Assembly: GCA_965231005.1 (NCBI GenBank) | Contig: OZ246405.1 | Coordinates: forward strand, 365,877-429,876 | From: an uncultured Gammaproteobacteria bacterium | Lineage (GTDB): Bacteria > Patescibacteriota > Patescibacteriia > Magasanikbacterales > UBA922 | Direction of reading: 5' to 3' | DNA length: 64,000 nt | Shown here: positions 1 to 64,000 of the stretch, piece after piece | How positions within the stretch are numbered: position 1 is the stretch's first letter | How the letters are laid out: each line of letters starts with the position of its first letter | Position numbers and translations under genes: made by a program | Notes under the pieces: model-generated | The model's input: only the letters and a program-made list of their open reading frames with translations | The model's database searches: none | Told to the model about the DNA's origin: nothing

Positions 1-85
1 AATATCTAGATTCCAATACATACAAAGAGATTCTTTCACTTACCGAAGAAATATCTAAGATGCTCTGGAAAATCATTAACTAATT

Positions 86-115
86 TGTTAATTGCTAATT
101 GTTAGTTGTTAATTA
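86..115. repeat. Stop-saturated spacer motif family A (TTGTTAATTGCTAATTGTTAGTTGTTAATT), single copy at window start
   Basis: 30-nt A+T motif with TAA/TAG in all six frames. It recurs at 3801-4009, 9963-10140, 21893-22106 and 62066-62096. It sits directly upstream of the G+C-rich operon at 180-1360. Confidence 0.8.
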
Positions 116-122
116 TTAAGGT

Positions 123-157
123 TGACTTTTGTCTCTGTTTAGTGTAAAAAGAACGTA
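123..157 (+). promoter_or_regulatory. Candidate sigma70-like promoter (TTGACT-N17-TAAAAA)
   Basis: TTGACT at 123-128 with a weak -10 about 17 nt downstream. It sits ahead of a GGAGGT RBS and ATG 180. Confidence 0.3.
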
Positions 158-179
158 CAAACGAACCGTGGAGGTCACC

Positions 180-515
180 ATGAGTAGGGAAATTCTTGAG
201 TCAATGCTGGCGCATGCAGAGAAACATGATCTGGGCAAAGACGATCCAGTGTCTCTGCGTCATCGGAAGAATGCACGCACGCTGCGCGTTCTGCTCATCC
301 TGCGTCGCGGAACGGTTTGTTCGAACGTCACGGACCAGATTCGCGTTTTTGCCGAGCGAGGTGATGTGAATGGAGTTCGCATGCTCTGCACAGCGCTCAA
401 GCAAATGCCTTTGACGGGTCGACAGGCAGTCGGGCTCAATGGAATCGGCGTCCGATGCGAGAATGACGAGATCGCAGGAGTGCTGGCCTCAACAGCCGCG
501 CATTTCATCCACTGA
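180..515 (+). CDS. Hypothetical protein (112 aa), first gene of a G+C-rich four-gene operon
   Basis: ATG 180 is preceded by GGAGGT. A longer ORF runs from a TTG at 129. No recognisable domain. Confidence 0.55.
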   Translation: MSREILESMLAHAEKHDLGKDDPVSLRHRKNARTLRVLLILRRGTVCSNVTDQIRVFAERGDVNGVRMLCTALKQMPLTGRQAVGLNGIGVRCENDEIAGVLASTAAHFIH

Positions 516-527
516 GGAGGTAGGATC

Positions 528-851
528 ATGAACATTCCTGCTATGGTCGAGCGCTTTGAGGCGTTGTGTAGTTCCAAAACGACCTGGACTGAGTTCAATC
601 AAGGTCGGCTTGCAGAGCTCATGACGCTGGTGACTGGTGAGATCGATCGACGGATCAACTATGCACAAGTGTACGAGCTTCACAGTCGTACCAGCCAGCT
701 GGTCGACAACGTTTCGCCTCGGCAGCGGGACGAATTCCGTACAATGGTCGAGAAGGTTGCTGCGCGCCTAGAGTTGCTTGGTTCAAAATCAACAGCACCC
801 TCTGCCAATGGATGGACAGGGGACAATCCAGAAATGGGAGATCGAAAATGA
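528..851 (+). CDS. Hypothetical protein (107 aa)
   Basis: GAGGAGG RBS precedes ATG 528. It lies 13 nt after the previous stop. No recognisable domain. Confidence 0.6.
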   Translation: MNIPAMVERFEALCSSKTTWTEFNQGRLAELMTLVTGEIDRRINYAQVYELHSRTSQLVDNVSPRQRDEFRTMVEKVAARLELLGSKSTAPSANGWTGDNPEMGDRK

Positions 852-1117
852 GTGGAAACGGTATTGTCGCTGTTGACAGCGAAGAATTGGATCCAGGACT
901 CAGTGAGGTGGTGGCGTTTACTGGAAAGGTGAACGACCTTGACCCTGGCTTTGCTCTGGTTGAGCTGTTCCTTGTTGTGGATGGCACGGCTGATCGATTC
1001 ATGTGTGATCTAAGAGGCGATGAATCCGGTCAACAACAGTTTCGACAGATTCAACACGGAGATTTCGTCAGGATTCAGGTGCTCCGTTCTGAGCCTGAGT
1101 CAGACGCAAAGGAGTAA
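848..1117 (+). CDS. Hypothetical small beta-rich protein (89 aa), paralog of the next gene
   Basis: Internal ATG 848 has a GGAGA RBS and overlaps the upstream stop in an ATGA arrangement. The G.V.D..G...L...GD..I..L pattern is shared with the 1121-1360 product. Confidence 0.5.
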   Translation: MSGNGIVAVDSEELDPGLSEVVAFTGKVNDLDPGFALVELFLVVDGTADRFMCDLRGDESGQQQFRQIQHGDFVRIQVLRSEPESDAKE

Positions 1118-1120
1118 GAC

Positions 1121-1360
1121 ATGATCAACGATAACTCCACTGACAAAGAGGATCCACCGGACGAACGATTTGTCCCGGTCGTTTCAACTATTGGGATGGT
1201 CGAAGATGTCCATAGTGGAATGATGACCCTCCGGATGTCGCAGTCTGGTGATGAACCGTATTTCGAATGCGATGTTGGAGCTGATCACATTGCTGGGGTA
1301 GAAATCAAAGCTGGTGACATCTTCAGTATCGTGATTTTGCGTGAGCGCGAAGGTGATTAA
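1121..1360 (+). CDS. Hypothetical small beta-rich protein (79 aa), paralog of the previous gene
   Basis: AAGGAG RBS. Starts 3 nt after the previous stop. Confidence 0.55.
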   Translation: MINDNSTDKEDPPDERFVPVVSTIGMVEDVHSGMMTLRMSQSGDEPYFECDVGADHIAGVEIKAGDIFSIVILREREGD

Positions 1361-1399
1361 GGAGGACTATGGTGCAGGGTAAAAACGAACAGGAGTGAG

Positions 1400-1445
1400 G
1401 TCGGGTTTCTTGCGGGAAGTCCGACTCTTTTTTTATTTTTTTTAA
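1400..1445 (+). terminator. Rho-independent terminator
   Basis: Imperfect GTCGGGTTTC/GAAGTCCGAC hairpin followed by a long T-run, directly after the operon. Confidence 0.6.
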
Positions 1446-1483
1446 GATGTTAATATATGTATATTGACTATTAATTTTTTTTT

Positions 1484-2170
1484 ATGAACAGACTCAAATC
1501 ACTTACTTTTATTTTTGCCTGTCTTATTCTTGTTGGTGCTGGATGCTCGACTCAAGAATCTACTTTACCAGCAGATACATCAAGTTCAGACTCAAATCAA
1601 CCATCTATTGCGGTTGGAGAGCCAAATCCAAATATCCCAGAAAAGAAAGTTGAACAACCGGCTGAGCCAGTAAACCACCCGGAGGGTGACCAGCCTTCGG
1701 CTGGGAAAACAGAAGTTGTTCTTGAAAAGAAAGAAGTAAGTCAGCCACAGGCAGAGCCAGCGCCGGTTGAGAAAAAGGATAAATCATCTACATTTGCATT
1801 TTCAGGAAACAAATTAGCTGGGAATACAGTTCCATTTATTGACTACAACAAGGCTGACTATGAAAAAGCATTAAAAGAAAATAAGACAGTCTTATTGTAT
1901 TTTTATGCAACATGGTGTCCACTTTGTATTGCAGAACTGAGACATACTCATGCGTTTTTTGATGAAGTTACAGACACAAATCTTGTTGGTTTCCGTGTTA
2001 ACTTTAATGATGGAGATACAGATAAAGATGAAAAAGCACTTGCGCAAAAATATGGTGTTGCATATCAGCACACAAAAGTTATTCTTAAGGATGGTCAGCG
2101 TGTATTAAAGCGACCAGATACGTGGAAGAAAGATCGGTATCACGACGAAGTTGATAAAATTCTTCAATAG
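1484..2170 (+). CDS. Thioredoxin-like (TlpA/ResA-type) lipoprotein
   Basis: Signal peptide with a LVGAGC lipobox. WCPLC thioredoxin motif (YFYATWCPLCIAEL). Confidence 0.75.
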   Translation: MNRLKSLTFIFACLILVGAGCSTQESTLPADTSSSDSNQPSIAVGEPNPNIPEKKVEQPAEPVNHPEGDQPSAGKTEVVLEKKEVSQPQAEPAPVEKKDKSSTFAFSGNKLAGNTVPFIDYNKADYEKALKENKTVLLYFYATWCPLCIAELRHTHAFFDEVTDTNLVGFRVNFNDGDTDKDEKALAQKYGVAYQHTKVILKDGQRVLKRPDTWKKDRYHDEVDKILQ

Positions 2171-2176
2171 TTATAT

Positions 2177-2431
2177 ATGGAATCAGTGGAACTTATAGGT
2201 TTTATGGCGGGTACTTTTGGTGCGATCTCGCTGTTACCACAAGTGCTAAAATCCTGGAAAACAAAATCTACAAAAGACATTGCGATCTCTTGGACATTGA
2301 TAAGTTTGTGTGGTCAAGTTCTCTGGATGACGTATGGTTACTATATTCAAAGTGTTTCTTTGGTTGTCATGAGTAGCATTACACTTGCTATGGTAGTCTC
2401 GTTAGTTATTTTAAAATTAAAGTTTGGCTAA
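2177..2431 (+). CDS. SemiSWEET (PQ-loop) sugar transporter, 84 aa
   Basis: Three TM helices with an LLPQVLKSWKTKSTKDIS PQ-loop motif. Close in size and sequence to known bacterial SemiSWEETs. Confidence 0.8.
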   Translation: MESVELIGFMAGTFGAISLLPQVLKSWKTKSTKDIAISWTLISLCGQVLWMTYGYYIQSVSLVVMSSITLAMVVSLVILKLKFG

Positions 2432-2504
2432 TAACTATTTCAGCCAAAGGCTGACCACCCTTCGGGTGGAAATATTAAATTATAGATAATAAATATTATT
2501 CCGT

Positions 2505-3209
2505 ATGCAAGAAGGTACACTTTTATTTTCATTTATTGCAGGGATTGTTTCATTTCTTTCTCCTTGCGTTCTTCCTATTATTCCAGGATATTTATCATAT
2601 CTTGCAGGAACATCTGCAGATGGAAAGCCTGCATCAAGAAAGGAAATTTTCATTACCAGTATTTTTTTCGTACTTGGATTCTCAGCATTGTTTTCCCTTG
2701 TCGGTGTTCTGTTAAATTCTGCTCTTGAAGCATTTGCGTATGATGCACAGGTTTGGCTGTCACGAGTAGGTGGAATTATTGTGATATTTTTTGGATTGTA
2801 TTTAACAGGATTATTTAAGATTGGTTTTTTGCAACGTGAACACAGACTTCGAATTACACATCATTTTAAATCAAAAAAATTAGCAGCATTTATTTTTGGT
2901 GCAGCTTTTGCTATTGGTTGGAGTCCATGTGTTGGTGCGGTCCTTGGTGGGATTCTTGCACTTGCTGCAACACAGCCAGGAATTGCATTTAGTCTATTAC
3001 TCAGTTATTCCATCGGGTTTGGAATGCCCTTTCTTCTTGTTGGTGCGTTCACAAGTCAGGCTGCAAATATTATCAATAAATACGCTCGTATTCTCAAATA
3101 CATAAATATTCTTTTTGGACTTCTTTTGGTCGGTCTTGGTATTCTCATATTTACGCAAACGCTCAGTCAATACGCGTCTTTTGAAGTTTTGGAAAGCCTC
3201 TTATATTAA
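2505..3209 (+). CDS. ccdA: Cytochrome c-type biogenesis / thiol-disulfide transporter CcdA (DsbD family)
   Basis: LSPCVLPIIPGYLSYLAG motif and a second conserved Cys (WSPCVGAV). Polytopic membrane protein. Confidence 0.85.
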   Translation: MQEGTLLFSFIAGIVSFLSPCVLPIIPGYLSYLAGTSADGKPASRKEIFITSIFFVLGFSALFSLVGVLLNSALEAFAYDAQVWLSRVGGIIVIFFGLYLTGLFKIGFLQREHRLRITHHFKSKKLAAFIFGAAFAIGWSPCVGAVLGGILALAATQPGIAFSLLLSYSIGFGMPFLLVGAFTSQAANIINKYARILKYINILFGLLLVGLGILIFTQTLSQYASFEVLESLLY

Positions 3210-3307
3210 TTGTCATCTCGAGCGATCAGAGCGAGCCTGCCTGCCGGCAGGCAGGTCGAGAGATCTCTCCACTTCACTCGCTCCTCTCGCTCCGGTCGAG
3301 ATGACAA
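3210..3307. repeat. Palindromic element with CCTGCCTGCCGGCAGGCAGG core (copy 1)
   Basis: Perfect 20-nt palindrome at 3236-3255 inside a longer inverted repeat (TTGTCATCTCGAG ... TCGAGATGACAA). Confidence 0.8.
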
Positions 3308-3375
3308 ATGATACTTTATTGTATTGACTTTCTTTCTCTTTTGTGTAAGACTGTTATTAACAAAGGGGGTACACA

Positions 3376-3510
3376 ATGCACCGATTTGGAGCTTTGGCAG
3401 AGATCGCAAGATTCCTGAATACATCCAAGCGAGTCGCGTTTGGGATTGCTGTGGGAGTAGCAATGTTAGTATTTGCTTTCGGCTTTTACTTTGGCAAACC
3501 TGGCTAGGAG
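3376..3510 (+). CDS. Small hydrophobic protein (44 aa)
   Basis: AAGGGGG RBS 7 nt upstream of ATG 3376. One predicted TM helix. Below the 60-aa cut-off of the ORF track. Confidence 0.4.
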
Positions 3511-3516
3511 GTACGC

Positions 3517-3717
3517 ATGCAATGGGATCATGATTGGATGATCTATACGTACGGAACGATCTGGCTTGTGGTCCTTGCTATTATCTTTTATTCTGACCTG
3601 GTTCCAAACGCTGCTGCTACTCAACCAACCCAACCACAGATCACTGTTCCAGCTGACTCAAAAGATCTTCCCGGAAGATGGGTTTCAATCAAACACGAAG
3701 TTGAGCCTGTGGCATAA
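3517..3717 (+). CDS. Small membrane protein (66 aa)
   Basis: AGGAGG RBS. N-terminal TM helix (WLVVLAIIFY). Confidence 0.45.
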   Translation: MQWDHDWMIYTYGTIWLVVLAIIFYSDLVPNAAATQPTQPQITVPADSKDLPGRWVSIKHEVEPVA

Positions 3718-3800
3718 TGGTGTATTCAAAAACACCCGCCACAACACATGGTATGAACTGTCGTATTATGTGTTGATGTGGGTGTTTTTTGTGTTCAAGG

Positions 3801-4009
3801 AACAATTAACAAATAACAATTAACAACTTAGTATAGATTACTGTGAAGATTCGCATGTTCTATAGATATTACATACGATTTTTAACTTATCATTCGTTCG
3901 TTATAAAGATTCTATATATTAGATAATAAATAATAAATTTTAGAACCATCCTTATTTTTTAGAAACTTTCTATACGAGTTTGTTAATTGCTAATTGTTAG
4001 TTGTTAATT
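3801..4009. repeat. Family A stop-saturated motif, inverted pair around an A+T-rich spacer
   Basis: Reverse-orientation copy at 3801-3830 and forward copy at 3980-4009. It lies at the junction between the mid-GC cassette and nth. Confidence 0.8.
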
Positions 4010-4610
4010 TTTTTGTGATAGGATCATCTCCAGTTTTGTTCTTCGCTGGGCTGTACTCTCTTCCGTATTCAATCATGCGAAGTGTAAAATGTTTCCACTC
4101 AGATTTTGGAATAATGTTTATTAAATCTTGTTCAATTTTTTTTGGATCACGATGATTGGTCAATCCAAATTGATTTGAAAGTCGTATAACGTGTGTATCT
4201 ACTGCAATTCCCTCTGTAATTCCAAATGCTGCAGCAAGTACGACATTTGCAGTTTTTCTTCCTACACCAGGCAATTTTATTAAATCGTCTATTGTTTTTG
4301 GAATTTGTCCTTCATGTTCTGACAAAAGCATGTTTGCAGCTTCAATCACATACTTTGCTTTATTTTTGTAAAATCCAATAGATGAAATGTCATTTCTAAA
4401 TACATCTAAATCAGCATTGGCATAATCTTCTAGACTTTTATATTTTTCAAAAAGAGATTCTGTAACTTTGTTTACTTGTTTGTCGGTTGTTTGTGCAGAA
4501 AGAACAACAGCAACAAGAAGTTCCCAGTTGTTTGAGTAGTTGAGTGCTGGTTTTGGATTTGGAAATAGTTTTTGCAACTCTTCCAAAATAATAGATACTC
4601 GTTTTTGCAT
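3990..4610 (-). CDS. nth: Endonuclease III (HhH-GPD base-excision glycosylase)
   Basis: Helix-hairpin-helix motif LPGVGRKTANVVL and a catalytic Asp region. The C-terminus has no 4-Cys cluster and its last codons (KKLTTNN) lie inside the family A motif. Confidence 0.8.
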   Translation of the reverse strand: MQKRVSIILEELQKLFPNPKPALNYSNNWELLVAVVLSAQTTDKQVNKVTESLFEKYKSLEDYANADLDVFRNDISSIGFYKNKAKYVIEAANMLLSEHEGQIPKTIDDLIKLPGVGRKTANVVLAAAFGITEGIAVDTHVIRLSNQFGLTNHRDPKKIEQDLINIIPKSEWKHFTLRMIEYGREYSPAKNKTGDDPITKKLTTNN

Positions 4611-4652
4611 GATTAAATAATATCAGAGAACAAGATTATTATCTACTTCTAG

Positions 4653-4690
4653 TTGACTTAGGAAAAAAAATATGATTTTATATACATCTT
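4653..4690 (+). promoter_or_regulatory. Candidate promoter (TTGACT ... TATGAT/TTTATA)
   Basis: TTGACT at 4653. The -10 assignment is ambiguous. Confidence 0.3.
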
Positions 4691-4709
4691 ATGCACAAAA
4701 GGGGGTGCT

Positions 4710-4952
4710 ATGGACGGAAACGGTGAGCCGCGTTGGCATTTCAGGATGAAAGAGTGTGGAAATAGCGGCATTCTTGTCATCCACGGCGAAGAGATCGAAA
4801 TAAGATCAAAGCAGGAAGGCAACAACATCATGGCTGACAGGTTCAAGATAAGGGATTCGCAAACCGGCGAACTTGGTGAATGGCTTGCTGCTTCTGCTGT
4901 GATCATGGATTCCAGTCTGCCTGATTTTTCTGGGGTGTATGAGGCGCTGTAA
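4710..4952 (+). CDS. Hypothetical protein (80 aa) in a self-contained G+C-rich cassette
   Basis: AAGGGGG RBS. No recognisable domain. Confidence 0.5.
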   Translation: MDGNGEPRWHFRMKECGNSGILVIHGEEIEIRSKQEGNNIMADRFKIRDSQTGELGEWLAASAVIMDSSLPDFSGVYEAL

Positions 4953-4970
4953 GTGGAGTTTCAAGGGGAG

Positions 4971-5035
4971 TCTCTGACCATCATCACGGTGGTCAGAGAA
5001 AAACAAAAAATCTCGATGTGTTCGAGGTTTTTTGT
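4971..5035. terminator. Tandem hairpins, the second followed by a T-run
   Basis: TCTCTGACC...GGTCAGAGA and CTCGA-TGTGT-TCGAG hairpins, then TTTTTTG. Lies between convergent genes. Confidence 0.55.
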
Positions 5036-5047
5036 TTGGTAAAAGGT

Positions 5048-6478
5048 CTATGTTGCAGCAAGAATCTTTTTTCTTGTTGAGATAAATGTGATGAGCGTAT
5101 AAACAAAAATGCTTACGACAAATGGAACTATCGTTGCCCAACCATCAAATGCCTCTGTAAAATAATTATTTTTTATATAAAGTAATGTATTAGGTACCCC
5201 AAAGATAGTAGGAGTTAGGATAAAGAAGAATAGTCGAAGAGCTCCACCAGCAATTATGGAATAGAGTGCAGCAGTTTTGTTGGCAATCCAGAACGTTCCA
5301 AAAGCGAAACACGCAAAGAGTGAACAAAGGACGACGTCGAATGCGAGGGTCAATAGAATTCCTGGTTGTGAAATTCTTAAAGCAGTAATAACACCAATAA
5401 AACCGATGATGATTGTAAAGAATCTAGTATACGTCAACAGTAAATCTTTTCCACTATCAATTTTACTTTTTTTATGGAAAAGGTTTCTTGCTACAAGAGA
5501 AGCCGGTCCCAAAAGTGCTCCATCTGCAGTAGAAAATGATGCTGTAATTATTGCACCTAAGAAAAAGATAACAAGTATTGCAGGAAAGTTGTTTGAAAGA
5601 ATTTCAAACAGACCTGTTTCATTTGTAAAAATGAGTGTTGCTACACCAAACAATGCGAACATACTTCCTATAGTAATAGTTCCTATTCCTCCAAGGAGTG
5701 ATCCTCGCTTTGCATCTTTTGTTGATTTAGCCGCTAAAATTCGTGCAACAAAATCAACTGCAATAACATCGCCAAGACCAAGCGCGAGTATGGTCGCCCA
5801 ATTTATCACTGCTCCGTTGGAAGCAGAAGTAAATTGGCTTAAATCGTAAGCAGTTTCACTTATAAATATTTCTGTTCCAAAATTGCTTATCATGAGAAAG
5901 AGTACACCAATTATTCCGATTAAGAACGTGATAACTTGTATTGGATCGGTCACAACATCAGAGATGAAGCCTCCTGAGTAAGTGTATATGAAGATAAAAA
6001 TAAAACTAAGAATGACTGCTGAAACAAAGCCTATGTTAAAAAGGTTTTCAATGATTTGTCCTACTGCTGCAAGATTTCCAGCTAACAATATAGAAAAGCT
6101 GATAATCATAAGTATGGCAGCCATTCTTTCCACTGTTGTTCCAAATTTTTTTCTAAAATAATCTCCAATAGTAATAATTTTAGCTTTTCGTAGTGGCTCT
6201 GCAAAAAATAATCCTGCTAGAGTCAACGAAATTCCAAGACCAAGTGGTATTGTAAGCGCACTCCAAAATCCAAAGTCACGAGCCAAATGGAACAGACCCA
6301 TAGTGGCATTTCCATCGAGTGCTTGTTCCATTTGTGCAAAAATAACAAAGAAAAATGGTAGTGTGCCTCCAGCAAAAAGGAATTTTTTGCTTGAACCTTG
6401 TATTTTATGAGCAACAAAAATGCTAATTAAAAAAATAACAGATAAATATACTAAAATTCCGATTGCTATTTGAGACAT
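5048..6478 (-). CDS. Polytopic membrane transporter, probably sodium:solute symporter-like
   Basis: 476 aa with about 13 hydrophobic segments. The family call is tentative. Confidence 0.45.
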   Translation of the reverse strand: MSQIAIGILVYLSVIFLISIFVAHKIQGSSKKFLFAGGTLPFFFVIFAQMEQALDGNATMGLFHLARDFGFWSALTIPLGLGISLTLAGLFFAEPLRKAKIITIGDYFRKKFGTTVERMAAILMIISFSILLAGNLAAVGQIIENLFNIGFVSAVILSFIFIFIYTYSGGFISDVVTDPIQVITFLIGIIGVLFLMISNFGTEIFISETAYDLSQFTSASNGAVINWATILALGLGDVIAVDFVARILAAKSTKDAKRGSLLGGIGTITIGSMFALFGVATLIFTNETGLFEILSNNFPAILVIFFLGAIITASFSTADGALLGPASLVARNLFHKKSKIDSGKDLLLTYTRFFTIIIGFIGVITALRISQPGILLTLAFDVVLCSLFACFAFGTFWIANKTAALYSIIAGGALRLFFFILTPTIFGVPNTLLYIKNNYFTEAFDGWATIVPFVVSIFVYTLITFISTRKKILAAT

Positions 6479-6487
6479 AGAGAATAT

Positions 6488-6847
6488 TTATAATATTTCT
6501 TCATCTTCTTCTCTCCAAGCAGGATCAACAATACAGAGAAAAACTAAATCAACATCTCCAGTGTTTTTAATGTATTGCTTTGCATGTGGTGGAATCACAA
6601 TAGCATCTCCAACACCCACAGATTTTTTTTCATCATCAATATACATTTCACCTTGTCCGTCTAAAATGTAGTAGATTTCAGAGGTTGTTAATTTGTGAGC
6701 CTGTGACGTATCCCCAACGTTTACTATTGCGTGGGCAAGACTGTAGCGAAAGTCAACGTCATCCTTATTAGGATGCAAAATTTCTCGCAAACGTGTCCCA
6801 TCACCAGCAATAAATTCTTCACAATGTTCAAGTTTTTTAACTAACAT
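6488..6847 (-). CDS. Cupin-domain protein
   Basis: Small beta-barrel motifs (G.G.MYIDDE..SVGVGDAIVIPP..H). Confidence 0.55.
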   Translation of the reverse strand: MLVKKLEHCEEFIAGDGTRLREILHPNKDDVDFRYSLAHAIVNVGDTSQAHKLTTSEIYYILDGQGEMYIDDEKKSVGVGDAIVIPPHAKQYIKNTGDVDLVFLCIVDPAWREEDEEIL

Positions 6848-6886
6848 ATGGATATTATATATTAGATATTACATTATAGATAATAC

Positions 6887-8197
6887 CTATTCATCTTGAA
6901 TTGCAACGATAGGATTTAGATCGGCTGCTTTTCTTGCAGGATAAAGTCCAAACAGCACACCAACTGCAGTTGAAAATGATACACTTAGGAGAATTGAAAA
7001 TACTGAAATTTTAAATGTCCAGGAAAGTCCTTGATATTGAGCACCAAACGCGATAACTGCCGAAATAAATACACCAAATAAAATTCCAATCAGTCCACCA
7101 AATGCAGTAACAACAACTGCTTCAGTAAGAAATTGATATAAAATATTTTTTCGAGTAGCTCCAACAGCTTTTCGCAGACCAATTTCAAATGTTCTTTCTG
7201 CAACAGATACATACATAACATTCATAATTCCAACACCACCAACGAGTAAGGAAATTGCAGAAAGTGCAACAAGCAGCCATGTGATTCCTAGGATAATGGT
7301 CCCAACAATTTCCAAAGATTCTTCCATTGTGGTAACAGAAAAGTCATCTTTGTCTGGGTCAACAATATCATGACGTTCACGGATTAGCCAGCGGATTTCT
7401 TCTGCCGTTGTCTCGGCAAGACTATTATCAACAGTCTGGGCAACAATCCAAATAACATGATCCACACCCATAATTTTTTTCTGCGCAGTTTTTAATGGAA
7501 TATAGACGAGCCCGTCCATGTCAAAAAATCCAGTTGCTCCTAATCGTTCCATAACACCTACAACCTCATATGCTTTTCCTTCAACTTTTATAAATTTTCC
7601 TGCTGGATCTTCATTTCCAAAAAGTGTGTCAGCAACTGTTGCTCCTAAAACAATGACTTGTGCTGCAGATTGTTCTTCTGCTTCTGTATAAAATCTTCCA
7701 GACTTTGGATTGCCTTTGCTAATTTCAAAGTATGATGGAGTCATGGCAAAGACGCTTGGCCGCATTTTTTCTGTTCCATAAGATGCAACAACCTGTGTTG
7801 TAATTCCAGCATATGCATTTCCTACATTGTCTAGTCGCTCAATCGCTTGCTTATCTTTTGATGTAAGTGTTGTAATACTCACGCCGCGAGCGATTCCTGA
7901 TGCATTATCAAACGAGGCTTTTCCAGTAGAAGGAACTTTTATTTCAATGTTTATCCAATCATCACCAAAAGATGAGAGTTCATCCAATATTATTCCACGC
8001 AATCCGTTCCCTGCAGACAGAACAATAATCACCATTCCAATCCCAATCATGATGCCAAAAACGGTAAGGAAACTTCTTATCTTGTTCTTTTGGAATGTAT
8101 CAAGCGCAGATGAAAATACTGCCTGCCAATGCCGTTTTTTGTGATGGGGGATTGTAAATATTTTTTTCAATTTTTTACTCATATCGAAGTGCATCAA
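6887..8197 (-). CDS. ABC transporter permease (MacB/FtsX family)
   Basis: N-terminal TM, large periplasmic domain and a C-terminal FtsX-like four-TM bundle (ERTFEIGLRKAVGA). Confidence 0.8.
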   Translation of the reverse strand: MMHFDMSKKLKKIFTIPHHKKRHWQAVFSSALDTFQKNKIRSFLTVFGIMIGIGMVIIVLSAGNGLRGIILDELSSFGDDWINIEIKVPSTGKASFDNASGIARGVSITTLTSKDKQAIERLDNVGNAYAGITTQVVASYGTEKMRPSVFAMTPSYFEISKGNPKSGRFYTEAEEQSAAQVIVLGATVADTLFGNEDPAGKFIKVEGKAYEVVGVMERLGATGFFDMDGLVYIPLKTAQKKIMGVDHVIWIVAQTVDNSLAETTAEEIRWLIRERHDIVDPDKDDFSVTTMEESLEIVGTIILGITWLLVALSAISLLVGGVGIMNVMYVSVAERTFEIGLRKAVGATRKNILYQFLTEAVVVTAFGGLIGILFGVFISAVIAFGAQYQGLSWTFKISVFSILLSVSFSTAVGVLFGLYPARKAADLNPIVAIQDE

Positions 8198-9401
8198 TAG
8201 GATTCAATTTTGCTGCTTTTCTTGCTGGGACAATACCAAATATTAAGCCAATTGCTGTTGCAACACTAAGCGCGGCAACAATCGAAGCAGGTGAAATAAT
8301 AAATGAGTAATCATATCCAAGTGCTTGGACAATTTTTGCTATCAAAAATGAAATAATCACTCCAAGTAAAATGCCAATAATTCCGCCAACAATGGAAATA
8401 ACGATTGTCTCAGCTAAAAATTGAGTAAGAACATTTTTACTTGTTGCGCCTACGGATTTTCGCAACCCAATTTCCTTTGTTTTTTCTTTCACCGCAATTA
8501 ACATGATATTCATAATCCCAACACCGCCAACAAAAAGTGAAATTGCTGCAACTGCTACAAGAAAGAATTTTAAAGAATTTGTAATTGTTGTTAAGACGCT
8601 GAGTAAATCTTCAGTATTACGAATAGAAAAATCTTCATCATCATGTCGTTCAGTAAGTGTTTGTCGGATTTCCTCAATACTTTGACGGAGATATTGTTCA
8701 TCATCAATTCTAATTCGCAAAAAAGACACATGCCGAACACCAAGCAAATCACGTTGTGCTGTTGTAAGAGGGATTAATACTGCATTATCTAAATTTTCAA
8801 ATCCACTTGATCCTTTTTCTTTTAACACACCAATCACCTTGAATTGTTTTTTCTTTAACTTTACTGATTCGCCAATGGGATATTGATTTCCAAATAATTC
8901 TTTTGCTATTTCCGCACCAAGTACCATAACACGTGCACGCCCAGCTTCTTCACCTTCAGAAAAAAAACGTCCTTGATCCATTGTTCCTTTTTCTTGTTCA
9001 AGATAACTTGGGTTTGTTCCCGTATATGTCACTGCCCGTTCAACGTTTTGCCATTTTAAGATGTCATTTCCAGAAATATAGCTTGTAACAAGTCGAACAT
9101 GCTGTGCATTGTGCTTGTCGAGCAGTGCTTTTCCATCTTCATCAGTTAATGTTGTTACAACAATTCCAAGTGCTTGTGCAGGAGGTCCATTTTCTTCTGC
9201 AGCACCAGCAAGAACAGCAATTTGATCTGTGCCGCGTCGTTGAATTTGATTTGTTATAAGACTTTGTGCTCCTGCACCAACAGACATAACCAACACAACA
9301 GAAAGAATGCCAATAATAAGACCAAGCATCGTGAGCATTGTTCGTCTTCTATTTGTATGCAAATTGTCCCATGCAATTTTTATTGTTTCTTTTGGTTGCA
9401 T
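8175..9401 (-). CDS. ABC transporter permease (MacB/FtsX family), paralog
   Basis: Same architecture (EKTKEIGLRKSVGA). Overlaps the downstream permease start. Confidence 0.8.
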   Translation of the reverse strand: MQPKETIKIAWDNLHTNRRRTMLTMLGLIIGILSVVLVMSVGAGAQSLITNQIQRRGTDQIAVLAGAAEENGPPAQALGIVVTTLTDEDGKALLDKHNAQHVRLVTSYISGNDILKWQNVERAVTYTGTNPSYLEQEKGTMDQGRFFSEGEEAGRARVMVLGAEIAKELFGNQYPIGESVKLKKKQFKVIGVLKEKGSSGFENLDNAVLIPLTTAQRDLLGVRHVSFLRIRIDDEQYLRQSIEEIRQTLTERHDDEDFSIRNTEDLLSVLTTITNSLKFFLVAVAAISLFVGGVGIMNIMLIAVKEKTKEIGLRKSVGATSKNVLTQFLAETIVISIVGGIIGILLGVIISFLIAKIVQALGYDYSFIISPASIVAALSVATAIGLIFGIVPARKAAKLNPIDALRYE

Positions 9402-9405
9402 AATA

Positions 9406-9433
9406 TTGACAAAATCAAATTTTTTGGTACACT
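9406..9433 (+). promoter_or_regulatory. Sigma70-like promoter TTGACA-N16-TACACT
   Basis: Consensus -35 with an acceptable -10, 38 nt ahead of the AAGGGGG RBS. Confidence 0.5.
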
Positions 9434-9470
9434 AATCTGGCTCACGCAACAACGAATAAAAGGGGGAAAT

Positions 9471-9905
9471 ATGATCATTTTTCACCACTCCAATTCAAGT
9501 GTTAGAAGAATGGTTCTGAGAAATCTGGTTCGGAATCATGAGGGGCGAGCAGGTGTTGAGCCGGGTCAGTATGACATCCATGTTGCCGAAACAGAAGAGG
9601 AAGCTCTTGAGCTGGTTGAGCAAGGAATGCACACTGAAGCAACCACGATTCTCATTTCCAATCATCAGTCACGGAATAATCAACTCAGAAGTAAGGTGAA
9701 GAGCCTCGACACCGCTTGCATCACGATTGCCTTCTCCGCGATCCGTGTGCCTGCAGACGAGCGGCCATTCACTGACCTGGGCTTCAATGGGGACCCCACG
9801 GAGCAAATCGGTCTACTCGTCGGCTTCATGCTGCGTTTCCACTCAACAACGTCCACAGCACTCGAGTTGGAAGGGGAATATTCCTGGATTGTGGCAGTCA
9901 AATAG
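9471..9905 (+). CDS. Hypothetical protein (144 aa) with a pseudo-receiver-like N-terminal fold pattern
   Basis: AAGGGGG RBS. The beta-alpha periodicity (IIFHH ... DIHVAETEEEALELVEQ ... TTILIS) resembles a REC domain that lacks the phospho-acceptor Asp. Confidence 0.45.
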   Translation: MIIFHHSNSSVRRMVLRNLVRNHEGRAGVEPGQYDIHVAETEEEALELVEQGMHTEATTILISNHQSRNNQLRSKVKSLDTACITIAFSAIRVPADERPFTDLGFNGDPTEQIGLLVGFMLRFHSTTSTALELEGEYSWIVAVK

Positions 9906-9962
9906 TCTCGGACAAAGGGAGGTTCCTTGCGTGTTCATATCTATGCGCACGCAAGGATATGA

Positions 9963-10140
9963 ACAACTAAAAAAATTAACAACTAACAATTAACAACTAA
10001 CAATTAACAAGTTTTGATAAAATAATCCAATCTAATACCTTGAACAACATTGAGTGTTATAGTAATTCATTGAAGTACTCCTACAAATAAATAAACATTC
10101 TCTACTAAGTTGTTAATTGCTAATTGTTATTTGTTATTTA
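9963..10140. repeat. Family A stop-saturated motif, inverted pair around a spacer
   Basis: Reverse copy at 9963-10010 and forward diverged copy at 10110-10140. Confidence 0.8.
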
Positions 10141-10212
10141 GAACTCCACAAGCTTCTGTCTTTTTCTGGCATTATGACACACGTGGAAGCAATCATCCTG
10201 TACAGGATTTTT

Positions 10213-10932
10213 TTATTTTTGTAATGTACTATTTTTTGCTGCTCGTTGGTGACCATTTTTTTTATCACTTTCAATTTTTCCATCACGCAGAAACAATATT
10301 CTTCTTGCGTGTTCTGCAGTATCTTTTTCATGTGTTACCATGATTACTGTTCGTCCTTTATCATTTATTTCTTGCAAAATTTGAAGAATCTGATTTCCAG
10401 TTTTGGAATCAAGGTTTCCTGTTGGCTCGTCTGCAAACAAGATATGAGGATCGTTTACAATTGCGCGCGCAATTGCAACACGTTGTTTTTCCCCTCCAGA
10501 AAGTTGATTTGAAAAGTTATTTTTTCTATGTGAAAGTCCAACAGCTTCTATAGCTTTTTCAACAGCTTCTTTATCATTTGGATGATCACTATATACAAGT
10601 GGCAAACGAACATTATCATACACAGATGTTCGGGGGAGAAGGTTAAAGGATTGAAACACAAAGCCAATATTTTTATTTCTCATCTGTGCAAGTTGCTCAT
10701 CAGAAAAATTACTCACGTCCTTTCCTTCAAATTTGAATTTTCCACTCGTAGCAGTATCTAAAAAACTCATAATATGCATGAGTGTAGATTTCCCAGATCC
10801 ACTTGGTCCCATGATTGCAACAAATTCTCCTTTTTCAATGCTTACATCGATATGATGAAGAACCGGCGTAACAATTTCGCCGGTGACATATTCTTTGTAT
10901 AAGTCTTTTATGTCTATGAGTGAGGCTGACAT
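10213..10932 (-). CDS. ABC transporter ATP-binding protein (MacB/LolD-like)
   Basis: Walker A GPSGSGKST, signature LSGGEKQRVAIARA and Walker B ILFADEPTGNLD. Confidence 0.9.
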   Translation of the reverse strand: MSASLIDIKDLYKEYVTGEIVTPVLHHIDVSIEKGEFVAIMGPSGSGKSTLMHIMSFLDTATSGKFKFEGKDVSNFSDEQLAQMRNKNIGFVFQSFNLLPRTSVYDNVRLPLVYSDHPNDKEAVEKAIEAVGLSHRKNNFSNQLSGGEKQRVAIARAIVNDPHILFADEPTGNLDSKTGNQILQILQEINDKGRTVIMVTHEKDTAEHARRILFLRDGKIESDKKNGHQRAAKNSTLQK

Positions 10933-10941
10933 AAAGCAATA

Positions 10942-12771
10942 CTATTTTTGTTCTTTGATAAACGTGATGATTTCATCGCCCTCGGCAACTCCAGAGAGTA
11001 TTTCAATTAATCCATTGTCTCCACGGATACCATCGGTGACTTCTTTTTTATCAAATTCTGCTTTTTCTTTGTTTGTTAAAATTCTGATATATTTTTTCCC
11101 ATCTTCTCTAATAATCGATCGTTGTGGGACAATCAAAACATTATCTTTTGTGTCGGTTATAATCTGAAGATTTGCTGTCATTCCAGATCGTATAGGAAGA
11201 TCTTTTGTATCTGTAAATACAATACCTGTCTTGTAATAAATAACACCAGACACTTCTGTTTCTCCAGGTTCAATTGAAATAACTTTTCCAGCAAGTTCGA
11301 TTTCATCACCAAACGCATCGAGTGTAATCATGACTTTGTCATCAATACTTATTTTTGCAATATCTGATTCTGAAATGTCGACTTCTATACTCTTTTCTGC
11401 AGATACAAGTGTCACAATTGGATCGAGTGCAGTAACATTTTCACCAACCGACACATCAATTTTTGCAACGACTCCATCTGCAAGTGCTTTCAAAATAGTT
11501 TTATCTAATTCATGTTGTGCAGATTGGACATTTGCTTTGTTTTTATTTACATCGGCACGTGCAGTTCCTAGATCTACATCTCGAGGTCCTGCTACAAGGG
11601 AGTCATATGCTGCTTGTGACTGTCGCACATTTGCCTCTGCAATATCTATATCTGCTTGGGATTTTGTTTTTGTATTTTCAAGATCAAGCACAGCCTTGTC
11701 ATAGGCAATTTGATATCCAGAGAGACTATTTTTTGCTGTTGTTACTGCTTGAACATCGTTTGTAAGATTTGTGCTTGCAGTATTAACCGTTGTAAGTACA
11801 GTATTGATATTACTTTTGAGTGTATTCAATTCGGTTTGAGAAAGATCCAATGCAACATTGGCAGAATTTAGCATATTCTGCATATCAAGAAGATGTGATT
11901 GAGTATCTGAGATAAGTGATTTTATTGAAGGAGTAACATCATCGACATCTTTGTGTGGGCTGGCACTTTTGAGAGCAAATACTGTGGTTGAGTATTTGTC
12001 TTTTGAGTCTCTTGTTTGTCTATAACTATCTTGTGCAGTACTCAGTTTGGTTGCATCAGCATTATTAATGCCTTGCTCAAAGGCATCATTTGCTCCTGCA
12101 TTATCAATTCCAAGAATATTGTCAGATTCTGTTAGTGCATCTGAAACAGCAGTAATAGAAGATTTTAATGTGTTGATAAGATCATCGTAAGCATTATTTA
12201 CAATCTCACTATTGTCTCCTCCAGATGCAAGTTGTAAATTATTTTTTGCAGTATCAACTGCTTTTTCAGCAGCAAACACGTCTGAAGATGCAGTTGCTTT
12301 TACTTTTTCTAATGTTGCTTTTCGTTGGTCAACAAGGGCGAGTGCTTCGAGTTTGTCTTCGTTTGTTGCACCTGCAAGTTTTAAATTAAGCGCGGCTTCT
12401 GCCGATTTTAACTGTGCGACTGCTTGTGCAAGAGAACTTCGCTGCTTTACATTTTGTAGTTCTGCAATAATATCACCTTTTTTTACCTCTGCCCCTGCTA
12501 TTTTGCTTATATTTGCGACTCGTCCATTTATTTCCCATCCATATGAAATATCAAGTTCACCAGAAACAGAGCCTGTTTCACTTACAGACTGTACAAGTGT
12601 TGTTTTTTCAACAATCGTTGAAGAGATTTCTGCTTTTCCTTTGTCTCCTCCTCTTGAAAACACAAAAATAATCAACAAAATGATTATTGCGACAATCCAG
12701 AATTTTTTTGATTTAAGTAAAGCCATAATAAAATACGCTTTTAGTGTAGCGCATTTTTTGGGAACAATCAA
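10942..12771 (-). CDS. Efflux periplasmic adaptor (HlyD/MacA-like membrane fusion protein)
   Basis: N-terminal TM, long coiled-coil-rich middle and a C-terminal beta-barrel. The start may be the internal Met at 12726. Confidence 0.6.
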   Translation of the reverse strand: MIVPKKCATLKAYFIMALLKSKKFWIVAIIILLIIFVFSRGGDKGKAEISSTIVEKTTLVQSVSETGSVSGELDISYGWEINGRVANISKIAGAEVKKGDIIAELQNVKQRSSLAQAVAQLKSAEAALNLKLAGATNEDKLEALALVDQRKATLEKVKATASSDVFAAEKAVDTAKNNLQLASGGDNSEIVNNAYDDLINTLKSSITAVSDALTESDNILGIDNAGANDAFEQGINNADATKLSTAQDSYRQTRDSKDKYSTTVFALKSASPHKDVDDVTPSIKSLISDTQSHLLDMQNMLNSANVALDLSQTELNTLKSNINTVLTTVNTASTNLTNDVQAVTTAKNSLSGYQIAYDKAVLDLENTKTKSQADIDIAEANVRQSQAAYDSLVAGPRDVDLGTARADVNKNKANVQSAQHELDKTILKALADGVVAKIDVSVGENVTALDPIVTLVSAEKSIEVDISESDIAKISIDDKVMITLDAFGDEIELAGKVISIEPGETEVSGVIYYKTGIVFTDTKDLPIRSGMTANLQIITDTKDNVLIVPQRSIIREDGKKYIRILTNKEKAEFDKKEVTDGIRGDNGLIEILSGVAEGDEIITFIKEQK

Positions 12772-12789
12772 GCGTTTTTTTTCTTGATT

Positions 12790-13230
12790 TTATATAATTT
12801 TTAACTTTTTAAACCAGTATTTCCACATTTCTTCAAGTTTTAGCTTTTTCATTTCCTTTATCGTATACCATTTCAAAGATTTGGATTCTGAATAGCTTCG
12901 GTTTATGTCTCCAGTTGTCTTACATTCAAACACAAACCAGTGGTGAACATGGATATTTCTACTACAAGTATTCCAATCAATTTCTTCTTGTGACAAGAGT
13001 GTAAAGTCGACGACCTCTAAGCCAGTTTCCAGTTGGACGATCCGTTTGAGTGCTTGTTTTTTATTTTCCCATTCATCTATATGTCCAGCGGGTGCTGCAA
13101 AGCCAAAAGGAGGACTTACACGGTCAAGAAGGAGGTATGTGTCGTCTTTTTTGATAATGGCACCCACAGAGTAGTGCATTGGCTTGCCCTTTGAAGAAGG
13201 GTGTAGCTTTGGGTCTATCATACGATACAA
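12790..13230 (-). CDS. NUDIX hydrolase
   Basis: Nudix box G(5x)E(7x)R..E.TG in AGHIDEWENKKQALKRIVQLETGLEV. Confidence 0.7.
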   Translation of the reverse strand: MYRMIDPKLHPSSKGKPMHYSVGAIIKKDDTYLLLDRVSPPFGFAAPAGHIDEWENKKQALKRIVQLETGLEVVDFTLLSQEEIDWNTCSRNIHVHHWFVFECKTTGDINRSYSESKSLKWYTIKEMKKLKLEEMWKYWFKKLKII

Positions 13231-13283
13231 TAATTTGCTCTTTTTATTGTAACAAATTTTATATTTGTATCAAGCCTTTCCTA

Positions 13284-13727
13284 CTATTTTTTTAATTCTT
13301 CTTTATCTAATATTTTTACAGTCTCTTTTGCATAGTCTACCTCCTCAACATTAAATTCAATTAACATAATATCAGTCAGTGCGTGAACTTCATGATAAGT
13401 CATGGCTGGGACATATATTTTGTGATTTTCCTCGACTGTATATTCTTCTTCCTCTCCTGTCTTCACATCTTTCACAAAAATTCGTACTTTACCTTTTGCA
13501 AGAAAGAATGTTTCAGGGCTTTTACTTTCTGTTGTGCCTTTGTGGTAGTGTCTTCCACTTATAGATCCTTTGTGTCTGTTTAACACAATAATATTTTTAC
13601 TTGCTCTTACAGGAAATTCATATGCGTTTCCACGTTCATCTTCTTTTAGTGGCTCGATTTTTTCAATTTTGATTAGCATAAGATGGTTTATTTTTGTAGG
13701 TATGACTAGATAGAACACAGATAACAA
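13284..13727 (-). CDS. Cupin-fold protein (WxcM-like/sugar-isomerase-like)
   Basis: SGRHYHKG motif and a beta-rich C-terminus. Confidence 0.4.
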   Translation of the reverse strand: MLSVFYLVIPTKINHLMLIKIEKIEPLKEDERGNAYEFPVRASKNIIVLNRHKGSISGRHYHKGTTESKSPETFFLAKGKVRIFVKDVKTGEEEEYTVEENHKIYVPAMTYHEVHALTDIMLIEFNVEEVDYAKETVKILDKEELKK

Positions 13728-13850
13728 GGATTATCCAGGATTTTCACACCTGCCTGCTCCGACGCAAGGTACGGAGTCCGTATCGCTTGCGCATCGGACC
13801 GGCAGGCAGGGATCAGATCCTGGTCAATCTGTTTTGATCCTGGAAATCTG
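13713..13850. repeat. Palindromic element, split core (CCTGCCTG-insert-CGGCAGGCAGG) with AGAACACAGAT-type ends
   Basis: Core halves at 13749-13756 and 13800-13810 separated by a nested palindrome. Flanks are homologous to the elements at 25403-25506 and 27488-27600. Confidence 0.7.
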
Positions 13851-13887
13851 TGTGCTCTCTAGCAGTACCCAATTTTACATAAAAAGA

Positions 13888-14307
13888 TTACTCATATTTA
13901 TTATAAAACCTTTCCTTCAAATAATTCTCAATTCCTTTTTGGCTTGGTTCAAAGTGTGGTGTTGGCAAGTCACTCATATCATACCAATCCCATCCTTCAC
14001 ATCTGTGTGGTTCCATATTTTTTAGCTCGCCAGAATATGATTCTGCTACTAAATGAACTGACACGCAGTGGTAATCATCATTTTTATATGTCTCTAAATT
14101 ATTTGTTATTCCAATTACTTTTGGATTGATAATATCAAGATTTGTCTCTTCTTTTATTTCTCTAATAGCAGTCTCTTCAAATGTATGACCAAGTTCAACT
14201 TCTCCACCTGGAATAGAGTAGAGTCCGCCTTGTTTTCCTTTTCTTTTTCCAATTAAAATTTTTCCTTCATTGTTAAAAATCATGACTCCTACACCTACAT
14301 GAACCAT
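13888..14307 (-). CDS. NUDIX hydrolase
   Basis: Nudix box GGEVELGHTFEETAIREIKEETNL. Confidence 0.8.
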   Translation of the reverse strand: MVHVGVGVMIFNNEGKILIGKRKGKQGGLYSIPGGEVELGHTFEETAIREIKEETNLDIINPKVIGITNNLETYKNDDYHCVSVHLVAESYSGELKNMEPHRCEGWDWYDMSDLPTPHFEPSQKGIENYLKERFYNKYE

Positions 14308-14324
14308 ACTTTATACATTTAATA

Positions 14325-14353
14325 TTGACAAATAATTTTTATTATGATAGAAT
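14325..14353 (+). promoter_or_regulatory. Sigma70-like promoter TTGACA-N17-TAGAAT
   Basis: Near-consensus hexamers at ideal spacing, ahead of the AAGGGGG RBS. Confidence 0.55.
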
Positions 14354-14397
14354 TTTTGCTGTTCGTTTTTTGCGGACCAGAACACAAGGGGGTTTAC

Positions 14398-14625
14398 ATG
14401 AGGATTTTGCGTTTCATTGTACTACAGGTCAGACGACCAAGGGCAAAGCAGAGAGCCTACGATCGAGTCATCATCATGATCCGGGACCGTCGATTCGATG
14501 ACACGACGGTTCAGAACAGGCTTATCGACTACAAGTACATGGTCAATGGTGATCACGACATGCCTGCAGGCTTGGTTCAGACGGTTCGACTTCATCGACC
14601 ACACCTGGCTTTTGCGTTGCAGTAG
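14398..14625 (+). CDS. Hypothetical basic protein (75 aa)
   Basis: AAGGGGG RBS and a G+C-richer segment. An antisense ORF at 14422-14682 lacks these signals. Confidence 0.45.
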   Translation: MRILRFIVLQVRRPRAKQRAYDRVIIMIRDRRFDDTTVQNRLIDYKYMVNGDHDMPAGLVQTVRLHRPHLAFALQ

Positions 14626-14721
14626 TGCTTCAACAACATCTTTCATCTGTGTCCGAGGTCTTACGATCTCGGGCGTACTCAAAAGCAGCTTTTACAAAGG
14701 GCTGTTTTTGATTTTTAAAAA

Positions 14722-14919
14722 TTAGTCTTCATACACTTTTTGTACTCTTCCTACTTGTCCATCTTCTAGTCGCACTTTTATACCTCGATGATGTGTAGCA
14801 GAACTCGTTAAAATATCTTGAACAAACCCATATGTAATATGTCCTGTGGGTTGATCTTTTTTTAAAATGATTGCGACTTTTGACCCTTTTGCAATGTCAG
14901 ATCGTTTTGTTCCATCCAT
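14722..14919 (-). CDS. YwbE/DUF2196-like small protein
   Basis: ILKKDQPTGHITYGFVQDILT..HHRGIKVRLEDGQVGRV resembles the YwbE family. The start could be 14970. Confidence 0.45.
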   Translation of the reverse strand: MDGTKRSDIAKGSKVAIILKKDQPTGHITYGFVQDILTSSATHHRGIKVRLEDGQVGRVQKVYED

Positions 14920-14932
14920 AAATATATAAATA

Positions 14933-15391
14933 TTATTCATTATATTCAGCATCAGTCGGAAGTTGTTCAAATACTTTCATTGGCAATGTTGTAGCTCCTT
15001 CAGAAAGAGCTTTTGTTAGTCTGTGAATACCATCTATGAGCGTATTGTTGTGAACCAAAACCGGTGTCTCATAATTTACACGACGTGTTTTTGCAATATG
15101 ATGTGCCCATTCTGGATGAGCCTTTTCAACTTTTTCCCAGTCTTGTCCGCATACTGCAAAAGCATCTAATAAATCACTGGGTCCAATTGAGTTTCCGTCT
15201 GCATCTTTCCAGTACTTTCCTTTCAATATTGGTTCAAGTGCTGCAGTGTTTGATAGATCAAATTGTTCTGTGGGAAGTGATTCAGCTACAGCTTCAAGTT
15301 TTCGGACATCATAATTTTTTCCACCAAAATGTGTTAAATGTGGTTTTTGTTTTTTTGCACTGTCCGGTGCAAATGTTTTTTGTTCTCCCAT
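14933..15391 (-). CDS. Hypothetical protein
   Basis: ORF with a likely start at the internal Met, 4 nt after the upstream stop. Confidence 0.4.
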   Translation of the reverse strand: MGEQKTFAPDSAKKQKPHLTHFGGKNYDVRKLEAVAESLPTEQFDLSNTAALEPILKGKYWKDADGNSIGPSDLLDAFAVCGQDWEKVEKAHPEWAHHIAKTRRVNYETPVLVHNNTLIDGIHRLTKALSEGATTLPMKVFEQLPTDAEYNE

Positions 15392-15395
15392 ATTG

Positions 15396-15956
15396 TTATA
15401 ACTCAAATGTTTCCTTAATTTTATTAGCTGTTTCTTCTGCAGATAAATTTGTATTATCAATTCTCATATAATTGGCTTTCTTGATTTCTCCGTCTTCTGA
15501 ATTTAATCTATGTTTCGTCATTGTTTCTTTTAAATCTTTTTCTGAACGATCAAGGTTTCTTTTAGTTGGTTTTTGTTTAAGTCTTTCAGGATGTTTGTTC
15601 CGCTTCATTCTTTCACTTGCGTCAGCTTCGAGCTCTACAAAATAAACAGTACCACCGTTTGACTCAAAAATCGTAGAGACATTTTCTATATAATCCCAGT
15701 CTGATTGTTGATCAAAAGCCCATACAAACGTAAAAATAAGTCCTTCCAAATCACTTTTTGCGACTTCTTTAAAAATTTCATCACGGAAAAGGTGAACCAA
15801 TCTTTTTCCAGCATCAGAACCATAGTCAAAAAATGGAGAGACTAATTCAATGGTCATATGATTATGAAAAAGTTTTAATCCTGTTATGTTTTCTAATTCT
15901 TGACCAACTGTCATTTTACCTACAGCCTGAGGTCCCAAAATGATTATTAATTTCAT
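15396..15956 (-). CDS. P-loop NTPase (AAA-domain kinase-like)
   Basis: N-terminal Walker A ILGPQAVGKMTVG. Confidence 0.5.
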   Translation of the reverse strand: MKLIIILGPQAVGKMTVGQELENITGLKLFHNHMTIELVSPFFDYGSDAGKRLVHLFRDEIFKEVAKSDLEGLIFTFVWAFDQQSDWDYIENVSTIFESNGGTVYFVELEADASERMKRNKHPERLKQKPTKRNLDRSEKDLKETMTKHRLNSEDGEIKKANYMRIDNTNLSAEETANKIKETFEL

Positions 15957-15959
15957 AGT

Positions 15960-16436
15960 TTATATATCAATGACTTGAATGGTATGTTTCAGGAGATTTA
16001 AGAATTTTTGAAACATATCTTTTGTTAATTCTAACGAAGCAGTATTTCTGTTTGGATGAAAATTTACTATATCTGCCTCGTGCACTTCTCTATCCATATA
16101 AACATCAATTTCATTATTTTCATCATTAATGAGTCCAAATGGAGAAACAGATCCGGGAGTCAACTTCATTTTTTCTTGCAATGCTTCTTTTGACCCAAAA
16201 GAAAATCTGTCATTGACTATGTTTCCAATTTTTTTTAAGTCAGCTCTTTTCTCGGCAGGAAGTACTACTAAAAAATATTTTTTACTTTTTTTTCCTTTTA
16301 AAAATAAGTTCTTACAATCAAGACCAGGAATATGTAAATCGTATTTTTTTCTATCATCGCAGGTAAAAAGTGCTGGATGTTCGTGGAGTACGTATTCAAT
16401 TTTATTTGAAGCAAGAAAGGTTTCAATGTTGGTCAT
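15960..16436 (-). CDS. YbaK/ProX-family aminoacyl-tRNA deacylase
   Basis: Pattern KNLFLKGKK..YFLVV...R.DLKK ... PGSVSPFGL ... FHPNRNTASL matches the family. Confidence 0.65.
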   Translation of the reverse strand: MTNIETFLASNKIEYVLHEHPALFTCDDRKKYDLHIPGLDCKNLFLKGKKSKKYFLVVLPAEKRADLKKIGNIVNDRFSFGSKEALQEKMKLTPGSVSPFGLINDENNEIDVYMDREVHEADIVNFHPNRNTASLELTKDMFQKFLNLLKHTIQVIDI

Positions 16437-16682
16437 AGGTTGTTTCCTTACATCTATTTACAGTTGGCGTTTGCGAGTATATGGAGCTGTGATTTTACTA
16501 GTTAAGTATAAATTTTTATCTCACAACAAAGCTATTTTACCGTCACAAGTCAGCAATTTCAAGAGCGTCAGTTCGCTAAAAAACAGTGACACTTTTGAAA
16601 TTATTAGTATATCACTGTTTTCCTATATTGGTTGGTACGTGTTGTAGTCAGAAATTTTTACTCCAGATTTTTTATAATTTGT

Positions 16683-17555
16683 TTATCTACGCAATTGTTG
16701 GCGCAAATCATAAATTTCATAACGAGTGGTTAGATCTTGGGCTACATATTTTTCCAACCCTTGATCATGTAAGTACTTTTCTTTTGATGTTTTTTCATGT
16801 ATAGGCACTTCACTTTCAGCTATCATGTCTGCAATTTCTCCTAAATCTTTTTCTGTTGGAACGGTAAGAAGGCTCTCCACTTGAGCTCCAGCATCTTTTA
16901 ATTTTTGTCTAACATCTTCGAGTAATTTGTCAAAATCAGGATGCTTAGAGTCAGCTATATATAGCATTACTTCACCCAAGCTCTCCATGTTGCCTGCGCT
17001 GTACACTCCATATCGTTTACCCAATGTCGCTTTGAGGTGTCGCATTACTAGCTGCTTTCTGTATTCTTTCACTTCTTCTGGAGAGGCTCCATCTTCTGGT
17101 TTTTGTGGCATAGGCATGATCGCTTCAGCTTCAAGTTCATCAATTCTTTTTCGGATTGCTTCAGGGGTGTCAGTGAGCGCTTCAGGGTTGCCAGGCAAGA
17201 TCGCGGAAAGGGCAGCTTCATTGATAGGTGATGGGTCTTTGCCGGTATTGATATATCCTTCTGTCAGAAGCCATAGTTTTTGTAAACCACCATCAACAGC
17301 ACGTGGGATGTTTTCTTCACCAAGGGCTCCAATAATTTTTGCTACTTGCTCAATTACTGCGTCATCAGGTGTATCTAAACCAATTTCATTACTAGCATCA
17401 GTTAGGATAGCTCTTGCTCTTTCCATCTGATCATCGTCTGGTTCGAAATTTGCAACCCTCCTCTTCTCATCTGAACTTAATTCGCTCTGTGCTTTTGCGG
17501 TCGTGTCTCTTTGTCCCTCTGGTGGTACATATCCACCTACATCATGTCTGCTCAT
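16683..17555 (-). CDS. Hypothetical acidic protein (290 aa)
   Basis: Long ORF. No recognisable domain. Confidence 0.45.
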   Translation of the reverse strand: MSRHDVGGYVPPEGQRDTTAKAQSELSSDEKRRVANFEPDDDQMERARAILTDASNEIGLDTPDDAVIEQVAKIIGALGEENIPRAVDGGLQKLWLLTEGYINTGKDPSPINEAALSAILPGNPEALTDTPEAIRKRIDELEAEAIMPMPQKPEDGASPEEVKEYRKQLVMRHLKATLGKRYGVYSAGNMESLGEVMLYIADSKHPDFDKLLEDVRQKLKDAGAQVESLLTVPTEKDLGEIADMIAESEVPIHEKTSKEKYLHDQGLEKYVAQDLTTRYEIYDLRQQLRR

Positions 17556-17677
17556 ATTTAGTGTTAATAATAAATAATATTGATTATATAATAAATATTA
17601 TCAGCTATAATGGCAAACGACAAGAAATTATTAAAAAAATATGTTATAATCCTCACATCATTCATTAACATATATCT

Positions 17678-18160
17678 ATGAAGAAAACCCTTTCTTTTCT
17701 CTTCGCAGCACTCTTGCTTGTTGGAGCAGGATGTGGATCTGCAACACCAAATGATGGCGCAGAGCCAGGTTCAGCACCAGAAGCAAAAGATACAATGTCT
17801 GCTGCAATGGTTACGTCAAAGTTAAAAAGCGCAGGTATTGATTTCACAGAAGCAGATGACAAGGCAAAACGATTGTCAGTCTTTAGTCCAAATAATCAGC
17901 CAGCAATTGATGCAATTACAAAATATAAGTTTGGTTCAACAAGCGCACAACTTTCTGTTGTTGATTTGAACGATGCATCAAGAAAAGGATTTGTAGATGC
18001 AGATCTCCTTTCACTTTATAATCAAGTAAAAGCAGCAGATGCAGGATATATGCGAAGCTATGCAATGCTTTCTGTTGAAGACGATGACACATCAATGTTA
18101 TTGATCTACAAGAACGCAGATGCAGCACTTGCAAAACAAATTGAGGGTGCATTGAAATAG
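17678..18160 (+). CDS. Lipoprotein, function unknown
   Basis: Signal peptide with an LLVGAGC lipobox. Confidence 0.55.
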   Translation: MKKTLSFLFAALLLVGAGCGSATPNDGAEPGSAPEAKDTMSAAMVTSKLKSAGIDFTEADDKAKRLSVFSPNNQPAIDAITKYKFGSTSAQLSVVDLNDASRKGFVDADLLSLYNQVKAADAGYMRSYAMLSVEDDDTSMLLIYKNADAALAKQIEGALK

Positions 18161-18180
18161 TAATTTCTTTGAAAAATTTA

Positions 18181-18206
18181 AACCCGGCCTTTTGGCCGGG
18201 TTTTTG
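18181..18206 (+). terminator. Rho-independent terminator
   Basis: AACCCGGCC-TTTT-GGCCGGGTT hairpin followed by a T-run. Confidence 0.75.
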
Positions 18207-18305
18207 TTACGACTCTTTATTATTCTTTTGCAAAAAATAGTAAAGAGTCGCCCACCGTCTTTCGTTGGTAGGCGACGGTGGAAGGCCTATGTCTGCGAGT
18301 TGCTT

Positions 18306-18665
18306 TTATGACAACAATCTGGGGAGAAAATCGCGAAGCTCAGGTTTCTCGCTTACGTGCGTGCAGCCTCTTTGCAGCTGTTGTGCACGTACCTCAGAAT
18401 CAGACGACACTCCGATGATGGGACCTGAGAACTTGACCACGTCGAGGAGATGACGAAGCAGTGCAAATGATTCATCTGTTTCTTCGCCGATGTACCCGTC
18501 CAGGACAACTGCCCAGGGAGGTTTTGGCAATGAACGCAGAATCGCACGTGCTTCTTCATATCCAGCAACGAAGACCGGTTCAAAGTCCTTTCCGAGTGCG
18601 ATCCTCAGAAGTGCGAGCCAGCGGTCTTCATCTTCGAGGATCAGGATGGTTGGTTTGTCTTGCAT
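18306..18665 (-). CDS. Stand-alone response-regulator receiver (CheY-like REC) protein
   Basis: ILILEDED acidic pocket, VVLDGYIG phospho-acceptor Asp, GVSSD and a SEKP Lys-Pro motif. The start lies 2 nt after the upstream stop. Confidence 0.65.
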   Translation of the reverse strand: MQDKPTILILEDEDRWLALLRIALGKDFEPVFVAGYEEARAILRSLPKPPWAVVLDGYIGEETDESFALLRHLLDVVKFSGPIIGVSSDSEVRAQQLQRGCTHVSEKPELRDFLPRLLS

Positions 18666-18667
18666 CT

Positions 18668-19288
18668 CTACTTCTCGACCGTGTACGGGAAGGCCCAGTA
18701 CTTCGGAACCTTGAGATCCATGGAGAGGTTGCTCGTCATGTGGATGCCGAACTTGCCATCCGTTGGGTTGAAGCTGATGTGTGGCATTTTCCCGCATTCG
18801 AGCTGTTCGTGAAGCGCGTAGAGCCGGGTCTTCTTTGGATCCAGTCCGGTCTTCTTTTGTGCGTCGTCCGTCCGCCAGGTGTACTGGTAGAAGCTGAGCA
18901 GCGCAGAGAAGTTGAGCGGCTTGCCCTTCTTGTACGCGATGTACTCGGCGACCTGCTTCAGCGTGGTCGTTGAGTTATTGGTTGTGTAGATCTTCACGTC
19001 CTTGATCGATCCGTGTTTTTCGGAGAAACAGCCGCCTTGCAGTTGCTTGTAGAATCCATCCCAGTGCGACAGGTCGAGTGCTTCGATGCGCTCAAGCAGA
19101 GCCAGGCCGTTAGTGTGCTTGGGCACGTCGGTCTTGGCGGTCGTGTCCTTGCTCACGGACGCGTCAGCATGGGAGCCGGCGTCGGAGTTGGTGAGCAGGT
19201 TGTCGTCCAGTGTCGGGCAGTCGTCAGCGCAGCCAGTGCTGGTGATCAAGAACATGGCAAGGAAAATCGCGGTTGCAAAGTGTTTCAT
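18668..19288 (-). CDS. Lipoprotein, function unknown
   Basis: Signal peptide plus ITSTGC lipobox. AAGGGGG RBS. Confidence 0.55.
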   Translation of the reverse strand: MKHFATAIFLAMFLITSTGCADDCPTLDDNLLTNSDAGSHADASVSKDTTAKTDVPKHTNGLALLERIEALDLSHWDGFYKQLQGGCFSEKHGSIKDVKIYTTNNSTTTLKQVAEYIAYKKGKPLNFSALLSFYQYTWRTDDAQKKTGLDPKKTRLYALHEQLECGKMPHISFNPTDGKFGIHMTSNLSMDLKVPKYWAFPYTVEK

Positions 19289-19409
19289 GGTATACCCCCT
19301 TAGGTCACTGCACGGTTGGTTAAAAGTCGGTTGTTGAAAGTCCGTGCGGTGTCTACAAGGGGCTATGGTTAAAAGAGCGTGTACTTATTATATCGAAATA
19401 AGATAGCTA

Positions 19410-19438
19410 ACAATAGCAAAATATCAATTTTTTGTCAA
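19410..19438 (-). promoter_or_regulatory. Sigma70-like promoter TTGACA-N17-TATTGT (minus strand)
   Basis: Sits within a roughly 130-bp module that is duplicated at 20340-20480. Confidence 0.5.
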
Positions 19439-19569
19439 GGCTTAGATATAAAATCAAAAAAACACCTAATTTAAGATGTTTTTTTGAACCATCCCCCGAG
19501 CATCACACATCAGCATTATCCCTAGGGGATGGTGTTGCGTGTGTCGGAGGGTGAACTCCTTGGTTGTTG

Positions 19570-20301
19570 TCAGTGCAGCGGTTCGATGGTGAACCATTCG
19601 CTGTCGTGTTTGTCCAGCACGATCTCCATCTCTGTGCCGACCTTGTCCCAGCTGTTCTCGTGATCTCGGAACAAAACCTGCACTGGAACAACGTCCTTGT
19701 ACAAAGGCGTGGTGTGCAGGCGAATGACCGCAGGACCTCCCACGGTGTACATGCTGAACTCCAGCTTGCCGCCGCAGATGACCTCTCCGATCGCCATGGG
19801 CTTGCCGTTGCAGGCATCGACCGGGTAGCTGTTGACCTTGCCAGAGCGGGCGCTCAGGGTGACGTTCTTCGGGCAGGTGATGAACACGTTGCCCATTGCC
19901 ATCCAGAGCTCGCGCTCGTTCTTCGGATCGGTGTTGTTTTGCATCAGGTGGCAGGTCTTGTAGGTCGGTTCGGAGTCGATCTTGGTGCTTGTCGCCTGCT
20001 CCTTGTCAGTGCACGGCGATGTGCTGCCGAGGTTGACGTGCTGGTCGCTGGCGCAGCCGCCCATGAACAGGGTAACTACGATGCCAGCGGCGACCGCAGT
20101 CCGACCGATCGGCGCAGCTGATTGCTTCTTCTCCAACCGGTTCAGCTTGACCAAGATGAGCGACAGGCCCACCGAGATTTCGAGCAAGAAAACGAAAATT
20201 AGCAGCATTGTGATATTTCCGCTCCTCTGTAGTTCAAATACGGTGAACCCACCAGCAAACAAGATAAGAAAAAAATGCGATATAGAAAGGATTCGTTCCA
20301 T
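19570..20301 (-). CDS. Membrane-anchored protein with two N-terminal TM helices, function unknown
   Basis: AAGGGGG RBS. TM segments followed by a Cys-containing extracytoplasmic domain. Confidence 0.55.
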   Translation of the reverse strand: MERILSISHFFLILFAGGFTVFELQRSGNITMLLIFVFLLEISVGLSLILVKLNRLEKKQSAAPIGRTAVAAGIVVTLFMGGCASDQHVNLGSTSPCTDKEQATSTKIDSEPTYKTCHLMQNNTDPKNERELWMAMGNVFITCPKNVTLSARSGKVNSYPVDACNGKPMAIGEVICGGKLEFSMYTVGGPAVIRLHTTPLYKDVVPVQVLFRDHENSWDKVGTEMEIVLDKHDSEWFTIEPLH

Positions 20302-20399
20302 GTTGTACCCCCTTGAATGAGCGCGCCAGGGTGACGCGGTCGGTCCAAGGGGTTACAACAAAAAGAACATACTTCTATTATACGAAATAGAAACAGCTA

Positions 20400-20428
20400 A
20401 ATATAGCAAAATGTTAATGTTTTGTCAA
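20400..20428 (-). promoter_or_regulatory. Sigma70-like promoter TTGACA-N17-TATATT (minus strand), duplicate of the 19410-19438 module
   Basis: About 80 percent identical by eye to the 19357-19500 region. Confidence 0.5.
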
Positions 20429-20556
20429 GGGTAAGGTATAAAATCAAAAAAACACCTATTTTAAGATACCTATAAAAAAGCATAAACCCCGCAACGCGAT
20501 GTCACGAGGCTATGCCTTGTGCGCGTGCGGGGTGGTTGACTTGTGTCGTCTCCTTG

Positions 20557-21741
20557 TTATTTTGGTTCGATGCTCAGCTTCACCATTCTCATCAAGCATC
20601 TGGTCTTGCCTGCCCATTTGCAGTTCGCTTTGACCGGAAGGATGATACGTCCCTTTTTGGCAGAGACAAGGTCTGCTGTTACAGAACCGTTTGAATGGTC
20701 TCGAATTGTCCCATTCCAATTTTCGTAGTGTCGGCAAGTACCGCTGCTACCACAGTTTGATCCGAGTTTAACTGTCACAAAGCGTGGTGCGTACTTGTTT
20801 GTTCCTTCCACATCCATCCGAAACGAAAGAGTTGTGGTGATGTTTGTGGGGAATTTTCCAAGTCCAGGACAGCGAATGTTTGGGACTCTCCTATCTGCTC
20901 CGCCAGCTGGAAATTGGATGTCAGGGATTTTCATGTTTTTGCATCCAACAGCTTCCGGGACTTTTACTGCCGGCAGTGTGAGTAGGTAGTTCCCTTTGTA
21001 GGAAGTGATGAACCGGATTTGTGCTTGTGGAGCAATCACATCGCCAGGCTTCCACCCTCGTGCAGGTTTGGAATTGATCGTTCGTTTGCAGATCATCTTT
21101 CGGGCAGTTGTGTGCGAGAGCGAGAGCGGAGGCTTTCCTGGATCTGTTGCATTTTTGAGCTCTCCTTTGCATGTCATGTTGCTCAGCTCCCGCCTTTTGA
21201 TTTGATGCAATTTGCAATCTTTGTATGGAAATCTGATCACACAGTAAGCACTGATCACCAGTTCAGACAAGATTGACTCTCCTGCAACAGGAGATGTACT
21301 TTGACCACTTGCCTCGATGATTGCACCATGTTTTTTTTCTGCACGGACGCATTTTTTCCATGCATCGGTCACATGTGGAGGAAGATATCTCCTTTCTACC
21401 ATGAGCTTTCCAATGTCAGTGGTCCTTCTTCGTGCAGCTTCACACATGATCTTTGCAACAGATTCGTAGTTGGAGCGTTTCGACGACTGACTTCCGCCAA
21501 TGTCTGCGTAGTGGAGTTGTGCCTTTCTGTCTGACCAGCTGTCCCTGATTCGTGTGTATTTCTTGCATTGTTTTTGGTACCATGCAAGGCTCTTGTTCCA
21601 GGCGCTATTGTTGACTTGAGTGCTTGCACCGTAGATCAGGATTTTTTCGCAGTGATCAGGTGGGCTTGCAACTGCGGGTGATCCGAACAAGAGTGACATG
21701 CTCGCAATGAACATGAAGATCCGAGACAAAAAAAATCGCAC
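20557..21741 (-). CDS. Secreted cysteine-rich protein (394 aa), function unknown
   Basis: GTG start preceded by GGAGGA. N-terminal signal peptide and more than 20 Cys residues. Confidence 0.5.
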   Translation of the reverse strand: MRFFLSRIFMFIASMSLLFGSPAVASPPDHCEKILIYGASTQVNNSAWNKSLAWYQKQCKKYTRIRDSWSDRKAQLHYADIGGSQSSKRSNYESVAKIMCEAARRRTTDIGKLMVERRYLPPHVTDAWKKCVRAEKKHGAIIEASGQSTSPVAGESILSELVISAYCVIRFPYKDCKLHQIKRRELSNMTCKGELKNATDPGKPPLSLSHTTARKMICKRTINSKPARGWKPGDVIAPQAQIRFITSYKGNYLLTLPAVKVPEAVGCKNMKIPDIQFPAGGADRRVPNIRCPGLGKFPTNITTTLSFRMDVEGTNKYAPRFVTVKLGSNCGSSGTCRHYENWNGTIRDHSNGSVTADLVSAKKGRIILPVKANCKWAGKTRCLMRMVKLSIEPK

Positions 21742-21787
21742 TGTGTCCTCCGTGCTGAAATGGATGGGATTGTGGTGAAACCATTTG

Positions 21788-21876
21788 GCTTCACTCGCGG
21801 AGAGAGCGGGATTTGAACCCGCGAGCCCTTTGCAGGACTACTGCTTTTCGAAAGCAGCGCATTCAACCAGACTCTG
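21788..21876 (-). tRNA. tRNA-Ser (anticodon CGA)
   Basis: Hand-folded cloverleaf: GGAGAGA acceptor, CTGCT/AGCAG anticodon stem with loop TTCGAAA, long variable arm, GCGGG-TTCAAAT-CCCGC T-arm. Confidence 0.8.
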
Positions 21877-21892
21877 CCATCTCTCCATAATG

Positions 21893-22106
21893 ACAATTAG
21901 CAATTAACAAAAAACAATTAACAATTTTTTCATCACGACAAACAATATTTTCAGCTTTTAGATGTCGCAGATAACTATCTTTGGTGAAGAAATACAACCG
22001 CCAGCAGTATCAGGATTCGTTCATTATCTTTTTGTAAGATTAAGTAACGGAATAAGAGTTTGTTAGTTGTTAATTGTTAGTTGTTAGTTGTTAGTTTTCT
22101 ATCAAT
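21893..22106. repeat. Family A stop-saturated motif, inverted pair around a spacer
   Basis: Reverse copy at 21893-21924 and forward tandemised copy at 22069-22106. Confidence 0.8.
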
Positions 22107-23342
22107 CAAAAGTAATGTTGGTATTAACCAAAACAGAATCGCAGTATCATTTTTAATATACGGCGAATCTACAAGTGACATAATGATAAAAATATTTAAT
22201 AGAACGAACGCAGTATATGAGAGTGACTTTTTTTGCGATTTGAAAAAAATAGAGTACAACATAAATATCATATACAAAAAACTAATCAACCCAAGCAAAC
22301 CTATCTCAGACCAAAAGCTAAGGAATTGATTGTGTGGATGATGAAAAATTTCAATACCTTCTCCATTTACTGTTGTATGATATGGCTGGATTCTCTTTTT
22401 ATATGATGCAAGACCAACACCAAATACAGCATTTGTCCGAGAATCAGTGAGCATGTCAGTTGCCTCATTCCACATTGAGATCCTAATCTGACCAGAACGA
22501 TCTTGGAGTAATAATTCTTTTTTAATATTGTTTGTTGCTGGCGCAAAAAGCAGAAACAAAATTCCAATACTGATTAGGCCAATTGCAAATGGACGACCTC
22601 GTTTATTTAACAGCGCAAGTATCAACATGGTCCCAATTATACCAACAAGCGCACCAGTACTTTTTGCAAAAATAATTCCAAGAACAATAAGTATTTGTGT
22701 AAGTAATCCAACATAACTTTGCCATTTTCCTTGCCACATATGCATAACATACATTGCAGCAGGGAATACAAGTGCTAAATAAAAACCAACACCATTTGGG
22801 AATCCATACCACCCGGTTACACGAAAGGTATTTCCATTTTCCCAAAAATCCCATGGAACCATCCAACCAGTAAAGTGTTGATACGTAACAAGAATTCCTG
22901 TTGCAAGTCCACTGAGCATAAGTGCGAAGAGCATGTTTTTTATTTTTATTCCTTTTTTACAAACATGCAACATCATAAAGAAAAATAAAAATGGCTCAAT
23001 GTAAAATGCCTTCCATTGGCCAAGAGCAGCACGTGTTTCTGTTGCAAAGGAAACACTTATTGTTGCGGCAAATAAAAAAAGAAAAGATGCAGTGAAGAAA
23101 TAAGGATATTTTTTTATAAGCCTCGCGCTATCGTTGTATATTTTTTTCAATCCAGATTTTGCCAGCCAGGCAAGGAGTAGTATCAACAACATGATTTCAA
23201 GAATAGTTGTTGGAATACCAAATATATCAAAACGAAGTAGATACGTTGGAAGAAGAAAAATAAGAAAAGACAGTGCTAGTGAAAATCGATATCTTGCAAT
23301 AAATGCAAAACAAATAAAATAGATAATAAGATAGATTGTCAT
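22077..23342 (-). CDS. O-antigen ligase family (Wzy_C/WaaL-like) membrane protein
   Basis: Polytopic protein with a GVGLASY...HPHNQFLSFWSEIGLLG motif. The C-terminal codons (KLTTNN) lie in the family A motif. Confidence 0.6.
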   Translation of the reverse strand: MTIYLIIYFICFAFIARYRFSLALSFLIFLLPTYLLRFDIFGIPTTILEIMLLILLLAWLAKSGLKKIYNDSARLIKKYPYFFTASFLFLFAATISVSFATETRAALGQWKAFYIEPFLFFFMMLHVCKKGIKIKNMLFALMLSGLATGILVTYQHFTGWMVPWDFWENGNTFRVTGWYGFPNGVGFYLALVFPAAMYVMHMWQGKWQSYVGLLTQILIVLGIIFAKSTGALVGIIGTMLILALLNKRGRPFAIGLISIGILFLLFAPATNNIKKELLLQDRSGQIRISMWNEATDMLTDSRTNAVFGVGLASYKKRIQPYHTTVNGEGIEIFHHPHNQFLSFWSEIGLLGLISFLYMIFMLYSIFFKSQKKSLSYTAFVLLNIFIIMSLVDSPYIKNDTAILFWLIPTLLLIDRKLTTNN

Positions 23343-23465
23343 AGTTTGTTTATTGTATCTATGTTTTTTGGAAAAGTCTACAAAAAAATCCCGACAGGCG
23401 AGATGCTTTTGTGGTTCCGGATTGCGTGCAATCCGGTACCTTTCACGGGCTGGTGAGGTGTGCGT

Positions 23466-23879
23466 TCAGTGGAGGGATTGTTCTTCTCTTTCGACAAATG
23501 CGTCTGCATGATCTGGCGTCCAAAGCATTGCTTCTTCACCTTTCAGTGTGTAGACAAGTGCTTCTGGCCACCTTCTCATTGCTGCGGTTGCCATCTCAGC
23601 TAGACCTGGTTTGGCACCAGGATTGGACCATTCGCGAGGTGTAATCAAGCGTTCTCTGGCAAGTCGGTGTCGTTCTTCTTTGGGCATGAATACATACTCT
23701 TTGTTGTATCCGCAGCCCTTTGCTGTTCTCGTGTAGATTTCGACTTGGAGTCTGCCAAACATCATGTGTTCATCAAAAATGACGACGAGTTTGACCCAAG
23801 GATGCTCTCGGTCGTAGCGTGAGTACGTGTGCAAAAAAATTGAAGCTTCAATCACCTTGCGTTCGTTTACTGTTGGCAT
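23466..23879 (-). CDS. Hypothetical protein (137 aa) in a G+C-richer cassette
   Basis: GGAGG RBS. An AAAGGGGG motif sits in the leader. Confidence 0.45.
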   Translation of the reverse strand: MPTVNERKVIEASIFLHTYSRYDREHPWVKLVVIFDEHMMFGRLQVEIYTRTAKGCGYNKEYVFMPKEERHRLARERLITPREWSNPGAKPGLAEMATAAMRRWPEALVYTLKGEEAMLWTPDHADAFVEREEQSLH

Positions 23880-23930
23880 GGTTGCCTCCAGTGTGAGAGT
23901 TCGTGAAAGGTCTTCCCCCTTTCTATGGGA

Positions 23931-23959
23931 ACACTACCCTAATTTTTGGAAAAAGTCAA
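23931..23959 (-). promoter_or_regulatory. Candidate promoter TTGACT-N17-TAGTGT (minus strand)
   Basis: Hexamers at 17-nt spacing upstream of the 23879 start. Confidence 0.35.
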
Positions 23960-23961
23960 CC

Positions 23962-25458
23962 TCAAACCTTAAGTTTTAGCACACTTTTAAGCGTCTCTTT
24001 TGAAATCGCGCCAGTTAAAATAACCATGATTCCATAAATTCCTGCACCAAGAATTGCAAGTGCAATAACATGAAGATTTGGAAGAAGTAATACAATTACT
24101 GCCATAACAATGGCAGAGAAAAATAATTTAAATAATGTTCTATAATCAAGAATTTCGTTTGTGTAATGTCGTATAACAAGAAAGAGAAAGAGTCCTGCAT
24201 AGACTTCTGAGAAAACTGTTACCCATGCTGCTCCATACATACCAAATTTTGGAATGAAAATGAGATAGGCAATTAAAGAAAGAATTGCATTTGAAATGTA
24301 GACCCACATGGTTTGTTTTTGTTTATCAATTGCAACAGCTGTGTGTCCAAATATTGCGCCAAAGAATACGCCAAATACTGCAAGCGACAAAATTTGGAGT
24401 GGTCTTCCTGCGGCAATAAATTCATTACCAGCAACAAAGGCGATAATTGGTTCTGCAAGAATGATTGTTCCAATTGTGACAGGAATTGCAAACAACATCA
24501 TTGCATCAAACGCTTGCTGATATTGTTGTTTAAATTGTTTTTTATTGTTTCGTGACCACGCAAATGCAAGCAGAGGCAAAATAACTCCCATCATCATCAT
24601 GGCTGTTTGACCGAGGATGTCTATGACACGATAGGCTGCACCGTACAGTCCAACTTCTTCAAATTTTTGAAACCATGAAAGCAAAATAACATCACCACGC
24701 AAATACACAACATTGAAAATAATTGAAATAGCAATTGGCCAGGATTTTTGCATAATTGATTTCCAAATGTGCCAGTCAAATGCAAAGCGAATTTTCGTTG
24801 TTCGTGATGCAGCAGCCCACATGAAGAGCACATATCCAATGCTCGAGAGTCCAACAACAATCATGACTGGAACAAATCCATATTGACCTGTAATCATGAG
24901 CCATAATCCTGCAACAAGAATAATTCTTCCAATAACTTCTCCTGCTGCTTGAACATGCATTTGTAATCTTGTTTGGTAATAGCCAACAAACACTTGGTTC
25001 ATTGCTATTGCAAGAAATGAAATGGTCAAAAGTGCAATTGCATGTTTCACTTCAATAGGATAGGGAAAGAACAGTGCAACCAGTGGCGCTAGTGTAAGGA
25101 AAAATGTTGCGGTTACAAATCGGAATCCTAATAAATTTTTTAACAGTGTTTCTTTATTATATTTTTGCTCGCTCAACATTTGTGCAGTGACTGGTGTCAT
25201 TCCAAAGTCAATCAAAATACCAATAAACTGCAAAAAAGAAATTGCTGTAATATACCATCCAAATTGAGATACACCTAAGTATCTTGTCATCATGCCAATA
25301 GCAATTAAACCAAAAATAGTTGAGATTGCTTTCCCAACGATTTGAATGGCTGTATTGTGTGCGACTTTTCTTGTTGATTCCACAGTTTTTACATTAAAAA
25401 AATAGAACACAGATTTAACGCCTGCCTGCCGGCAGGCAGGGATCAGACGGATTTTCAC
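23962..25458 (-). CDS. Polysaccharide biosynthesis flippase (MOP/Wzx-like)
   Basis: 498 aa with about 14 TM helices. Confidence 0.55.
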   Translation of the reverse strand: MKIRLIPACRQAGVKSVFYFFNVKTVESTRKVAHNTAIQIVGKAISTIFGLIAIGMMTRYLGVSQFGWYITAISFLQFIGILIDFGMTPVTAQMLSEQKYNKETLLKNLLGFRFVTATFFLTLAPLVALFFPYPIEVKHAIALLTISFLAIAMNQVFVGYYQTRLQMHVQAAGEVIGRIILVAGLWLMITGQYGFVPVMIVVGLSSIGYVLFMWAAASRTTKIRFAFDWHIWKSIMQKSWPIAISIIFNVVYLRGDVILLSWFQKFEEVGLYGAAYRVIDILGQTAMMMMGVILPLLAFAWSRNNKKQFKQQYQQAFDAMMLFAIPVTIGTIILAEPIIAFVAGNEFIAAGRPLQILSLAVFGVFFGAIFGHTAVAIDKQKQTMWVYISNAILSLIAYLIFIPKFGMYGAAWVTVFSEVYAGLFLFLVIRHYTNEILDYRTLFKLFFSAIVMAVIVLLLPNLHVIALAILGAGIYGIMVILTGAISKETLKSVLKLKV

Positions 25459-25506
25459 GGATTTTAAATCCGTTTTAATCTATTCAATCCGTTCGATCCG
25501 TGTTCC
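25403..25506. repeat. Palindromic element (core CCTGCCTGCCGGCAGGCAGG) with AGAACACAGAT/ATCCGTGTTC inverted ends
   Basis: Core at 25421-25440. Imperfect terminal inverted repeats of about 11 nt. MITE-like. Confidence 0.75.
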
Positions 25507-25600
25507 ATCATTGTAATTTATTGATCATACTATAGCAGTTTTGTACTCTAATTTCAATCTTCGCAAATAGAGTATTTTTTGCTATACTGTCTCTACACAT

Positions 25601-27487
25601 ATGAAAGTAACAATGCAAACAACAAGAAGCTTTGTAAGGTTTTGTGCCCTTTCATTTTTTGCATTTGCATTATTCTTTTTTTCATCAGCTCCTGTAGACG
25701 CAAAAAAGCCAGAAGCAAAGGTAAGAGATGACTCATATACTGCGCGGTATGTTTCTCAGACAGAAAAGGATCCAATTTCTATTGAAGCTGGTTCAACAAA
25801 AACAGTAACAATTACTTTTAGAAATAATGGAACGGCTACGTGGAATAATACAGGTAGTCGTTATATTTCTGCATACACAATGGAACCGCGATATCGTGAT
25901 TCTGAATTTAAAGGACCGAACTGGATTGGTGCAAATCAGACAGGGAAAATGGGAGGCGTTATAAAACCTGGAGAGAATGGAAAACTTGCTGTCACACTCA
26001 CTGCTCCAGAAAAAGTTGGCAAGTACACTGAATGGTTTTACCTTGCTGCAGAAAATTATACGTGGGTAAAAGATGGTTATTTCTTTTTAGAACTTAATGT
26101 TATACCAAAGAAAGAAGTTCCAAAAGTAAAAGTTGCTGCAACTGACAATGCTCCATTGGCTGAACAAGCTGCTGAAGAAAAAAAGGAGATTGTATACGCT
26201 GCAAATAATATTGGACAAAATGTTCGTGAAGTTTATGTAAAAGGTGGGGAACAAATTCGACTTATTACACTATTTCAAAATATAGGAGATACTGCTTGGG
26301 AAGAATATGGCATTCTTGCAAATACACCTGTCTCAACAAGTGATTCTCGGCTTTCTTTTGCAGATCAATCATGGCATGACACAGATTTAGTTTTAACAAA
26401 GAGAAAAGTAGTTGAACCTGAACGATCACTAAGAGAAGAATTTTATTTTCGTGCGCCAGCCAAAGAAGGTGACTACACAGCAAGATTTTCTTTGACTGCA
26501 AACACTGTAGACGTTCCAGATGTTTCTGCAGAAGTTGTTGTTCATGTAACACAAGATGCTCCAAGTGATTATAAAAAAGCAACATTCTATGCAGCACCAG
26601 AGCCAGAAGAAGCAGTTCGTCTTGATAGTGAACCAAGAATCCGCGTTGGCATGATGCTTCCAATGGAATTTGTTCAATTCCGAAGTGAAGAAGAGGATTA
26701 TCGTGTGATTGTTGGAGGAGAAGAATTAGGTATTTTGCCGAAAACACATTTAGGAGTGTTTATATTTGATGGGACATATCATTCATTCAAAGGTGCAGAG
26801 GTTGATTATGAAGGTCCAGGATATGTTCGACTTGAACCTGTAAATAATGTTCATGCAATTTATTCATTATCAAACTACGAGCGGTACGTGAAATGGAAAG
26901 GACCAAATAATTTTAATATGTACAGAGGTGCATTTGAATATCGAAAAGGAAAGGTAGATGGTAAGATGTATGCTGTAAATGATTTATTGTTTGAAGATTA
27001 TGTTGCTGGAATTGCTGAGACGAGTAATTTGGCTAATATTGATTATATAAAAGCTCTTCTTGTTGCAGCGCGATCATATGCATATAAAGCAATAGGGAAG
27101 TATCCATTCTTCGATGTTCTTGGAAATACCTATGATCAATTATATCTTGGATATGAAAGTGAACGGCTCATGCAGCGCGTGCTACAGGCACAACAGGAAA
27201 CACGTGGGTACATGGTTACATACGATGGAGAAATTGTGACAACACCATATTTTGCAAATAGCACTGGCATGACAAAAAGTTGGAAACAAGTATGGGGTGG
27301 AAGAAAATCATATCCATGGCTTGTGCCGGTTGAAGCAAAGTATGATCGTGGTCAACCAATGCGAGGTCATGGAGTTGGTATGAGTGCGCGAGATGCTGCA
27401 ATTCGTGCTGACAAAGAGGGAGCTACGTGGCAAGAACTTTTGAAACATTATTATACTGGTGTTGAAGTCGAAAAAATTTATAATTAA
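25601..27487 (+). CDS. SpoIID/LytB-domain protein
   Basis: C-terminal YFANSTGMT...GHGVGMSARDA block typical of SpoIID/LytB. N-terminal signal/TM plus repeat domains. Confidence 0.75.
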   Translation: MKVTMQTTRSFVRFCALSFFAFALFFFSSAPVDAKKPEAKVRDDSYTARYVSQTEKDPISIEAGSTKTVTITFRNNGTATWNNTGSRYISAYTMEPRYRDSEFKGPNWIGANQTGKMGGVIKPGENGKLAVTLTAPEKVGKYTEWFYLAAENYTWVKDGYFFLELNVIPKKEVPKVKVAATDNAPLAEQAAEEKKEIVYAANNIGQNVREVYVKGGEQIRLITLFQNIGDTAWEEYGILANTPVSTSDSRLSFADQSWHDTDLVLTKRKVVEPERSLREEFYFRAPAKEGDYTARFSLTANTVDVPDVSAEVVVHVTQDAPSDYKKATFYAAPEPEEAVRLDSEPRIRVGMMLPMEFVQFRSEEEDYRVIVGGEELGILPKTHLGVFIFDGTYHSFKGAEVDYEGPGYVRLEPVNNVHAIYSLSNYERYVKWKGPNNFNMYRGAFEYRKGKVDGKMYAVNDLLFEDYVAGIAETSNLANIDYIKALLVAARSYAYKAIGKYPFFDVLGNTYDQLYLGYESERLMQRVLQAQQETRGYMVTYDGEIVTTPYFANSTGMTKSWKQVWGGRKSYPWLVPVEAKYDRGQPMRGHGVGMSARDAAIRADKEGATWQELLKHYYTGVEVEKIYN

Positions 27488-27600
27488 TAGAACACGGATT
27501 GAACACCTGCCTGCCGGCAGGCAGGGATGTAACGGATTTTTACGGATCTAATCTGTTTAGATCCGTTTAATCCGTTGGATCTGTGTTCTATTCAGTACTA
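27488..27600. repeat. Palindromic element (core CCTGCCTGCCGGCAGGCAGG) with TAGAACACGGAT/ATCTGTGTTCTA inverted ends
   Basis: Core at 27506-27525. Homologous to 25403-25506. Begins immediately after the SpoIID-like stop codon. Confidence 0.75.
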
Positions 27601-27609
27601 AGAGTAATT

Positions 27610-27996
27610 ATGAAAACTATTCCACAATCACTCCGAACATGGTTTGTCATTCATTTTGTTATCGACATGACATTTGGTTTGCCACTTTTGTTTGCACCAG
27701 AAATGTTATTGCAATTATTTGATATTGTTTCTGTAGAAACACTTACTGCACGACTTGTCGGAGCTGCACTTGTTGGAATCGGTGGCACATCACTTTGGAT
27801 GCACAAGGGGAGTGTGGATCAATTTAAAACAATGCTTGAAGTAAAATTGCTTTGGTCAGGATCTGCACTTGTTGCAATTGCCCTTGCCTTTGGCAGTGGA
27901 GCGCCGGCATTTATTAGTGGCTTGGCATTTGCAATTTTTCTTGTCTTCTTTTTTGTGTGGCACCATTACTATAAAGGATTAAGAAATAATATTTAA
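27610..27996 (+). CDS. Membrane protein, function unknown
   Basis: Four hydrophobic helices. Start chosen at the ATG after the repeat. Confidence 0.45.
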   Translation: MKTIPQSLRTWFVIHFVIDMTFGLPLLFAPEMLLQLFDIVSVETLTARLVGAALVGIGGTSLWMHKGSVDQFKTMLEVKLLWSGSALVAIALAFGSGAPAFISGLAFAIFLVFFFVWHHYYKGLRNNI

Positions 27997-28019
27997 AAAG
28001 GTTTTAGGAAATTTATCGT

Positions 28020-28376
28020 ATGGAAATATTAGGTATATACGATGGAGAGGCAGGTATATTGGGAGAGATAAAGTATGGAGCTCAAAAAATTTTGGGCATA
28101 AAGGAGTGTTCATTATGCAACATAACCCATAAGGGTGTTAGTAAAAAAAAGAGTTGGTTGGCGTTTCAAAAGAAATTTGGTTTAGATGTAAAATTAGTAT
28201 ATTTGAACCAACAAGATAAAGATTTGAAAGAATTTACGAATCAAAAAGTTCCTTGCATTGTTGGAAAGCAAAATAACGGCTATGTAATGTTGATAGACAG
28301 TGTTGAATTAGAAAAGTTACAAGGAAATGTTGAAGATTTTTTTAAACTTCTTAAAGAAAAATTAAGTAAGATCTAG
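28020..28376 (+). CDS. Hypothetical protein (118 aa)
   Basis: ORF only. Confidence 0.4.
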   Translation: MEILGIYDGEAGILGEIKYGAQKILGIKECSLCNITHKGVSKKKSWLAFQKKFGLDVKLVYLNQQDKDLKEFTNQKVPCIVGKQNNGYVMLIDSVELEKLQGNVEDFFKLLKEKLSKI

Positions 28377-28388
28377 TAGAAACAAAAC

Positions 28389-28414
28389 AAGGCTTTGAAA
28401 GGCCTTGTTTTTTA
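28389..28414. terminator. Bidirectional hairpin terminator
   Basis: CAAGGC-TTTGAAAG-GCCTTG with T-run. Lies between convergent genes. Confidence 0.65.
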
Positions 28415-28425
28415 TTATTTATTTT

Positions 28426-28719
28426 TTATTGGGGTTCATTACACACACCTTCTATACAAGTGTATCCATCACTACAATCACCATTTACAATACATTGTTC
28501 TCGTTTACCATACTCATCACGTTCGGTTCCACCAAATACTGGTTTAATACGAGGATCAATTTCTTCTTCAACTTTTTTTTCTGTTGATGTTGGTGCTTCA
28601 ACTGCTGGAACATTGAGTTCATCCTGTCTAACATTTGGATTCGGCTGAGCATTGTTACAGCCTCCACCAACAAGGAGAATAAGACAGAGTACAGTTGTGA
28701 TATATAAACTCCTCTTCAT
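28426..28719 (-). CDS. Small secreted Cys-rich protein (97 aa)
   Basis: Signal peptide, Pro/Glu-rich linker and a C-terminal CIVNGDCSDGYTCIEGVC knot-like motif. Confidence 0.45.
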   Translation of the reverse strand: MKRSLYITTVLCLILLVGGGCNNAQPNPNVRQDELNVPAVEAPTSTEKKVEEEIDPRIKPVFGGTERDEYGKREQCIVNGDCSDGYTCIEGVCNEPQ

Positions 28720-28722
28720 ATA

Positions 28723-29781
28723 CTATGCATCTACATTTGTATCTTCACCTGGTTTACCTTCTTTTTCATCTGGTGCTTGTCCACGTTCAATTGCTTCCCA
28801 AATTTTTTCTCTAATTCTTTGCATTGTTTCTGGATGTTCTTTCAAATATAATTTTACTTTTTCTCTTCCAACACCAAGTTTTTCTCCATCAAATGTGTAC
28901 GAGTTTCCAGATTTATTAATAATTTGTTCTGCAACACCAGTATCAAGTGTGTCACCAGGAATAGAAATTCCTTCGTTGTACATAATGTCAAATACTGTTG
29001 TACGGAATGGAGGCGCGACTTTATTTTTTACAACTTTTACTTTTACTCTGTTTCCAATAACTCTGTCACCTTGCTTAATTTGTGCGCTTCTTCGAACTTC
29101 TACACGAACAGAGGAATAAAATTTCAATGCGTTTCCACCAGTTGTTGTTTCTGGATTTCCAAAGACAATTCCAATTTTCATTCTGGTTTGATTGATGAAA
29201 ATAACAATCGTATTTGTTTTGCTTACAATTCCAGCTAATTTTCTAAGCGCCTGACTCATAAGTCTTGCTTGAAGTCCCATGTGACTTTGCCCCATGTCAC
29301 CTTCAATTTCTGCTTTTGGAACAAGCGCTGCAACAGAATCGACCACGACAACATCAACTGCATTTGAGCGAACAAGTGTTTCAAGAATTTCCAGTGCTTG
29401 TTCACCAGTATCTGGTTGTGAAATTAAAAGTTCATCAACATTGACACCAATTTTTTTTGCATATTCAGGATCAAGTGCATGTTCTGCATCGATAAATGCA
29501 GCAATGCCACCTTCTTTTTGTACTTCTGCAACAATGTGCTGAGAAAGTGTTGTTTTTCCACTTGATTCTGGTCCAAAGATTTCAATAATTCTTCCGCGAG
29601 GAGCGCCTCTTCCAAGTGCAATGTCTAGACTGATTGCACCTGTTGAAACAGCATCAATTTCAAGGTTTTGAGCATCACCAAATTTCATGATGGAGTTATT
29701 GCCGTATTTTTGGCGAATTTGATCAATTGCAGTTTGTGCCGCTTTTGACTTGTTCTTTTGTTCGTCTGTTTTTGTGGTCAT
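28723..29781 (-). CDS. recA: Recombinase RecA
   Basis: Walker [11 protein letters not shown]1/L2 loops, conserved throughout. Start taken at the internal Met (MTTKTDEQ). Confidence 0.95.
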
Positions 29782-29936
29782 ATCTTCTAATTTATGTAGT
29801 AAAACGACAGGCGTTTTCCTCTCTTTTGGTTCAAAGAAGAGGCAGTTGAGCCTCTTAATGGTACGGGTTTTTTTGGGGGCTGTCAAATTGATTTGTCGTC
29901 TTACTGAACAACGGCAAAACAGTAGAGAAAAAGATG

Positions 29937-29965
29937 TTTACAACGTAGGGAAAGTCTTGTAGGAT
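29937..29965 (+). promoter_or_regulatory. Candidate promoter TTTACA-N17-TAGGAT
   Basis: Hexamers at 17-nt spacing, 25 nt before the GGAGGTG RBS. Confidence 0.4.
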
Positions 29966-29989
29966 ATGGTTACCTACGTGGAGGTGATC

Positions 29990-30367
29990 ATGGATTGGAG
30001 ACATTGGATTTCTACTGGCGACTGCGAAAAAGTCATCCAGGGAATCAAGAGCAAAGAGCCAGCTACTGATGCTCAGCATGAAGAACATGTTGCTGATGCA
30101 ATCCGTTCGCACAAGAGACAGTGCACCAAGGGTGATTCATGCGCTGTTGGAGCAGCTCACGACGAATGGAGGAAAAGTCGTTGTCAGCAAGTCCGTGATG
30201 ACGTGGACAGGGAAGAAGAGTGGCATTTGACTACTCCTGGTGAGTCCATCTTTCACCCGAGTCCGACATACCAAGATGTTTCTGCTGTCTTTTCCACCCA
30301 TGTTGACCTTTGCCCTCTGAAGGAAGAGTGTCCAGCGTGGCGCAGAGTTCCAAGAAGCGGGCTTTAG
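29990..30367 (+). CDS. Hypothetical Cys/His-rich protein (125 aa)
   Basis: GGAGGTG RBS. G+C-richer than the flanks. Confidence 0.5.
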   Translation: MDWRHWISTGDCEKVIQGIKSKEPATDAQHEEHVADAIRSHKRQCTKGDSCAVGAAHDEWRKSRCQQVRDDVDREEEWHLTTPGESIFHPSPTYQDVSAVFSTHVDLCPLKEECPAWRRVPRSGL

Positions 30368-30451
30368 TGGCAGTCATTCCATGTAGTAAGGAGATACCCG
30401 AATCACCGTGTTGCAAAGTAGCTCGCACGGACGAAAGGTTCGGGGGTGAAA

Positions 30452-30482
30452 AAAGAGCACCTATGGAGGTGCTCTTTTTGAT
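30452..30482 (+). terminator. Rho-independent terminator
   Basis: AGAGCACC-TATGG-AGGTGCTCT hairpin with TTTTTG. Confidence 0.75.
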
Positions 30483-30494
30483 ACATTTTTTTAT

Positions 30495-31211
30495 TTATAA
30501 TTTGGAATTTACCAGCTTTGCATTGCCCTGGAAACCGAGCTGCTGTGATTCTCGAAGAATAACATGCCGCACTTCTGTGGTTGTTTTTCCATGTTTTTTT
30601 CTTGCAGAAACAGTAATTGTATTTACACCAGCAGAGAGATCAATGCGTTCATTAAATTTTCCTGTTCCATCATTTGTAATATGTTTTCCATTGATTGCAA
30701 CAGACACTTCTTTCCCTGTTTCTCCTGTGACAGAAAGAATACTTGCATCTGTGACAAATCCATTTGTTGGTGAATGTAATACAAGAACAGGTGGTTCAAG
30801 AATGCGTCTTACTTGAATACCCAGATACGAAATCAATAAAATTGAAATGATACCAAACGATGCAAAACGGAGGAGTCCAGGAATGTTGTGAAAATATTTA
30901 TTGTGAATTTGTTTATGCGGATGACGAGTTGTTTTTTGTTTTTTTGTTTCTTCGTTTGAATATTGAAAAAGGTATGTCCCAGGATTTACATTTATTGCAC
31001 GCAAATATTTTTTAATAAATTGTTTGTGATAAATATCTCCTTTGGGCAATTTTTCAAAATCACATGTTTCTAAATAGGAAACATATTTTTTATCTATGCG
31101 GGTTTTTTTTGCAATTTCTTCAATACTAAGACCAGCAGCTTCTCGTGCTTCTTTTAGGCGCAAGCAAACACGCTTTGCTTTTTTTAATTTTTTGCTTTTA
31201 AACCCTACCAT
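30495..31211 (-). CDS. RodZ-like protein (N-terminal HTH, TM, C-terminal beta domain)
   Basis: XRE-type HTH (LSIEEIAKKTRIDKKYVSYLE), a central TM helix and a C-terminal beta-rich domain. Confidence 0.5.
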   Translation of the reverse strand: MVGFKSKKLKKAKRVCLRLKEAREAAGLSIEEIAKKTRIDKKYVSYLETCDFEKLPKGDIYHKQFIKKYLRAINVNPGTYLFQYSNEETKKQKTTRHPHKQIHNKYFHNIPGLLRFASFGIISILLISYLGIQVRRILEPPVLVLHSPTNGFVTDASILSVTGETGKEVSVAINGKHITNDGTGKFNERIDLSAGVNTITVSARKKHGKTTTEVRHVILRESQQLGFQGNAKLVNSKL

Positions 31212-31238
31212 ACATTAGTTAATTGGTTGATTGGTTTA

Positions 31239-33839
31239 TTAGTATGAGAAGCGGTCGTCCTCGTCTTCTTCTTCAGTTTCCTCCTCCTCTTCATCTTCTT
31301 CGTATTCTTCATCGTCCTCCTCATCGTCTTCATGAAGATCATCTTCGTCATCAAGTTCTTCTTCCTCTTCTTCATAGTCCTCGTCATCCTCATCATCAAG
31401 TTCTTCTTCCTCTTCCTCATCATCAAGTTCGTCCTCATATTCTTCGTCCTCTTCAAGATCATCTTCGTCATCATCTTGATCGTCTAACTCTTCTTCTAAT
31501 TCTTCATCAAGTTCTTCTTCATCTACATCTAATTCATCTTCCTCTTCAGCCTCTTCCTCGTCTGAATATACATTAAATTCCCCTCCACTGTTCATTTTAG
31601 CATAGGCTTCTTCCTTTGTCACAAGGATTTCTCTTGGCTTTGCTCCCTGTGATGGTCCAATGATTCCTGCTTCTTCGAGTTCATCTAAAATTCTTGCAGC
31701 TCGGGCATATCCAACTCGTAATCTTCTTTGTAAAAATGATGCACTTGCTTTTCCTGAATCTAAAATAAGTTTTTTTGCTTCTTCAAACAATGGATCGTGG
31801 TCATCACTTGCACCACCAAACATACTTGCAGTTCCACCACCTTTTTCAGTAATTGAAGGATCGTACTGTGGTTTTTCTTTTCCTTTTAAATGTCGAACAA
31901 CTTTTTTCAATTCCTGTTCACTAATATATGCTCCTTGAATTCTAATTGGCTTTGACAATTCAGCACTTGAGTAGAGCATGTCTCCTCGTCCAAGTAATTT
32001 TTCTGCACCAGGCGCATCTAAAATTGTGCGTGAGTCAACAATCGATGCAACAGAAAAGGCAACACGTCCAGGAATATTTGCTTTCATAAGTCCTGTAATA
32101 ACATCAACACTTGGACGCTGGGTTGCAACTAATAGATGAATACCAACTGCACGTGCCATTTGCGCGAGTCTAATAATTCCTGCTTCAACTTCGTTTGCTG
32201 TTGTTGCCATTAAGTCAGCAAGTTCGTCAATCACGAAAACAATATGTGGCAATTTTTCATTTGGATTTTTTTTGTTAAATGAATTGATGTCACGACAGCC
32301 TCGTTGTGCAAGTAATTCAAATCGTCTGTCCATTTCACTAATTGTCCAGTTAAGCGCATTAACAGTTTGTTTCGGTTTTGTAATAACTGGTGTGAGAAGA
32401 TGTGGGATACCGTTGTACATTGTTAATTCAACACGCTTTGGATCGACCATAATCATGCGGAGTGTTTCTGCAGTATTTTGGAATAACAAACTCATGATAA
32501 TGGTGTTCACACAAACAGTTTTTCCAGAACCTGTTGCACCAGCAATTAAAAGGTGAGGCATACGAGGAAGGTCTGCAAACCATACTTTTCCTGCAACATC
32601 TTTTCCAAGCGCAATCATCATGTTGTGATCACGATTTTTAAATTCTTTATTTTGTAATAATTCTTTAAACGTCACCATTGCTGCTTTTTGATTTGGCACT
32701 TCAATTCCAACAAGAGATTTGCCAGGAATTGGCGCTTCAATTCGAATAGGGTGTGCAGCAAGAGCAAGGGCAAGGTCGTTTGCCAATGTTGTAATTCTTG
32801 AAAGTTTAACTCCTTTGGAAGGTTTAAATGAAAATTGTGTCACAGTTGGTCCAACACGAGCTTCTCCCATGGTGACATTAATATTAAATTCAGCAAGCGT
32901 GTCTTCAATGATTTTGCTGTTTGCTTTAATATCCCCACTGGTTGGTTTTCCTTTTTTGCTGGACAATAAACTTACAGGTGGAATTGGTCGGATAATAACA
33001 TTTTGCGTATACGAAGCAGAGTGTGTTGTTGGAGGCCCTGCAGTTCCTTGACGAGAGGTTGGTGTGACAATTGGTTCTTCGTCATCATCTTCGTCCTCGT
33101 CATCATCTTCGTCCTCGTCATCATCTTCGTATTCTTCATCGTCCTCATCATCAACATATTTTTTAGAAAATGATCGTTCATCTTCGTCCTCATCGTCCTC
33201 GTCCTCATACTCTTCATCATCGTCTTCGTCTTCATCATATTCTTCTTCATCTTCCATTTCACCATTGCGAACAAACAATGTTGTGACTGCACGAACAAGA
33301 TATGCTCCAAACCAACCCATTCCTTCCATTAATTTTCTGTGGAATAAAATGAAGTGGGTAATTGCTGTATTAAATATTAATAAGAATGCAACAATGCCTA
33401 AACCAACAAGGAGTACAATTCCTGCAATTGTCCCGAGGTATGTTTTCAGTGGCCATGCAAGCATTCCAAACACACCACCACCATGTCCTTCGAGTGCTTG
33501 GCGCCACATATCTGTCGTATCAAAGCCAATGTGCATGATGCTTGAAAGAGACAAGAAGAAAAGAATTGCTCCAAAAAGATGTGTTGCTCTGTAATTGTAT
33601 TCAATGTCTCGAATAAGAAACCAAGCAAGAATTCCAATAACAAATGGAGCAGCATATCGAATTGATCCGAAAAGAAAACTGAGTACCCACTGGTCAAGAA
33701 TAACACCAATTGTTCCTGCTTTATCAAAAAAACTTAATCCAATAATAATTGCCAAAATAAAAAGAAGGACAGCAATAATGCCCTTTGATAATACTGGATC
33801 ATGACTATAATATTTTCTTCTGCGACGACGACGCGGCAT
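31239..33839 (-). CDS. ftsK: DNA translocase FtsK/SpoIIIE with an extra poly-acidic internal linker and C-terminal tail
   Basis: N-terminal TM block, Walker A GATGSGKT, gamma winged-helix and an Asp/Glu low-complexity tail of about 130 aa. Confidence 0.9.
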   Translation of the reverse strand: MPRRRRRRKYYSHDPVLSKGIIAVLLFILAIIIGLSFFDKAGTIGVILDQWVLSFLFGSIRYAAPFVIGILAWFLIRDIEYNYRATHLFGAILFFLSLSSIMHIGFDTTDMWRQALEGHGGGVFGMLAWPLKTYLGTIAGIVLLVGLGIVAFLLIFNTAITHFILFHRKLMEGMGWFGAYLVRAVTTLFVRNGEMEDEEEYDEDEDDDEEYEDEDDEDEDERSFSKKYVDDEDDEEYEDDDEDEDDDEDEDDDEEPIVTPTSRQGTAGPPTTHSASYTQNVIIRPIPPVSLLSSKKGKPTSGDIKANSKIIEDTLAEFNINVTMGEARVGPTVTQFSFKPSKGVKLSRITTLANDLALALAAHPIRIEAPIPGKSLVGIEVPNQKAAMVTFKELLQNKEFKNRDHNMMIALGKDVAGKVWFADLPRMPHLLIAGATGSGKTVCVNTIIMSLLFQNTAETLRMIMVDPKRVELTMYNGIPHLLTPVITKPKQTVNALNWTISEMDRRFELLAQRGCRDINSFNKKNPNEKLPHIVFVIDELADLMATTANEVEAGIIRLAQMARAVGIHLLVATQRPSVDVITGLMKANIPGRVAFSVASIVDSRTILDAPGAEKLLGRGDMLYSSAELSKPIRIQGAYISEQELKKVVRHLKGKEKPQYDPSITEKGGGTASMFGGASDDHDPLFEEAKKLILDSGKASASFLQRRLRVGYARAARILDELEEAGIIGPSQGAKPREILVTKEEAYAKMNSGGEFNVYSDEEEAEEEDELDVDEEELDEELEEELDDQDDDEDDLEEDEEYEDELDDEEEEEELDDEDDEDYEEEEEELDDEDDLHEDDEEDDEEYEEDEEEEETEEEDEDDRFSY

Positions 33840-33843
33840 AGTC

Positions 33844-33982
33844 TACTAGTTATTAGTTACTAGTTATTAGTTATTAGGACAAAATAGAAATATTTTTTTG
33901 CAAATGAAATAACATATTGGCACAAAACAAAAATTGCAAAAAATCTATTAACTAGTAGCTAATAACTATTATCTAATAATGT
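33844..33982. repeat. Stop-saturated inverted-repeat spacer family C (TTAGTTACTAGTTATTAGT arms)
   Basis: Arms of about 35 nt in inverted orientation around an A+T-rich loop. Other copies at 45958-46066 and 62132-62232. Confidence 0.75.
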
Positions 33983-34122
33983 TTGTCGAGAGTATTGTAG
34001 CATAGTTGGGAGAGCAGTTAAAGCTGACGAAAACAAAAAAATCCGTCATTTAGACAGATTCTTTTGAGTGGGCGACTTTGTTGTTCGGCGTCGCCAGACC
34101 TTGTCTCCTTGTGTGTAAAGGG

Positions 34123-34683
34123 TTATTGCTCGCAACGATACTGATTTCCAGGCTTGTGAAGGGTATCAAGATAGGCATGGATGTCCTGATACTTGCTTAG
34201 CGTCTCTTCCCAGTTTTTTGTACGAACAGGCAAGCTGCTACGAGGGAGTTTTTCCTTGATTCCAAAGGTCTTCTTACCATCTTGCACAAAAATCATGGCG
34301 AGCATCCGGCTTTTGTGTTCTTTGAACCACTGCTCGCGGAGTTGGCATGAATGTGCTGTTTTGCGCAGTTCGCTGGCATAGAAGATTGCATTGTGCCAGA
34401 ACAGTCCTGCTTCACGAGATTTGAACTTGAATGTGTCTTTGCAAACACCTTTGCCTTCGTGCGTCCGCTTCAGCAATGCATCAAGCTTGGGCTGTGTTGC
34501 ATTTGCCAACATTCGATGTATTGCCAGTGCCTCGGCATACTCTTCTTTGTCGAGCGGCTGAACGTACTTTTGAAGTCGGGGTGGATACAGTAGGCTCAAG
34601 TCTGCGACCGGATCGGTCTTGTGATTGAGAATCAGAACTGCGAAAAGGAAAAGAACGATTGCCACAGTGAGTGCTTGTTTCAT
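34123..34683 (-). CDS. Membrane-anchored hypothetical protein (186 aa)
   Basis: GGAGA RBS. N-terminal TM anchor. G+C-richer than the flanks. Confidence 0.45.
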   Translation of the reverse strand: MKQALTVAIVLFLFAVLILNHKTDPVADLSLLYPPRLQKYVQPLDKEEYAEALAIHRMLANATQPKLDALLKRTHEGKGVCKDTFKFKSREAGLFWHNAIFYASELRKTAHSCQLREQWFKEHKSRMLAMIFVQDGKKTFGIKEKLPRSSLPVRTKNWEETLSKYQDIHAYLDTLHKPGNQYRCEQ

Positions 34684-34813
34684 GGTCGTCTCCAAATGTG
34701 TGGGTGGAGGAATGCGTTGGAGTCTATCAAAAATAGACGTAGTATTCTTATCAATAAAAGTAGTTTGTGTCAATTATAGAATCATTCTATTTGAAGAAGA
34801 AATGGGAATTAGA

Positions 34814-34925
34814 AACCTGCCTTTGCCGGCAGGCAGGCTAGAAATTGGAAATTGGGGAATTCTCAAAAGCTATCTTGATCTAGTCCCCAAATTTCTAATT
34901 TCAAATTTCCAGTTTCCAAAAACAA
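34814..34925. repeat. Degenerate palindromic core (CCTGCCTTTGCCGGCAGGCAGG) fused to a family B inverted-repeat spacer (AGAAATTGGAAATTGGGGA arms)
   Basis: Hairpin-capable arms at 34838-34857 and 34883-34916. Other family B copies at 36083-36135, 46801-46888 and 60337-60417. Confidence 0.75.
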
Positions 34926-35020
34926 AAAAACCTGTTTCTAAAACAGATTCTTTTGAACTACCCCGACAATGTCTGGATTACCGAGGTAGTCCGTTGTTGT
35001 CGGGGGGGATCTCCTTGACG

Positions 35021-35542
35021 TTACTCGGCGTCTTCGTCTTCGCCAGGCTTGTAGCCAGCCGCGACTGCGACCAGGAGCCAGACGTAGGCGTCTGTAGCAG
35101 TTTCCAGACCCTTTGTGGTTGCCAGCTGCTTTGGGGTGGGCATCCCCTTCACAGCATTGGTCAGGTTTGCTTCGGTGAAATCCGTGTGCAGGATGGTTGC
35201 TCCTGTGAAGATTGCGTCGGTCAGGTCTGCATTGGACAGGTCGGTTTCCCGCAAGGACGCTGACGTGAGGTCTGCACTTTTCATGACAGCTGACGAAAGG
35301 TTGGCACCCTTCAGATTGGCTGAGGGCATGTAGGCTCCGGTCAGAATCGCATTGTCCAGCCTTGTTCTGACCAGCTCGGTTTGGGAAAAATTGACTCCAG
35401 TCAAATTGACCCCTCTCAGATCAACCTCGCTCAGATCGAGCATCAAAGTAGTCATGGTCTGGGCCGGTTCTTTCCGCCACGCATTGAACTTTTCGACCCC
35501 GCCTTCGCTCTTGAGCATCTCAACGATTTGCTGCTTTGTCAT
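35021..35542 (-). CDS. Pentapeptide-repeat protein
   Basis: Tandem A(D/N)LxX repeats (ANLKGANLSSAVMKSADLTSASLRETDLSNADLTDAIF). AAGGAG RBS. Confidence 0.75.
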   Translation of the reverse strand: MTKQQIVEMLKSEGGVEKFNAWRKEPAQTMTTLMLDLSEVDLRGVNLTGVNFSQTELVRTRLDNAILTGAYMPSANLKGANLSSAVMKSADLTSASLRETDLSNADLTDAIFTGATILHTDFTEANLTNAVKGMPTPKQLATTKGLETATDAYVWLLVAVAAGYKPGEDEDAE

Positions 35543-35592
35543 GTCGTACTCCTTGGCAACCAGCAGTGGCCACCTGTTGTTTGCAACGAAGA

Positions 35593-35622
35593 AATATATC
35601 AGTGATGTTGTTTTTTGTCAAT
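35593..35622 (-). promoter_or_regulatory. Sigma70-like promoter TTGACA-N17-TATATT (minus strand)
   Basis: Near-consensus hexamers upstream of the pentapeptide gene. Confidence 0.5.
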
Positions 35623-35774
35623 AATAATCAGTTTTTTTCCAGGATTTGGAGATTATCAAATTTTGCTAATAGAAGAGAAAAAATGCACAAAATCGGATAG
35701 ACTTGTGGATAAATAGGGGAAATTTTTTTAGATATTAAATTTATTTGCTAAAATAAGCCAAAAAATAGAGTTTC

Positions 35775-35831
35775 TTGACAAATTTTTCTCCACATGTAGC
35801 ATTTGACAAGATTGTATATATAATGTATAAT
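35775..35831 (+). promoter_or_regulatory. Tandem sigma70-like promoters (TTGACA-N16-TAGCAT and TTGACA-N17-TATAAT)
   Basis: The second is a perfect consensus. It is divergent from the pentapeptide-gene promoter. Confidence 0.5.
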
Positions 35832-35837
35832 TTCGCA

Positions 35838-36072
35838 CGTCTGAACAGAATATAGTTTTTGAGTCCTTTTTGTAAGAACTCCAGAACCATATTCACAATT
35901 CAATTCACTTTCATTCGCCCTAGGGCTAATGTCGCTCGAGACCACCTCGTACAATGTGTCTGAAATGATTGTCTCTCTCGTGCGCAAAGCTACATAACTT
36001 TTTGCAATGTACGCAACGCGCTTTGATACAATCTAATTGAAACCGTTTTTTTTGAAAAGCCGGTTTTTTTGT
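35838..36072 (+). ncRNA. Candidate non-coding transcript or leader of about 235 nt
   Basis: Lies between the consensus promoter and a GAAACCG...CGGTTTTTTT terminator hairpin. It holds only a 22-codon ORF with no RBS. Confidence 0.25.
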
Positions 36073-36082
36073 TTTATTCAAC

Positions 36083-36135
36083 AATTGGAAACTGGAAAAT
36101 AGGAATGCATTGTTTCTACCTTCCAATTTCTAATA
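36083..36135. repeat. Family B inverted-repeat spacer (short copy)
   Basis: ATTGGAAACTGGAAAATAGG ... CTTCCAATTTCTAAT. Confidence 0.65.
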
Positions 36136-36149
36136 ATAACTATTTATTT

Positions 36150-39100
36150 ATGCCTACCTATAGTCGCCAAGAGGTAAAAGATCAAGAACGAAAGTTCTTC
36201 ACTGACATTGAACAAGCAGATGTTGGTACAGATCTTATTGAGATGCAAAAAACATCTTATGACTGGTTCTTTAATACAGGAATCAGAGAATTGTTTGATG
36301 AGGTTTCTCCAATCACAGATTTTACAGGTCGTGATTTGGAATTATTTTTTGAAGATTATTACGTTGATGATGCAAAATTCGACGAAGTTACTTGTCGAGA
36401 AAAAAATATTACCTACGAAGCACCAATTCGTGTAAAAGCACGTTTGCTCAACAAACGAACAAACGAAGAAGACACACAAGAAATTTATCTTGGTGACATT
36501 CCACTCATGACAGAACGTGGAACGTTTATTGTCAATGGTATTGAGCGTGTGGTTGTGACACAATTGATTCGTTCACCTGGTGCATTTTTTACAGAAAGTA
36601 CAGTGCGTGGTCGTCGTTTTTACGGAGCAAAGATTATTCCAAACCGCGGGGCTTGGATTGAAATTGAAACAGATCACAACAATGTTATTTGGGTAAAAGT
36701 TGATAGAAAAAGAAAAGTTGCCGCAACATCACTCTTGCGTGCATTTGGAATGGCAGAAAATGATGAAATCATAAAACAATTTCAAGATGTAAACACACAT
36801 CCAAACATTGATTACATTGAATCAACACTTAAAAAAGATATTGCATCAAACGAAGATGAAGGTTTGATTGAAGTGTACAAAAGAATTCGTCCAGGTGATC
36901 TTGCAACTGCAGATAATGCAAAGAGTTTGATTCATGCAATGTTTTTCAACTTTGATAGATACGACCTCGGAAGAGTTGGTGTATACAAAATGAATACAAA
37001 GTTCAATCTTGGATTGGGAGAAAAAGAATTTGATAGCAAAGAAGAACGAGTACTCAGTCTTGATAAACTTATTCTTGTACTACGTGAGGTTATTCGTTTG
37101 AATGTAACACAAGAAGCAGCAGATGATATTGATCACCTTGGAAACAGACGACTTCGCGCAGTTGGTGAGTTGGTACAAAACAGATTCCGTGTTGGACTTT
37201 CTCGAATGGAACGTATTGTAAAAGATCGTATGAGTACATACGAACTTGATAGTTTGGGACCAAACAAATTGATCAATGCGCGTCCTGTCATTGGTGCAGT
37301 GCGAGAATTCTTTATGAGTTCACAGTTGTCTCAATTCATGGACCAAGTAAACCCACTTGCAGAATTGGAACACAAACGTCGTATTAGTGCACTTGGACCC
37401 GGTGGACTTTCTCGAGACCGTGCAGGATTTGAAGTTCGTGATGTGCACACAACTCACTACGGAAGAATTTGTCCTATTGCTACACCAGAAGGACCAAACA
37501 TTGGACTTGTTGGGCACCTTTCAACATATGCAAAAATGAATACGTTTGGTTTTCTTGAAACACCGTACAGAAAAGTTATTAATAAAACACCAAACGAAGC
37601 ACGATTTACAGAGGGTGAAATTGCGTTGGAAGATATTAAGGGAATTGTAAAAGCAGGTGAAAAAATTTCTGCTGCTGCTGCAAAAAAATTAGAAAAGAAA
37701 AAAGATATTACAGAAGTAAACGTAAAGCCTCGTGTTTCAAATGAAATTATTTACTTGAATTCTTTCCAAGAAGAACGAGCTGTTACGGTGAGTGCAACAA
37801 CACCTGTTGATGCAGATGGATATCTTACAGATGCTCGTGTCCCTGCTCGTGTGTACGGTGTACCATCAACTATTCCAGTTGAAAAAGTAGAATACATGGA
37901 CGTTGCATCAAACCAAATTTTGTCAGTTGCAACAAGTCTTATTCCATTCCTCGAACATGACGATGCGACTCGTGCACTTATGGGAACAAACATGCAACGG
38001 CAAGCTGTTCCTTGTATCACACCAGATGCACCATATGTTGGAACAGGAATGGAAAAAACAGCTGCATACAACAGTGGATATGTTATTCGCGCAAAAGAAG
38101 ATGGAGAAGTAACTGCCCTTAACGGTGGAATGATTGAAATTACTGGAAAAGGGAAAAATGGAAAAGTATATAAGTATCCACTCAGCAAATATGTTCGTTC
38201 AAATGCATCAAGTTCCATTAACCAAAGGCCGCTTGTATCAATGGGTCAAAAAGTTAAGAAAGGACAGCCACTTTGTGATGGACCATGTACACAACACGGT
38301 GAATTGGCAATTGGACAAAATGTATTAGTCGCATACATGGTATGGGATGGATACAACTATGAGGATGCTATTATTGTTTCAGAGAGACTTGTTCAAAAAG
38401 ATAAATATACATCAATTCACATTGAAAATTATTCAAACGATGTTCGTGAGACAAAATTGGGTGCAGAGGTTGTTACATCTGACATTCCAAACGTAAGCGA
38501 AGAAAAATTAAAAAATCTTGACTCAGAAGGAATCGTTCGTGTTGGAGCAGAAGTTCAATCTGGAGATATTCTTGTTGGAAAAATTACACCAAAAGGTGAA
38601 ACAGAATTGTCACCAGAAGAACGATTGCTTCGTGCGATTTTTGGTGAAAAAGCTCGAGACGTTCGTGACTCATCACTTTACTTATCTCATGGTGAACATG
38701 GAAAAGTTATTGACGTGAAACTTTTCTCAGGAGAAGAAGGTGACAAATTGCAACCAGGAGTTATTAAACAAGTTCAAGTTACTATTGCTGACATGAGAAA
38801 AATTCAAGTCGGTGATAAGATGGCTGGTCGTCATGGAAATAAAGGTGTTATTTCACGTGTTGTTCCTGTTGAAGACATGCCATTCTTGGAAGATGGAACA
38901 CCAGTTGACATTATCTTGTCACCACTTGGTGTTATCTCACGTATGAACTTGGGACAATTACTTGAAACGCATCTTGGTCTTGCAGCAAACGCACTTGGAT
39001 ATCGCGCAGCAACACCACCACTGAACGGAATTACAGAAGAACAAATCAAAGGTGAACTTGAAAAGGCTGGCATGCCAGTAGATGGTCAACTGCAATTGTT

Positions 39101-39599
39101 TGATGGAAGAACTGGTGAACCGTTTGATAATAAAACAACTGTTGGATACAACTACATGTTGAAGTTGAACCACATGATTGAAGACAAACTTCACCAACGT
39201 TCTATTGGTCCATACAGTTTGATTACGCAACAGCCACTTGGTGGTAAAGCGCAATTTGGTGGACAACGTTTTGGAGAAATGGAAGTTTGGGCGCTCGAAG
39301 CATATGGGGCAGCACACACATTGCAAGAAATTTTGACCATTAAATCAGATGATGTTCCAGGACGGTCAAAAGCATATGAATCAATCATTAAAGGACAAAA
39401 TATTACACGGGTAAACTTACCTGAATCATTTAATGTGCTCATGAAAGAGTTAAAAGGACTTTGTCTAGATGTCCAATTGCTCAAGAAGGTCGATGGGTCA
39501 TATATGTCACTCGAAGAGGCAAAATCATTGGAACGTGAACGTTCTCGTGAACAAGAATCTTCTGAGGAAAAAAGCGAAACAGAAAAGAGTGACGCATAA
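36150..39599 (+). CDS. rpoB: DNA-directed RNA polymerase subunit beta
   Basis: Collinear conservation throughout (for example GDKMAGRHGNKGV, NMQRQAVP). Start taken at MPTYSRQEV. The ORF-track start at 36069 reads through the spacer. Confidence 0.97.
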   Translation: MPTYSRQEVKDQERKFFTDIEQADVGTDLIEMQKTSYDWFFNTGIRELFDEVSPITDFTGRDLELFFEDYYVDDAKFDEVTCREKNITYEAPIRVKARLLNKRTNEEDTQEIYLGDIPLMTERGTFIVNGIERVVVTQLIRSPGAFFTESTVRGRRFYGAKIIPNRGAWIEIETDHNNVIWVKVDRKRKVAATSLLRAFGMAENDEIIKQFQDVNTHPNIDYIESTLKKDIASNEDEGLIEVYKRIRPGDLATADNAKSLIHAMFFNFDRYDLGRVGVYKMNTKFNLGLGEKEFDSKEERVLSLDKLILVLREVIRLNVTQEAADDIDHLGNRRLRAVGELVQNRFRVGLSRMERIVKDRMSTYELDSLGPNKLINARPVIGAVREFFMSSQLSQFMDQVNPLAELEHKRRISALGPGGLSRDRAGFEVRDVHTTHYGRICPIATPEGPNIGLVGHLSTYAKMNTFGFLETPYRKVINKTPNEARFTEGEIALEDIKGIVKAGEKISAAAAKKLEKKKDITEVNVKPRVSNEIIYLNSFQEERAVTVSATTPVDADGYLTDARVPARVYGVPSTIPVEKVEYMDVASNQILSVATSLIPFLEHDDATRALMGTNMQRQAVPCITPDAPYVGTGMEKTAAYNSGYVIRAKEDGEVTALNGGMIEITGKGKNGKVYKYPLSKYVRSNASSSINQRPLVSMGQKVKKGQPLCDGPCTQHGELAIGQNVLVAYMVWDGYNYEDAIIVSERLVQKDKYTSIHIENYSNDVRETKLGAEVVTSDIPNVSEEKLKNLDSEGIVRVGAEVQSGDILVGKITPKGETELSPEERLLRAIFGEKARDVRDSSLYLSHGEHGKVIDVKLFSGEEGDKLQPGVIKQVQVTIADMRKIQVGDKMAGRHGNKGVISRVVPVEDMPFLEDGTPVDIILSPLGVISRMNLGQLLETHLGLAANALGYRAATPPLNGITEEQIKGELEKAGMPVDGQLQLFDGRTGEPFDNKTTVGYNYMLKLNHMIEDKLHQRSIGPYSLITQQPLGGKAQFGGQRFGEMEVWALEAYGAAHTLQEILTIKSDDVPGRSKAYESIIKGQNITRVNLPESFNVLMKELKGLCLDVQLLKKVDGSYMSLEEAKSLERERSREQESSEEKSETEKSDA

Positions 39600-39625
39600 C
39601 TATTCATGAGATAACCAATAATAAT

Positions 39626-42600
39626 ATGATTCGTAACATACTTCACTCAATGGACTTTGACGCACTCGCGCTTCGCGTTGCTTCGCCAGAGACCGTTCGT
39701 AAATGGTCATATGGTCAAGTAACAAAACCAGAGACCATTAATTATCGTACACAAAAACCAGAAAAGAGTGGTCTATTTGCAGAAGAGATTTTTGGACCAA
39801 CAAAAGACTGGGAATGTTATTGTGGAAAATATAAGAAAATCCGTTATAAAGGAATTACGTGTGACAAGTGTGGTGTTGAAGTAACACATTCACTTGTTCG
39901 TCGTGATCGCATGGGACACATTGAACTTTCATCACCCGTTTCGCATATTTGGTTCCTTCGTTCAATTCCTTCAAAAATTGGATTGATCTTAGACTCTTCT
40001 ATTCAATCACTTGAAAAAGTTATTTACTTTGCTTCATTTATTGTTACTCGCGTAGATGAACCAGGATTAAAAGAAGTCCACGAAGCATTGAAAAAAGAAT
40101 ACAAGACAAAGAAGAAACAGATTGAAAATGAATTCAATCAAAAAATTGCAAACGCAAAAGATAAAAAAGCAGGAAAAGATGTTCTCAAAGAAATTGCAGA
40201 TGAACGTGAAAGAAAAGACGCAATGCTTGATGAAGAATTTGATACAGCAAGCGCAGATTTGAAAGATATTAAAATGCTTTCAATTATTTCTGAAAACAGA
40301 TATCAAGAACTTGCAATGCGATACGGTCATTTGTTTGATGCAGAAATTGGTGCAGCTGCAATTCACACATTGCTCAAACGACTTGATCTTGAAAAAACAG
40401 CAAATCGCCTTGGAGAAGAAATTGAAAAGAGCAAAGGTGCAAAACGAGAACGACTTGTTCGACGTGTAAAACTTTTGAAAAATCTTCACAAGAATAATAT
40501 CCGACCAGAATGGATGATTTTACAAGCAATTCCTGTTATTCCTCCAGATCTTCGTCCTATGGTTGCGCTTGATGGTGGACGATTTGCAACAAGTGATTTG
40601 AATGACTTGTACCGTCGTGTGATTAACAGAAACAATCGTTTGAAACGTCTTATTGATTTGAGTGCTCCAGAAGTTATTTGTCGAAACGAGCGACGCATGT
40701 TGCAAGAAGCAGTTGATGCGCTTATCGACAACAATGCGCGTGCAAGTAAAACAGTGACTGCTTCTACAGGACAAAAACGACAATTGCGCTCACTTGCAGA
40801 TATCTTAAAAGGAAAACAAGGACGATTCCGTCAGAACCTTCTTGGAAAACGTGTTGACTACTCTGGTCGTTCTGTTATTGTGGTTGGTCCAAAGCTTAGC
40901 ATTGACGAATGTGGAATTCCAAAACGAATGGCACTTGAACTTTTCAAGCCATTTGTTATGTCAGAAATTATTAAGCAAGAGCTTGCGCACAACGTTCGAA
41001 GTGCATCACGATTTATTGAATCAAATGCACCAGAAGTGTGGGATATTTTGGAAGATTTAACAAAAACACGACGTGTTCTCTTGAACCGTGCGCCAACACT
41101 TCACCGTTTAGGTATTCAAGCATTTAGACCACAACTTGTAGAAGGAAAAGCAATTCAACTTCATCCACTTGTATGTACAGCATTTAATGCTGACTTTGAT
41201 GGAGACCAAATGGCTGTCCATCTTCCTCTTACAGAAGAAGCAAAATGGGAAGCTGAAAATTTGATGGCATCAGAAAAAAATATTTTGAAGCCAGCAACCG
41301 GTTCTCCTGTGACAGCACCACAACAAGACATTGCGCTTGGTGTGTACTACCTTACAAAGTATGCAGAAGATGATACAGAAGAAGTGAAACGATATTTCTC
41401 AAATATTACAGAAGCAAAGTTTGCATACAAGAGCCGACTTATTTCACTGAAAGAACGTATCAAAGTTCGTTTTGATGACTTAAGTAAATTTGAAGAAGGT
41501 GTTGGCCCAATTATTGAAACATCTATTGGTCGTATCTTGTTCAATGAAATTCTTCCAGAAAAAATTCCATTCTACAACGAAGTTATCACTAAGAAACACA
41601 CAAGTGTTATTATCCAATTACTTCTTGAGTTGTACGGACAAGAGCAAGTTGCTCGTACGCTTGATTCTATGAAAGCGCTTGGATTTAAGTATGTAACAAA
41701 GTCTGGATATTCTCTTGGTATGGATGATTTTGGTCATGTAAAAGAGAAAAAAGAAATTCTCTCAAAAGGTGATGAAGAAATCCAAGTTGTGCAAGATCAA
41801 TATGAACAAGGATTCTTAACAGACTCAGAACGACATTCAAAAGTTATTGAAATTTGGACACAAGCAAAAGATAAAGTTGTTGCTCATAATAAAGAAGGAC
41901 TTGAGCGCGATGGTTCAGTATTTGCCATGATTGACTCTGGTGCTCGTGGTAGTTGGGGACAATTGGGACAGGTTATTGGAATGAAAGGACTTGTGGCTTC
42001 TCCAAGTGGAGACATTATTGAACTTCCTGTAAAAGGAAACTTTAAAGAAGGTTTTGGTGTTCTTGAGTTCTTTATTTCAAGTCATGGAACAAGAAAAGGA
42101 CTTTCAGATACTGCGCTTCGTACTGCAAATGCAGGATACCTTACTCGACGTTTGGTCGATGTGGCACAAGACGTAGTTGTTTCTGAAGATGATTGTGGAA
42201 CAACAGAAGGTGCAGTATTTACTATTGCTGAATCAGATGAAATGGGACAAAAATTGGCAGATCGTGTGATGGGACGTTTTGTTCTTGAAAACATTAAAGA
42301 CGGAAGAAAAACAATTGTAAAAGCGGGTGACGTTGTAACACAAGAAGCAGCTCGAAGTATTCAAAAGGCAGGTGTAGATAGTATTCATGTACGAAGTGTA
42401 CTTCGTTGTGCCATGCCAAAAGGTGTTTGTGTAAAATGTTATGGATATGATCTTTCCAATAACAATGTTGTAAAACATGGGCTTGCAGCAGGAATTGTTG
42501 CGGCACAGTCTATTGGTGAGCCTGGTACACAGTTGACCATGAGAACCTTCCACCTTGGTGGTATTGCTGGTGGTGGAGATATTACACAAGGTCTTCCACG

Positions 42601-43639
42601 TGTTGAAGAATTGTTCGAAGCAAGAAAACCAAAAAGAAAAGCTGCGCTTTCAGAAGTTGCAGGTACAGTAGAAATCGAAGACGCTGATGGAAAAATTATC
42701 ACAAGTCCAACAGGAAGAAAAATATTTGAAGGTCGTCGTGGACAGAAAATTATTAAAGTTCACTTCGAAGGAGTCGATGAAATTCGAATCCGTCTTCGAA
42801 AAAGCGATGATGTTATGGTTGAACCTGGAGACAAAGTGAAAAAAGGTGATCTCCTCTTAGTTCGCGGAACAAGCGGAGAAGAAGTAAAAGCAGAATACAC
42901 TGGTTCAGTAAGCAAAGACGGAAAAGATCTTGTTCTTGAATACGAAGGTCGTCATAGCAAAGAATACATTATTCCAATTGGATATAAATTATGGGTAAAA
43001 GATGGCGACACTGTTGAAAAAGGTGAACAGCTTACAGAGGGAAGTATTGATCTTCATCAACTCTTTAAACTTCGAGGACGTGATGCTGTACAAGATTATA
43101 TTTTGAGAGGAATTCAAGATATCTATGCATCTCAAGGACAACGATTGAATGACAAACATATTGAAGTGATTATTCGCCAAATGTTTAGTCGTGTGTATGT
43201 TGAAGATGCTGGTGATACAGATCTCCTTCCTGGTGAAACAATTGAAAAATCTCAATTGTATTATGCGAATGAACAAGCAAAGAAAGACAAAAAGAAAGAA
43301 GCTGTTGCTCGTGAACTTTTCCTAGGTATTAGTAAAGTGTCTCTTTCAACACAGAGCTTCTTGTCTGCTGCTTCGTTCCAAGAAACATCAAAAGTCTTGA
43401 TTAACGCAGCAATCACTGGAAAGATTGATCATCTTGAAGGACTTAAGGAAAATGTGATTATTGGTCGTCTTATCCCAGCTGGAACAGGATATGATCTTGA
43501 AAATCAAGAAGTCGTAAAGGAAGAACCAGTGATTAATACAGATAAAGAGATCTCTACTGATGATTCAGAAGGTGAAAAAGGAGAAGAAAGTCCTGAATCT
43601 TCAGAAAATGAAGAAAAAGAAGTTGATTCTGAAGAATAA
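39626..43639 (+). CDS. rpoC: DNA-directed RNA polymerase subunit beta prime
   Basis: Zn-finger CYCGKYKKIRYKGITCDKCG, NADFDGDQM catalytic motif and conserved C-terminal regions. Confidence 0.97.
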   Translation: MIRNILHSMDFDALALRVASPETVRKWSYGQVTKPETINYRTQKPEKSGLFAEEIFGPTKDWECYCGKYKKIRYKGITCDKCGVEVTHSLVRRDRMGHIELSSPVSHIWFLRSIPSKIGLILDSSIQSLEKVIYFASFIVTRVDEPGLKEVHEALKKEYKTKKKQIENEFNQKIANAKDKKAGKDVLKEIADERERKDAMLDEEFDTASADLKDIKMLSIISENRYQELAMRYGHLFDAEIGAAAIHTLLKRLDLEKTANRLGEEIEKSKGAKRERLVRRVKLLKNLHKNNIRPEWMILQAIPVIPPDLRPMVALDGGRFATSDLNDLYRRVINRNNRLKRLIDLSAPEVICRNERRMLQEAVDALIDNNARASKTVTASTGQKRQLRSLADILKGKQGRFRQNLLGKRVDYSGRSVIVVGPKLSIDECGIPKRMALELFKPFVMSEIIKQELAHNVRSASRFIESNAPEVWDILEDLTKTRRVLLNRAPTLHRLGIQAFRPQLVEGKAIQLHPLVCTAFNADFDGDQMAVHLPLTEEAKWEAENLMASEKNILKPATGSPVTAPQQDIALGVYYLTKYAEDDTEEVKRYFSNITEAKFAYKSRLISLKERIKVRFDDLSKFEEGVGPIIETSIGRILFNEILPEKIPFYNEVITKKHTSVIIQLLLELYGQEQVARTLDSMKALGFKYVTKSGYSLGMDDFGHVKEKKEILSKGDEEIQVVQDQYEQGFLTDSERHSKVIEIWTQAKDKVVAHNKEGLERDGSVFAMIDSGARGSWGQLGQVIGMKGLVASPSGDIIELPVKGNFKEGFGVLEFFISSHGTRKGLSDTALRTANAGYLTRRLVDVAQDVVVSEDDCGTTEGAVFTIAESDEMGQKLADRVMGRFVLENIKDGRKTIVKAGDVVTQEAARSIQKAGVDSIHVRSVLRCAMPKGVCVKCYGYDLSNNNVVKHGLAAGIVAAQSIGEPGTQLTMRTFHLGGIAGGGDITQGLPRVEELFEARKPKRKAALSEVAGTVEIEDADGKIITSPTGRKIFEGRRGQKIIKVHFEGVDEIRIRLRKSDDVMVEPGDKVKKGDLLLVRGTSGEEVKAEYTGSVSKDGKDLVLEYEGRHSKEYIIPIGYKLWVKDGDTVEKGEQLTEGSIDLHQLFKLRGRDAVQDYILRGIQDIYASQGQRLNDKHIEVIIRQMFSRVYVEDAGDTDLLPGETIEKSQLYYANEQAKKDKKKEAVARELFLGISKVSLSTQSFLSAASFQETSKVLINAAITGKIDHLEGLKENVIIGRLIPAGTGYDLENQEVVKEEPVINTDKEISTDDSEGEKGEESPESSENEEKEVDSEE

Positions 43640-43671
43640 TTTGGCTTAGATTAGCAAAAAAAGACCACTGC

Positions 43672-43700
43672 TACGCCCCCGATTTTCGGGGGCTTTGCAG
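43672..43700 (+). terminator. Rho-independent terminator after rpoC
   Basis: GCCCCC-GATTTTC-GGGGGC hairpin followed by TTTG. Confidence 0.6.
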
Positions 43701-43749
43701 TGCAAGCGCTACATGAAGACATAACATTTTATAGCTTGTGCTGCGGAAC

Positions 43750-43777
43750 TTGACAGAATCTGATATTATGCTAATAT
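43750..43777 (+). promoter_or_regulatory. Sigma70-like promoter TTGACA-N16-TAATAT
   Basis: Extended -10 context (TGCTAATAT). About 175-nt leader before the GAGGAGG RBS. Confidence 0.5.
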
Positions 43778-43952
43778 AAGCAGTTCCTTACAAAGCTCAG
43801 AGGAGCCGCCATTATTGTATTTGTCCAAGTACAATTATTGCGGTTTCTCTGTCATAAACGCAAGACAGCAGAAAAACGTAAGTCCCAAACCCCAACCCAA
43901 AACCCAGACAAGGACAATCAGCGACCACCTGGTTGCTACAGAGGAGGCAGCA

Positions 43953-45824
43953 ATGAAGATTTCCTACACGAAAGCCCTGCTCAGTCTCATGGTGGTCGCG
44001 TGCTTCACGGCATGTTCCACCACGGATGAGCCGGTCAACAGCGACACCAAGGCCGACGGGTCTGCGCTGGACGGAAGTTCGTCTGACGCAGGTTCGAGCG
44101 AAGACGTTCCCAAAGACATCGGAAGTCCTGATGTTGGCAAGGACACGGCCGAACCGGTCGACGCCAATCTCGGGCCGTGCCACGGCAAGAAGAACGGCGA
44201 CGAGTGCGACGACAGCAACCCCTGCACCACCGACGACGTTTGCACCGATGGCACCTGCGAGGGTGACGCGGTCAAGTGCGACGATGGCAACACCTGCACC
44301 AAGGATACGTGCAACAAGAAAGGCAAGTGCGAAGTGTCCTACCCGGACGACCTGAAGTGCGAGGACGGCAACAAGTGCACCATCGGTGACACATGTCAGG
44401 CCGGCAGCTGCATTGCAGGCAAGAAGAAGGAATGTTCGGAAGACGGCAACAAGTGCATCAAGTGGCAGTGCTTCCCGACCGAAGGATGCAAGTCCGAGAT
44501 CAAGGAAAACTTCTCGTGCGATGACAGCAACACCTGCACCAAGGATGACAAGTGCGACAGCGAGGGCAAGTGCAAGGGCGGAGGTCTGATCAACTGCAGT
44601 GATGGCAACCCGTGTTCCATCAACACCTGCGATTCCAAGACCGGATGTACTGGTACGCCCAAGGCTGGTCCTTGTGACGATAACAACCCGTGCACGGAGA
44701 ACGACTACTGCAAGGATCAGCAGTGCTTCGCTGGCAAGCTCAAGATCTGCAACGACAGCAAGCCTTGCACTGACGACCAGTGCAACTTGAACGACGGGAC
44801 ATGTTCGTACACGCCGGGTTCAGGCTCCTCGTGCAACGACAACAACTCGTGCACGACCAAGGACACCTGCAACAACGGCAAGTGCGAAGGCGTCAACGAC
44901 TTCAAGTACTGCAATGACGGCAATTCGTGTACGGAGCAAGACAGTTGCATCGGAGGAAAGTGCGTTGGCAAGACCAAGCAGTGCAATGACCAGAACCCCT
45001 GCACCAAGGATTCGTGCAAGCAGACCGGAACTGGTTGTACCTACGAGCATCTGAAGGGCGATCCGTGCGAAGACGGCATCCTGTGCACCATTGGTGAGCT
45101 TTGCTCCAAGGGTAAGTGCATCGGCGGCAAGGAGAAGAACTGTGACGATGGCAACATGTGCACCAAGGACTCGTGCGATAGCAACACGGGCAAGTGCGCG
45201 AATGACAAGGATCCTATCAAGGGTAAGGACTGCAACGATGGTAACAAGTGTACCGAAAAGGACTCGTGCATAGATGGCACTTGCAAAGGTGATGCACTCA
45301 ACTGTGAAGACGGTAAGGTCTGCACAGATCAAAGTTGCAATCCAGCCAAGGGCTGTGTCTTTACCAGCAAGAATGGGGCGAAGTGCGACGACAAGAATGC
45401 TTGTACGGACACGAGCGTCTGCAAGGGGACGGTCTGCGTTCCCTTGAAGATCACTCAGTGTCCGAACGGTACCAAGTGCAAGCCGAACATCTGCAATCCA
45501 AAGACTGGCCTGTGCGAGCTCAAGGAAAAGAACTGCGACGACAGCAACTTCTGTACGAAGGACTACTGCGATGCCAAGTTCGGTGTGTGCAAACATGTCG
45601 CTCACAAAAACGGCAGTACATGCAGCGATAACGACATCTGTACTCAGGGTGATGTGTGCAACAGCGGGAAGTGTATTGGCAACCCGCCGACCAAATGGTG
45701 CAAGGATGACAACAAGTGCACCAGCGATGCCTGCAACTCGCAGACCGGGGTGTGCGAGTTTACGTGCTTGGTTCCCAAGGTAAACGGCGTTTGTCCGCTG
45801 AACGACCCGATCGCCTGCAAGTAG
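43953..45824 (+). CDS. Cysteine-rich-repeat lipoprotein (about 25 tandem C-x-D-x-N-x-C-T-x-D-x-C modules)
   Basis: GAGGAGG RBS. Signal peptide with Cys lipobox (VVACFTAC). G+C-rich. Repeats resemble the myxobacterial-type Cys-rich repeat, with DGN/DSN-CT cores. Confidence 0.7.
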   Translation: MKISYTKALLSLMVVACFTACSTTDEPVNSDTKADGSALDGSSSDAGSSEDVPKDIGSPDVGKDTAEPVDANLGPCHGKKNGDECDDSNPCTTDDVCTDGTCEGDAVKCDDGNTCTKDTCNKKGKCEVSYPDDLKCEDGNKCTIGDTCQAGSCIAGKKKECSEDGNKCIKWQCFPTEGCKSEIKENFSCDDSNTCTKDDKCDSEGKCKGGGLINCSDGNPCSINTCDSKTGCTGTPKAGPCDDNNPCTENDYCKDQQCFAGKLKICNDSKPCTDDQCNLNDGTCSYTPGSGSSCNDNNSCTTKDTCNNGKCEGVNDFKYCNDGNSCTEQDSCIGGKCVGKTKQCNDQNPCTKDSCKQTGTGCTYEHLKGDPCEDGILCTIGELCSKGKCIGGKEKNCDDGNMCTKDSCDSNTGKCANDKDPIKGKDCNDGNKCTEKDSCIDGTCKGDALNCEDGKVCTDQSCNPAKGCVFTSKNGAKCDDKNACTDTSVCKGTVCVPLKITQCPNGTKCKPNICNPKTGLCELKEKNCDDSNFCTKDYCDAKFGVCKHVAHKNGSTCSDNDICTQGDVCNSGKCIGNPPTKWCKDDNKCTSDACNSQTGVCEFTCLVPKVNGVCPLNDPIACK

Positions 45825-45957
45825 CTGCTGTCAAGAGAACATCAAGGAGACGTCTTGGACAGGGGGAGTACGGTACACCAGTACCCGAAACCCCTGTCCA
45901 GATATTTAGAAAGAGTAAGATTCAAATAGTATTTGGTCTTTTTTTATTTTCAAAATA

Positions 45958-46066
45958 ATAGTTATTAGATATTAGTTACTAGTTATTAGTCTTGATTTTA
46001 CCTATACATTATTATATTGTATCTATACTAAACTAATACCTAATACCTAGTAACTAATAATTAGTA
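45958..46066. repeat. Family C stop-saturated inverted-repeat spacer
   Basis: TAGTTATTAGATATTAGTTACTAGTTATTAGT ... ACTAATACCTAATACCTAGTAACTAATAATTAGTA. Confidence 0.75.
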
Positions 46067-46072
46067 TTGCGT

Positions 46073-46804
46073 ATGTCCGGCCATAGTAAGTGGAGCAAAA
46101 TTCGTCATAAAAAAGGAAAAGCAGATGCAGCACGAAGTAATATTTTTACCAAGTTATCACGCGGCATTACTGTAGCAGCACGAGAAGGCGGTGGAGATTT
46201 AGATATGAATTTTAGTTTGCGTCTTGCAGTAGAAAAAGCAAAGGCAGCAAATATGCCAAAAGATAATATTGAACGAGCCATAAAGCGTGGAACAGGTGAA
46301 TTAAAAGATGGTGCAGTCATAGAAGAAATTTTGTACGAAGGATTTGGCCCAGAAGGTATTGCATTTCTTGTTGATGCAGTCACAGACAACAAGAACAGAG
46401 CAGTTAGCGAAATAAAACATGCGTTTTCAAAATATGGTGGGTCACTTGGTGGACCTGGAAGTGTTCAGTGGCAGTTTGAACACAAAGGGGTAATCAGATT
46501 TACTACAGACAAAAAAAATAGTATCCCAGATTGGGAAACAGCACAGCTCGAACTTATGGATGCAGGTGCAGAAGACATTATTGAATCAGAAGAAGGCGTT
46601 GAAATTATTACAAATATGAAGCAGTTTCAACCGACGACAAAGGTATTTGAAACACTTGGCATTGAAGCAGATGAATCTGGAATTGAATGGATTGCAAAAG
46701 AGTCTCTCTCTTTAGATGAGCAAGCCTCTGAAAAAGTGGAAAAACTTTATGACGCGCTCGACGAGCTAGATGATGTGAGGTCGGTGTTTACAAATGAAGG
46801 TTAG
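46073..46804 (+). CDS. yebC: YebC/PmpR-family transcriptional regulator
   Basis: N-terminal MSGHSKWSKIRHKKGKADAARS is diagnostic. Three-domain length. Confidence 0.9.
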   Translation: MSGHSKWSKIRHKKGKADAARSNIFTKLSRGITVAAREGGGDLDMNFSLRLAVEKAKAANMPKDNIERAIKRGTGELKDGAVIEEILYEGFGPEGIAFLVDAVTDNKNRAVSEIKHAFSKYGGSLGGPGSVQWQFEHKGVIRFTTDKKNSIPDWETAQLELMDAGAEDIIESEEGVEIITNMKQFQPTTKVFETLGIEADESGIEWIAKESLSLDEQASEKVEKLYDALDELDDVRSVFTNEG

Positions 46805-46888
46805 AAATTGGAAACTGGAAATTGGGGATTGTAGAGAGATATTTTTTGTTAAATCCCGAATTTCTAATTTCTAATTTCCAATTTCTAT
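46801..46888. repeat. Family B inverted-repeat spacer
   Basis: AGAAATTGGAAACTGGAAATTGGGGA ... TCCCGAATTTCTAATTTCTAATTTCCAATTTCT. It abuts both the yebC stop and the ruvC start. Confidence 0.75.
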
Positions 46889-46892
46889 TGCT

Positions 46893-47405
46893 GTGAAAAA
46901 TAAACAAAACAATACAAGAATTATTGGCATTGATCCAGGATATGGTCGAGTCGGGTATGGAATTATTGAAGGAAATAAAAACGATTGGAAACTTATTGAC
47001 TATGGATGTATTCATACAGATCCAAAAAAAGTTCTTGTTGATCGATTGATTGATATTGAATTTTTTTTAAAGAAAATTATTACAGAATACAAGCCGACAA
47101 TTGGTGCAGTTGAAGAATTATTTTTTTCTAAAAATGTAACAACAGGATTACAAGTTGCTCATGCACGTGGTGTTATTATTACCACACTGAAAAAAGCAGG
47201 GTTAACTCTTTACGAATACACACCACTTCAAATAAAGCGGTCTATTACGGGGAACGGACGTGCAGAAAAATCTCAGGTCCAAACAATGGTACAATTTCTT
47301 CTTCATCTAAAACAAAAACCAATCCAAGATGATGCAGTTGATGCACTTGGTGCAGCACTTACGTGCGCTTCAGGAATGGAATTGCAAAAGAATATCCACA
47401 TATAG
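46893..47405 (+). CDS. ruvC: Holliday junction resolvase RuvC
   Basis: IIGIDPGYGRVGYGI N-terminus. Catalytic acidic residues (GAVEELFF, DAVDALGAAL). GTG start. Confidence 0.85.
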   Translation: MKNKQNNTRIIGIDPGYGRVGYGIIEGNKNDWKLIDYGCIHTDPKKVLVDRLIDIEFFLKKIITEYKPTIGAVEELFFSKNVTTGLQVAHARGVIITTLKKAGLTLYEYTPLQIKRSITGNGRAEKSQVQTMVQFLLHLKQKPIQDDAVDALGAALTCASGMELQKNIHI

Positions 47406-47540
47406 GTGGATATTTTTGTTTTGAATATTTTTTTTTGATATAATGTAAATACAGTATTCATCTTCTTTTTACTGTGAGGAAAAAACTTTACAAATTAGCT
47501 AAACGAGCTATCCTTTTTGAGATAGAATTTTGTGTTTGAT

Positions 47541-47613
47541 AATAATTAAGATTAAGAATTAAGATTAAAAAATCTGGTTAGTCTTATTCCTTAATCCTTA
47601 ATTATTGAAATCT
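47541..47613. repeat. Stop-rich inverted-repeat spacer family D (AATTAAGATTAAGAATTAAGATT / TCTTATTCCTTAATCCTTAATT)
   Basis: Hairpin-capable arms seen in the sequence. Confidence 0.6.
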
Positions 47614-47695
47614 GATGTCTCTCCTGTATCGCTTTATATTTAAAGCAACGGTCGGTATATAGCGGAGAAATCAGATACGACTAATCTATAAACAT

Positions 47696-50600
47696 ATGGA
47701 AAAAATAAAAAAACATTTTCTGACCCTTCACGAAGCAATGCACGCACATTTACCGCTTTATCTCATTCTTAGTTTAATGGTTGTCTTTGCAGCATGGAGT
47801 TTGTGGTTACCAACATGGTTTGAACAAGTAGATGATGCAAGTGCTGCACCAGTTGTGCTTCCATTTTCAAATCCAGTTGAGATTGCTGCTATTCCAACTG
47901 ACTCAAAACATAAAATGGTATATGCAAATGAAATATATTATTTAGCGTTTTCAAGTACGACAAATGATGGATCAGCGCATAATATATACATTGCTACTTC
48001 TACAGATGGTGCAACATGGAGTTCACCTCAAGTAGCATATTCAAACATTAACAATGGAGAACGAAACAATAGCCCAGCATCTTTTGATTTTGCATATAAT
48101 GAGCGAGATGATTATTTTGGGCTTGCTTATATACCAACATCAACCATGGAAGCTCAGTTTGGATATGGAACATCGTCCAATGCATTTGCCTGGAGCGCTA
48201 CAACAACGATTGATTCATCTGATTTAAGCTATAGTGCTTCTAGAAGACCACGTATTGCATATGCAACAAGTGCCCCTCTGACCTTGTTGGCATATGAGCG
48301 AACAGGTGTTACTACATCAACACTTGTACTTGCAAAATCAATTGATCATGGTGGGTCATTTGCTACAAGTGGAATTATTGATGGTTTAGCTCCTGGTGGT
48401 CAAATTTGGCTTGCGGGTGTAGGTGTTAATCAAGTAAGCGGTGGCCCAGGAACTGTTATCCATGTTGGGTATTACACTGGGAATGTGGATGGTGAGCCAC
48501 CAGTAAATGTTGATTTGCATTATGCTTCTTCATCAGATAATGGTGATACTTGGGTGAGCACAAAAATAGACAACACTATGAACGCATTGCAGGTGTTTAA
48601 TGCTGCTCCGAGTGGGGATGCCTCAATGACCATTGATGCAAATGGTGAGCCAGCTTTTTCTTATATGAGATATGATTCCATGTCTGGCTGTCCAGGAAGT
48701 TGTGTTATTTCGGGAAGTGTTATGTTTGCAACTCGAAATGCTGATACGCTCGTGTGGGGGACAAGTACTGCCGATAAATTTACAACAAGTTTTGGTTTTA
48801 GTGGAGTTGCTGACATTGATACATCATTATTGTTCTACTCAGACGACCTACCTGCGTTTGCATACGGATTTTCTGGTGCGAATAATTATCCAATGTTGGC
48901 AGTAAATTCATCTACATTAGCAACTTCCACCATTTCAGAAAGTACATTGAATTCAGGTGCTACACAACTTTCTCTTGCATATGGTACTTCTTCAGAAAAA
49001 ATACTATCTGTCTTTGCGAGTGGAACAGGACTATATGCTTCGGCAAGTACCTTGGATGATCCAGATGTAACTTTGACTGCGCCCGCAGTATCAGCAGCAG
49101 CGATTACTAATGGGGCAACAGGTCTTCCATCTGATGTAAATGCATTTGTACAATTTGACGCAGGACTTAATGGAAGTACAGCAAACACAACAAATGTAAC
49201 ACTGAAAGCAAATACTGGAAATACCCAAGGTGGTGCGCCAGCAGGAGACAATTTATGTGAAACTGTCTCAGTGAATACAATTACAATTTCAAATGATACA
49301 TTATTTTGTGATCATCTAAGTGATGGAGCATCGTTGTTAGCTTCTACATGGTATACACTCACTATTACCACTGGTGTTGAGGGAAGTAATGGTGCAGCAC
49401 TTGCAGCTAATCTCACATATTCATTTCAAACCAGTGCATTCCGAGCTGGATCAGACAGTACACCTCCGTTTGTTGTAAGTAATTGGCCACAAATTGGTGA
49501 AAAAGGTTTTTCGCTAAATGGAAATATTGTCATTGAGTTTCCTCAAGGTGATCCAGGAAATATGACGTTAATTGGCACAGGCTCTGCAACAAGTTCATCA
49601 AATGTGGTCTTGCAAACAGGATCTGGTGGGCAGGGCTCAGGTTCAAATATCTGTGCTTCAGATGGATGTACGTTTGCATTTAATGCAACAACAAGGAAGC
49701 TGACGATTAATCCTGCTGCAAATCTCACAGCAAATACTGAGTACGTTCTTACACTTAGCAGCAGTATTACCAATGCAGCTGGATCACAGTTAAATGGTGG
49801 TTCGAATGACTACATTCTTGTATTTAAGACAGGTTCATCTGCTGACTCGACTGCACCAAGTGTATTGGACATGGAGCCTGTATCAAGTACAGATGCAGTT
49901 GTTGAAAGGTCTCTTGCAGAAATAGCAATTGTGTTTTCAGAAGCTATGGATGCTTCGACCATAGATACATCATCAGTAAGTATATTCCAAGATGATGATA
50001 CAAACGGAAGTTTTTCTGCAGGAAACGATACAACCATTCCGACTGCTTCTACGAGCTTATATTATAGTTCACAGGAAAACACATTACATCTTGGTATGAA
50101 TATGATTCAGCCTCAGAATAAGAGGATATGTGTTTCATTGCTTAATTTGATAACAGATACTGTGGGGAATGCTTTACCAGCAACTAATTTGTGTTATCAC
50201 ACGAAGAATGTCACTTATACTGCAGTTGCTCCAACAGTTCTGCTTGCTGATGCTGACAATTTTTCTATGTGGATCGAATTTGATCAACCTATAGATGCTA
50301 CAACTGCAGTAACAAAAGCAAATTATACAATTGAAAGTCCTGTTGGCCAACAAATTGCTCTTGATAATGCATCGTTCAACTATCGTCCAGAAGCAAGAGC
50401 TGTTGAAGTGACAAATGTTGGTTTAGTTACTGGGAATCAGTTTAAAGTAACTGTAACAAGTGTTACTGAAAGAAGTGGTGATGCAACAATTGTAGACAAC
50501 AGTTCGACAAATGTTGCTCAAGGAATAGTGCAGAATGCAGCTGAAACAGGGGGCTTTATTGGAGGTTTTGAATCTCCAGATTTTAAAGGAAATACGAATT

Positions 50601-53600
50601 TTGCAACATTTTGGGAAAGTCCAGAAATTTGTTCACCAGTCTCAAGAGTGACAGGTGCAACAACAACGATTGAATGTGAATTTGATGCTCCTGCAGCACT
50701 TGCAGCTGGATCACAGTTTATTTTGACAATACCTGCTGGATTTGAAACAAACTATGCAACAATTTTGGCAACAACAACATCTCATGCAAATAAAGACATT
50801 AATGGTTTTGCTCCAGGAACAGTAACACTCACAACAATTGCGACAAATACCATTGCAAACACAATAACATTAACGACTGCTGGGGGCACTCTTGCTTCTA
50901 GTGATCATGTACGATTTGAACTTGGCAATATTGGAAATGCAGCAAGCCCTGGTCAGAAAAAAATAACCATTATTACAAAGGATGATAGTGGATTTAAGCA
51001 AGGAAAAACAATTTCGGCTCAGCCATTTAACCTTAGTGAAGGTGGAAGTTTGAGTATTTCAGGAACAGTATGTAAAGGAACATCGAGTGACGGTGTGTGT
51101 ACTGGATCTGATACTGCAATCGCAAGCGCAAAAGTATTTTGCCACTCACGAGGTGGAGGAGGTTCCGGCTCAATTAATGTTGGTCATTTGGAAACAACAG
51201 CCGACAGTAATGGTGATTGGTCAATATCAGGGCTAACTGATGGATTGTATGGTTGTGGAATTGTGCAAGATGAAACTGTATTTGCAGATGTATCTGGTGG
51301 ACAAGAATTTAAAAAAGTTGTTGTTTCAGGATCAGCAGTTTCAAATGTTGATTTCAAGTTTGCTGATCTATCTTCAACTGGAAAATCACTTGCTGTTACT
51401 ATAACAGGGGGTTCATCACTAAGTGGAGAAAAAGTAGATATATTCTGTCATGCAGGATCATCTGATATGAATTTTTCATCTCCTATATTTAAAGTAGTTA
51501 CCTTAGATGGTGATGGTGGTGGTTCTGCAACAGTAAAATTGCAAGGCGGAAAAACATATGAATGTGGTATGGGACCTCACATTGATTTTGCTGCAATGTC
51601 TAGTGGAGGAGATATGCCTATTCCAACATTTACTTTCATGCCTCCACCAATGCAAACGGTTGTTGTTCCATCAGACAGTGATCCAACAGCTATTACATTC
51701 TCACTGATTGAAGCAAGCAATAGTATCCTTGGTTTTGTTCAAGATGGAAATTCTAGTGGTATTGCAAATGCATTTGTTCATGCAAGACCGCTGGGCTGTT
51801 TTGATGCATCAACTGGTGCTGCTTTAGACTGTTCTGGTGGATTTTCACAAAGTACATCAACAGGAGGATTCTTACTTAATGTTTCTCCTGGAGCGTACGA
51901 AGTAACAGCAGGTGCTCCGGGTATGCCAGAGTCAGAATCAGTACAGATAACTGTTGATACATCTGGTAATGTTACAAAGAATGGCGTGGCAATAACAAAT
52001 CAATCTGACTTAATATTAAATTTGAGAAATACAGGAATAACAATTTCAGGAGAATTGCAAGATGACGAAGGAAATGCGATTAACTATGGATTTGTTCGAG
52101 CAGAAGAAATTGCATCAGGTGGTACATGTGCAAGTCATACCTTTGCTCATGGTCATGCAGAAGGCCCTACAAAAGATGGAACATATACATTATATGTAGC
52201 AAATGGTACATGGATGGTTGAAGGATTTGCTGAATCATATGGAAGAGTTGGATGTATTGTTGTAACTGTTTCTGGAGGAACGTCTGCAACAGGACAAGAT
52301 ATTAAAGCAACTTCTGGAGATTTTGCAACTATTTCTGGAACAGCACCATCTGGAGCATTTATTTCTGCATACTCAAGCAATGGTGGAAACAGAACAGTAG
52401 CTGCAAGTGGTTCATATTCTATGAAAGTCACAGCAGGAACGGGATATACAGTTGATTGTTTCTTACATGGAAGTGGACCATGTGGATTTAGTGCGAGTGT
52501 AGATGCAAGTTCTGATGTAACAGTAAACTTTGATACATCAGTTTCAACAGGTGATGTTGCTGTAACAATGACAGGAATTACAGATGGATTTGTTGACCTA
52601 CGTGATAGTAATGGTCGTGGAGCAGGAACTGGACAAAATAATTCAGGAGTATATACAGTGACGCTCCCAGCAGGGACATATACACTTTATGGTGGTGGTC
52701 CAAAGTATGGAGAGCTATGTGCAGGAGAAAGTGTTGAAGTAACTGCTGGCCAAACAACATCAGTGACATGTACTGCACCGACTGATCTTCGAACAGTATC
52801 TGGAAGAATTACAGATGGCTCAGATAATTTGGCAGGTGCCTCTGTGAAATTCTTTGACTCAACAAATGGTCGTTCATTCTTAACAACATCAGATGCAACA
52901 AGTGGTACAAGTGCAAACTTCTCAGTAAGCAATGTTCCAGATAGTACATATACTATTGTTGCAAAAAGAAGTGGATATGAGGCTGCGTCTGCAACAGCAA
53001 CAGTAAGTGGTGGAAATTTGACCTTGGATGATCCAATTGCACTAACTGCAGCAAGCGGAGCCAATGGGGCAACAGTAACAGTCCCAGTTGAATCTGGTAG
53101 TGCAAGTTATACTGGAACAGCAAAAGTTATTGCAACAAAAGGAACCGTTGTGATCCCAATTGATATTGATAAAACAGCAGGTTCTGCTTCTGTTCCTTTG
53201 ACAAATGGAAGCTGGACAGTGAAGGCTGTTTGTGACAATGGAAAAGAATCCTCTGAAACAACAGTAACAATTTCGTCAGGTGCACTTGTTGGTTCTGCAC
53301 CAACACTTGGTTGTGACACAGCAATTTCTGGATATACAGAATACAATGAATCAAATACAATTTCTCCAAAAGAAGGTGGACTTGTTAGCCTTACAAATAT
53401 TCCAGGATTCCAACTTAACATTCCTGCATCAACACTTAGCACATCAGACTCAAATACTGGAAACATGCAAGTGAAAACAGATCCAACAATTGCAGGTATT
53501 GATCCAGGAAATAATTATAGTGTTGTTGGAAGTACCGGATATGAAATGACTCCAACTGACTCAAGTGGAAATAAAATTAAAGAACTTTCTGGGGATGCCG

Positions 53601-55279
53601 TGGCAGTTACTATTCCATTTACAGATGCAGAGTTAACTGCAGCAGGTGTTGATGAAAGTAAATTATTACTTGCAACACTCGATGCAAATGGAGAACTTGA
53701 AACATTCTCAACAACAGTGGACACAGCATCGAATGAATTGACCGCACAAGTAACTCACTTTTCAAGCTTTGTAGTGGTTGGTGCAGCAGCATCTAGCGAT
53801 AGCAGTGCTGGAACAACAGCAAGTACAGCTGCAGCATCTGGAGGAGCTGGAAAATCAGTTGGAGTAAATCCCCCATCACCAACAGCATCAGCAATTGCAG
53901 CAGAAAAACAATCACAATCACAAAAGACAACAACAAATTTCTATGCTGTAAATGAGCCAAAGGAAATTGAAGTTGGTTCATTCAAACATACTGTTACATT
54001 GCTTGATGTAACAAACAAGCGAGCAAAAGTAAAAATTGAATCAGATCCTATTACCATTGATGTAAAAATTGGTGAAGTCAGAGATCTTGATACAAATGGA
54101 GATGGTATTGATGATCTACGAGTTGGATATATTAGCATGAAGAAAAATGAAGCAGAATTGTCATTTACCAATCTTACAGATGAAGTAGAAGTAAATGCAG
54201 CTGTTTCTATCAATTATGGATCATATGAAACAAAAGAAAGAGAAGTTACTGTTTCATTCAATGTAAATGGCGCACAATATGTTGCTCTTTCCAACAAAGC
54301 AAACTTTGAAGATTCTTCATTTGTCCCATATACGACAACAACAAAATGGACATTGAGCGAAGGTGATGGATTCAAAACAGTGTATGTAAGATTCCGTTCT
54401 CCAGATGGCGGGACATTGAGCGAGCATGATTCCATTGTTCTTGTAGGACAAGGATTTGCACAGTCAGCAGATGCAGGATGTGCTTTACCTACAAAGAGAG
54501 CATACAAACATACAAAATCTAGAGCTGTATGGTATGTGACAGAAAAATGTACAAAGCGACCATTCAAAAATCCACGTCTCTTCTTTACTTACTTTAGTTC
54601 TTGGGATGAAGTCCAAGAAGTTTCAGAAAGTATCTTGACTGGCATTGCAAAAGATAGTCTTGGCTTTATGCCATGGGGTGCAACATATGATCCAGGACAT
54701 GGTGGAGTTGTAAAGATCGTGAGTGATCCAACTGTTTATCTTCTCCTTGGAACTGAGCGATACAGCTTTGCTTCAGAAGCGGCCTTTACAGGATTGAAGT
54801 ATGTATGGACATGGGTTGAAGATGTTGTAAGTGAAGTGGTGAACAAATACGATGACAAAGGTGAGATTAAAGAAGGAGATGCACGTCCATCAGGATCAAT
54901 TATCAAATACAAAGATTCTCCTGACGTGTATAAGATTGAAGATGGAAAGAAACGTTTGATTCCAGACGAAAAGACATTTGAAGAAAATAAATATCGATGG
55001 GATAGAATTATTGAAGTAGATGAAGAAGAAGTTCTAGAAGACGGAGATCCATTGAAAGCACCATTTACCTTTACAAAGACCTTAAAGCTTGGTGACCAAG
55101 ATGCATCTGTAATCGAGCTTCAAAAAAGATTAGGCGATCTCGGTCATTTCGTCGGAACAACATTTACTGATAATTATGGGACAGTCACACGAAATGCTGT
55201 GAAGGCATTCCAAGAGGCGAGTGGATTGATTGCAACAGGATCTGTTGATCAAAAAACATTGGATCTCTTGAATAAATGA
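47696..55279 (+). CDS. Giant cell-surface protein (2527 aa): N-terminal TM anchor, BNR/Asp-box beta-propeller, many Ig-like/beta-sandwich repeats, C-terminal peptidoglycan-binding domain
   Basis: Asp-box motifs (STDGATW, SSDNGDTW). Ser/Thr/Gly/Asn-rich beta repeats. C-terminal PG_binding_1-like block (LKLGDQDASVIELQKRLGDLGHF...VKAFQEASGLIATG). Confidence 0.8.
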   Translation: MEKIKKHFLTLHEAMHAHLPLYLILSLMVVFAAWSLWLPTWFEQVDDASAAPVVLPFSNPVEIAAIPTDSKHKMVYANEIYYLAFSSTTNDGSAHNIYIATSTDGATWSSPQVAYSNINNGERNNSPASFDFAYNERDDYFGLAYIPTSTMEAQFGYGTSSNAFAWSATTTIDSSDLSYSASRRPRIAYATSAPLTLLAYERTGVTTSTLVLAKSIDHGGSFATSGIIDGLAPGGQIWLAGVGVNQVSGGPGTVIHVGYYTGNVDGEPPVNVDLHYASSSDNGDTWVSTKIDNTMNALQVFNAAPSGDASMTIDANGEPAFSYMRYDSMSGCPGSCVISGSVMFATRNADTLVWGTSTADKFTTSFGFSGVADIDTSLLFYSDDLPAFAYGFSGANNYPMLAVNSSTLATSTISESTLNSGATQLSLAYGTSSEKILSVFASGTGLYASASTLDDPDVTLTAPAVSAAAITNGATGLPSDVNAFVQFDAGLNGSTANTTNVTLKANTGNTQGGAPAGDNLCETVSVNTITISNDTLFCDHLSDGASLLASTWYTLTITTGVEGSNGAALAANLTYSFQTSAFRAGSDSTPPFVVSNWPQIGEKGFSLNGNIVIEFPQGDPGNMTLIGTGSATSSSNVVLQTGSGGQGSGSNICASDGCTFAFNATTRKLTINPAANLTANTEYVLTLSSSITNAAGSQLNGGSNDYILVFKTGSSADSTAPSVLDMEPVSSTDAVVERSLAEIAIVFSEAMDASTIDTSSVSIFQDDDTNGSFSAGNDTTIPTASTSLYYSSQENTLHLGMNMIQPQNKRICVSLLNLITDTVGNALPATNLCYHTKNVTYTAVAPTVLLADADNFSMWIEFDQPIDATTAVTKANYTIESPVGQQIALDNASFNYRPEARAVEVTNVGLVTGNQFKVTVTSVTERSGDATIVDNSSTNVAQGIVQNAAETGGFIGGFESPDFKGNTNFATFWESPEICSPVSRVTGATTTIECEFDAPAALAAGSQFILTIPAGFETNYATILATTTSHANKDINGFAPGTVTLTTIATNTIANTITLTTAGGTLASSDHVRFELGNIGNAASPGQKKITIITKDDSGFKQGKTISAQPFNLSEGGSLSISGTVCKGTSSDGVCTGSDTAIASAKVFCHSRGGGGSGSINVGHLETTADSNGDWSISGLTDGLYGCGIVQDETVFADVSGGQEFKKVVVSGSAVSNVDFKFADLSSTGKSLAVTITGGSSLSGEKVDIFCHAGSSDMNFSSPIFKVVTLDGDGGGSATVKLQGGKTYECGMGPHIDFAAMSSGGDMPIPTFTFMPPPMQTVVVPSDSDPTAITFSLIEASNSILGFVQDGNSSGIANAFVHARPLGCFDASTGAALDCSGGFSQSTSTGGFLLNVSPGAYEVTAGAPGMPESESVQITVDTSGNVTKNGVAITNQSDLILNLRNTGITISGELQDDEGNAINYGFVRAEEIASGGTCASHTFAHGHAEGPTKDGTYTLYVANGTWMVEGFAESYGRVGCIVVTVSGGTSATGQDIKATSGDFATISGTAPSGAFISAYSSNGGNRTVAASGSYSMKVTAGTGYTVDCFLHGSGPCGFSASVDASSDVTVNFDTSVSTGDVAVTMTGITDGFVDLRDSNGRGAGTGQNNSGVYTVTLPAGTYTLYGGGPKYGELCAGESVEVTAGQTTSVTCTAPTDLRTVSGRITDGSDNLAGASVKFFDSTNGRSFLTTSDATSGTSANFSVSNVPDSTYTIVAKRSGYEAASATATVSGGNLTLDDPIALTAASGANGATVTVPVESGSASYTGTAKVIATKGTVVIPIDIDKTAGSASVPLTNGSWTVKAVCDNGKESSETTVTISSGALVGSAPTLGCDTAISGYTEYNESNTISPKEGGLVSLTNIPGFQLNIPASTLSTSDSNTGNMQVKTDPTIAGIDPGNNYSVVGSTGYEMTPTDSSGNKIKELSGDAVAVTIPFTDAELTAAGVDESKLLLATLDANGELETFSTTVDTASNELTAQVTHFSSFVVVGAAASSDSSAGTTASTAAASGGAGKSVGVNPPSPTASAIAAEKQSQSQKTTTNFYAVNEPKEIEVGSFKHTVTLLDVTNKRAKVKIESDPITIDVKIGEVRDLDTNGDGIDDLRVGYISMKKNEAELSFTNLTDEVEVNAAVSINYGSYETKEREVTVSFNVNGAQYVALSNKANFEDSSFVPYTTTTKWTLSEGDGFKTVYVRFRSPDGGTLSEHDSIVLVGQGFAQSADAGCALPTKRAYKHTKSRAVWYVTEKCTKRPFKNPRLFFTYFSSWDEVQEVSESILTGIAKDSLGFMPWGATYDPGHGGVVKIVSDPTVYLLLGTERYSFASEAAFTGLKYVWTWVEDVVSEVVNKYDDKGEIKEGDARPSGSIIKYKDSPDVYKIEDGKKRLIPDEKTFEENKYRWDRIIEVDEEEVLEDGDPLKAPFTFTKTLKLGDQDASVIELQKRLGDLGHFVGTTFTDNYGTVTRNAVKAFQEASGLIATGSVDQKTLDLLNK

Positions 55280-55346
55280 ACTAAGTGAGTTTACATTTAA
55301 TTTAAAATAGCACCCTTCAAGAATGAGGGGTGTTGTTTTTGAAAAA

Positions 55347-55472
55347 GGAAATATAGAAATAAGGAAATAAAGAAATTAAGGGGGTAAAGTAAAAAGACCC
55401 TATTTTTTTATAACCTTGGACGTTTATTTAAAGCCCCTTATTTCTTTATTTCTCTATTTCACTATTTCTTTA
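55347..55472. repeat. Inverted-repeat spacer family E (AAATATAGAAATAAGGAAATAAAGAAATTAAGGGG arms)
   Basis: The two arms are reverse-complementary around a spacer of about 55 nt. Confidence 0.6.
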
Positions 55473-55481
55473 GAGAGGGTA

Positions 55482-55510
55482 TTGACAAAAACCAACTATA
55501 CTGGTATACT
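55482..55510 (+). promoter_or_regulatory. Sigma70-like promoter TTGACA-N17-TATACT
   Basis: Near-consensus. About 120-nt leader before rpsO, which could hold an S15 autoregulatory structure. Confidence 0.5.
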
Positions 55511-55630
55511 CCTACCGTTAATTCATCTGGTTGTTTTAGGCTTTGTTTAGAACAATTTCAGATCCGGACCTGTGCGAATTGAGTATACTCAATAACATGC
55601 TCGTGCTGTGCCCGGTAAAAAGATGCATGT

Positions 55631-55978
55631 ATGCTTACAAAAAGAAAAAAGCAGAACATTATTAAAAAATACCAGTCTCATGCAGATGATACTGGATCAA
55701 GTCAGGTGCAAATTGCCATTCTGACATCAGAGATTGAGGAACTTGTGTCTCATCTAAAGGCACACCACAAGGATCATTCTTCCCGTCGTGGTTTGCTCCG
55801 AAAAGTTGGAGAACGTCGTCGATTACTTCGTTTTTTGAAAAAAGAAAACTTAAAAGAGTATGAGAAATTGGTGAAGAGTTTGAACCTTAAACAGGCAAAA
55901 CCTCTTCAAAAACCAACTCCTGTCTCTGCTGAAAATACTCCTGAAGAATCTAAAGAAGATGACAGCACAAAAAGCTAA
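55631..55978 (+). CDS. rpsO: 30S ribosomal protein S15 with a C-terminal extension
   Basis: SQVQIAILTSEIEELVSHLKAHHKDHSSRRGLL matches the S15 core. The extra Lys/Glu/Pro tail is about 25 aa. Confidence 0.85.
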   Translation: MLTKRKKQNIIKKYQSHADDTGSSQVQIAILTSEIEELVSHLKAHHKDHSSRRGLLRKVGERRRLLRFLKKENLKEYEKLVKSLNLKQAKPLQKPTPVSAENTPEESKEDDSTKS

Positions 55979-56522
55979 CAATAAGAATCCGCTGAAACAC
56001 CCCGAGCAACGCGTTGGGGTGTTTATTGATGTTCAGAATTTGTATTACAGTGCAAAAAATCTTTTTGGGAAAAAAGTAAATTTTGGAAATATTGTTAAAG
56101 AAGCCGTTGCAGGAAGAAAATTGATTCGTGCAATTGCCTATGTTGTAAGAACAGAATCAAAAGACGAGCAACCATTTTTTGAAGCCCTATACAATTTAGG
56201 AATTGAAACACGAGAAAAAGATTTACAGATTTTCAACACAGGTTTTAAAAAAGCAGATTGGGATGTAGGTCTTACTGTTGATGCTATTCGCTTGGCGCCA
56301 AGTCTTGATGCGGTTGTTCTTGTTTCCGGAGATGGAGACTACCTTCCTTTGCTTGAGTATCTTCAAAAAAGTACAGGAAAACAAGTCGAGGTTGTGGCAT
56401 TTGGAGAAACATCATCAAGTCGCCTCATTGAAGAAGCAGATGACTTTATTGATTTGAGTCATGAAAAATCAAAATTTTTAATTACTGATAATAAGAGGAA
56501 TAGAAAACAAAGAGCAAATTAA
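55959..56522 (+). CDS. NYN-domain (LabA-like) ribonuclease-fold protein
   Basis: RVGVFIDVQNLYYS ... VVLVSGDGDY acidic motifs of the NYN/PIN-like fold. Overlaps the rpsO stop. Confidence 0.7.
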   Translation: MTAQKANNKNPLKHPEQRVGVFIDVQNLYYSAKNLFGKKVNFGNIVKEAVAGRKLIRAIAYVVRTESKDEQPFFEALYNLGIETREKDLQIFNTGFKKADWDVGLTVDAIRLAPSLDAVVLVSGDGDYLPLLEYLQKSTGKQVEVVAFGETSSSRLIEEADDFIDLSHEKSKFLITDNKRNRKQRAN

Positions 56523-56647
56523 TTTTTCCTTGTTTTTTGTTCCTTATTATTTATTAAATAATGGAAATGGTCGGGAAGAACCTAGGTCCGATTACTGAAA
56601 AGGATCTATCTCATCTTGATCATCTTCCTGAAGAAAGATAGTCTATT

Positions 56648-58954
56648 ATGTTAGACGTAAAAAAATGGTCAACCCAGTGGGGCGGCCGAGAACTTACTGT
56701 TGAAGTAGGGCATTTTGCTTTGCAAGCAACAGCCGCATGTACAGTTCAGTACGGTGAAACTGTTATCATGGCAACAGCAGTAAAAAGCAAGAACGAGCGC
56801 GACATTGATTACTTTCCACTTATGGTGGATTTTGAAGAAAACATGTTTGCAGCTGGAAAAATTAAAGGATCACGTTTCATCAAACGTGGTGGTCGTCCAA
56901 GTGAAAATGCAACATTGTCTGGAAGAATCATCGACAGAACAATTCGTCCACTATTTGACGATCGTGTTCGAAATGATGTTCAAGTTGTTCTTACAACACT
57001 TGCATTTGACGGAGAAAACGATGCAACAATTACAGCACTCATTGCTGCAAGTTGTGCATTGTCAATTTCTTCAATTCGTTGGGAAGGTCCTGTTGCCGGA
57101 GCAAGAATTGGAATGGATAAAAATGGAGAATTTATTTTGAATGCAACAAAAACACAGCTTGAAGAAAACGACACGCTTGATTTGATTGTTGCTGGGACAA
57201 CTGAAAAACTTATTATGACAGAGGCTGGAGCAAAAGAAGTTCCAGAAGATGTTATGTTCAAAGCAATGAAATGGGGTGGAGAACAACTTGCACCAGTGCT
57301 TGATCTTATAAAGAAAATTCAATCTGAAATTGGACAAGAAAAAGAAGCAGAAGCTGAAATAGAAAAAACTCCTGCAGTAGAAGCTGCAGAACTTGTTGAA
57401 GCATTTATTTCAGAAAAAGCTGATGATGTTATCTTTAACTCAAAGAAAATTAGTAGAAAAGAAAGAAATGCCATGATTGATCAATTGAAAGAAATGGCAA
57501 CAGAAATGCTCGAAGGAAAAGAGTTTGATGAAGATGCAATCGCAGCTGGACTCAAAAATGTAAAATTATTCGTTTCAAAAGAAATCACAAAACGGATTTT
57601 AGAAAAAGATCAACGTCTCGATGGAAGAGGTCTATCAGAAGTTCGTGAATTGCAAAGTGAAATTGATCTTCTCCCACGTGTGCATGGAAGTGGAATGTTT
57701 ATGCGTGGTGACACACAAGTTCTTTCTGTTGTGACACTTGGTTCTCCAGGAGATGTTCAACTATTGGACTCAATGGAAGAAGAAGGTGAAAAGCGATACA
57801 TGCATCATTATAGTGATGCTCCATATACATATGGTGAAGCCGGGTTTATGCGAGGTCCAAGTCGACGAGCAATTGGTCATGGTGCACTTGCAGAACGCGC
57901 ACTTATTCCTGTTCTTCCAAAGAAAGAAGATTTTCCATATACCATTATTGTGTCTTCACAAGTTCTTGGGTCAAATGGTTCAAGTTCTATGGCATCAACA
58001 TGTGGTTCAACACTTTCACTTATGGCTTCTGGTGTTCCAATTACAAAGCCAGTGGCAGGAATTGCTATGGGGCTTGCATCAGACGACAAGGGAAATTGGA
58101 AAGTGCTTACTGACCTGCAAGATGTAGAAGATGGTCCAGGAGGAATGGACTTTAAGATTGCAGGAACCGTAGATGGAATCACAGCAGTACAAATGGATAC
58201 GAAAACATTAGGATTGAGTTGGGATCTTGTTGAAGAAACTGTTACAAAAGCTGGTGTTGCTCGCGCAGAGATCTTGAAAAATATGGCTGCCACAATTCCA
58301 GATCCACGAGCAGAACTTTCAGAACATGCTCCACGTATTGAGACAATTATGATTGATCCTGAAAAAATTCGAGATGTTATTGGTCCTGGTGGAAAAGTCA
58401 TTAACAAGATTATCGAAGAAACAGGAGTACAAATGGATATTGAACAAGATGGTCGTGTTCTTATTACAAGCAATGACGCAGAAGGCATGGCAAAGGCTGT
58501 TGAAATGGTAAACAATATTGTCAAAGATCCAGAAGCCGGAGAAGTATATGATGGTGAGGTTGTTCGTCTTGAAGACTTTGGGGCATTTGTAAATATTCTT
58601 CCTGGAAAAGATGGGCTTGTTCATGTAAGTGAAATTGCCTGGGAACGTACAAACAAGCCTGGTGATGTGCTTAATTTAGGTGACAAGGTAAAAGTAAAAG
58701 TAAAAGAAATTGATAATCTTGGAAGAGTAAATCTTTCTATGAAAGCACTCCTTCCAAAACCAGAAGGATATACACCTCCAGCACCACGAGATGACAGACG
58801 TCCTCGTTCTGGTGGACCAAGAGGTCCGCGCTCTCATGGTGGTGGGAATCGCGACAGAGGACCACGGACTTCTCATAAACCAAGTGCTCCTGCAGCTCCG
58901 GCACCAGAAGCACCAAAGAAGAAGCGCGGTTTCTTCAGTAGGAAGAAAGACTAA
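56648..58954 (+). CDS. pnp: Polynucleotide phosphorylase
   Basis: Two RNase PH domains, KH and S1 domains (GDVLNLGDKVKVKV). Basic Gly/Arg-rich C-terminal tail. Confidence 0.95.
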   Translation: MLDVKKWSTQWGGRELTVEVGHFALQATAACTVQYGETVIMATAVKSKNERDIDYFPLMVDFEENMFAAGKIKGSRFIKRGGRPSENATLSGRIIDRTIRPLFDDRVRNDVQVVLTTLAFDGENDATITALIAASCALSISSIRWEGPVAGARIGMDKNGEFILNATKTQLEENDTLDLIVAGTTEKLIMTEAGAKEVPEDVMFKAMKWGGEQLAPVLDLIKKIQSEIGQEKEAEAEIEKTPAVEAAELVEAFISEKADDVIFNSKKISRKERNAMIDQLKEMATEMLEGKEFDEDAIAAGLKNVKLFVSKEITKRILEKDQRLDGRGLSEVRELQSEIDLLPRVHGSGMFMRGDTQVLSVVTLGSPGDVQLLDSMEEEGEKRYMHHYSDAPYTYGEAGFMRGPSRRAIGHGALAERALIPVLPKKEDFPYTIIVSSQVLGSNGSSSMASTCGSTLSLMASGVPITKPVAGIAMGLASDDKGNWKVLTDLQDVEDGPGGMDFKIAGTVDGITAVQMDTKTLGLSWDLVEETVTKAGVARAEILKNMAATIPDPRAELSEHAPRIETIMIDPEKIRDVIGPGGKVINKIIEETGVQMDIEQDGRVLITSNDAEGMAKAVEMVNNIVKDPEAGEVYDGEVVRLEDFGAFVNILPGKDGLVHVSEIAWERTNKPGDVLNLGDKVKVKVKEIDNLGRVNLSMKALLPKPEGYTPPAPRDDRRPRSGGPRGPRSHGGGNRDRGPRTSHKPSAPAAPAPEAPKKKRGFFSRKKD

Positions 58955-58971
58955 TCGAAATTTAGTAAAGA

Positions 58972-58998
58972 CAGGGCCCTAAAGGGCCTTGTTTTTTT
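58972..58998 (+). terminator. Rho-independent terminator after pnp
   Basis: CAGGGCCC-TAAA-GGGCCTTG hairpin with T-run. Confidence 0.75.
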
Positions 58999-59121
58999 AA
59001 AAGTAAAAAACCTTACTGTCATTGCGAGGAGCGAATGTGAATGAGTGACGAAGCAATCTCCTGGGCATACATTAATTCTTCTTGTTCTTTTTGTAACCAA
59101 AAAGAACCAAAAAGTTTCGAG

Positions 59122-59290
59122 GGTGGCAGATGCGCTTCTTATATCTGTATAACACTCCCTTTTATCCGCTCGGCCTCTTTCGATCGTCTCGACGAGAGTC
59201 AACTTCCAAAAATACATCGAGTGGAACAGGACTCAACTTTAGAGGCCTCGCTCGGCGCGCCTGCCTGCCGGCAGGCAGGCTGCCACCCCA
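59122..59290. repeat. Long-range inverted repeat (GGGTGGCAG ... CTGCCACCC) enclosing a CCTGCCTGCCGGCAGGCAGG core at 59260-59279
   Basis: Sixth copy of the palindromic core. Nearby GTCATTGCGAGGAGCGA / TCTCGACGAGAGTCAAC segments resemble the flanks of the 3210-3307 copy. Confidence 0.6.
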
Positions 59291-59378
59291 AACCCCAAAG
59301 TTCCAACACTGTTTATTATCTATGCTTTTGACTAAGCTTGATTTTTTTGTCTTAGTATGGTTTAATTGTTCCGATTAC

Positions 59379-59460
59379 GGGGGTGTGGTGAAATTGGTAT
59401 ACACGGCAGCCTTAGGAGCTGTTGCCGCGAGGCGTGAGAGTTCGAGTCTCTCCACCCCCA
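59379..59460 (+). tRNA. tRNA-Leu (anticodon TAG)
   Basis: Hand-folded: GGGGGTG/CACCCCC acceptor, GCAGC-CTTAGGA-GCTGT anticodon arm, 13-nt variable arm, GAGAG-TTCGAGT-CTCTC T-arm. Confidence 0.75.
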
Positions 59461-59486
59461 CTGCTACGCTCAAGCAAAGCTTGAGC

Positions 59487-59543
59487 TTCGCAGTGCAGGC
59501 ACTGCATGTCGCTCTACAAGATTGGAGCTTCGCAGTGCAAGCA
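59487..59543. repeat. Direct repeat GAGCTTCGCAGTGCA(G/A)GCAC x2 plus a GCTCAAGC-AAA-GCTTGAGC hairpin just 3' of tRNA-Leu
   Basis: Two 20-nt copies 16 nt apart. Possible att-like or terminator structure. Confidence 0.5.
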
Positions 59544-59603
59544 CAAATTTGATTTCTTTATATAAGTGCGTTCATTTTGGAAGCGCATTTATTGGAGGAG
59601 ATC

Positions 59604-60221
59604 ATGAACGAAGAAACACGGAAGCTTATAGCTCTTTGGCAAAAAAAGTACGGCACCGATTCATTCGAGCGCGGAAAGCACGATAGGGAGTCGTTCGAGC
59701 TCCAAATAGTGGAAACGTGCCGCCTGACTGAACCTGATTTGAGCAGGATTGAGTTTTGGGAGCCGTCTCGGACTGCTTCGCAGAAACTGGCATTCATGAG
59801 GTATTCTGACTTGTACGAGCGCGCGCTTGACCTTGATGCTATGACTGGGTTGCAGGACATGCTGCACATCCTGGCACTTGTTGACTCTTTCCCAGAGCAG
59901 CTGTTACATGGCGTGATTGTTGCGTTCATGGGGGTTCTGCCGCTTGGTCAAGGATTCGCATATATCCAAAGAATTGATGGCGTGTGGAGCATCGGCATTG
60001 CCAACCTTCCTCACTTCAACTACGTACCGTTCATCCCAAGGACCCGGTGTAAATGGAGGAATCCTTTTGACACTCTTGCTCCCTTCGACTACGTCCCAGA
60101 TTTGAAACCAACATACGGACTCGTATTTGCAAGAGTACGACCTCAGAAGTCAGGCCCAAGGCCTTACCCGCAGATCATCTTCAATCAACACGATTCCTTT
60201 GCAATGTGCGGAGGTCTCTAA
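59604..60221 (+). CDS. Hypothetical protein (205 aa), G+C-rich
   Basis: GGAGGAG RBS ahead of the second in-frame ATG. No recognisable domain. Confidence 0.5.
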   Translation: MNEETRKLIALWQKKYGTDSFERGKHDRESFELQIVETCRLTEPDLSRIEFWEPSRTASQKLAFMRYSDLYERALDLDAMTGLQDMLHILALVDSFPEQLLHGVIVAFMGVLPLGQGFAYIQRIDGVWSIGIANLPHFNYVPFIPRTRCKWRNPFDTLAPFDYVPDLKPTYGLVFARVRPQKSGPRPYPQIIFNQHDSFAMCGGL

Positions 60222-60336
60222 TCCCGAACTACACATCAACCTGGCGATTGTCTCAAAACCTTCGCCGCAAGGAGAATGTTCGGGGACTATCGAAAACACA
60301 TCTCAATGAGGTGTTTTTTTGATGTTAAAAAAAGAT

Positions 60337-60417
60337 TAGAAATTAGAAATTGGAAATTCGGGATTTTTCAAAAAAATGGTTTGTTATGTCCCTAATTTCT
60401 AATTTCCAGTTTCTAAT
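60337..60417. repeat. Family B inverted-repeat spacer
   Basis: AGAAATTAGAAATTGGAAATTCGGGA ... CCCTAATTTCTAATTTCCAGTTTCT. Confidence 0.7.
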
Positions 60418-60478
60418 TATTATTTTCTTAATTTAAAATAACAGCTGGTATAGATTGTAAATAGTAGATGACAAAATA

Positions 60479-60507
60479 TTGACTATACGTATATTGTATG
60501 ATATACA
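60479..60507 (+). promoter_or_regulatory. Sigma70-like promoter TTGACT-N17-TATACA
   Basis: Sits 30 nt ahead of the AAGGGGG RBS. Confidence 0.5.
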
Positions 60508-60542
60508 TTCCATACCCAAGAACTACTACAAGGGGGTCTACA

Positions 60543-61988
60543 ATGGGTAACAACGACCAAGTTCATTTCACTACTCCGTTCATTTCTTGCGGAACATCTG
60601 GTGCTCGCGGGTTCCACTTTACCGAGGTTACTCCAGCGCTGGCACAAGGCTACGCGTTTGGCTTGGCCATGATTACCAAGGCCAAGACTGGACGGTCTGT
60701 CTACTACGTCGCCTGTGATCAGCGCGAGACTGCTCAGCTTCTCGGCCTCAGCGCGTGCTATGGCATTCGCCTGGCTGGTGCTGACGTGGTCTGGCTCGGC
60801 TGTGTGTCGACCGGTGTGTTCTCCGCGATGATGCACGTGGGCAAAAAGAAAGGTGAAAACGTGGCTGGTGGCGTTCTCATCACTGGCTCGCACATGCCGC
60901 CCGAGCGGATTGGCATCATCCCGATCAATGCTGATGGCACGTACTGCACAACCGAAGTGACCGATGCAATTTCGGGTCGGCTCAAAGGAATGCGCAGTAT
61001 TTCACTCGCACTGGATACTGAAAACGGTAACACCATCGTTGGCAAGCAGACAGTGATTCACCCCGAAGCAAGCTACCTCGCATACAAGGGGTTCATCAAC
61101 AGTTTCATCGGTCAGGAAGAGCTCCAAGGGATGCGAATGCTCATTGACGTGGGCAATGGAACTGGTGGTGCACCTGCCAACGTCCTGTGCAGGCACTTCG
61201 GCATCACCCATGATCTTCTTTTCCCCCATCCAAAGCCACAGCCAGATCGGCCAAGCGAGTGCAAGCCTGAGAGCTGCACCGAAGCCATCAATCGCATGAA
61301 AGCGGGCTTCTACGACATTGGCCTGTGTCTGGATGGTGATGCTGACCGCGTGATGATGATCGACGCAAGCGGCAACGTGGTTCCGGCCAATGTGGTCGCA
61401 GCCATCTTCATCAAGAACTTGCTCAAGAAAGGGGAGTCCATTGTCACACCGACCAACTCCAGTGGCGTGGTTTATCAGCTGTGCGAGGACATGGGCGTTC
61501 AGGTGTTTCCGTGCAAGATCGGTCAGCCCGATACTGGGCGTGCGATCAACGAACACAGCGCTCACTTCGGTTTCGAGGCAACTTGCAAGTACGCGTTTTC
61601 GCAAATGGCCTTCCCCTGGTTCGATGGTCTGTTCGCCGGATTCATGATGATGAAGGTCATGCAGATGACAGGGAAGACCCTGGCTGAGCTCGCTGCTGAG
61701 CATCCGGTGTTCTCGCGTGTTGAGATCAACGTCGAGTGCGATTCGGTCAGCAAAGGCCAGGTCGAAGCGATTCACGAGAAGATGTGCCAAGCATTTGGCG
61801 CAAAAGCCGTCAACGTAGACTCGATCAACGGTCTGCGCCTGATGCAGGAGGACTTCACCTGGGTCATGGTGCGTCCAAGCGGTACTGAGCCGCTGATCCG
61901 CATCTACGTCGATGGTCCGGACAAGATGAAGGTTGATGCACTCGGAAGTGCTGCCAAAATCATCGTCGAAGAGGTCATGGGCCTGTAG
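60543..61988 (+). CDS. Phosphoglucomutase/phosphomannomutase-family (alpha-D-phosphohexomutase) enzyme
   Basis: Active-site Ser loop TGSHMPPE, metal-binding loop DGDADR, four-domain length. Very G+C-rich compared with the backbone. Confidence 0.75.
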   Translation: MGNNDQVHFTTPFISCGTSGARGFHFTEVTPALAQGYAFGLAMITKAKTGRSVYYVACDQRETAQLLGLSACYGIRLAGADVVWLGCVSTGVFSAMMHVGKKKGENVAGGVLITGSHMPPERIGIIPINADGTYCTTEVTDAISGRLKGMRSISLALDTENGNTIVGKQTVIHPEASYLAYKGFINSFIGQEELQGMRMLIDVGNGTGGAPANVLCRHFGITHDLLFPHPKPQPDRPSECKPESCTEAINRMKAGFYDIGLCLDGDADRVMMIDASGNVVPANVVAAIFIKNLLKKGESIVTPTNSSGVVYQLCEDMGVQVFPCKIGQPDTGRAINEHSAHFGFEATCKYAFSQMAFPWFDGLFAGFMMMKVMQMTGKTLAELAAEHPVFSRVEINVECDSVSKGQVEAIHEKMCQAFGAKAVNVDSINGLRLMQEDFTWVMVRPSGTEPLIRIYVDGPDKMKVDALGSAAKIIVEEVMGL

Positions 61989-62065
61989 TCAGTTCAGAAC
62001 AAATCAAAACAATTCAGGAGATTCCTACGCCCGGCAGCGAAAGTTGTCGGGTGTTTCAATTTTGG

Positions 62066-62232
62066 CAATTAACAACTAACAATTAGCAATTAACAAAAAA
62101 GTATAGAAAGATTCTTTAAGTTAAGAATGATGTTACTAGTTATTAGTTACTAGCTAATAGTTAATAGACAATACAAGAAAGATTTAAACCTAGATAGCTA
62201 ACAACTAGTAACTAATAGCTAATAACTAATTT
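62066..62232. repeat. Family A motif (reverse orientation) followed by a family C inverted-repeat spacer
   Basis: CAATTAACAACTAACAATTAGCAATTAACAA at 62066-62096. Family C arms at 62132-62232. Confidence 0.75.
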
Positions 62233-62307
62233 TTTTAGTGCAGTTTTCTCTATTTCCAGATAGTCCTCTATGCGATATAATGTATATATCAATTATTTAC
62301 TTTATTT

Positions 62308-63126
62308 ATGAATTCTTATAATCCATACAGAGATAGAAGGCGCCGTCGCCGAAGACGTAGGGGGGTGTCCGAAGAGGATATTCGTGCTGCAGAAGCAGAG
62401 CGTGAAAGAAAGGCAATAGAATGGGATGAAAGAGAGAAAAAAAAGAAAGAGTTAAATGAGCAATTTAGTGCAAAACTGAAAGAAGTTTCAGAGAGAAAGG
62501 AAGGTGAATCAGAAAAGCAATATTTGGAGAGAGCTGCAGACATTATAAATTTTGGTGGCATGTATGCACCAGAGGTTGCTTTTGATTTTAAAGAATTACT
62601 TGATGGCATGAATGCTCTAAGGCGCGAAGAGCATGAAGTAACTGATGAAGAGGATGAATTTCAGTACACAGATGAGCTGGCTTTTGTTTTTTTGGATAGA
62701 ATCTTACAAATGCCAGAAGTTCCAATTTCATTCTTAAAAGACATAAAAGGTTCTGATGCATTTACTCATCTGGATTCAGTCATTGCAGACTTGCATAATT
62801 CAGAAAGTCAATCGATTTCAGAAGCAACACTCCAAAATGTTGCACGATTTGCTTTTGAATCTGAAAATCAGCAATTGTTGGAAATGGCATTGATTCTTGT
62901 TGACATGTATCCTGCAGATGTTGTTTTGGCAATTGCAAAAGGAGACCTAGTTCCAATTCATGCACAAGCTCGAGAAGTATCTTCATACAAACTCATTGTT
63001 CGACATCTAAATGAAATGGGAAAAAGTGCAGGTGTAACATTTGTGTTAGATGAATCAAAAGGTACGTATCGGTCTGGTGATGATGTTATGCATGACATAA
63101 TTATTCGTGCTCAAGCTGCAGCATAA
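62308..63126 (+). CDS. Hypothetical protein with an N-terminal poly-Arg tract
   Basis: ORF with an R9 run, a charged coiled-coil-like N-terminus and a globular C-terminus. Confidence 0.4.
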   Translation: MNSYNPYRDRRRRRRRRRGVSEEDIRAAEAERERKAIEWDEREKKKKELNEQFSAKLKEVSERKEGESEKQYLERAADIINFGGMYAPEVAFDFKELLDGMNALRREEHEVTDEEDEFQYTDELAFVFLDRILQMPEVPISFLKDIKGSDAFTHLDSVIADLHNSESQSISEATLQNVARFAFESENQQLLEMALILVDMYPADVVLAIAKGDLVPIHAQAREVSSYKLIVRHLNEMGKSAGVTFVLDESKGTYRSGDDVMHDIIIRAQAAA

Positions 63127-63127
63127 T

Positions 63128-63400
63128 ATGGAACATCATTTTGATATTCTTACACATTCTTCAGACCTTCCCACCATTGATCTTCACTCAATTCCATCTG
63201 CAAAAGAAGCATTGGAAGAACTTGATTTATCAATTGCAAAGTTGTTGGTTAACAATGAATATTGTAGAATTATATATGGAATAGGAGAAGGTGTTCTGAG
63301 AAATATTGTTGCAGAATATTTAGATAATAGTCCCTATGTTGCATCTTGGAAAATAGAGGATAGTGGTGGAAGTTGTATTGTTTTTTTCAAACATAATTAA
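63128..63400 (+). CDS. Smr-domain protein
   Basis: IDLHS...AKEALEELD...RIIYGIGEGVLRNIV...SGGSCIV pattern of the small MutS-related domain. The start is 1 nt after the upstream stop. Confidence 0.6.
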   Translation: MEHHFDILTHSSDLPTIDLHSIPSAKEALEELDLSIAKLLVNNEYCRIIYGIGEGVLRNIVAEYLDNSPYVASWKIEDSGGSCIVFFKHN

Positions 63401-63424
63401 ATATTTTATTTTTAAATAGAATGT

Positions 63425-64000
63425 ATGCCAGAGATAACTCAAGGTCCTGGACAAGGTCCGAACAAATATACAGAAACAACACGTAAAAGCTATGGAAAAA
63501 GAATAATGGATTCAATAAAAGGAATTTTTATTGGAATTATTATTTTTGTTATTTCATTCGGGCTTCTTTTTTGGAATGAAGGCCGCGTAAACCTAGCAAA
63601 CATTGCTCGGCAAGCGCAGCCCGCTGCTGCTGACACAGTTGATGCATCGTTAGATTCAACATTTGTTGCTGCATCAGGAAAATTGAGTGCAGAAAAATTA
63701 CTTGGTGATGCAAAATATTTGCAGCCAGGAACGTATGTTTCAGTAAAAAGAAAAGTAGACGTGTATGCTTGGGTTGAAAAGGCATCGTCGGAAAGTAATG
63801 TAAAGACTGGAGGTTCAGAAGAAACAACTACAACATACACCTACGAAAAGCAATGGGTAAATAAACCTGCAAATTCAAATAATTTTAAAATAACAGAAGG
63901 ACATACAAATGCAGCAAAAACTCTACCAAATGCAACATACAGTTCAAGTGATTTAACAGTGGGTGCATACGCGCTTGATTCAAGTAAACTAACATTTCCA
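63425..64000 (+). CDS. Membrane-anchored protein, 3'-truncated by the window end
   Basis: ATG 63425 opens a frame that runs to the window end. N-terminal TM helix (IFIGIIIFVISFGLLFW). Not in the ORF track because no stop falls within the window. Confidence 0.45.
   Translation, partial: MPEITQGPGQGPNKYTETTRKSYGKRIMDSIKGIFIGIIIFVISFGLLFWNEGRVNLANIARQAQPAAADTVDASLDSTFVAASGKLSAEKLLGDAKYLQPGTYVSVKRKVDVYAWVEKASSESNVKTGGSEETTTTYTYEKQWVNKPANSNNFKITEGHTNAAKTLPNATYSSSDLTVGAYALDSSKLTFP

Follow-up and report, generated by a model that had tools for sequence, protein, structure and literature searches.

What is a compact run of four small, G+C-rich open reading frames (ORFs) doing among the conserved genes of an AT-rich, 1.23 Mb genome, and do the four belong together as a unit? 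The genome probably belongs to the Patescibacteria/CPR. Patescibacteria carry hundreds of genomic islands, along with transferred genes and prophages, which together make up as much as 13% of genome length (PMC12455944). An earlier note on the 64,000-nucleotide stretch of DNA analyzed here (the window) described the run as a compact accessory module of the kind expected for a toxin-antitoxin, defence or regulatory complex. Here, we find that the operon is indeed accessory, since the content of the chromosomal slot that it occupies differs between related genomes, and that no match supports any of the three proposed functions. The locus is best explained overall as a lineage-specific accessory operon, in which variable G+C-rich cargo sits in a conserved, promoter-bearing slot; we put the probability of this reading at roughly 0.55.

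Results

Four coupled ORFs between one promoter and one terminator

The operon comprises four ATG-started ORFs, all on the plus strand, that tile 98.5% of positions 180-1360. P1 (180-515) encodes 111 amino acids, the 112 reported earlier being codons including the stop, and is preceded by GGAGG at 170-174. P2 (528-851; 107 aa) has a GAGGAGG ribosome-binding site that overlaps the P1 stop codon, P3 (848-1117; 89 aa) has GGGAG upstream of 848 and a start that overlaps the P2 stop (ATGA), and P4 (1121-1360; 79 aa) has AAGGAG upstream of 1121. The strong ribosome-binding sites and tight junctions first seen in this region are thus confirmed, with successive junctions of +12, -4 and +3 nt.

The single promoter-like site and single terminator that were said to bound the operon also hold up. 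The predicted sigma-70-type promoter (122-150, plus strand) is a pattern match with a TTGACT -35 element (122-127), a 17-nt spacer, and a TG followed by the -10 element TAAAAA (145-150); by itself, this pattern is not above chance within the window (3 found against 2.2 expected). Downstream, a terminator scan identifies an intrinsic terminator at 1399-1445 on the plus strand, consisting of a 12-pair stem (1399-1426) and a T run. Just before it lies a nine-codon mini-ORF (MVQGKNEQE; 1369-1398, plus strand) that has a perfect AAGGAGG at 1359-1365, ends at the terminator's foot, and may be the remnant of a fifth gene since lost. The region between P4 and the terminator folds no better than shuffled sequences, and an Rfam search of window positions 1-1500 gave no match at E <= 1. 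By its sequence features, 122-1445 is a single, putatively autonomous transcription unit, running from a promoter through four Shine-Dalgarno (SD)-led ORFs with coupled translation to an intrinsic terminator.

Several lines of evidence indicate that the four ORFs are coding. None of 5,000 first-order Markov simulations reached even 90% one-strand ORF tiling; no ORF has a stop in its own frame, compared to 3-9 stops in the two other same-strand frames; and all four show the order GC1 > GC3 > GC2. The operon's G+C content is 0.48-0.61 against 0.25-0.37 for its flanks, bearing out the earlier description of it as G+C-rich, and its GC3 is 0.47-0.57 against 0.20-0.28 in core genes. Both operon junctions are present in independent assemblies from two samples: three loci (L001-L003) are 100% identical to the window and a fourth (L012) has one SNP in the compared stretch.

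The operon belongs with other G+C-rich, SD-led accessory genes that form a class across the window, scattered among SD-less, AT-rich core genes. Across the window, SD sites precede 14 of the 20 ORFs with GC3 >= 0.40 and only 2 of 39 AT-rich ORFs (Fisher p = 2.7e-7). Most of the other G+C-rich island proteins that we scanned (8 of 10) have no Pfam domain. One such island (23466-23879) has a similar GGTTGACTTTT promoter and a GGAGG-N5-ATG leader, and another (9471-9905) is inserted where two genes adjoin in a related genome, L004.

A conserved slot with different cargo in three relatives

The slot lies between a TRAM/tRNA-U5 methyltransferase gene, accompanied by an IVP/bAvd gene cassette, and Trx-PQ-loop-DsbD genes. 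Synteny is kept on both sides, with VKOR-DsbA-MTase upstream and Trx-DsbD-Nth-MacB-MacB downstream, and ABC-MFP-NUDIX genes are also found in the downstream flank of L004 and L009. More distant relatives lack the slot.

In L004, the slot contains the same promoter core, a GGAGG, a 116-aa homolog of P1 and a terminator of its own, with P2-P4 absent. This homolog (P0126; L004 9519-9869) is collinear with P1 and matches it by BLASTP at 1e-10, the two being 27% identical across 109 of 111 aa. It stands alone between promoter and terminator in L004-L007. The P1 family consists of these two members, at the same slot and behind the same promoter core, and the sole match in the genome collection comes from the same species as L004. 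The pair shares 30 invariant positions, among them H12, H16, C70 and H108.

In a third relative, L008, the same promoter core is followed by small ORFs of G+C 0.6-0.7 that are unrelated, with no detectable kinship to P1 or P2; a shared 'TGDNP' string was set aside as a five-residue chance match. An AAG(G/A)TTGAC core and a TA(A/T)AA -10 element are kept at the slot in both L004 and L008, and the terminator T run and the ATGTTAATATA flank that follows it are conserved in L004. A SAM-II riboswitch-type signal at the L004 slot, located on its conserved 3' hairpin, scored 23 bits against a gathering score of 44, was not reproduced in L008, and was treated as chance.

Since P1 occurs alone in the L004-type relative and L008 has other cargo, P1-P4 do not constitute a conserved unit. 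The earlier note had made its module depend on the four genes occurring together in other genomes, and here it fails: we found only self matches among 1.84e9 representative proteins, and P1 by itself in a relative. We conclude that the operon is a genuine lineage-specific accessory cassette, one of many G+C-rich ones in this AT-rich genome.

An AT-rich heptamer-repeat spacer of 'family A' (68-114, plus strand; repeat family D5) had been placed directly before the operon. It marks the operon's boundary and is not part of it. In L012 this spacer forms the right-hand member of two inverted copies (9452-9485 and 9956-9987) that flank a 23S_rRNA_IVP/bAvd gene, and it is missing from the corresponding place in L004; it belongs to the neighboring 23S-IVP/bAvd gene cassette. 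The bAvd-like neighbor and a 132-nt repeat pair (19346/20336) also raised the idea of a diversity-generating retroelement (DGR), which we rejected: the repeat proved to be a promoter with its 5' leader in duplicate, not a TR/VR pair.

Four orphan proteins, two of them paralogs

All four products are small and predicted to be soluble, with neither a signal peptide nor a hydrophobic segment. P1 is basic (pI 9.4) and mostly helical in a low-confidence model, and P2 is predicted to be helical with a disordered tail. P3 and P4 are both acidic (pI 4.2) and beta-rich, with five predicted strands each. The suggestion that these last two are duplicated is upheld: they match one another by BLASTP (E 2e-4, 30% identity over 60 aa; global identity 32%), and their Smith-Waterman score of 53 was reached by none of 2,000 shuffles (25.9 +/- 4.7). 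They have in common an F-x-C-D motif with one invariant cysteine. At the level of sequence, we consider P3 and P4 true but distant paralogs.

No domain had been recognized in the four proteins, and database searches agree: Pfam, NCBIfam, PHROG, PADLOC and PDB sequence searches returned no relevant match, and PADLOC-DB 2.0 gave no defence family for any of the four at E <= 1. Phages and plasmids gave no match to the operon at the DNA or protein level, no viral or metagenome locus was found for it, and no paralog of P1-P4 was detected elsewhere in the window or in the compared loci. Searching 1.84 billion representative proteins with phmmer returned self matches only. This search cannot see homologs of about 30% identity or less, and it failed to report the P1 homolog P0126, which is in the collection; 'orphan' is thus used here for proteins lacking relatives that score above about 45 bits. 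In our literature search, no paper united Patescibacteria, leaderless and Shine-Dalgarno, and none named PRJEB17505.

Structure prediction relied on single-sequence models. The AlphaFold model of P1 with P2 was unusable (pLDDT 43.7); for P3 with P4 the result was not reproducible, as pLDDT was 69.9 in the best of five models and 29-43 in the other four. Foldseek, proposed earlier as a check for homology, yielded no significant PDB match for the P3-P4 model (best E 0.05, TM < 0.35). P3 and P4 resemble cold-shock/OB-like and AbrB-like small beta-barrels in length (~70-90 aa), in their five predicted strands, and in having, close to the C-terminus, a strand of the pattern 'G-D-x-[VIF]-x-I-x-[VI]-L'. 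Both assignments were rejected: for the cold-shock domain (PF00313), with its RNP1/RNP2 motifs, there was no Pfam match and an hhalign probability of 1.2%, and for an AbrB/SpoVT/MazE-type antitoxin no Pfam match and a probability of 0.5%.

Discussion

We propose that cargo at this slot is gained, lost or replaced through horizontal exchange, for which recombination through the conserved flanks would be the simplest route. P1 would represent the ancestral core of the locus, and P2-P4 would be lineage-specific add-ons, probably protein partners, with P3 and P4 having arisen by local duplication. The charge and helicity of P1 lead us to guess that it may be a small nucleic-acid-binding or regulatory protein, and the two acidic proteins, P3 and P4, would assemble into a hetero-oligomer. 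The roles suggested for P1 and for P2-P4 rest only on their charges, their predicted secondary structures and the way they are conserved. For horizontal origin, the only evidence is the operon's composition and its patchy presence, and we found no donor, integrase, repeat boundary or mobile-element gene.

An alternative that we judge unlikely is that the locus is native, vertically inherited and fast-evolving, and serves the thiol-disulfide genes around it. P1 would then be a small regulator with His and Cys residues that senses redox state or metals and controls the VKOR-DsbA and Trx-DsbD operons, with P2-P4 as lineage-specific accessories. The slot's location fits this idea, as all three related genomes have it flanked by VKOR-DsbA on one side and Trx-DsbD on the other, and so do the basic, helical character of P1, its four invariant histidine and cysteine positions, and the invariant cysteine common to P3 and P4. 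Two species, moreover, keep P1 in this slot behind a shared promoter core, and their Trx proteins are only 52% identical, which is consistent with long vertical residence; the lasting high G+C would then be unexplained, and the operon's GC3 is hard to square with long residence under AT bias. Further, no regulator family, including CsoR-type and HTH families, matched at E <= 10, L008 has the slot and no detectable P1, and the His/Cys enrichment at invariant sites is not significant and comes from two sequences only.

The toxin-antitoxin or anti-phage defence function raised in the earlier note would have a basic P1 effector restrained by acidic P3/P4, forming an addictive or protective unit. 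The operon does resemble type II toxin-antitoxin systems in its small, tightly coupled genes, its combination of one basic and two strongly acidic products, and its accessory, patchy distribution, and it has its own promoter and terminator. It differs from them in having four genes rather than two, and in that P1, its sole conserved gene, is found without P2-P4 in a related species; a toxin in need of its own antidote would not be expected to stand alone like this, which disfavors this reading. No toxin, antitoxin or defence model was matched in PADLOC, Pfam or NCBIfam at E <= 1, including the type II toxin domains (PIN, RelE/ParE, MazF, HipA, Doc, GNAT, HicA and others), and the antitoxin DNA-binding folds RHH, AbrB/SpoVT, HTH and Phd/YefM gave no Pfam match in P1-P4. 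An antitoxin role for P3/P4 is further opposed by their hhalign result against AbrB/MazE-type domains, and nowhere else among the representative proteins is the P1-P4 cluster a conserved unit. We therefore regard this explanation as improbable.

We give still less credence to the operon being the remnant of a phage or mobile element, a unit left behind after the element's decay with no present cellular role. The comparison is with the phage morons of Hendrix and colleagues, which are additional, autonomous transcription units found in lambdoid prophages. Like a moron, the operon is short, has its own promoter and terminator, deviates in composition, is patchy and dispensable, and separates genes that neighbor each other, or nearly do, in relatives; P2-P4 are absent from the relatives, and P1 is present in one. 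Orphan small proteins are typical of phage dark matter, and the mini-ORF with its perfect ribosome-binding site at the terminator resembles a truncated further gene. Unlike a moron, however, the operon has housekeeping genes on either side of its chromosomal slot and is not in a prophage, and its promoter core is a conserved part of the slot, not something that the insert supplied. Against a phage or mobile origin, moreover, stand the absence of any phage, plasmid or viral-contig relative at the DNA or protein level (PHROG included), the absence nearby of an integrase, att-like repeat or structural gene, and the four intact ORFs with their coupling preserved.

Finally, few stop codons are expected in G+C-rich DNA, which also holds minus-strand ORFs of 112-115 aa here, and P2-P4 have no homologs, but the tiling simulations, four correctly spaced SD sites with ATG starts, the codon-position G+C pattern, the collinear homolog of P1, the P3/P4 paralogy, the empty Rfam search and the agreeing assemblies make it barely conceivable that these are not genes but chance ORFs, a structured RNA or an assembly chimera.

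The preferred reading, of variable cargo in a conserved slot, also invites comparison with integron cassettes, which the operon resembles in its small and mostly orphan genes, deviant G+C, fixed upstream promoter and variable content. It differs from them in that an SD precedes each ORF separately and the unit ends in a terminator of its own. The junctions of +12, -4 and +3 nt leave no attC site (about 57-141 nt) between the ORFs, and no IntI or other integrase was called in the 10 kb upstream (in L012) or among the window's first genes, where the genes are VKOR, DsbA, methyltransferase, IVP/bAvd, Trx and DsbD.

A bolder proposal, which we consider improbable, is that this clade of small AT-rich genomes holds fixed 'expression slots', each with a conserved sigma-70 promoter and terminator flank, that swap G+C-rich, SD-led orphan cassettes without a recognizable integrase. 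Accessory genes would be SD-initiated and core genes SD-less; the P1-P4 operon would be an example of a filled slot, and P1-P4 would form a new small-protein complex for conflict or host interaction.

Taken alone, the operon adds one more set of hypothetical proteins to a type of genome rich in them. As a site, it offers a well-resolved view of fast turnover among small accessory genes: promoter and flanks stay constant, and three relatives each have different cargo. The P1 homolog in related contigs escaped the gene callers, and their calls for the slot in the third relative were on the wrong strand. Because such ORFs are missed or miscalled in relatives, protein databases under-represent this class of gene, and the orphan status of G+C-rich small genes there is partly an artefact of gene calling. 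If the association between SD sites and GC3 seen in the window extends genome-wide, it would provide a simple marker of the accessory gene pool, and may indicate that these genes are under separate translational control.

Results

A compact unit on the + strand of the window (122-1445) carries four small genes, whose products we call P1 to P4. Its promoter pairs a -35 box, TTGACT (122-127), across 17 nt with a TG-TAAAAA -10 element (145-150), and a leader of about 25 nt containing GGAGG (170-174) precedes P1 (111 aa, 180-515). P2 (107 aa, 528-851) has a GAGGAGG that overlaps the P1 stop codon, P3 (89 aa, 848-1117) starts at an ATG overlapping the P2 stop (ATGA), and P4 (79 aa, 1121-1360) is preceded by AAGGAG. 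A nine-codon mini-ORF, MVQGKNEQE (1369-1398), follows a perfect AAGGAGG, and its end coincides with the base of the terminator, a 12-pair hairpin (1399-1426) with a T run; all of these features are on the + strand.

The coding signal in P1-P4 is strong. The four ATG-initiated ORFs fill 98.5% of 180-1360, a span of which none of 5000 first-order Markov simulations covered 90% or more; each gene's frame is free of stops, versus 3-9 stops in the two other same-strand frames, and all four genes follow the order GC1 > GC3 > GC2. G+C content is 0.48-0.61 at about 150-1430, versus 0.25-0.37 on either side. An assembly artefact is ruled out, since both operon junctions recur in contigs that were assembled independently from two samples: three contigs (L001-L003) are identical to the window, and the upstream contig of sample ERR2281800 (L012) differs by one SNP in the stretch compared. 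That A/C polymorphism, at window 577 (P2 K17T), lies near 599-613, where two contigs of the same sample end and start. The ORFs, SD sites, junctions, terminator and deviant composition described in the earlier note thus stand, with frame statistics and independent assemblies in agreement, and P1-P4 form a real, autonomous four-gene operon encoding small soluble proteins.

The earlier suggestion that the last two products are duplicated also holds at the sequence level: a full-length alignment of P3 and P4 shows 32% identity (BLASTP E = 2e-4), with a Smith-Waterman score of 53 against 25.9 +/- 4.7 for shuffles (0 of 2000 as high), and no other pair among P1-P4 scores above shuffles. With a pI of 4.2 and a net charge of about -12, each of the two is strongly acidic; P1 is basic (pI 9.4). 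A single-sequence AlphaFold model of P3+P4 places five strands at equivalent positions in each half; of five models, only one reached moderate confidence (pLDDT 69.9), and the rest had pLDDT 29-43. The P1+P2 model (pLDDT 43.7) was unusable.

As the earlier note had it, no domain is recognisable. P1-P4 have no match in Pfam, PHROGs, PADLOC or NCBIfam, and none to a PDB sequence in single-sequence or profile searches; no phage or plasmid record matched at the DNA or protein level, and viral contigs and JGI metagenome contigs yielded nothing. The Foldseek comparison that the note had proposed likewise gave no confident homolog for the P3+P4 model in the PDB (best E 0.05, TM < 0.35; generic beta-sandwich noise), and BFVD held no match at E <= 0.001. 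Assignment of P3/P4 to cold-shock/OB or AbrB/MazE folds was rejected by hhalign (probabilities 1.2% and 0.5%). Searching 1.84 billion representative proteins with phmmer returned only self matches. The collection does contain P0126, the P1 homolog described below, but its 41 bits to P1 fall below the library-wide threshold, so 'orphan' here means only that no relative scores above roughly 45 bits.

Comparison with related genomes places the operon in a defined slot between a TRAM/tRNA-U5 methyltransferase gene and Trx-DsbD genes. Many Parcubacteria-type genomes carry relatives of the Trx-like lipoprotein gene adjoining it (1484-2170), and in the two closest the product is 52-53% identical; with a genome contig of 1.23 Mb, the host is thus probably a Patescibacteria/CPR bacterium. 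Both conserve the upstream flank (VKOR, DsbA, methyltransferase) and the downstream flank (Trx, DsbD, Nth, MacB, MacB), with ABC, MFP and NUDIX genes further downstream in L004 and L009; the slot is absent from more distant relatives. In relative 1 (L004-L007), the 560 bp methyltransferase-Trx interval has a G+C content of about 0.5 and no called gene, and contains a AAGGTTGACA, 17 nt, TATAAG promoter and a hairpin terminator. Within it, a GGAGG-led 116-aa ORF (L004 9519-9869; P0126) encodes a basic (pI 10.4), collinear P1 homolog (BLASTP 1e-10, 27% identity over 109 residues); this relative shows no trace of P2-P4. Relative 2 (L008-L010) has AGATTGACA, 17 nt, TATAAC and then GGAGG, an interior of G+C 0.6-0.7 with two tightly spaced + strand ORFs (102 and 135 aa) unrelated to P1-P4, and a hairpin plus terminator. 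L004 and L008 share a 3' hairpin, CCGAGGTG-N12-14-CACCTCGG, with about 40 nt of similar sequence 5' of the slot terminator (L004 9890-9917; L008 3564-3593), which is absent from the window. The L004 hairpin drew a weak SAM-II-like Rfam match (23 bits, under the gathering score) that did not recur in L008.

The slot is therefore a fixed promoter with fixed flanks and variable G+C-rich cargo. P1 is the sole shared component, in two of three genomes, and P2-P4 occur only in the window's genome; P1 and P0126 constitute a new two-member protein family. The P1 homolog escaped the gene callers in all four related contigs examined, and in L008 they called a wrong-strand 153-aa ORF in the slot (2818-3550) and a spurious 145-aa N-terminal extension on the methyltransferase. 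L004 also carries an orphan GAAGGAG 3' of its P1 homolog; this and the window's mini-ORF may be what is left of downstream genes since lost.

The AT-rich heptamer-repeat ('family A') spacer before the promoter, which the earlier note had placed directly ahead of the operon, belongs elsewhere. L012 reads methyltransferase, AACAATTAGCAACTAACAATTAACAACTAACAA, a 113-aa 23S_rRNA_IVP/bAvd four-helix-bundle gene, TTGTTAATTGCTAATTGTTAGTTGTTAATT and operon promoter, so the spacer is one of the two arms of an inverted repeat that brackets the IVP gene. This cassette is absent from L004 and, with its spacer, is the operon's neighbour, not a component. Family A copies, tandem TTGTTAA, TTGCTAA and TTGTTAG heptamers with a stop codon in each, lie at 68-114, 3796-3840/3963-4009, 9966-10024/10093-10139, 21894-21938/22043-22089 and 62066-62110, and at L012 9452-9485/9956-9987. 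They form inverted pairs; the L012 pair encloses the IVP gene like an rRNA intervening-sequence stem, and other pairs enclose just 70-120 bp. Short-read assemblies break there, L001 (window 85 to 4008) having both ends within copies, and also at families B (AATTTCT...) and C (TTATTAG...), which are built alike.

The operon's composition recurs across the window. Core genes are AT-rich (GC3 0.20-0.28) and lack SD sites; in several, a TATAAT-like box lies a few bases 5' of the start codon, suggestive of leaderless or very short-leadered transcripts. ORFs in the G+C-rich patches have GC3 0.44-0.80 and GGAGG-like sites. In a uniform window scan, SD sites preceded 14 of 20 ORFs with GC3 >= 0.40 versus 2 of the 39 others (Fisher p = 2.7e-7), and the G+C-rich ORFs account for about 18% of the window. 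Of ten other island proteins, eight lack a Pfam domain; the remaining two are a pentapeptide-repeat protein and an enzyme of the phosphoglucomutase type. No paralog families are common to the islands. In one island (23466-23879, - strand), the GGTTGACTTTT promoter and the GGAGG-N5-ATG leader closely resemble those of the operon; another (9471-9905, + strand), an SD-led 144-aa orphan gene with its own terminator, sits between MacB-type permease and ABC ATPase genes that lie 10 bp from each other in L004. Small SD-led, G+C-richer ORFs also occupy the DsbD-Nth gap in window and L004 alike.

The window has further features. Two larger G+C-rich islands adjoin tRNA genes: 18200-21900 (tRNA-Ser, 21797-21886), with four orphan ORFs, one encoding a lipoprotein-like product, and 59100-62000 (tRNA-Leu, 59379-59461), with a PGM/PMM-type enzyme. 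A 132-nt direct repeat (19346-19477 and 20336-20467; 74% identity) represents the duplication of a promoter with its 5' leader (CCTTGACAAAA..., AAGGGGG SD) before two consecutive G+C-rich minus-strand genes, and not a DGR template/variable pair. The perfect palindrome CCTGCCTGCCGGCAGGCAGG occurs at 3231-3255, 25416-25440, 27501-27525 and 59255-59279, two copies belonging to a 62-nt repeat at the ends of genes 23962-25458 and 25601-27487. A 669-aa ORF (43815-45824; G+C 0.55, GC3 0.74) comprises about 15-25 Cys-rich repeats of roughly 26 aa (C-x-D-x-N-x-C-T...).

Discussion

The operon is an accessory, lineage-restricted, orphan islet. Slot cargo differs across three related genomes, bearing out the accessory part of the earlier reading; the cluster is no conserved unit, as its P1 homolog stands without P2-P4 in relative 1 and phmmer found only self matches, and with no family matches no functional class, including the proposed toxin-antitoxin, defence or regulatory complex, is supported. 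We infer that slot cargo was replaced by horizontal exchange, for which recombination in the flanks that these genomes conserve would be the simplest route; neither an integrase nor att-like repeats nor a donor was found. Alternatively, P1 may have been resident by long vertical descent, which would leave its high GC3 unexplained where core genes have GC3 of about 0.22. P1 could tentatively be the ancestral core of the locus, with the acidic P3/P4 pair and helical P2 perhaps add-on partners; from charge and helicity, we would guess that P1 is a small nucleic-acid-binding or regulatory protein.

A functional tie to the thiol-disulfide genes on either side is no more than a lead: H12, H16, C70 and H108 are invariant in P1, and P3 and P4 share one invariant Cys. 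Only its architecture suggests a defence module, and the operon belonged to none of the toxin-antitoxin, defence, cold-shock and AbrB families tested. A toxin-antitoxin operon is disfavoured because the P1 homolog stands alone in relative 1 and P1-P4 contain no toxin or antitoxin domain. The closest likeness is a moron: the unit brings its own promoter and terminator, its composition deviates and relatives lack it, but the operon lies outside any phage and the promoter is part of the slot. An integron array is ruled out by the lack of space for attC sites and of an integrase.

Protein databases hold too few of the small G+C-rich genes of these AT-rich genomes, and the putative slot architecture, together with the apparent split between G+C-rich, SD-led accessory genes and the core, is more interesting than the operon alone.

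Follow-up and report, generated by a model that had tools for sequence, protein, structure and literature searches.

A cross-phylum 20-nt palindrome inserted in intergenic hairpins of a Patescibacteria chromosome and linked to a GIY-YIG nuclease/tRNA cassette

Six copies of a palindromic core in chromosomal spacers

The 64-kb stretch of DNA analysed here (the window) is an ordinary bacterial chromosome segment that carries rpoB, rpoC, PNPase, FtsK, RecA, RuvC and S15, as well as a SpoIID-like protein whose closest named homologues come from Magasanikbacteria and Paceibacteria. An exact 20-nt palindrome, CCTGCCTGCCGGCAGGCAGG, hereafter the core, is found four times in this window, where no occurrence is expected; in 100 dinucleotide-preserving shuffles it has no match, even with up to three mismatches allowed. 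The family of palindromic elements with a perfect core, described in an original prediction made from the letters alone, is therefore real. The two irregular copies of that prediction were also recovered: one core is interrupted by a nested palindrome, which has no match among the other loci studied, and a second is degenerate owing to a TT insertion (Table 1). In agreement with the predicted location at gene ends, all six copies are intergenic and mostly lie immediately 3' of a stop codon, with five of the six at gene ends. The core of copy 6 is located 100 nt upstream of a tRNA-Leu gene. The window sequence is 100% identical in four independent assemblies from two sequencing runs, and the motif is therefore not an assembly artefact. 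No strain polymorphism of the window copies was seen, as every available contig is 100% identical.

The cognate transposase that had been suggested (IS200/IS605 TnpA or a RAYT) is absent from the 40 window ORFs scanned with Pfam, as is any other transposase, Y1 or GIY-YIG domain. A six-frame profile search of the window likewise identified no GIY-YIG gene or remnant, the best match (E 0.09) falling inside rpoC, and none is present in the 6.6 kb beyond the window. Among Rfam 15 families at gathering score, only the two tRNAs of the window match, and no family corresponds to the core or to the hairpins.

Table 1 Palindromic cores, host hairpins and neighbouring features of the window
Feature	Positions	Strand	Remarks
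DsbD-like gene	2505-3209
Host hairpin 1, TTGTCATCTCGA / TCGAGATGACAA ends	3210-3307	.	Directly 3' of DsbD-like gene stop
Copy 1, solo core, exact	3236-3255	.	Side hairpin within host hairpin 1
Host hairpin 2a, TAGAACACAGAT ends	13711-13858	.	Holds split core; fold z = -7.1
Copy 2, core split at centre	13749-13810	.	CCTGCCTGC + nested palindrome + CCGGCAGGCAGG
Copy 2, CCTGCCTGC piece	13749-13757
Copy 2, nested palindrome	13758-13798		41-42 nt
Copy 2, CCGGCAGGCAGG piece	13799-13810
Host hairpin 2b, TAGAACACAGAT / ATCCGTGTTCCA ends	25403-25507	.	Between divergent flippase and SpoIID-like genes
Copy 3, solo core, exact	25421-25440	.	One arm of host hairpin 2b
Host hairpin 2c, TAGAACACGGAT / ATCTGTGTTCTA ends	27488-27590	.	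Directly 3' of SpoIID-like stop
Copy 4, solo core, exact	27506-27525	.	In host hairpin 2c
Host hairpin 3, AGAAATTGGAAATTGGGG family	34799-34916	.	Left arm holds copy 5
Copy 5, degenerate core, CCTGCCT[TT]GCCGGCAGGCAGG	34816-34837	.	TT inserted after position 7
AGAAATT hairpin	46792-46889		Paralogous; without core
Copy 6 context, GGGTGGCAG / CTGCCACCC inverted repeat bounds	59121-59288	.	Without GIY-YIG remnant
Copy 6, solo core, exact	59260-59279	.	22-nt palindrome counting flanking G/C
tRNA-Leu	59379-59461
AGAAATT hairpin	60327-60424		Paralogous; without core

The core is a later insertion into unrelated hairpins

In single-strand folds of the elements, every core makes a side hairpin of its own on the larger hairpin that hosts it, with z values from -3 to -11.6; the DNA fold of host hairpin 1 reaches -33.2 kcal/mol (z = -6.2), and host hairpin 2c marks the extreme of the range (z = -11.6). 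The six copies have nothing in common beyond the 20 nt of the core. Inverted ends had been reported for three of the elements, and these were observed on host hairpins 2a to 2c as TAGAACACRGAT (5 matches versus 0.65 expected), such that these three hairpins have the terminal inverted repeats that are demanded of a MITE. The TAGAACACAGAT hairpins also resemble MITEs in their 12-nt terminal repeats, length of about 85-125 bp, presence in several copies and absence from the orthologous spacers of a relative. No parent element of the same ends was found for them. Their flanks would permit no duplication longer than TA, and the unoccupied site in locus L216 is too diverged to identify one (loci elsewhere are cited by L number). 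The terminal repeat motif of these hairpins is absent from the 120 genome loci searched. The remaining host hairpins are of other kinds. The GGTCGAGATGAC motif of host hairpin 1 is found also as three repeats in the Dokdonia locus L022, and the degenerate core of copy 5, flanked by TTAGAAA and CTAGAAA, is located in a AGAAATTGGAAATT hairpin. The ends thus differ between host hairpins and the repeated unit is the core alone, so the proposed MITE-type shared unit is not upheld: the six window elements are not one MITE family.

Three observations identify the core as the later arrival. Host hairpin 2b aligns with its own reverse complement except for the extra core in one arm, the paralogous AGAAATT hairpins are free of the core, and the distance from core to hairpin end in copy 2 differs from that in copies 3 and 4. 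The 20-mer has therefore been inserted secondarily into at least four unrelated, pre-existing intergenic hairpins of this Patescibacteria chromosome, in which the window copies ride as passengers and contribute a strong G+C side hairpin. The host hairpins are themselves, to judge from sequence comparison, lineage-specific. In a relative with the same gene order and a 68%-identical SpoIID-like protein, the upstream spacer has neither hairpin nor core, and no such element is present in the spacer orthologous to that of host hairpin 2b in the relatives L216 and L219. On the other side of the gene in L216, the TAA stop of the SpoIID-like gene is directly followed by the ATG of the next gene, with no spacer element.

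Distribution and flanks of the core in other genomes

The search for further copies was strongly positive. In a scan of one genome per species, which returned at least 120 stretches, the exact 20-mer was found in at least 120 species genomes from CPR, Bacteroidota, Omnitrophota, Planctomycetota and other groups, whereas by our own estimate about 0.5 matches would be expected by chance in 596 Gb. By record title, the matches listed include roughly 36 CPR, 38 Bacteroidota, 10 Omnitrophota and 8 Planctomycetota/PVC genomes, along with some Bdellovibrionota, Nitrospirota and others, although some of these MAG labels are unreliable (L104 is labelled Gammaproteobacteria, yet its GatB is closest to that of Shapirobacteria). 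Bacteroidota isolates that bear the core belong to Winogradskyella, Flagellimonas, Longitalea, Flavivirga, Aquiflexum, Aestuariivivens and Agriterribacter. In a collection of 2.9 million viral contigs, only 35 core-bearing stretches and one GIY-YIG relative were identified.

About 95% of the genomic cores are solo. Of 127 copies, 80 have a palindrome that stops at 20 nt, extending by not one base more, and flanking sequences are unrelated between copies. Across the 12 nt on each side of these 127 copies no conserved tetranucleotide is present, only a preference for A at positions -1 and -3, and A directly precedes the core in 54 of them. The core is therefore a discrete insertion module found across phyla. 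The 300 nt around tRNA genes show a 3.6-fold enrichment of cores, and about 85% of copies lie away from any tRNA. Those in spacers are often located in hairpin-prone DNA: 90-nt flanks from which the core had been removed form more stable folds than do sites drawn at random from the same loci (mean z -1.15 versus -0.24, p = 6e-8, Mann-Whitney), and z falls below -2 for 26% of them versus 9% at random sites, a comparison that is confounded by intergenic location.

Insertions in tRNA genes, coding sequences and other cores

Some cores interrupt tRNA genes. In L085 (a tRNA-Arg gene of an isolate), L015, L037 and L099, a canonical D arm returns once exactly 20 nt are taken out, and no duplication is seen. 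In long, real ORFs the core is always in one frame and read as LPAGRQ. These coding copies, found for example in FtsK (L013), GatB (L104), RfbB (L021) and a 1120-aa protein (L014), are in frame and thus translated, and relative to solved PDB homologues they add residues to surface loops. The GatB case illustrates the change: L104 reads IETDD-LPAGRQV-VYTPL where 12 relatives (up to 94% identity) read IETDD-GQT-VYTPL. At the DNA level, for which L256 provides the empty site, GATGA-CGGTCAAAC-TGTC became GATGA-[core]-TGGTT, a gain of 20 nt and a loss of 8 nt (net +12). Removal of the core at the RNA level, in the manner of a mini-intron, was considered and rejected, as the ORFs "restored" by a 20-nt deletion are all spurious and of low complexity.

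Flanking duplications are infrequent but exceed expectation. Exact 7-nt duplications flank 4 of 127 genomic copies versus 0.07 expected, and the 40 copies from the viral collection include two exact duplications, one of 7 nt and one of 8 nt, for a total of 6 in 167 copies (five of 7 nt and one of 8 nt). Near-duplications of at least 6 nt flank 14 of the 127 genomic copies versus 1.9 expected. Such heterogeneous junctions, with no duplication, a 7/8-nt duplication or an 8-nt loss, are a poor fit to a single clean transposition chemistry. Cores are, in addition, nested at the centre of other cores (L018, L042, L021 and L203). Other palindromes nest at the core centre as well, and the unrelated locus L163 is split exactly where copy 2 of the window is.

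The core is linked to a small GIY-YIG nuclease gene and a tRNA

An all-against-all comparison of the ORFs in the 120 loci revealed no recurrent transposase near 125 core copies and a single informative recurrent neighbour, a small GIY-YIG ORF, which starts right behind the core in L037, L118, L106 and L060. The encoded protein is about 80 aa long (77-100 aa) and consists of the catalytic domain alone, the only Pfam domain being GIY-YIG (PF01541, E 1e-13 to 1e-14), with no separate DNA-binding domain. Residues Y5, Y15, G17, R25, H29, E49 and R58 to Y63 are invariant. The catalytic GIY-YIG residues are conserved in the proteins of these related loci; the gene itself is not in the window. Among solved structures, its sequence is closest to those of Slx1 and of BH0048 and EF2693, which are UPF0213 proteins (E = 7e-11 to 6e-4). 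UPF0213/Slx1 proteins are also the nearest folds of a predicted model with a pLDDT of 92 (TM 0.58-0.68), and by neither sequence nor fold are I-TevI or UvrC the closest solved relatives.

The association was recovered when the protein rather than the core served as the starting point. A protein search identified homologues in CPR and Bacteroidota, and the two inspected first, one from Shapirobacteria and one from Dokdonia, have an exact core 23-43 nt upstream of the ATG. In a protein-driven scan of metagenome contigs, 437 relatives were found, of which the best 80 were examined. Among these best 80 of 437 loci, an exact core lies within 120 nt upstream in 50 (9 more have a core with up to three mismatches), and a same-strand tRNA gene lies within 120 nt downstream of the ORF in 63. 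Collapsing the 80, chosen by protein similarity alone, yields 59 distinct ORFs, and 58 of these have a core or a derivative nearby. An exact core is upstream of 35 of the 59 and downstream of 2, an exact half-core (split or 19-nt forms) accompanies 15, a half-core with one mismatch 6, and a degenerate copy only is seen in 1. The nuclease proteins are 45-55% identical to the query, and the DNA motif is thus better conserved than the gene beside it. Based on these data, the core is physically linked to an Slx1-like GIY-YIG/tRNA cassette.

In its usual order, the cassette comprises a partial tRNA copy interrupted by the core, the nuclease ORF and an intact tRNA that starts at, or a few bases from, the ORF stop codon. 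The 5' tRNA copy extends from about nt 1 to nt 15-46 and ends most often in the anticodon arm. In a mirror form, an intact tRNA is followed by the ORF and a second tRNA copy broken by at least one core (L146, L147, L185, L203 and L190, and L169 in tandem). The second tRNA copy can be partial or full. The tRNAs involved are those for Leu, Arg, Lys, Phe, Asn, Met, Gly and Ser, and in L060 the cassette is fused in frame within an hsdS gene. Within the tRNA copy the core follows nt 9, 11, 14/15, 18, 20-24 or 31/32, nearly always behind an A and at or beside a loop/stem border of the cloverleaf. This diversity of positions points to repeated independent insertions. In the window, copy 6 was considered as a decayed cassette with a tRNA-Leu fragment and rejected, since the GGGTGGCAG repeats do not match the 5' end of tRNA-Leu.

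Discussion

Taken as a whole, the six window sites are probably best explained as solo copies of a discrete 20-bp palindromic module. The mobile hairpin of the original prediction survives in spirit, as an insertion module, and not in its REP/MITE form, as the copies have neither shared ends nor a GTAG/CGTC head. We propose, with moderate confidence, that the palindrome acts in cis as the substrate of this structure-specific nuclease, which would spread it in trans as a non-autonomous element. We infer this mobilisation by the nuclease because the protein lacks a DNA-reading domain and belongs to a structure-specific clade, because cores have entered loop/stem junctions of tRNA-gene cloverleaves, the arms of hairpins and the tips of other cores, and because the junctions (0, +7 and -8 nt) resemble break repair rather than a fixed transposase chemistry. 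In such a mechanism, the nuclease would nick or break structured DNA, be it the cloverleaf of a tRNA gene, a hairpin arm or the tip of another core, and the 20-mer would enter either in the course of repair or in the form of an excised hairpin oligonucleotide. The nuclease gene, for its part, would probably spread by homologous recombination with the conserved tRNA as the sole shared homology, and this would account for a duplicated segment that begins at nt 1 of the tRNA. The constancy of the core beside the ORF could reflect a cis-preference, a role of a 5' UTR hairpin in expression, or protection against deletion between the tRNA repeats.

The last two of these functions also figure in the most serious alternative, which we regard as unlikely, namely that the core serves the GIY-YIG/tRNA cassette purely as a cis element and is itself immobile. 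It would break up the direct tRNA repeats against deletion of the ORF, or act as a stabilising 5' UTR hairpin, and solo copies would be relics of decay or recombination. Consistent with this alternative, the core is always in the disrupted tRNA copy beside the ORF, cores are enriched near tRNA genes, and recombination between the tRNA copies downstream of the core would leave a tRNA with a solo core and no duplication, as in L085, L015 and L099. However, cores that stand alone in ORFs such as GatB, RfbB and FtsK, or in hairpins whose surroundings hold nothing tRNA-like and no ORF remnant, cannot be such relics; the great majority of copies are away from tRNAs; and within the tRNA copies the core occupies many different positions.

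It is considerably less probable that the hairpins are host terminators, insulators or mRNA stabilisers that recur because the sequence works well. The location of five of the six window copies at gene ends and their very stable folds agree with such a role, and a transcriptional insulator family had been among the original suggestions. Yet a T run after or an A run before the core accompanies only 20 of 129 copies, others lie inside ORFs and tRNA genes, the orthologous spacers of relatives have no hairpins, there is no match to an Rfam family, and it is implausible that many phyla would have converged on one and the same 20-mer. A terminator scan of 25300-27700 found none at either core in that span.

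More remote still is the possibility that these are palindromes of the REP/BIME or IS200/IS605 type, mobilised by a RAYT or Y1 (HUH) transposase whose gene lies elsewhere in the genome. The copies do share with such elements the form of short, G+C-rich intergenic palindromes, several of them at sites without duplication. They are, however, single 20-nt palindromes with nothing conserved beside them, neither a GTAG/CGTC head nor a flank; their sequence is identical across phyla rather than species-specific, and they are found in ORFs and tRNA genes. Moreover, there is no Y1_Tnp among the 40 window ORFs, and the GIY-YIG gene is the sole recurrent neighbour in the 120 loci. Finally, a perfect palindrome that recurs in many assemblies could suggest a linker, but an assembly, adapter or synthetic origin can practically be dismissed, since the motif is identical in four independent assemblies, is present in isolate genomes, is kept in frame in coding genes and lies at a conserved place with respect to tRNA genes and a single protein family; its natural spread across phyla, isolates included, likewise excludes the artificial markers once suggested.

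Beyond spread of the palindrome in trans by the nuclease, a bolder version can be put forward only tentatively. Here, core and gene would form a minimal two-part mobile system, in which the 80-residue nuclease excises the 20-nt hairpin and re-inserts it at stem/loop junctions in folded single-stranded DNA, while the nuclease gene homes into tRNA genes across phyla. The homing gene would duplicate the tRNA, one copy of which would be left disabled by the hairpin. This would parallel the single-strand "peel and paste" transposition of IS200/IS605, with a nuclease plus a ligase doing the work.

The core and nuclease together look like an undescribed selfish DNA system. No description of the 20-mer, its halves, the LPAGRQ peptide or a GIY-YIG/tRNA/palindrome link was found in the searchable literature; a phylogenomic survey of GIY-YIG proteins mentions neither tRNA linkage nor palindromes (PMC1564403), and the element is likewise missing from a survey of Patescibacteria tRNA introns published in 2026. 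By analogy, REP/RAYT, RPEs and organellar GC clusters may serve as precedents for a selfish palindrome with a dedicated small nuclease, and T4 SegB for GIY-YIG homing genes at tRNA genes.

Like the core, REP/BIME elements with their RAYT are dispersed, short, G+C-rich palindromes tied to one small nuclease-type gene, and most copies are non-autonomous. REPs are lineage-specific, extragenic and paired with an HUH/Y1 enzyme. They carry a GTAG or CGTC head (PMC3733652). The core, unlike REP/BIME, is headless, identical across phyla and present in ORFs and tRNA genes, and its enzyme is a GIY-YIG protein at a tRNA gene. It also differs from the IS200/IS605 PATE, which have subterminal left and right hairpins and a TnpA of the Y1 type, in being a single palindrome for which no TnpA was found in the window ORFs scanned or near the copies elsewhere. 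RPEs are about 100-150 bp long and confined to Rickettsia, and we know of no enzyme that moves them. They are reportedly selfish palindromes tolerated in frame in protein-coding and RNA genes, a description that goes back to Ogata et al. 2000. The core is similarly inserted in frame in genes and also in RNA genes; unlike an RPE, it is 20 bp long, cross-phylum and accompanied by a linked nuclease gene, and it has no sequence relation to RPEs. In organelles, mobile GC clusters and palindromic repeats are known from yeast mitochondria (PMC4478555) and Volvox (PMC2670323). These, too, are short G+C-rich palindromes that invade A+T-rich spacers, nest and have no self-encoded transposase. They are organellar and species-specific, whereas the core resides in bacterial chromosomes and has a candidate enzyme.

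With respect to the nuclease, SegB cuts in the tRNA gene region of T4. The Seg and I-TevI enzymes belong to a UvrC-like branch and have a DNA-binding domain; to our knowledge, no palindrome is associated with them. Like SegB, the core-linked gene is lodged among or beside tRNA genes and is likely spread by break-induced recombination via conserved flanking genes. Unlike the Seg and I-TevI enzymes, its product is an 80-aa Slx1-like catalytic domain alone, and it is accompanied by a duplicated tRNA and a near-invariant 20-bp palindrome. Free-standing GIY-YIG homing endonucleases have been reviewed (PMC2988022), and SegB is treated in PMC13096335. By sequence and fold, the closest proteins are the standalone GIY-YIG proteins of the Slx1/UPF0213 group (YazA, YhbQ, BH0048 and EF2693). 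Slx1 cuts branched and stem-loop DNA (PDB entry title 6seh). Prokaryotic Slx1-like proteins are regarded as vertically inherited repair proteins (PMC1564403), in contrast to the core-linked subfamily, which behaves as a selfish cassette.

If the two-part system is true, it would be the smallest known pair of autonomous and non-autonomous transposons and would bring a new activity for bacterial Slx1-like proteins. An 80-residue nuclease that is seemingly paired with a defined 20-bp site could also serve as a tool. If the link between core and nuclease is functional, a very small selfish DNA system would be crossing phyla (CPR, Bacteroidota, Omnitrophota and Planctomycetota), editing tRNA genes, seeding nested palindromes in streamlined genomes and inserting LPAGRQ loops of seven residues into essential proteins, GatB, FtsK and RfbB among them. 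Some missed or "pseudo" tRNA calls and spurious small ORFs in MAGs would thereby be explained, and a role would be provided for a large group of genes annotated as "GIY-YIG nuclease family protein", which had previously been seen as vertically inherited repair factors.

Hairpins and base composition of the window

The degenerate fifth copy of the 20-nt palindromic core lies within a AGAAATTGGAAATTGGGG hairpin, and two paralogues of this host hairpin in the window carry no core (Table). As core-free paralogues, they constitute internal empty sites. In addition, the hairpin that directly follows the PNPase gene has 16-mer ends that also flank a core in a MAG of the PVC group (L049, 924-978), indicating that some host hairpins, too, are shared across phyla.

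The window also contains hairpin families with repetitive arms. In the A+T-rich intergenic family, the arms are built from imperfect short-period repeats (AACAATTAACAACTAACAA / TTGTTAATTGCTAATTGTTAG) and enclose a loop of ~100-150 nt; its members are found between genes and adjoining tRNA-Ser. Further families, of the TACTAGTTATTAGTTACTAG and AAGGAAATATAGAAATAAGG types, likewise have arms assembled from repeats (Table), and inverted low-complexity arms comparable to theirs border cores at loci of other phyla (L005, L035, L050, L058 and L101).

The G+C content of three islands is 47-54%, versus 37% for the genome. These islands, which are probably horizontal acquisitions, include three ORFs without a Pfam match (18668-21741), a gene of the phosphoglucomutase family, and the gene for a cysteine-rich protein of 669 aa that contains Dicty_CTDC repeats. 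Finally, the 32-copy "direct repeat" family reported by the repeat finder is explained by the acidic low-complexity stretches of an FtsK homologue.

Table. Features of the window and core or cassette arrangements in other loci
Sequence	Position	Strand	Feature
Window	46792-46889, 60327-60424		AGAAATTGGAAATTGGGG hairpin paralogues without core
Window	59017-59062		Hairpin GTCATTGCGAGGAGCG...GTGACGAAGCAATCTCC
Window	68-125, 3796-4014, 9964-10139, 21892-22099, 62056-62118		A+T-rich intergenic hairpin family
Window	33844-33979, 45952-46066, 62133-62235; also 55345-55471		TACTAGTTATTAGTTACTAG-type and AAGGAAATATAGAAATAAGG-type hairpins, arms composed of repeats
Window	18000-22000, 43815-45824, 60498-61988		G+C islands
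Window	31239-33839	minus	FtsK homologue with long D/E-rich stretches
L060	2751-4892		GIY-YIG cassette with core, fused in frame within an hsdS-like ORF (type I restriction S-subunit), at its middle
L169	~905-1500		Tandem: intact tRNA-Arg, GIY-YIG ORF, tRNA copy interrupted by two variants of the core, second GIY-YIG ORF
L039	1022-1290		tRNA-Val, then ~190-nt insertion carrying a core

Core-bearing loci and palindromes in other genomes

Core or cassette arrangements in three loci outside the window are listed in the Table. The cassette in L060 sits between the two target-recognition halves of the hsdS-like ORF. The insertion in L039 terminates in a 22-nt duplicate of the tRNA-Val 3' end, and its GAGCGAGTGGAAGTGAGCGAGAG segment resembles an arm of window hairpin 1, the host of the first core copy. 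Six exact cores are present on a single "viral" contig of 29.5 kb (IMGVR_UViG_3300037242_000417; L240, L247 and L248), which may represent either cellular DNA that was misclassified or the genome of a phage with a core-rich host.

Further palindromes recur in other loci. Two are perfect and G+C-rich, TCCGCCAGCTGGCGGA being found at three loci (L011, L016 and one more) and TCCCGATAGCTATCGGGA at two (L062 and one more), in each case in unrelated genomes; GGGACAGGTCGCGACCTGTCCC is present three times in L112. The 20-nt core may be one among several palindromes that cross phyla.

Follow-up and report, generated by a model that had tools for sequence, protein, structure and literature searches.

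Within the type VII ABC systems (MacAB, YknXYZ, and LolCDE types), a MacB-type efflux operon is recognized by genes for an HlyD-family adaptor, a cognate ABC ATPase, and permeases containing MacB_PCD and FtsX domains. In E. coli MacB, the ATPase and the permease are fused in one chain. Receiver domains that lack the phospho-acceptor Asp or act independently of phosphorylation, such as the KaiA N-terminal pseudo-receiver, RitR, and HP1043, have a CheY-like (beta-alpha)5 fold. Heptameric repeats in intergenic DNA have been described in Xanthomonas, Nostoc, and Calothrix, with some copies in inverted pairs and some within operons (PMC4692102). The locus described here combines features of known kinds: an accessory gene inserted in an operon, a putative pseudo-receiver, and heptameric intergenic repeats.

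A gene set of this kind was found on the minus strand of the stretch of DNA that was analyzed (64,000 nucleotides; here called the window), and the order adaptor, ATPase, permease, permease, which an initial annotation had read from the sequence, was confirmed by Pfam. The first gene was annotated as encoding an HlyD/YknX-type membrane-fusion adaptor of 609 amino acids (positions 10942 to 12771; Pfam HlyD_3, E = 9e-11, and HlyD_D23), with a faint YknX_C match in precomputed annotation. It is followed by an intact gene for an ABC transporter ATPase of 239 amino acids (positions 10213 to 10932; Pfam ABC_tran, E = 1e-36) and by genes for two permeases with MacB_PCD and FtsX domains, namely, an intact permease 1 of 408 amino acids (positions 8175 to 9401) and permease 2 of 436 amino acids (positions 6887 to 8197), with MacB_PCD matches at E = 8e-43 and 2e-36. 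MacB_PCD-FtsX permeases, a cognate ATPase, and an HlyD-family adaptor together identify a MacB-type (type VII) ABC efflux operon; in contrast to MacB, and like LolCDE, it has a separate ATPase gene and two paralogous permeases. The core genes had their closest named relatives in Candidatus Magasanikbacteria, Parcubacteria, and Peregrinibacteria, and the host is therefore, on this sequence affiliation, placed in the candidate phyla radiation (Patescibacteria). This lineage is generally regarded as lacking an outer membrane. Background GC content of the genome was approximately 36 to 38%, and core-gene GC3 was approximately 0.20 to 0.25.

The operon differs from MacAB, YknXYZ, and LolCDE in carrying an insertion at the exact point where the ATPase and permease genes meet, a junction that as a rule is tight for translation: among 63 more distant homologous operons (≤51% identity), the median junction length was 12 bp, with 53 of the 63 junctions at ≤150 bp and only 2 longer than 400 bp. 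An interruption at this point had already been proposed, and 811 bp were found there, from the ATPase stop to the permease 1 start (positions 9402 to 10212). The earlier extent, positions 9406 to 10140, is slightly too narrow for the inserted unit. Syntenic operons of close relatives were contiguous, as an insertion predicts. These relatives were found by a search with permease 1 and are closer than any in the species-representative genome set. Where permease 1 was 82% identical (orthologue P0003, 408 amino acids, present on at least 24 contigs from several samples), the junction was 10 bp (AAATAG AGTCTTTTGC ATGGA), and where it was 74% identical (orthologue P0004, 408 amino acids), the junction was 1 bp. 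The relatives share the synteny of NUDIX, adaptor, ATPase, permease 1, permease 2, endonuclease III (nth), and DsbD genes, and the adaptor and permease 2 were syntenic in the 82%-identical relative (L205). Because the ATPase (239 amino acids versus 240 in L205) and permease 1 (408 versus 408) are intact, the insertion was a precise intergenic event; no target-site duplications were seen at the insert ends when these were compared by eye with the relative's junction. GC content was 0.49 to 0.50 in the insert (0.49 at positions 9501 to 10000) versus approximately 0.36 in the flanks. Positions 9402 to 10212 are a derived, lineage-specific insertion into an ancestrally contiguous operon.

The window represents natural metagenomic DNA, and for the insert an assembly artifact is excluded by the agreement of three assemblies from two runs (ERR2281800 and ERR2281801), which were 100% identical throughout the insert (contigs L001, L002, and L004). 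The ATPase at positions 10213 to 10932 was present residue for residue on the ENA MEGAHIT contig ERZ930065 (run ERR2281800, project PRJEB17505), as well as on Logan contigs of ERR2281800 and ERR2281801, and a 1.23-Mb NCBI contig carries the same proteins. A fourth contig (L003) stops within the right arm of the repeat pair described below, and two Logan contigs end in or just past the repeat arms (positions 10118 and 10142), as expected of repeated DNA. In an exact look-up on public contigs, the gene carried by the insert was found in the source samples only and in constant context, with no alternative flank or circular form.

Similar departures in composition were found elsewhere in the window, which holds approximately 12 GC-rich islets (GC content, 0.45 to 0.55; GC3, 0.44 to 0.80) among core genes; most of these islets encode orphans. 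Annotated island genes included those for a pentapeptide-repeat protein (positions 35021 to 35542), a Dicty_CTDC repeat protein (positions 43815 to 45824), and a phosphoglucomutase (positions 60498 to 61988), and the island genes were not paralogous to one another. GC-rich islands occupy the same hot spots in relatives, namely, those following rpoC, ruvC, and pnp. One relative has the Dicty_CTDC gene in synteny, with 36% protein identity and yet a GC3 of 0.76 in both genomes, and high GC content is therefore no proof of very recent arrival. The inserted gene is not singular; it is one of approximately 12 GC-rich genes that each bring a ribosome-binding site and a consensus promoter.

The sole long open frame of the insert, termed ORF144 (positions 9471 to 9905, plus strand), is predicted to encode an orphan protein of 144 amino acids. 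It was the best scoring of the six frames, and its codon-position GC content of 0.57/0.39/0.54 (GC1 > GC3 > GC2) resembled that of other island genes. The open frame and its codon composition, together with the promoter and Shine-Dalgarno motifs described below, give moderate support to ORF144 as a putative protein-coding gene. On the other side, gene calling on the ENA contig (L001) and on one Logan contig (L002) left ORF144 out, and a third gene caller gave a version of 131 amino acids. A word-indexed search of 5.8 billion clustered proteins and an exhaustive phmmer search of 1.84 billion representatives each returned only ORF144 itself (the 131-amino-acid call). No match was found in Pfam, PHROGs, NCBIfam, PADLOC, or PDB sequences or in phage DNA, plasmids (tblastn), or IMG/VR; no RNA family was detected in the insert (Rfam, E ≤ 1), and no paralogy was found with the receiver protein at positions 18309 to 18665 or with other island ORFs. 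ORF144 is a true orphan, absent from every relative.

The plus-strand promoter, AAGGGGG ribosome-binding site, and 144-amino-acid frame named in the initial annotation were all found in the sequence. The sigma-70-type promoter-like site (TTGACA-16 nt-TACACT; positions 9406 to 9433, plus strand) matches the consensus at 10 of 12 positions, with TTGACA at positions 9406 to 9411, TACACT at positions 9428 to 9433, and a TG upstream of the latter (TG-n-TACACT, an extended −10 element). The −35 element sits 4 nt from the ATG of permease 1, which is on the opposite strand. Sites of the form TTGACA-N16-18-TAnnnT occurred 10 times in the window versus 3.6 expected (reached in 0 of 100 shuffles), and 6 of the 10 were directly upstream of GC-rich island genes. 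Within the 1.4-kb AT-rich stretch around the insert, promoter-like matches numbered 4, versus 4.1 expected in shuffles. No sigma-70-like promoter was detected on the minus strand at positions 9000 to 10400. The Shine-Dalgarno-like AAGGGGG (positions 9460 to 9466, plus strand) lies 4 nt before the ORF144 ATG at position 9471, and the same heptamer also precedes the island genes at positions 18668 to 19288 and 19570 to 20301. Shine-Dalgarno-like motifs were found at 6 of 9 island genes versus 2 of 26 host (core) genes (Fisher test, P = 0.0012).

The product of ORF144 was modeled with AlphaFold2 without an alignment (mean pLDDT, 48; pTM, 0.48; residues 76 to 144 mostly below 50). The element order in this low-confidence model was beta-alpha-beta-alpha-beta-alpha-beta-alpha-alpha-beta. 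Its top Foldseek match in the PDB was the KaiA N-terminal pseudo-receiver 1m2e (E = 0.026; probability, 0.96; TM score, 0.36), followed by flavodoxin-like folds and receiver domains, and no PDB match was found at E ≤ 0.001. No receiver was found for ORF144 by Pfam profiles or by phmmer against PDB sequences, in either case even at E ≤ 10, and BLASTP against CheY gave E = 0.87. A MAFFT alignment with CheY (the CheY sequence having been entered by hand) was collinear and paired His5-His6 with Asp12-Asp13, Asn64 with Asp57, and Ser88-Ala89 with Thr87-Ala88. No equivalent of Lys109 is present, and no Lys occurs from residue 76 up to the C-terminal Lys144. Among the receiver motifs, the acidic pair, the acceptor Asp, and the Lys are missing, and the Ser-Ala pair after beta4 (S88-A89) alone is kept; the absence of the phospho-acceptor Asp, which had been noted from the outset, was upheld by Asn64 at that position.

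ORF144 most likely adopts a CheY-like (beta-alpha)5 fold without the acidic pocket, the acceptor Asp, and the conserved Lys, as judged from the model. It would share this predicted fold with the KaiA N-terminal pseudo-receiver, RitR, and HP1043 (1m2e; 4lzl, 2hqr), which were among the best structural matches of the low-confidence model, and it resembles atypical receivers in having Asn at the acceptor position, as depositors describe for those. It differs from the three proteins in standing alone at 144 amino acids, with no output domain and no detectable sequence relationship, as well as in lacking the acidic pair and the Lys and in having a fold taken from a low-confidence model. A pseudo-receiver is the best available reading of ORF144, plausible but unproven from the model. 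If functional, the protein would work by protein-protein contacts, as a pseudo-receiver that does not depend on phosphorylation.

A genuine receiver protein had been reported elsewhere in the window at positions 18306 to 18665, and fold and motifs supported this assignment for positions 18309 to 18665. Its model (pLDDT, 72) had 40 Foldseek matches at E ≤ 0.001, almost all of which were receiver domains (TM scores, 0.62 to 0.70), and it keeps the motifs E11/D12, D56, S87/S88, and K107-P108; Pfam misses the receiver domain in this protein. The suggestion that ORF144 is a potential regulatory partner of this protein was not borne out: no link was found between the two genes, which are 8.4 kb apart in different islands, and BLASTP between their products gave E = 0.024 over a noncollinear stretch.

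Downstream of ORF144, two kinds of inverted repeats were found. A GC-rich hairpin with 16-nt arms (inverted repeat I5; positions 9924 to 9957) begins 19 nt past the ORF144 stop, with minimum free energies of −20.4 kcal/mol on the plus strand (z = −4.6) and −19.2 kcal/mol on the minus strand (z = −5.5) and no U-tract on the plus strand. It is followed by a repeat pair of the family termed A, with a left arm of five heptads (TTAACAA/CTAACAA; positions 9976 to 10010, plus strand) and a right arm of four heptads (TTGTTAA/TTGCTAA; positions 10110 to 10137, minus strand) inverted relative to the left; the arms are 33 nt long, 85% complementary, and 93 nt apart. The initial annotation had described a pair of family A spacers after the ORF; the pair is present, but the "spacers" are genome-specific heptameric foldback repeats. 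The family A 21-mer occurred in 17 copies in the window at ≤3 mismatches, versus 0.01 expected. An A7 run (positions 9969 to 9975) precedes the left arm and, on the operon strand, forms a U7 directly after the 3' arm of the foldback; since the stem before this minus-strand U7 is an AU-rich foldback of 33 bp whose interior spans 93 nt, the structure does not qualify as a canonical intrinsic terminator, and a consensus scan of positions 9000 to 10400 found none. Folding of the region gave −52.2 kcal/mol for positions 9900 to 10160 on the plus strand (z = −3.6) and −77.1 kcal/mol for positions 9900 to 10215 on the minus strand (z = −3.4). A weak hairpin, ATCCTGTACAGGAT, followed by T7AT5, overlaps the ATPase stop (positions 10195 to 10220, plus strand) and was considered as a plus-strand terminator, a candidate that was rejected at a fold of −3.7 kcal/mol, no better than shuffles; it possibly marks the end of the plus-strand unit, as a weak call.

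Heptads of at least three families were found in the window (A, xTAACAA; B, TTAGAAA/TTGGAAA; C, TAGTTAy). Arrays of period 7 numbered 19, versus 0 to 5 for periods 4 to 11, and all of them were intergenic and downstream of gene ends, nearly all as inverted pairs. Exact 7-nt units, intergenic location, and overrepresentation are the features of heptameric intergenic tandem repeats. The heptads resemble the heptanucleotide repeats of Calothrix and Nostoc and the GGGAATC repeats of Xanthomonas in being period-7 tandem units restricted to intergenic DNA (PMC4692102), and they differ in being AT-rich (TTAACAA, TTAGAAA, and TAGTTAy) and nearly always arranged as inverted pairs that form foldbacks. 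No quadruplex is possible for these heptads, because they are AT-rich and not G-rich. The foldbacks are a variant of the known intergenic heptameric repeats. Each heptad contains TAA or TAG on both strands, so that within three units every one of the six frames meets a stop.

In two relatives, L205 (permease 82% identical) and L211 (YebC 72% identical), no heptad repeats were found in the 21 kb analyzed of each, and the relatives use ordinary GC-hairpin-plus-T-run terminators at the corresponding places. Between yebC and ruvC, which in a relative have 2 bp between them, lies the repeat pair at positions 46792 to 46889. Because of this absence and this split, the foldbacks are genome-specific insertions or expansions. 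They are independent of the GC-rich islands, although, by hand tally, 9 of 11 foldbacks in the window adjoin an island. A metagenome scan for three consecutive xTAACAA heptads gave at least 120 matches and was uninformative on origin; among 80 of these loci that were inspected, nearly all were single tandem arrays in unrelated contigs, with one inverted pair, and two viral contigs carried only single xTAACAA arrays.

Together, a promoter-like site abutting the permease start, a Shine-Dalgarno site, ORF144, and then hairpins make up one complete unit oriented antisense to the operon. A transcript from the adaptor and ATPase genes would first meet the foldback with 33-bp arms and its U7, next the −19.2 kcal/mol hairpin, and would then cross 435 nt antisense to ORF144 before reaching the convergent promoter. 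Permease expression would probably be attenuated or dependent on read-through and open to interference from this promoter; dependence on read-through is suggested because the foldback, hairpin, and antisense stretch lie on the path and no minus-strand sigma-70-like promoter was found within the insert. Points against a strong polar effect are the AU-rich foldback with its 93-nt interior, the lack of a canonical site in the terminator scan, and the intact state of both permease genes, which argues for continued expression of, and need for, the permeases. The proposed decoupling of permease transcription from that of the ATPase may follow from the hairpins, and expression of the inserted unit, attenuation by it, and any signaling role are likewise put forward from sequence features.

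We consider it probable, with some reserve, that a complete antisense accessory unit was inserted, that its orphan is likely an Asp-less receiver-like protein, and that permease expression is probably attenuated. An unlikely alternative is that the insert is a functionless foreign fragment, in which ORF144 is a fortuitous or decaying frame and the promoter- and Shine-Dalgarno-like motifs are incidental. The lack of any homologue or family match for ORF144 in the databases searched would fit such a fragment, as would the two of three gene callers that skipped the frame, the low model confidence, and promoter-like matches at shuffle level in the 1.4-kb AT-rich stretch (4 versus 4.1). However, chance is unlikely to yield an open frame of 144 codons at 50% GC, and this frame has coding-like codon-position GC content, the best score of the six frames, and a regular (beta-alpha)5 predicted secondary structure. 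Its perfect −35 element with an extended −10 element is of a class that five other island genes share and that is enriched overall in the window (10 versus 3.6), and AAGGGGG with appropriate spacing is found again before two other island genes, in a genome whose core genes lack Shine-Dalgarno motifs. Somewhat less probable is that ORF144 encodes a real protein with another flavodoxin- or Rossmann-like alpha/beta fold and no relation to two-component signaling, for example a small enzyme or a binding module. As a caveat on the pseudo-receiver reading, the model may just show the alpha/beta arrangement most often given to such a pattern; no alignment can be built, and a common fold may thereby have been imposed.

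The unit had been called a cassette, a term that holds for a self-contained unit but not in the integron sense. An integron-type gene cassette, in which ORF144 and an attC-like folded site formed by the family A pair would have entered at a secondary site, is very improbable and was rejected, with no attC core sites (GTTRRRY or RYYYAAC) at positions 9960 to 10150 and, in a Pfam scan of the 29 larger ORFs of the window, neither an integrase nor a transposase family. An imperfect inverted repeat approximately 160 bp long does follow ORF144, and similar inverted pairs follow other foreign-looking genes (positions 3806 to 4007, 21897 to 22094, and 62069 to 62235), but the unit has its own promoter, the same repeats occur between core genes with no foreign gene nearby (yebC-ruvC), and the GC-rich islands of relatives lack heptad repeats. 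Least credible is an ancestral gap that was deleted in relatives or an assembly chimera. In its favor, no same-species strain with an empty site was found, but the operon is contiguous in the 82%- and 74%-identical relatives and has short junctions (≤150 bp) in 53 of 63 distant operons from many lineages, the composition of the insert is foreign to the genome, and every base of the insert is the same in the three assemblies of the two runs. The locus is a clean, datable case in which a complete foreign-type gene unit entered a tightly coupled operon for a transporter, in a symbiont with a reduced genome, and broke no reading frame. If expressed, the unit would provide a natural test of the effect of convergent transcription and foldback repeats on the subunit stoichiometry of an ABC pump.

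Of wider importance than the ORF144 protein may be the genome-wide pattern of GC-rich genes that have ribosome-binding sites and consensus promoters within an AT-rich genome. The protein for now adds to the orphans, its pseudo-receiver fold being plausible but unproven; the pattern could help separate accessory from core genes in genomes of the candidate phyla radiation and trace the origin of orphans. A broader and doubtful proposal is that ORF144 is one visible member of a distinct accessory gene pool in this clade of the candidate phyla radiation, made up of GC-rich, mostly orphan minimal units (perfect TTGACA promoter, Shine-Dalgarno site, and hairpin) that enter intergenic hot spots and even tight operons. 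If this were true, the cell would run two translation-initiation regimes, with AT-rich core genes lacking Shine-Dalgarno sites; antisense accessory units would be switches on core operons, here tuning the ATPase-to-permease stoichiometry of the efflux pump; and the heptad foldbacks would serve as insulators by virtue of their stops in each of the six frames.

The ATPase-permease junction is prone to insertions in the candidate phyla radiation. Operons from Staskawiczbacteria (L037) and Buchananbacteria (L022) also carry a short opposite-strand ORF between the ATPase and permease 1 genes, and, as read by eye, each of these ORFs is preceded by a Shine-Dalgarno site and by a TTGACA promoter that adjoins the permease ATG. 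Unlike ORF144, to which they are unrelated, these ORFs encode hydrophobic (membrane-like) products of 55 and 67 amino acids and are not accompanied by heptad repeats.

At the corresponding junction in locus L056, a GIY-YIG-like gene, read by eye, is flanked by inverted repeats. The junctions in loci L030 and L041 hold 2 to 3 kb of unrelated same-strand genes.

GC-rich genes were dispersed as islets among AT-rich core genes. About a dozen islets were found in the window (for example, at 129-1400, 18201-21900, 23351-23950, 29951-30500, 34051-35650, 43801-45950, and 58701-62050), with GC3 values of 0.44 to 0.80 compared to 0.20 to 0.25 in core genes. Many islets carried a predicted perfect TTGACA promoter and a Shine-Dalgarno-like (SD) site of their own, whereas core-gene starts in the same genome were AT-rich and SD-less or leaderless. 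In the window, SD-like motifs were more frequent upstream of island genes (6 of 9) than upstream of core genes (2 of 26; P = 0.0012). The same hot spots were occupied by other GC-rich genes in relatives.

The efflux operon was bordered at its opposite end, between the permease 2 and endonuclease III genes, by a second lineage-specific block (4611-6886), which contained a GC-rich islet (4658-4952) and genes for a sodium:solute symporter (5048-6478) and a cupin (6488-6847). The spacing between permease 2 and endonuclease III was 7 bp in the relative with 82% permease identity. Short antisense ORFs at the ATPase-permease junction were a recurrent architecture, found in two other candidate phyla radiation (CPR) lineages as minus-strand, opposite-strand hydrophobic ORFs of 67 aa (Staskawiczbacteria locus L037, 5690-5893) and 55 aa (Buchananbacteria locus L022, 5745-5912). 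By visual inspection, each had a TTGACA promoter against the permease ATG, plus an SD site. This recurrence is possibly meaningful.

The minus-strand gene at 18309-18665 encodes a stand-alone receiver domain that retains the full set of ED, D56, SS, and K-P motifs. Its AlphaFold model (pLDDT, 72) had 40 Foldseek matches, nearly all of them to receiver domains; Pfam gave no receiver match for this protein. The 3.7-kb GC-rich island carrying the gene adjoins a tRNA-Ser gene. Two neighboring island genes, both with a GC3 of 0.8, share a 132-nt direct repeat (19346-19477 and 20336-20467; 74% identical) that duplicates their promoter and leader sequences together with the AAGGGGG motif.

Immediately 3' of rpoC, a plus-strand gene (43815-45824) encodes a Cys-rich Dicty_CTDC repeat protein. 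Its counterpart in the relative with 72% YebC identity (L211, 7780-9738) was syntenic and only 36% identical, with a GC3 of approximately 0.75 in both genomes. The gene either evolves fast or has been replaced, and its GC-richness is maintained.

Period-7 (heptad) arrays of three families, nearly all arranged as inverted pairs that form foldbacks, were located at the 3' ends of genes in the window (85-112, 3806-4007, 9976-10137, 21897-22094, 33842-33979, 34887-34920, 45955-46066, 46798-46891, 60328-60419, and 62062-62232). Every unit contained TAA or TAG on both strands, so the arrays stop all six frames. One inverted pair separated yebC and ruvC. The arrays were absent from the 21 kb examined in each of two relatives (82% permease and 72% YebC identity).

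On the plus strand at 14325-14700, a consensus promoter (TTGACA-N17-TAGAAT) preceded a GC-rich islet of 350 nt that lacked a convincing ORF and gave no Rfam match at an E value of ≤1; this islet may specify a novel small RNA or short protein. The palindrome CCTGCCTGCCGGCAGGCAGG occurred four times in the window (3231-3255, 25416-25440, 27501-27525, and 59255-59279), with two copies inside a 62-nt repeat (89% identical) flanking the gene at 25601-27487. Long Asp/Glu-coding repeat runs of 9- to 15-nt periodicity (31240-31600 and 33058-33260, minus strand) were contained in the gene for an 866-aa protein (31239-33839).
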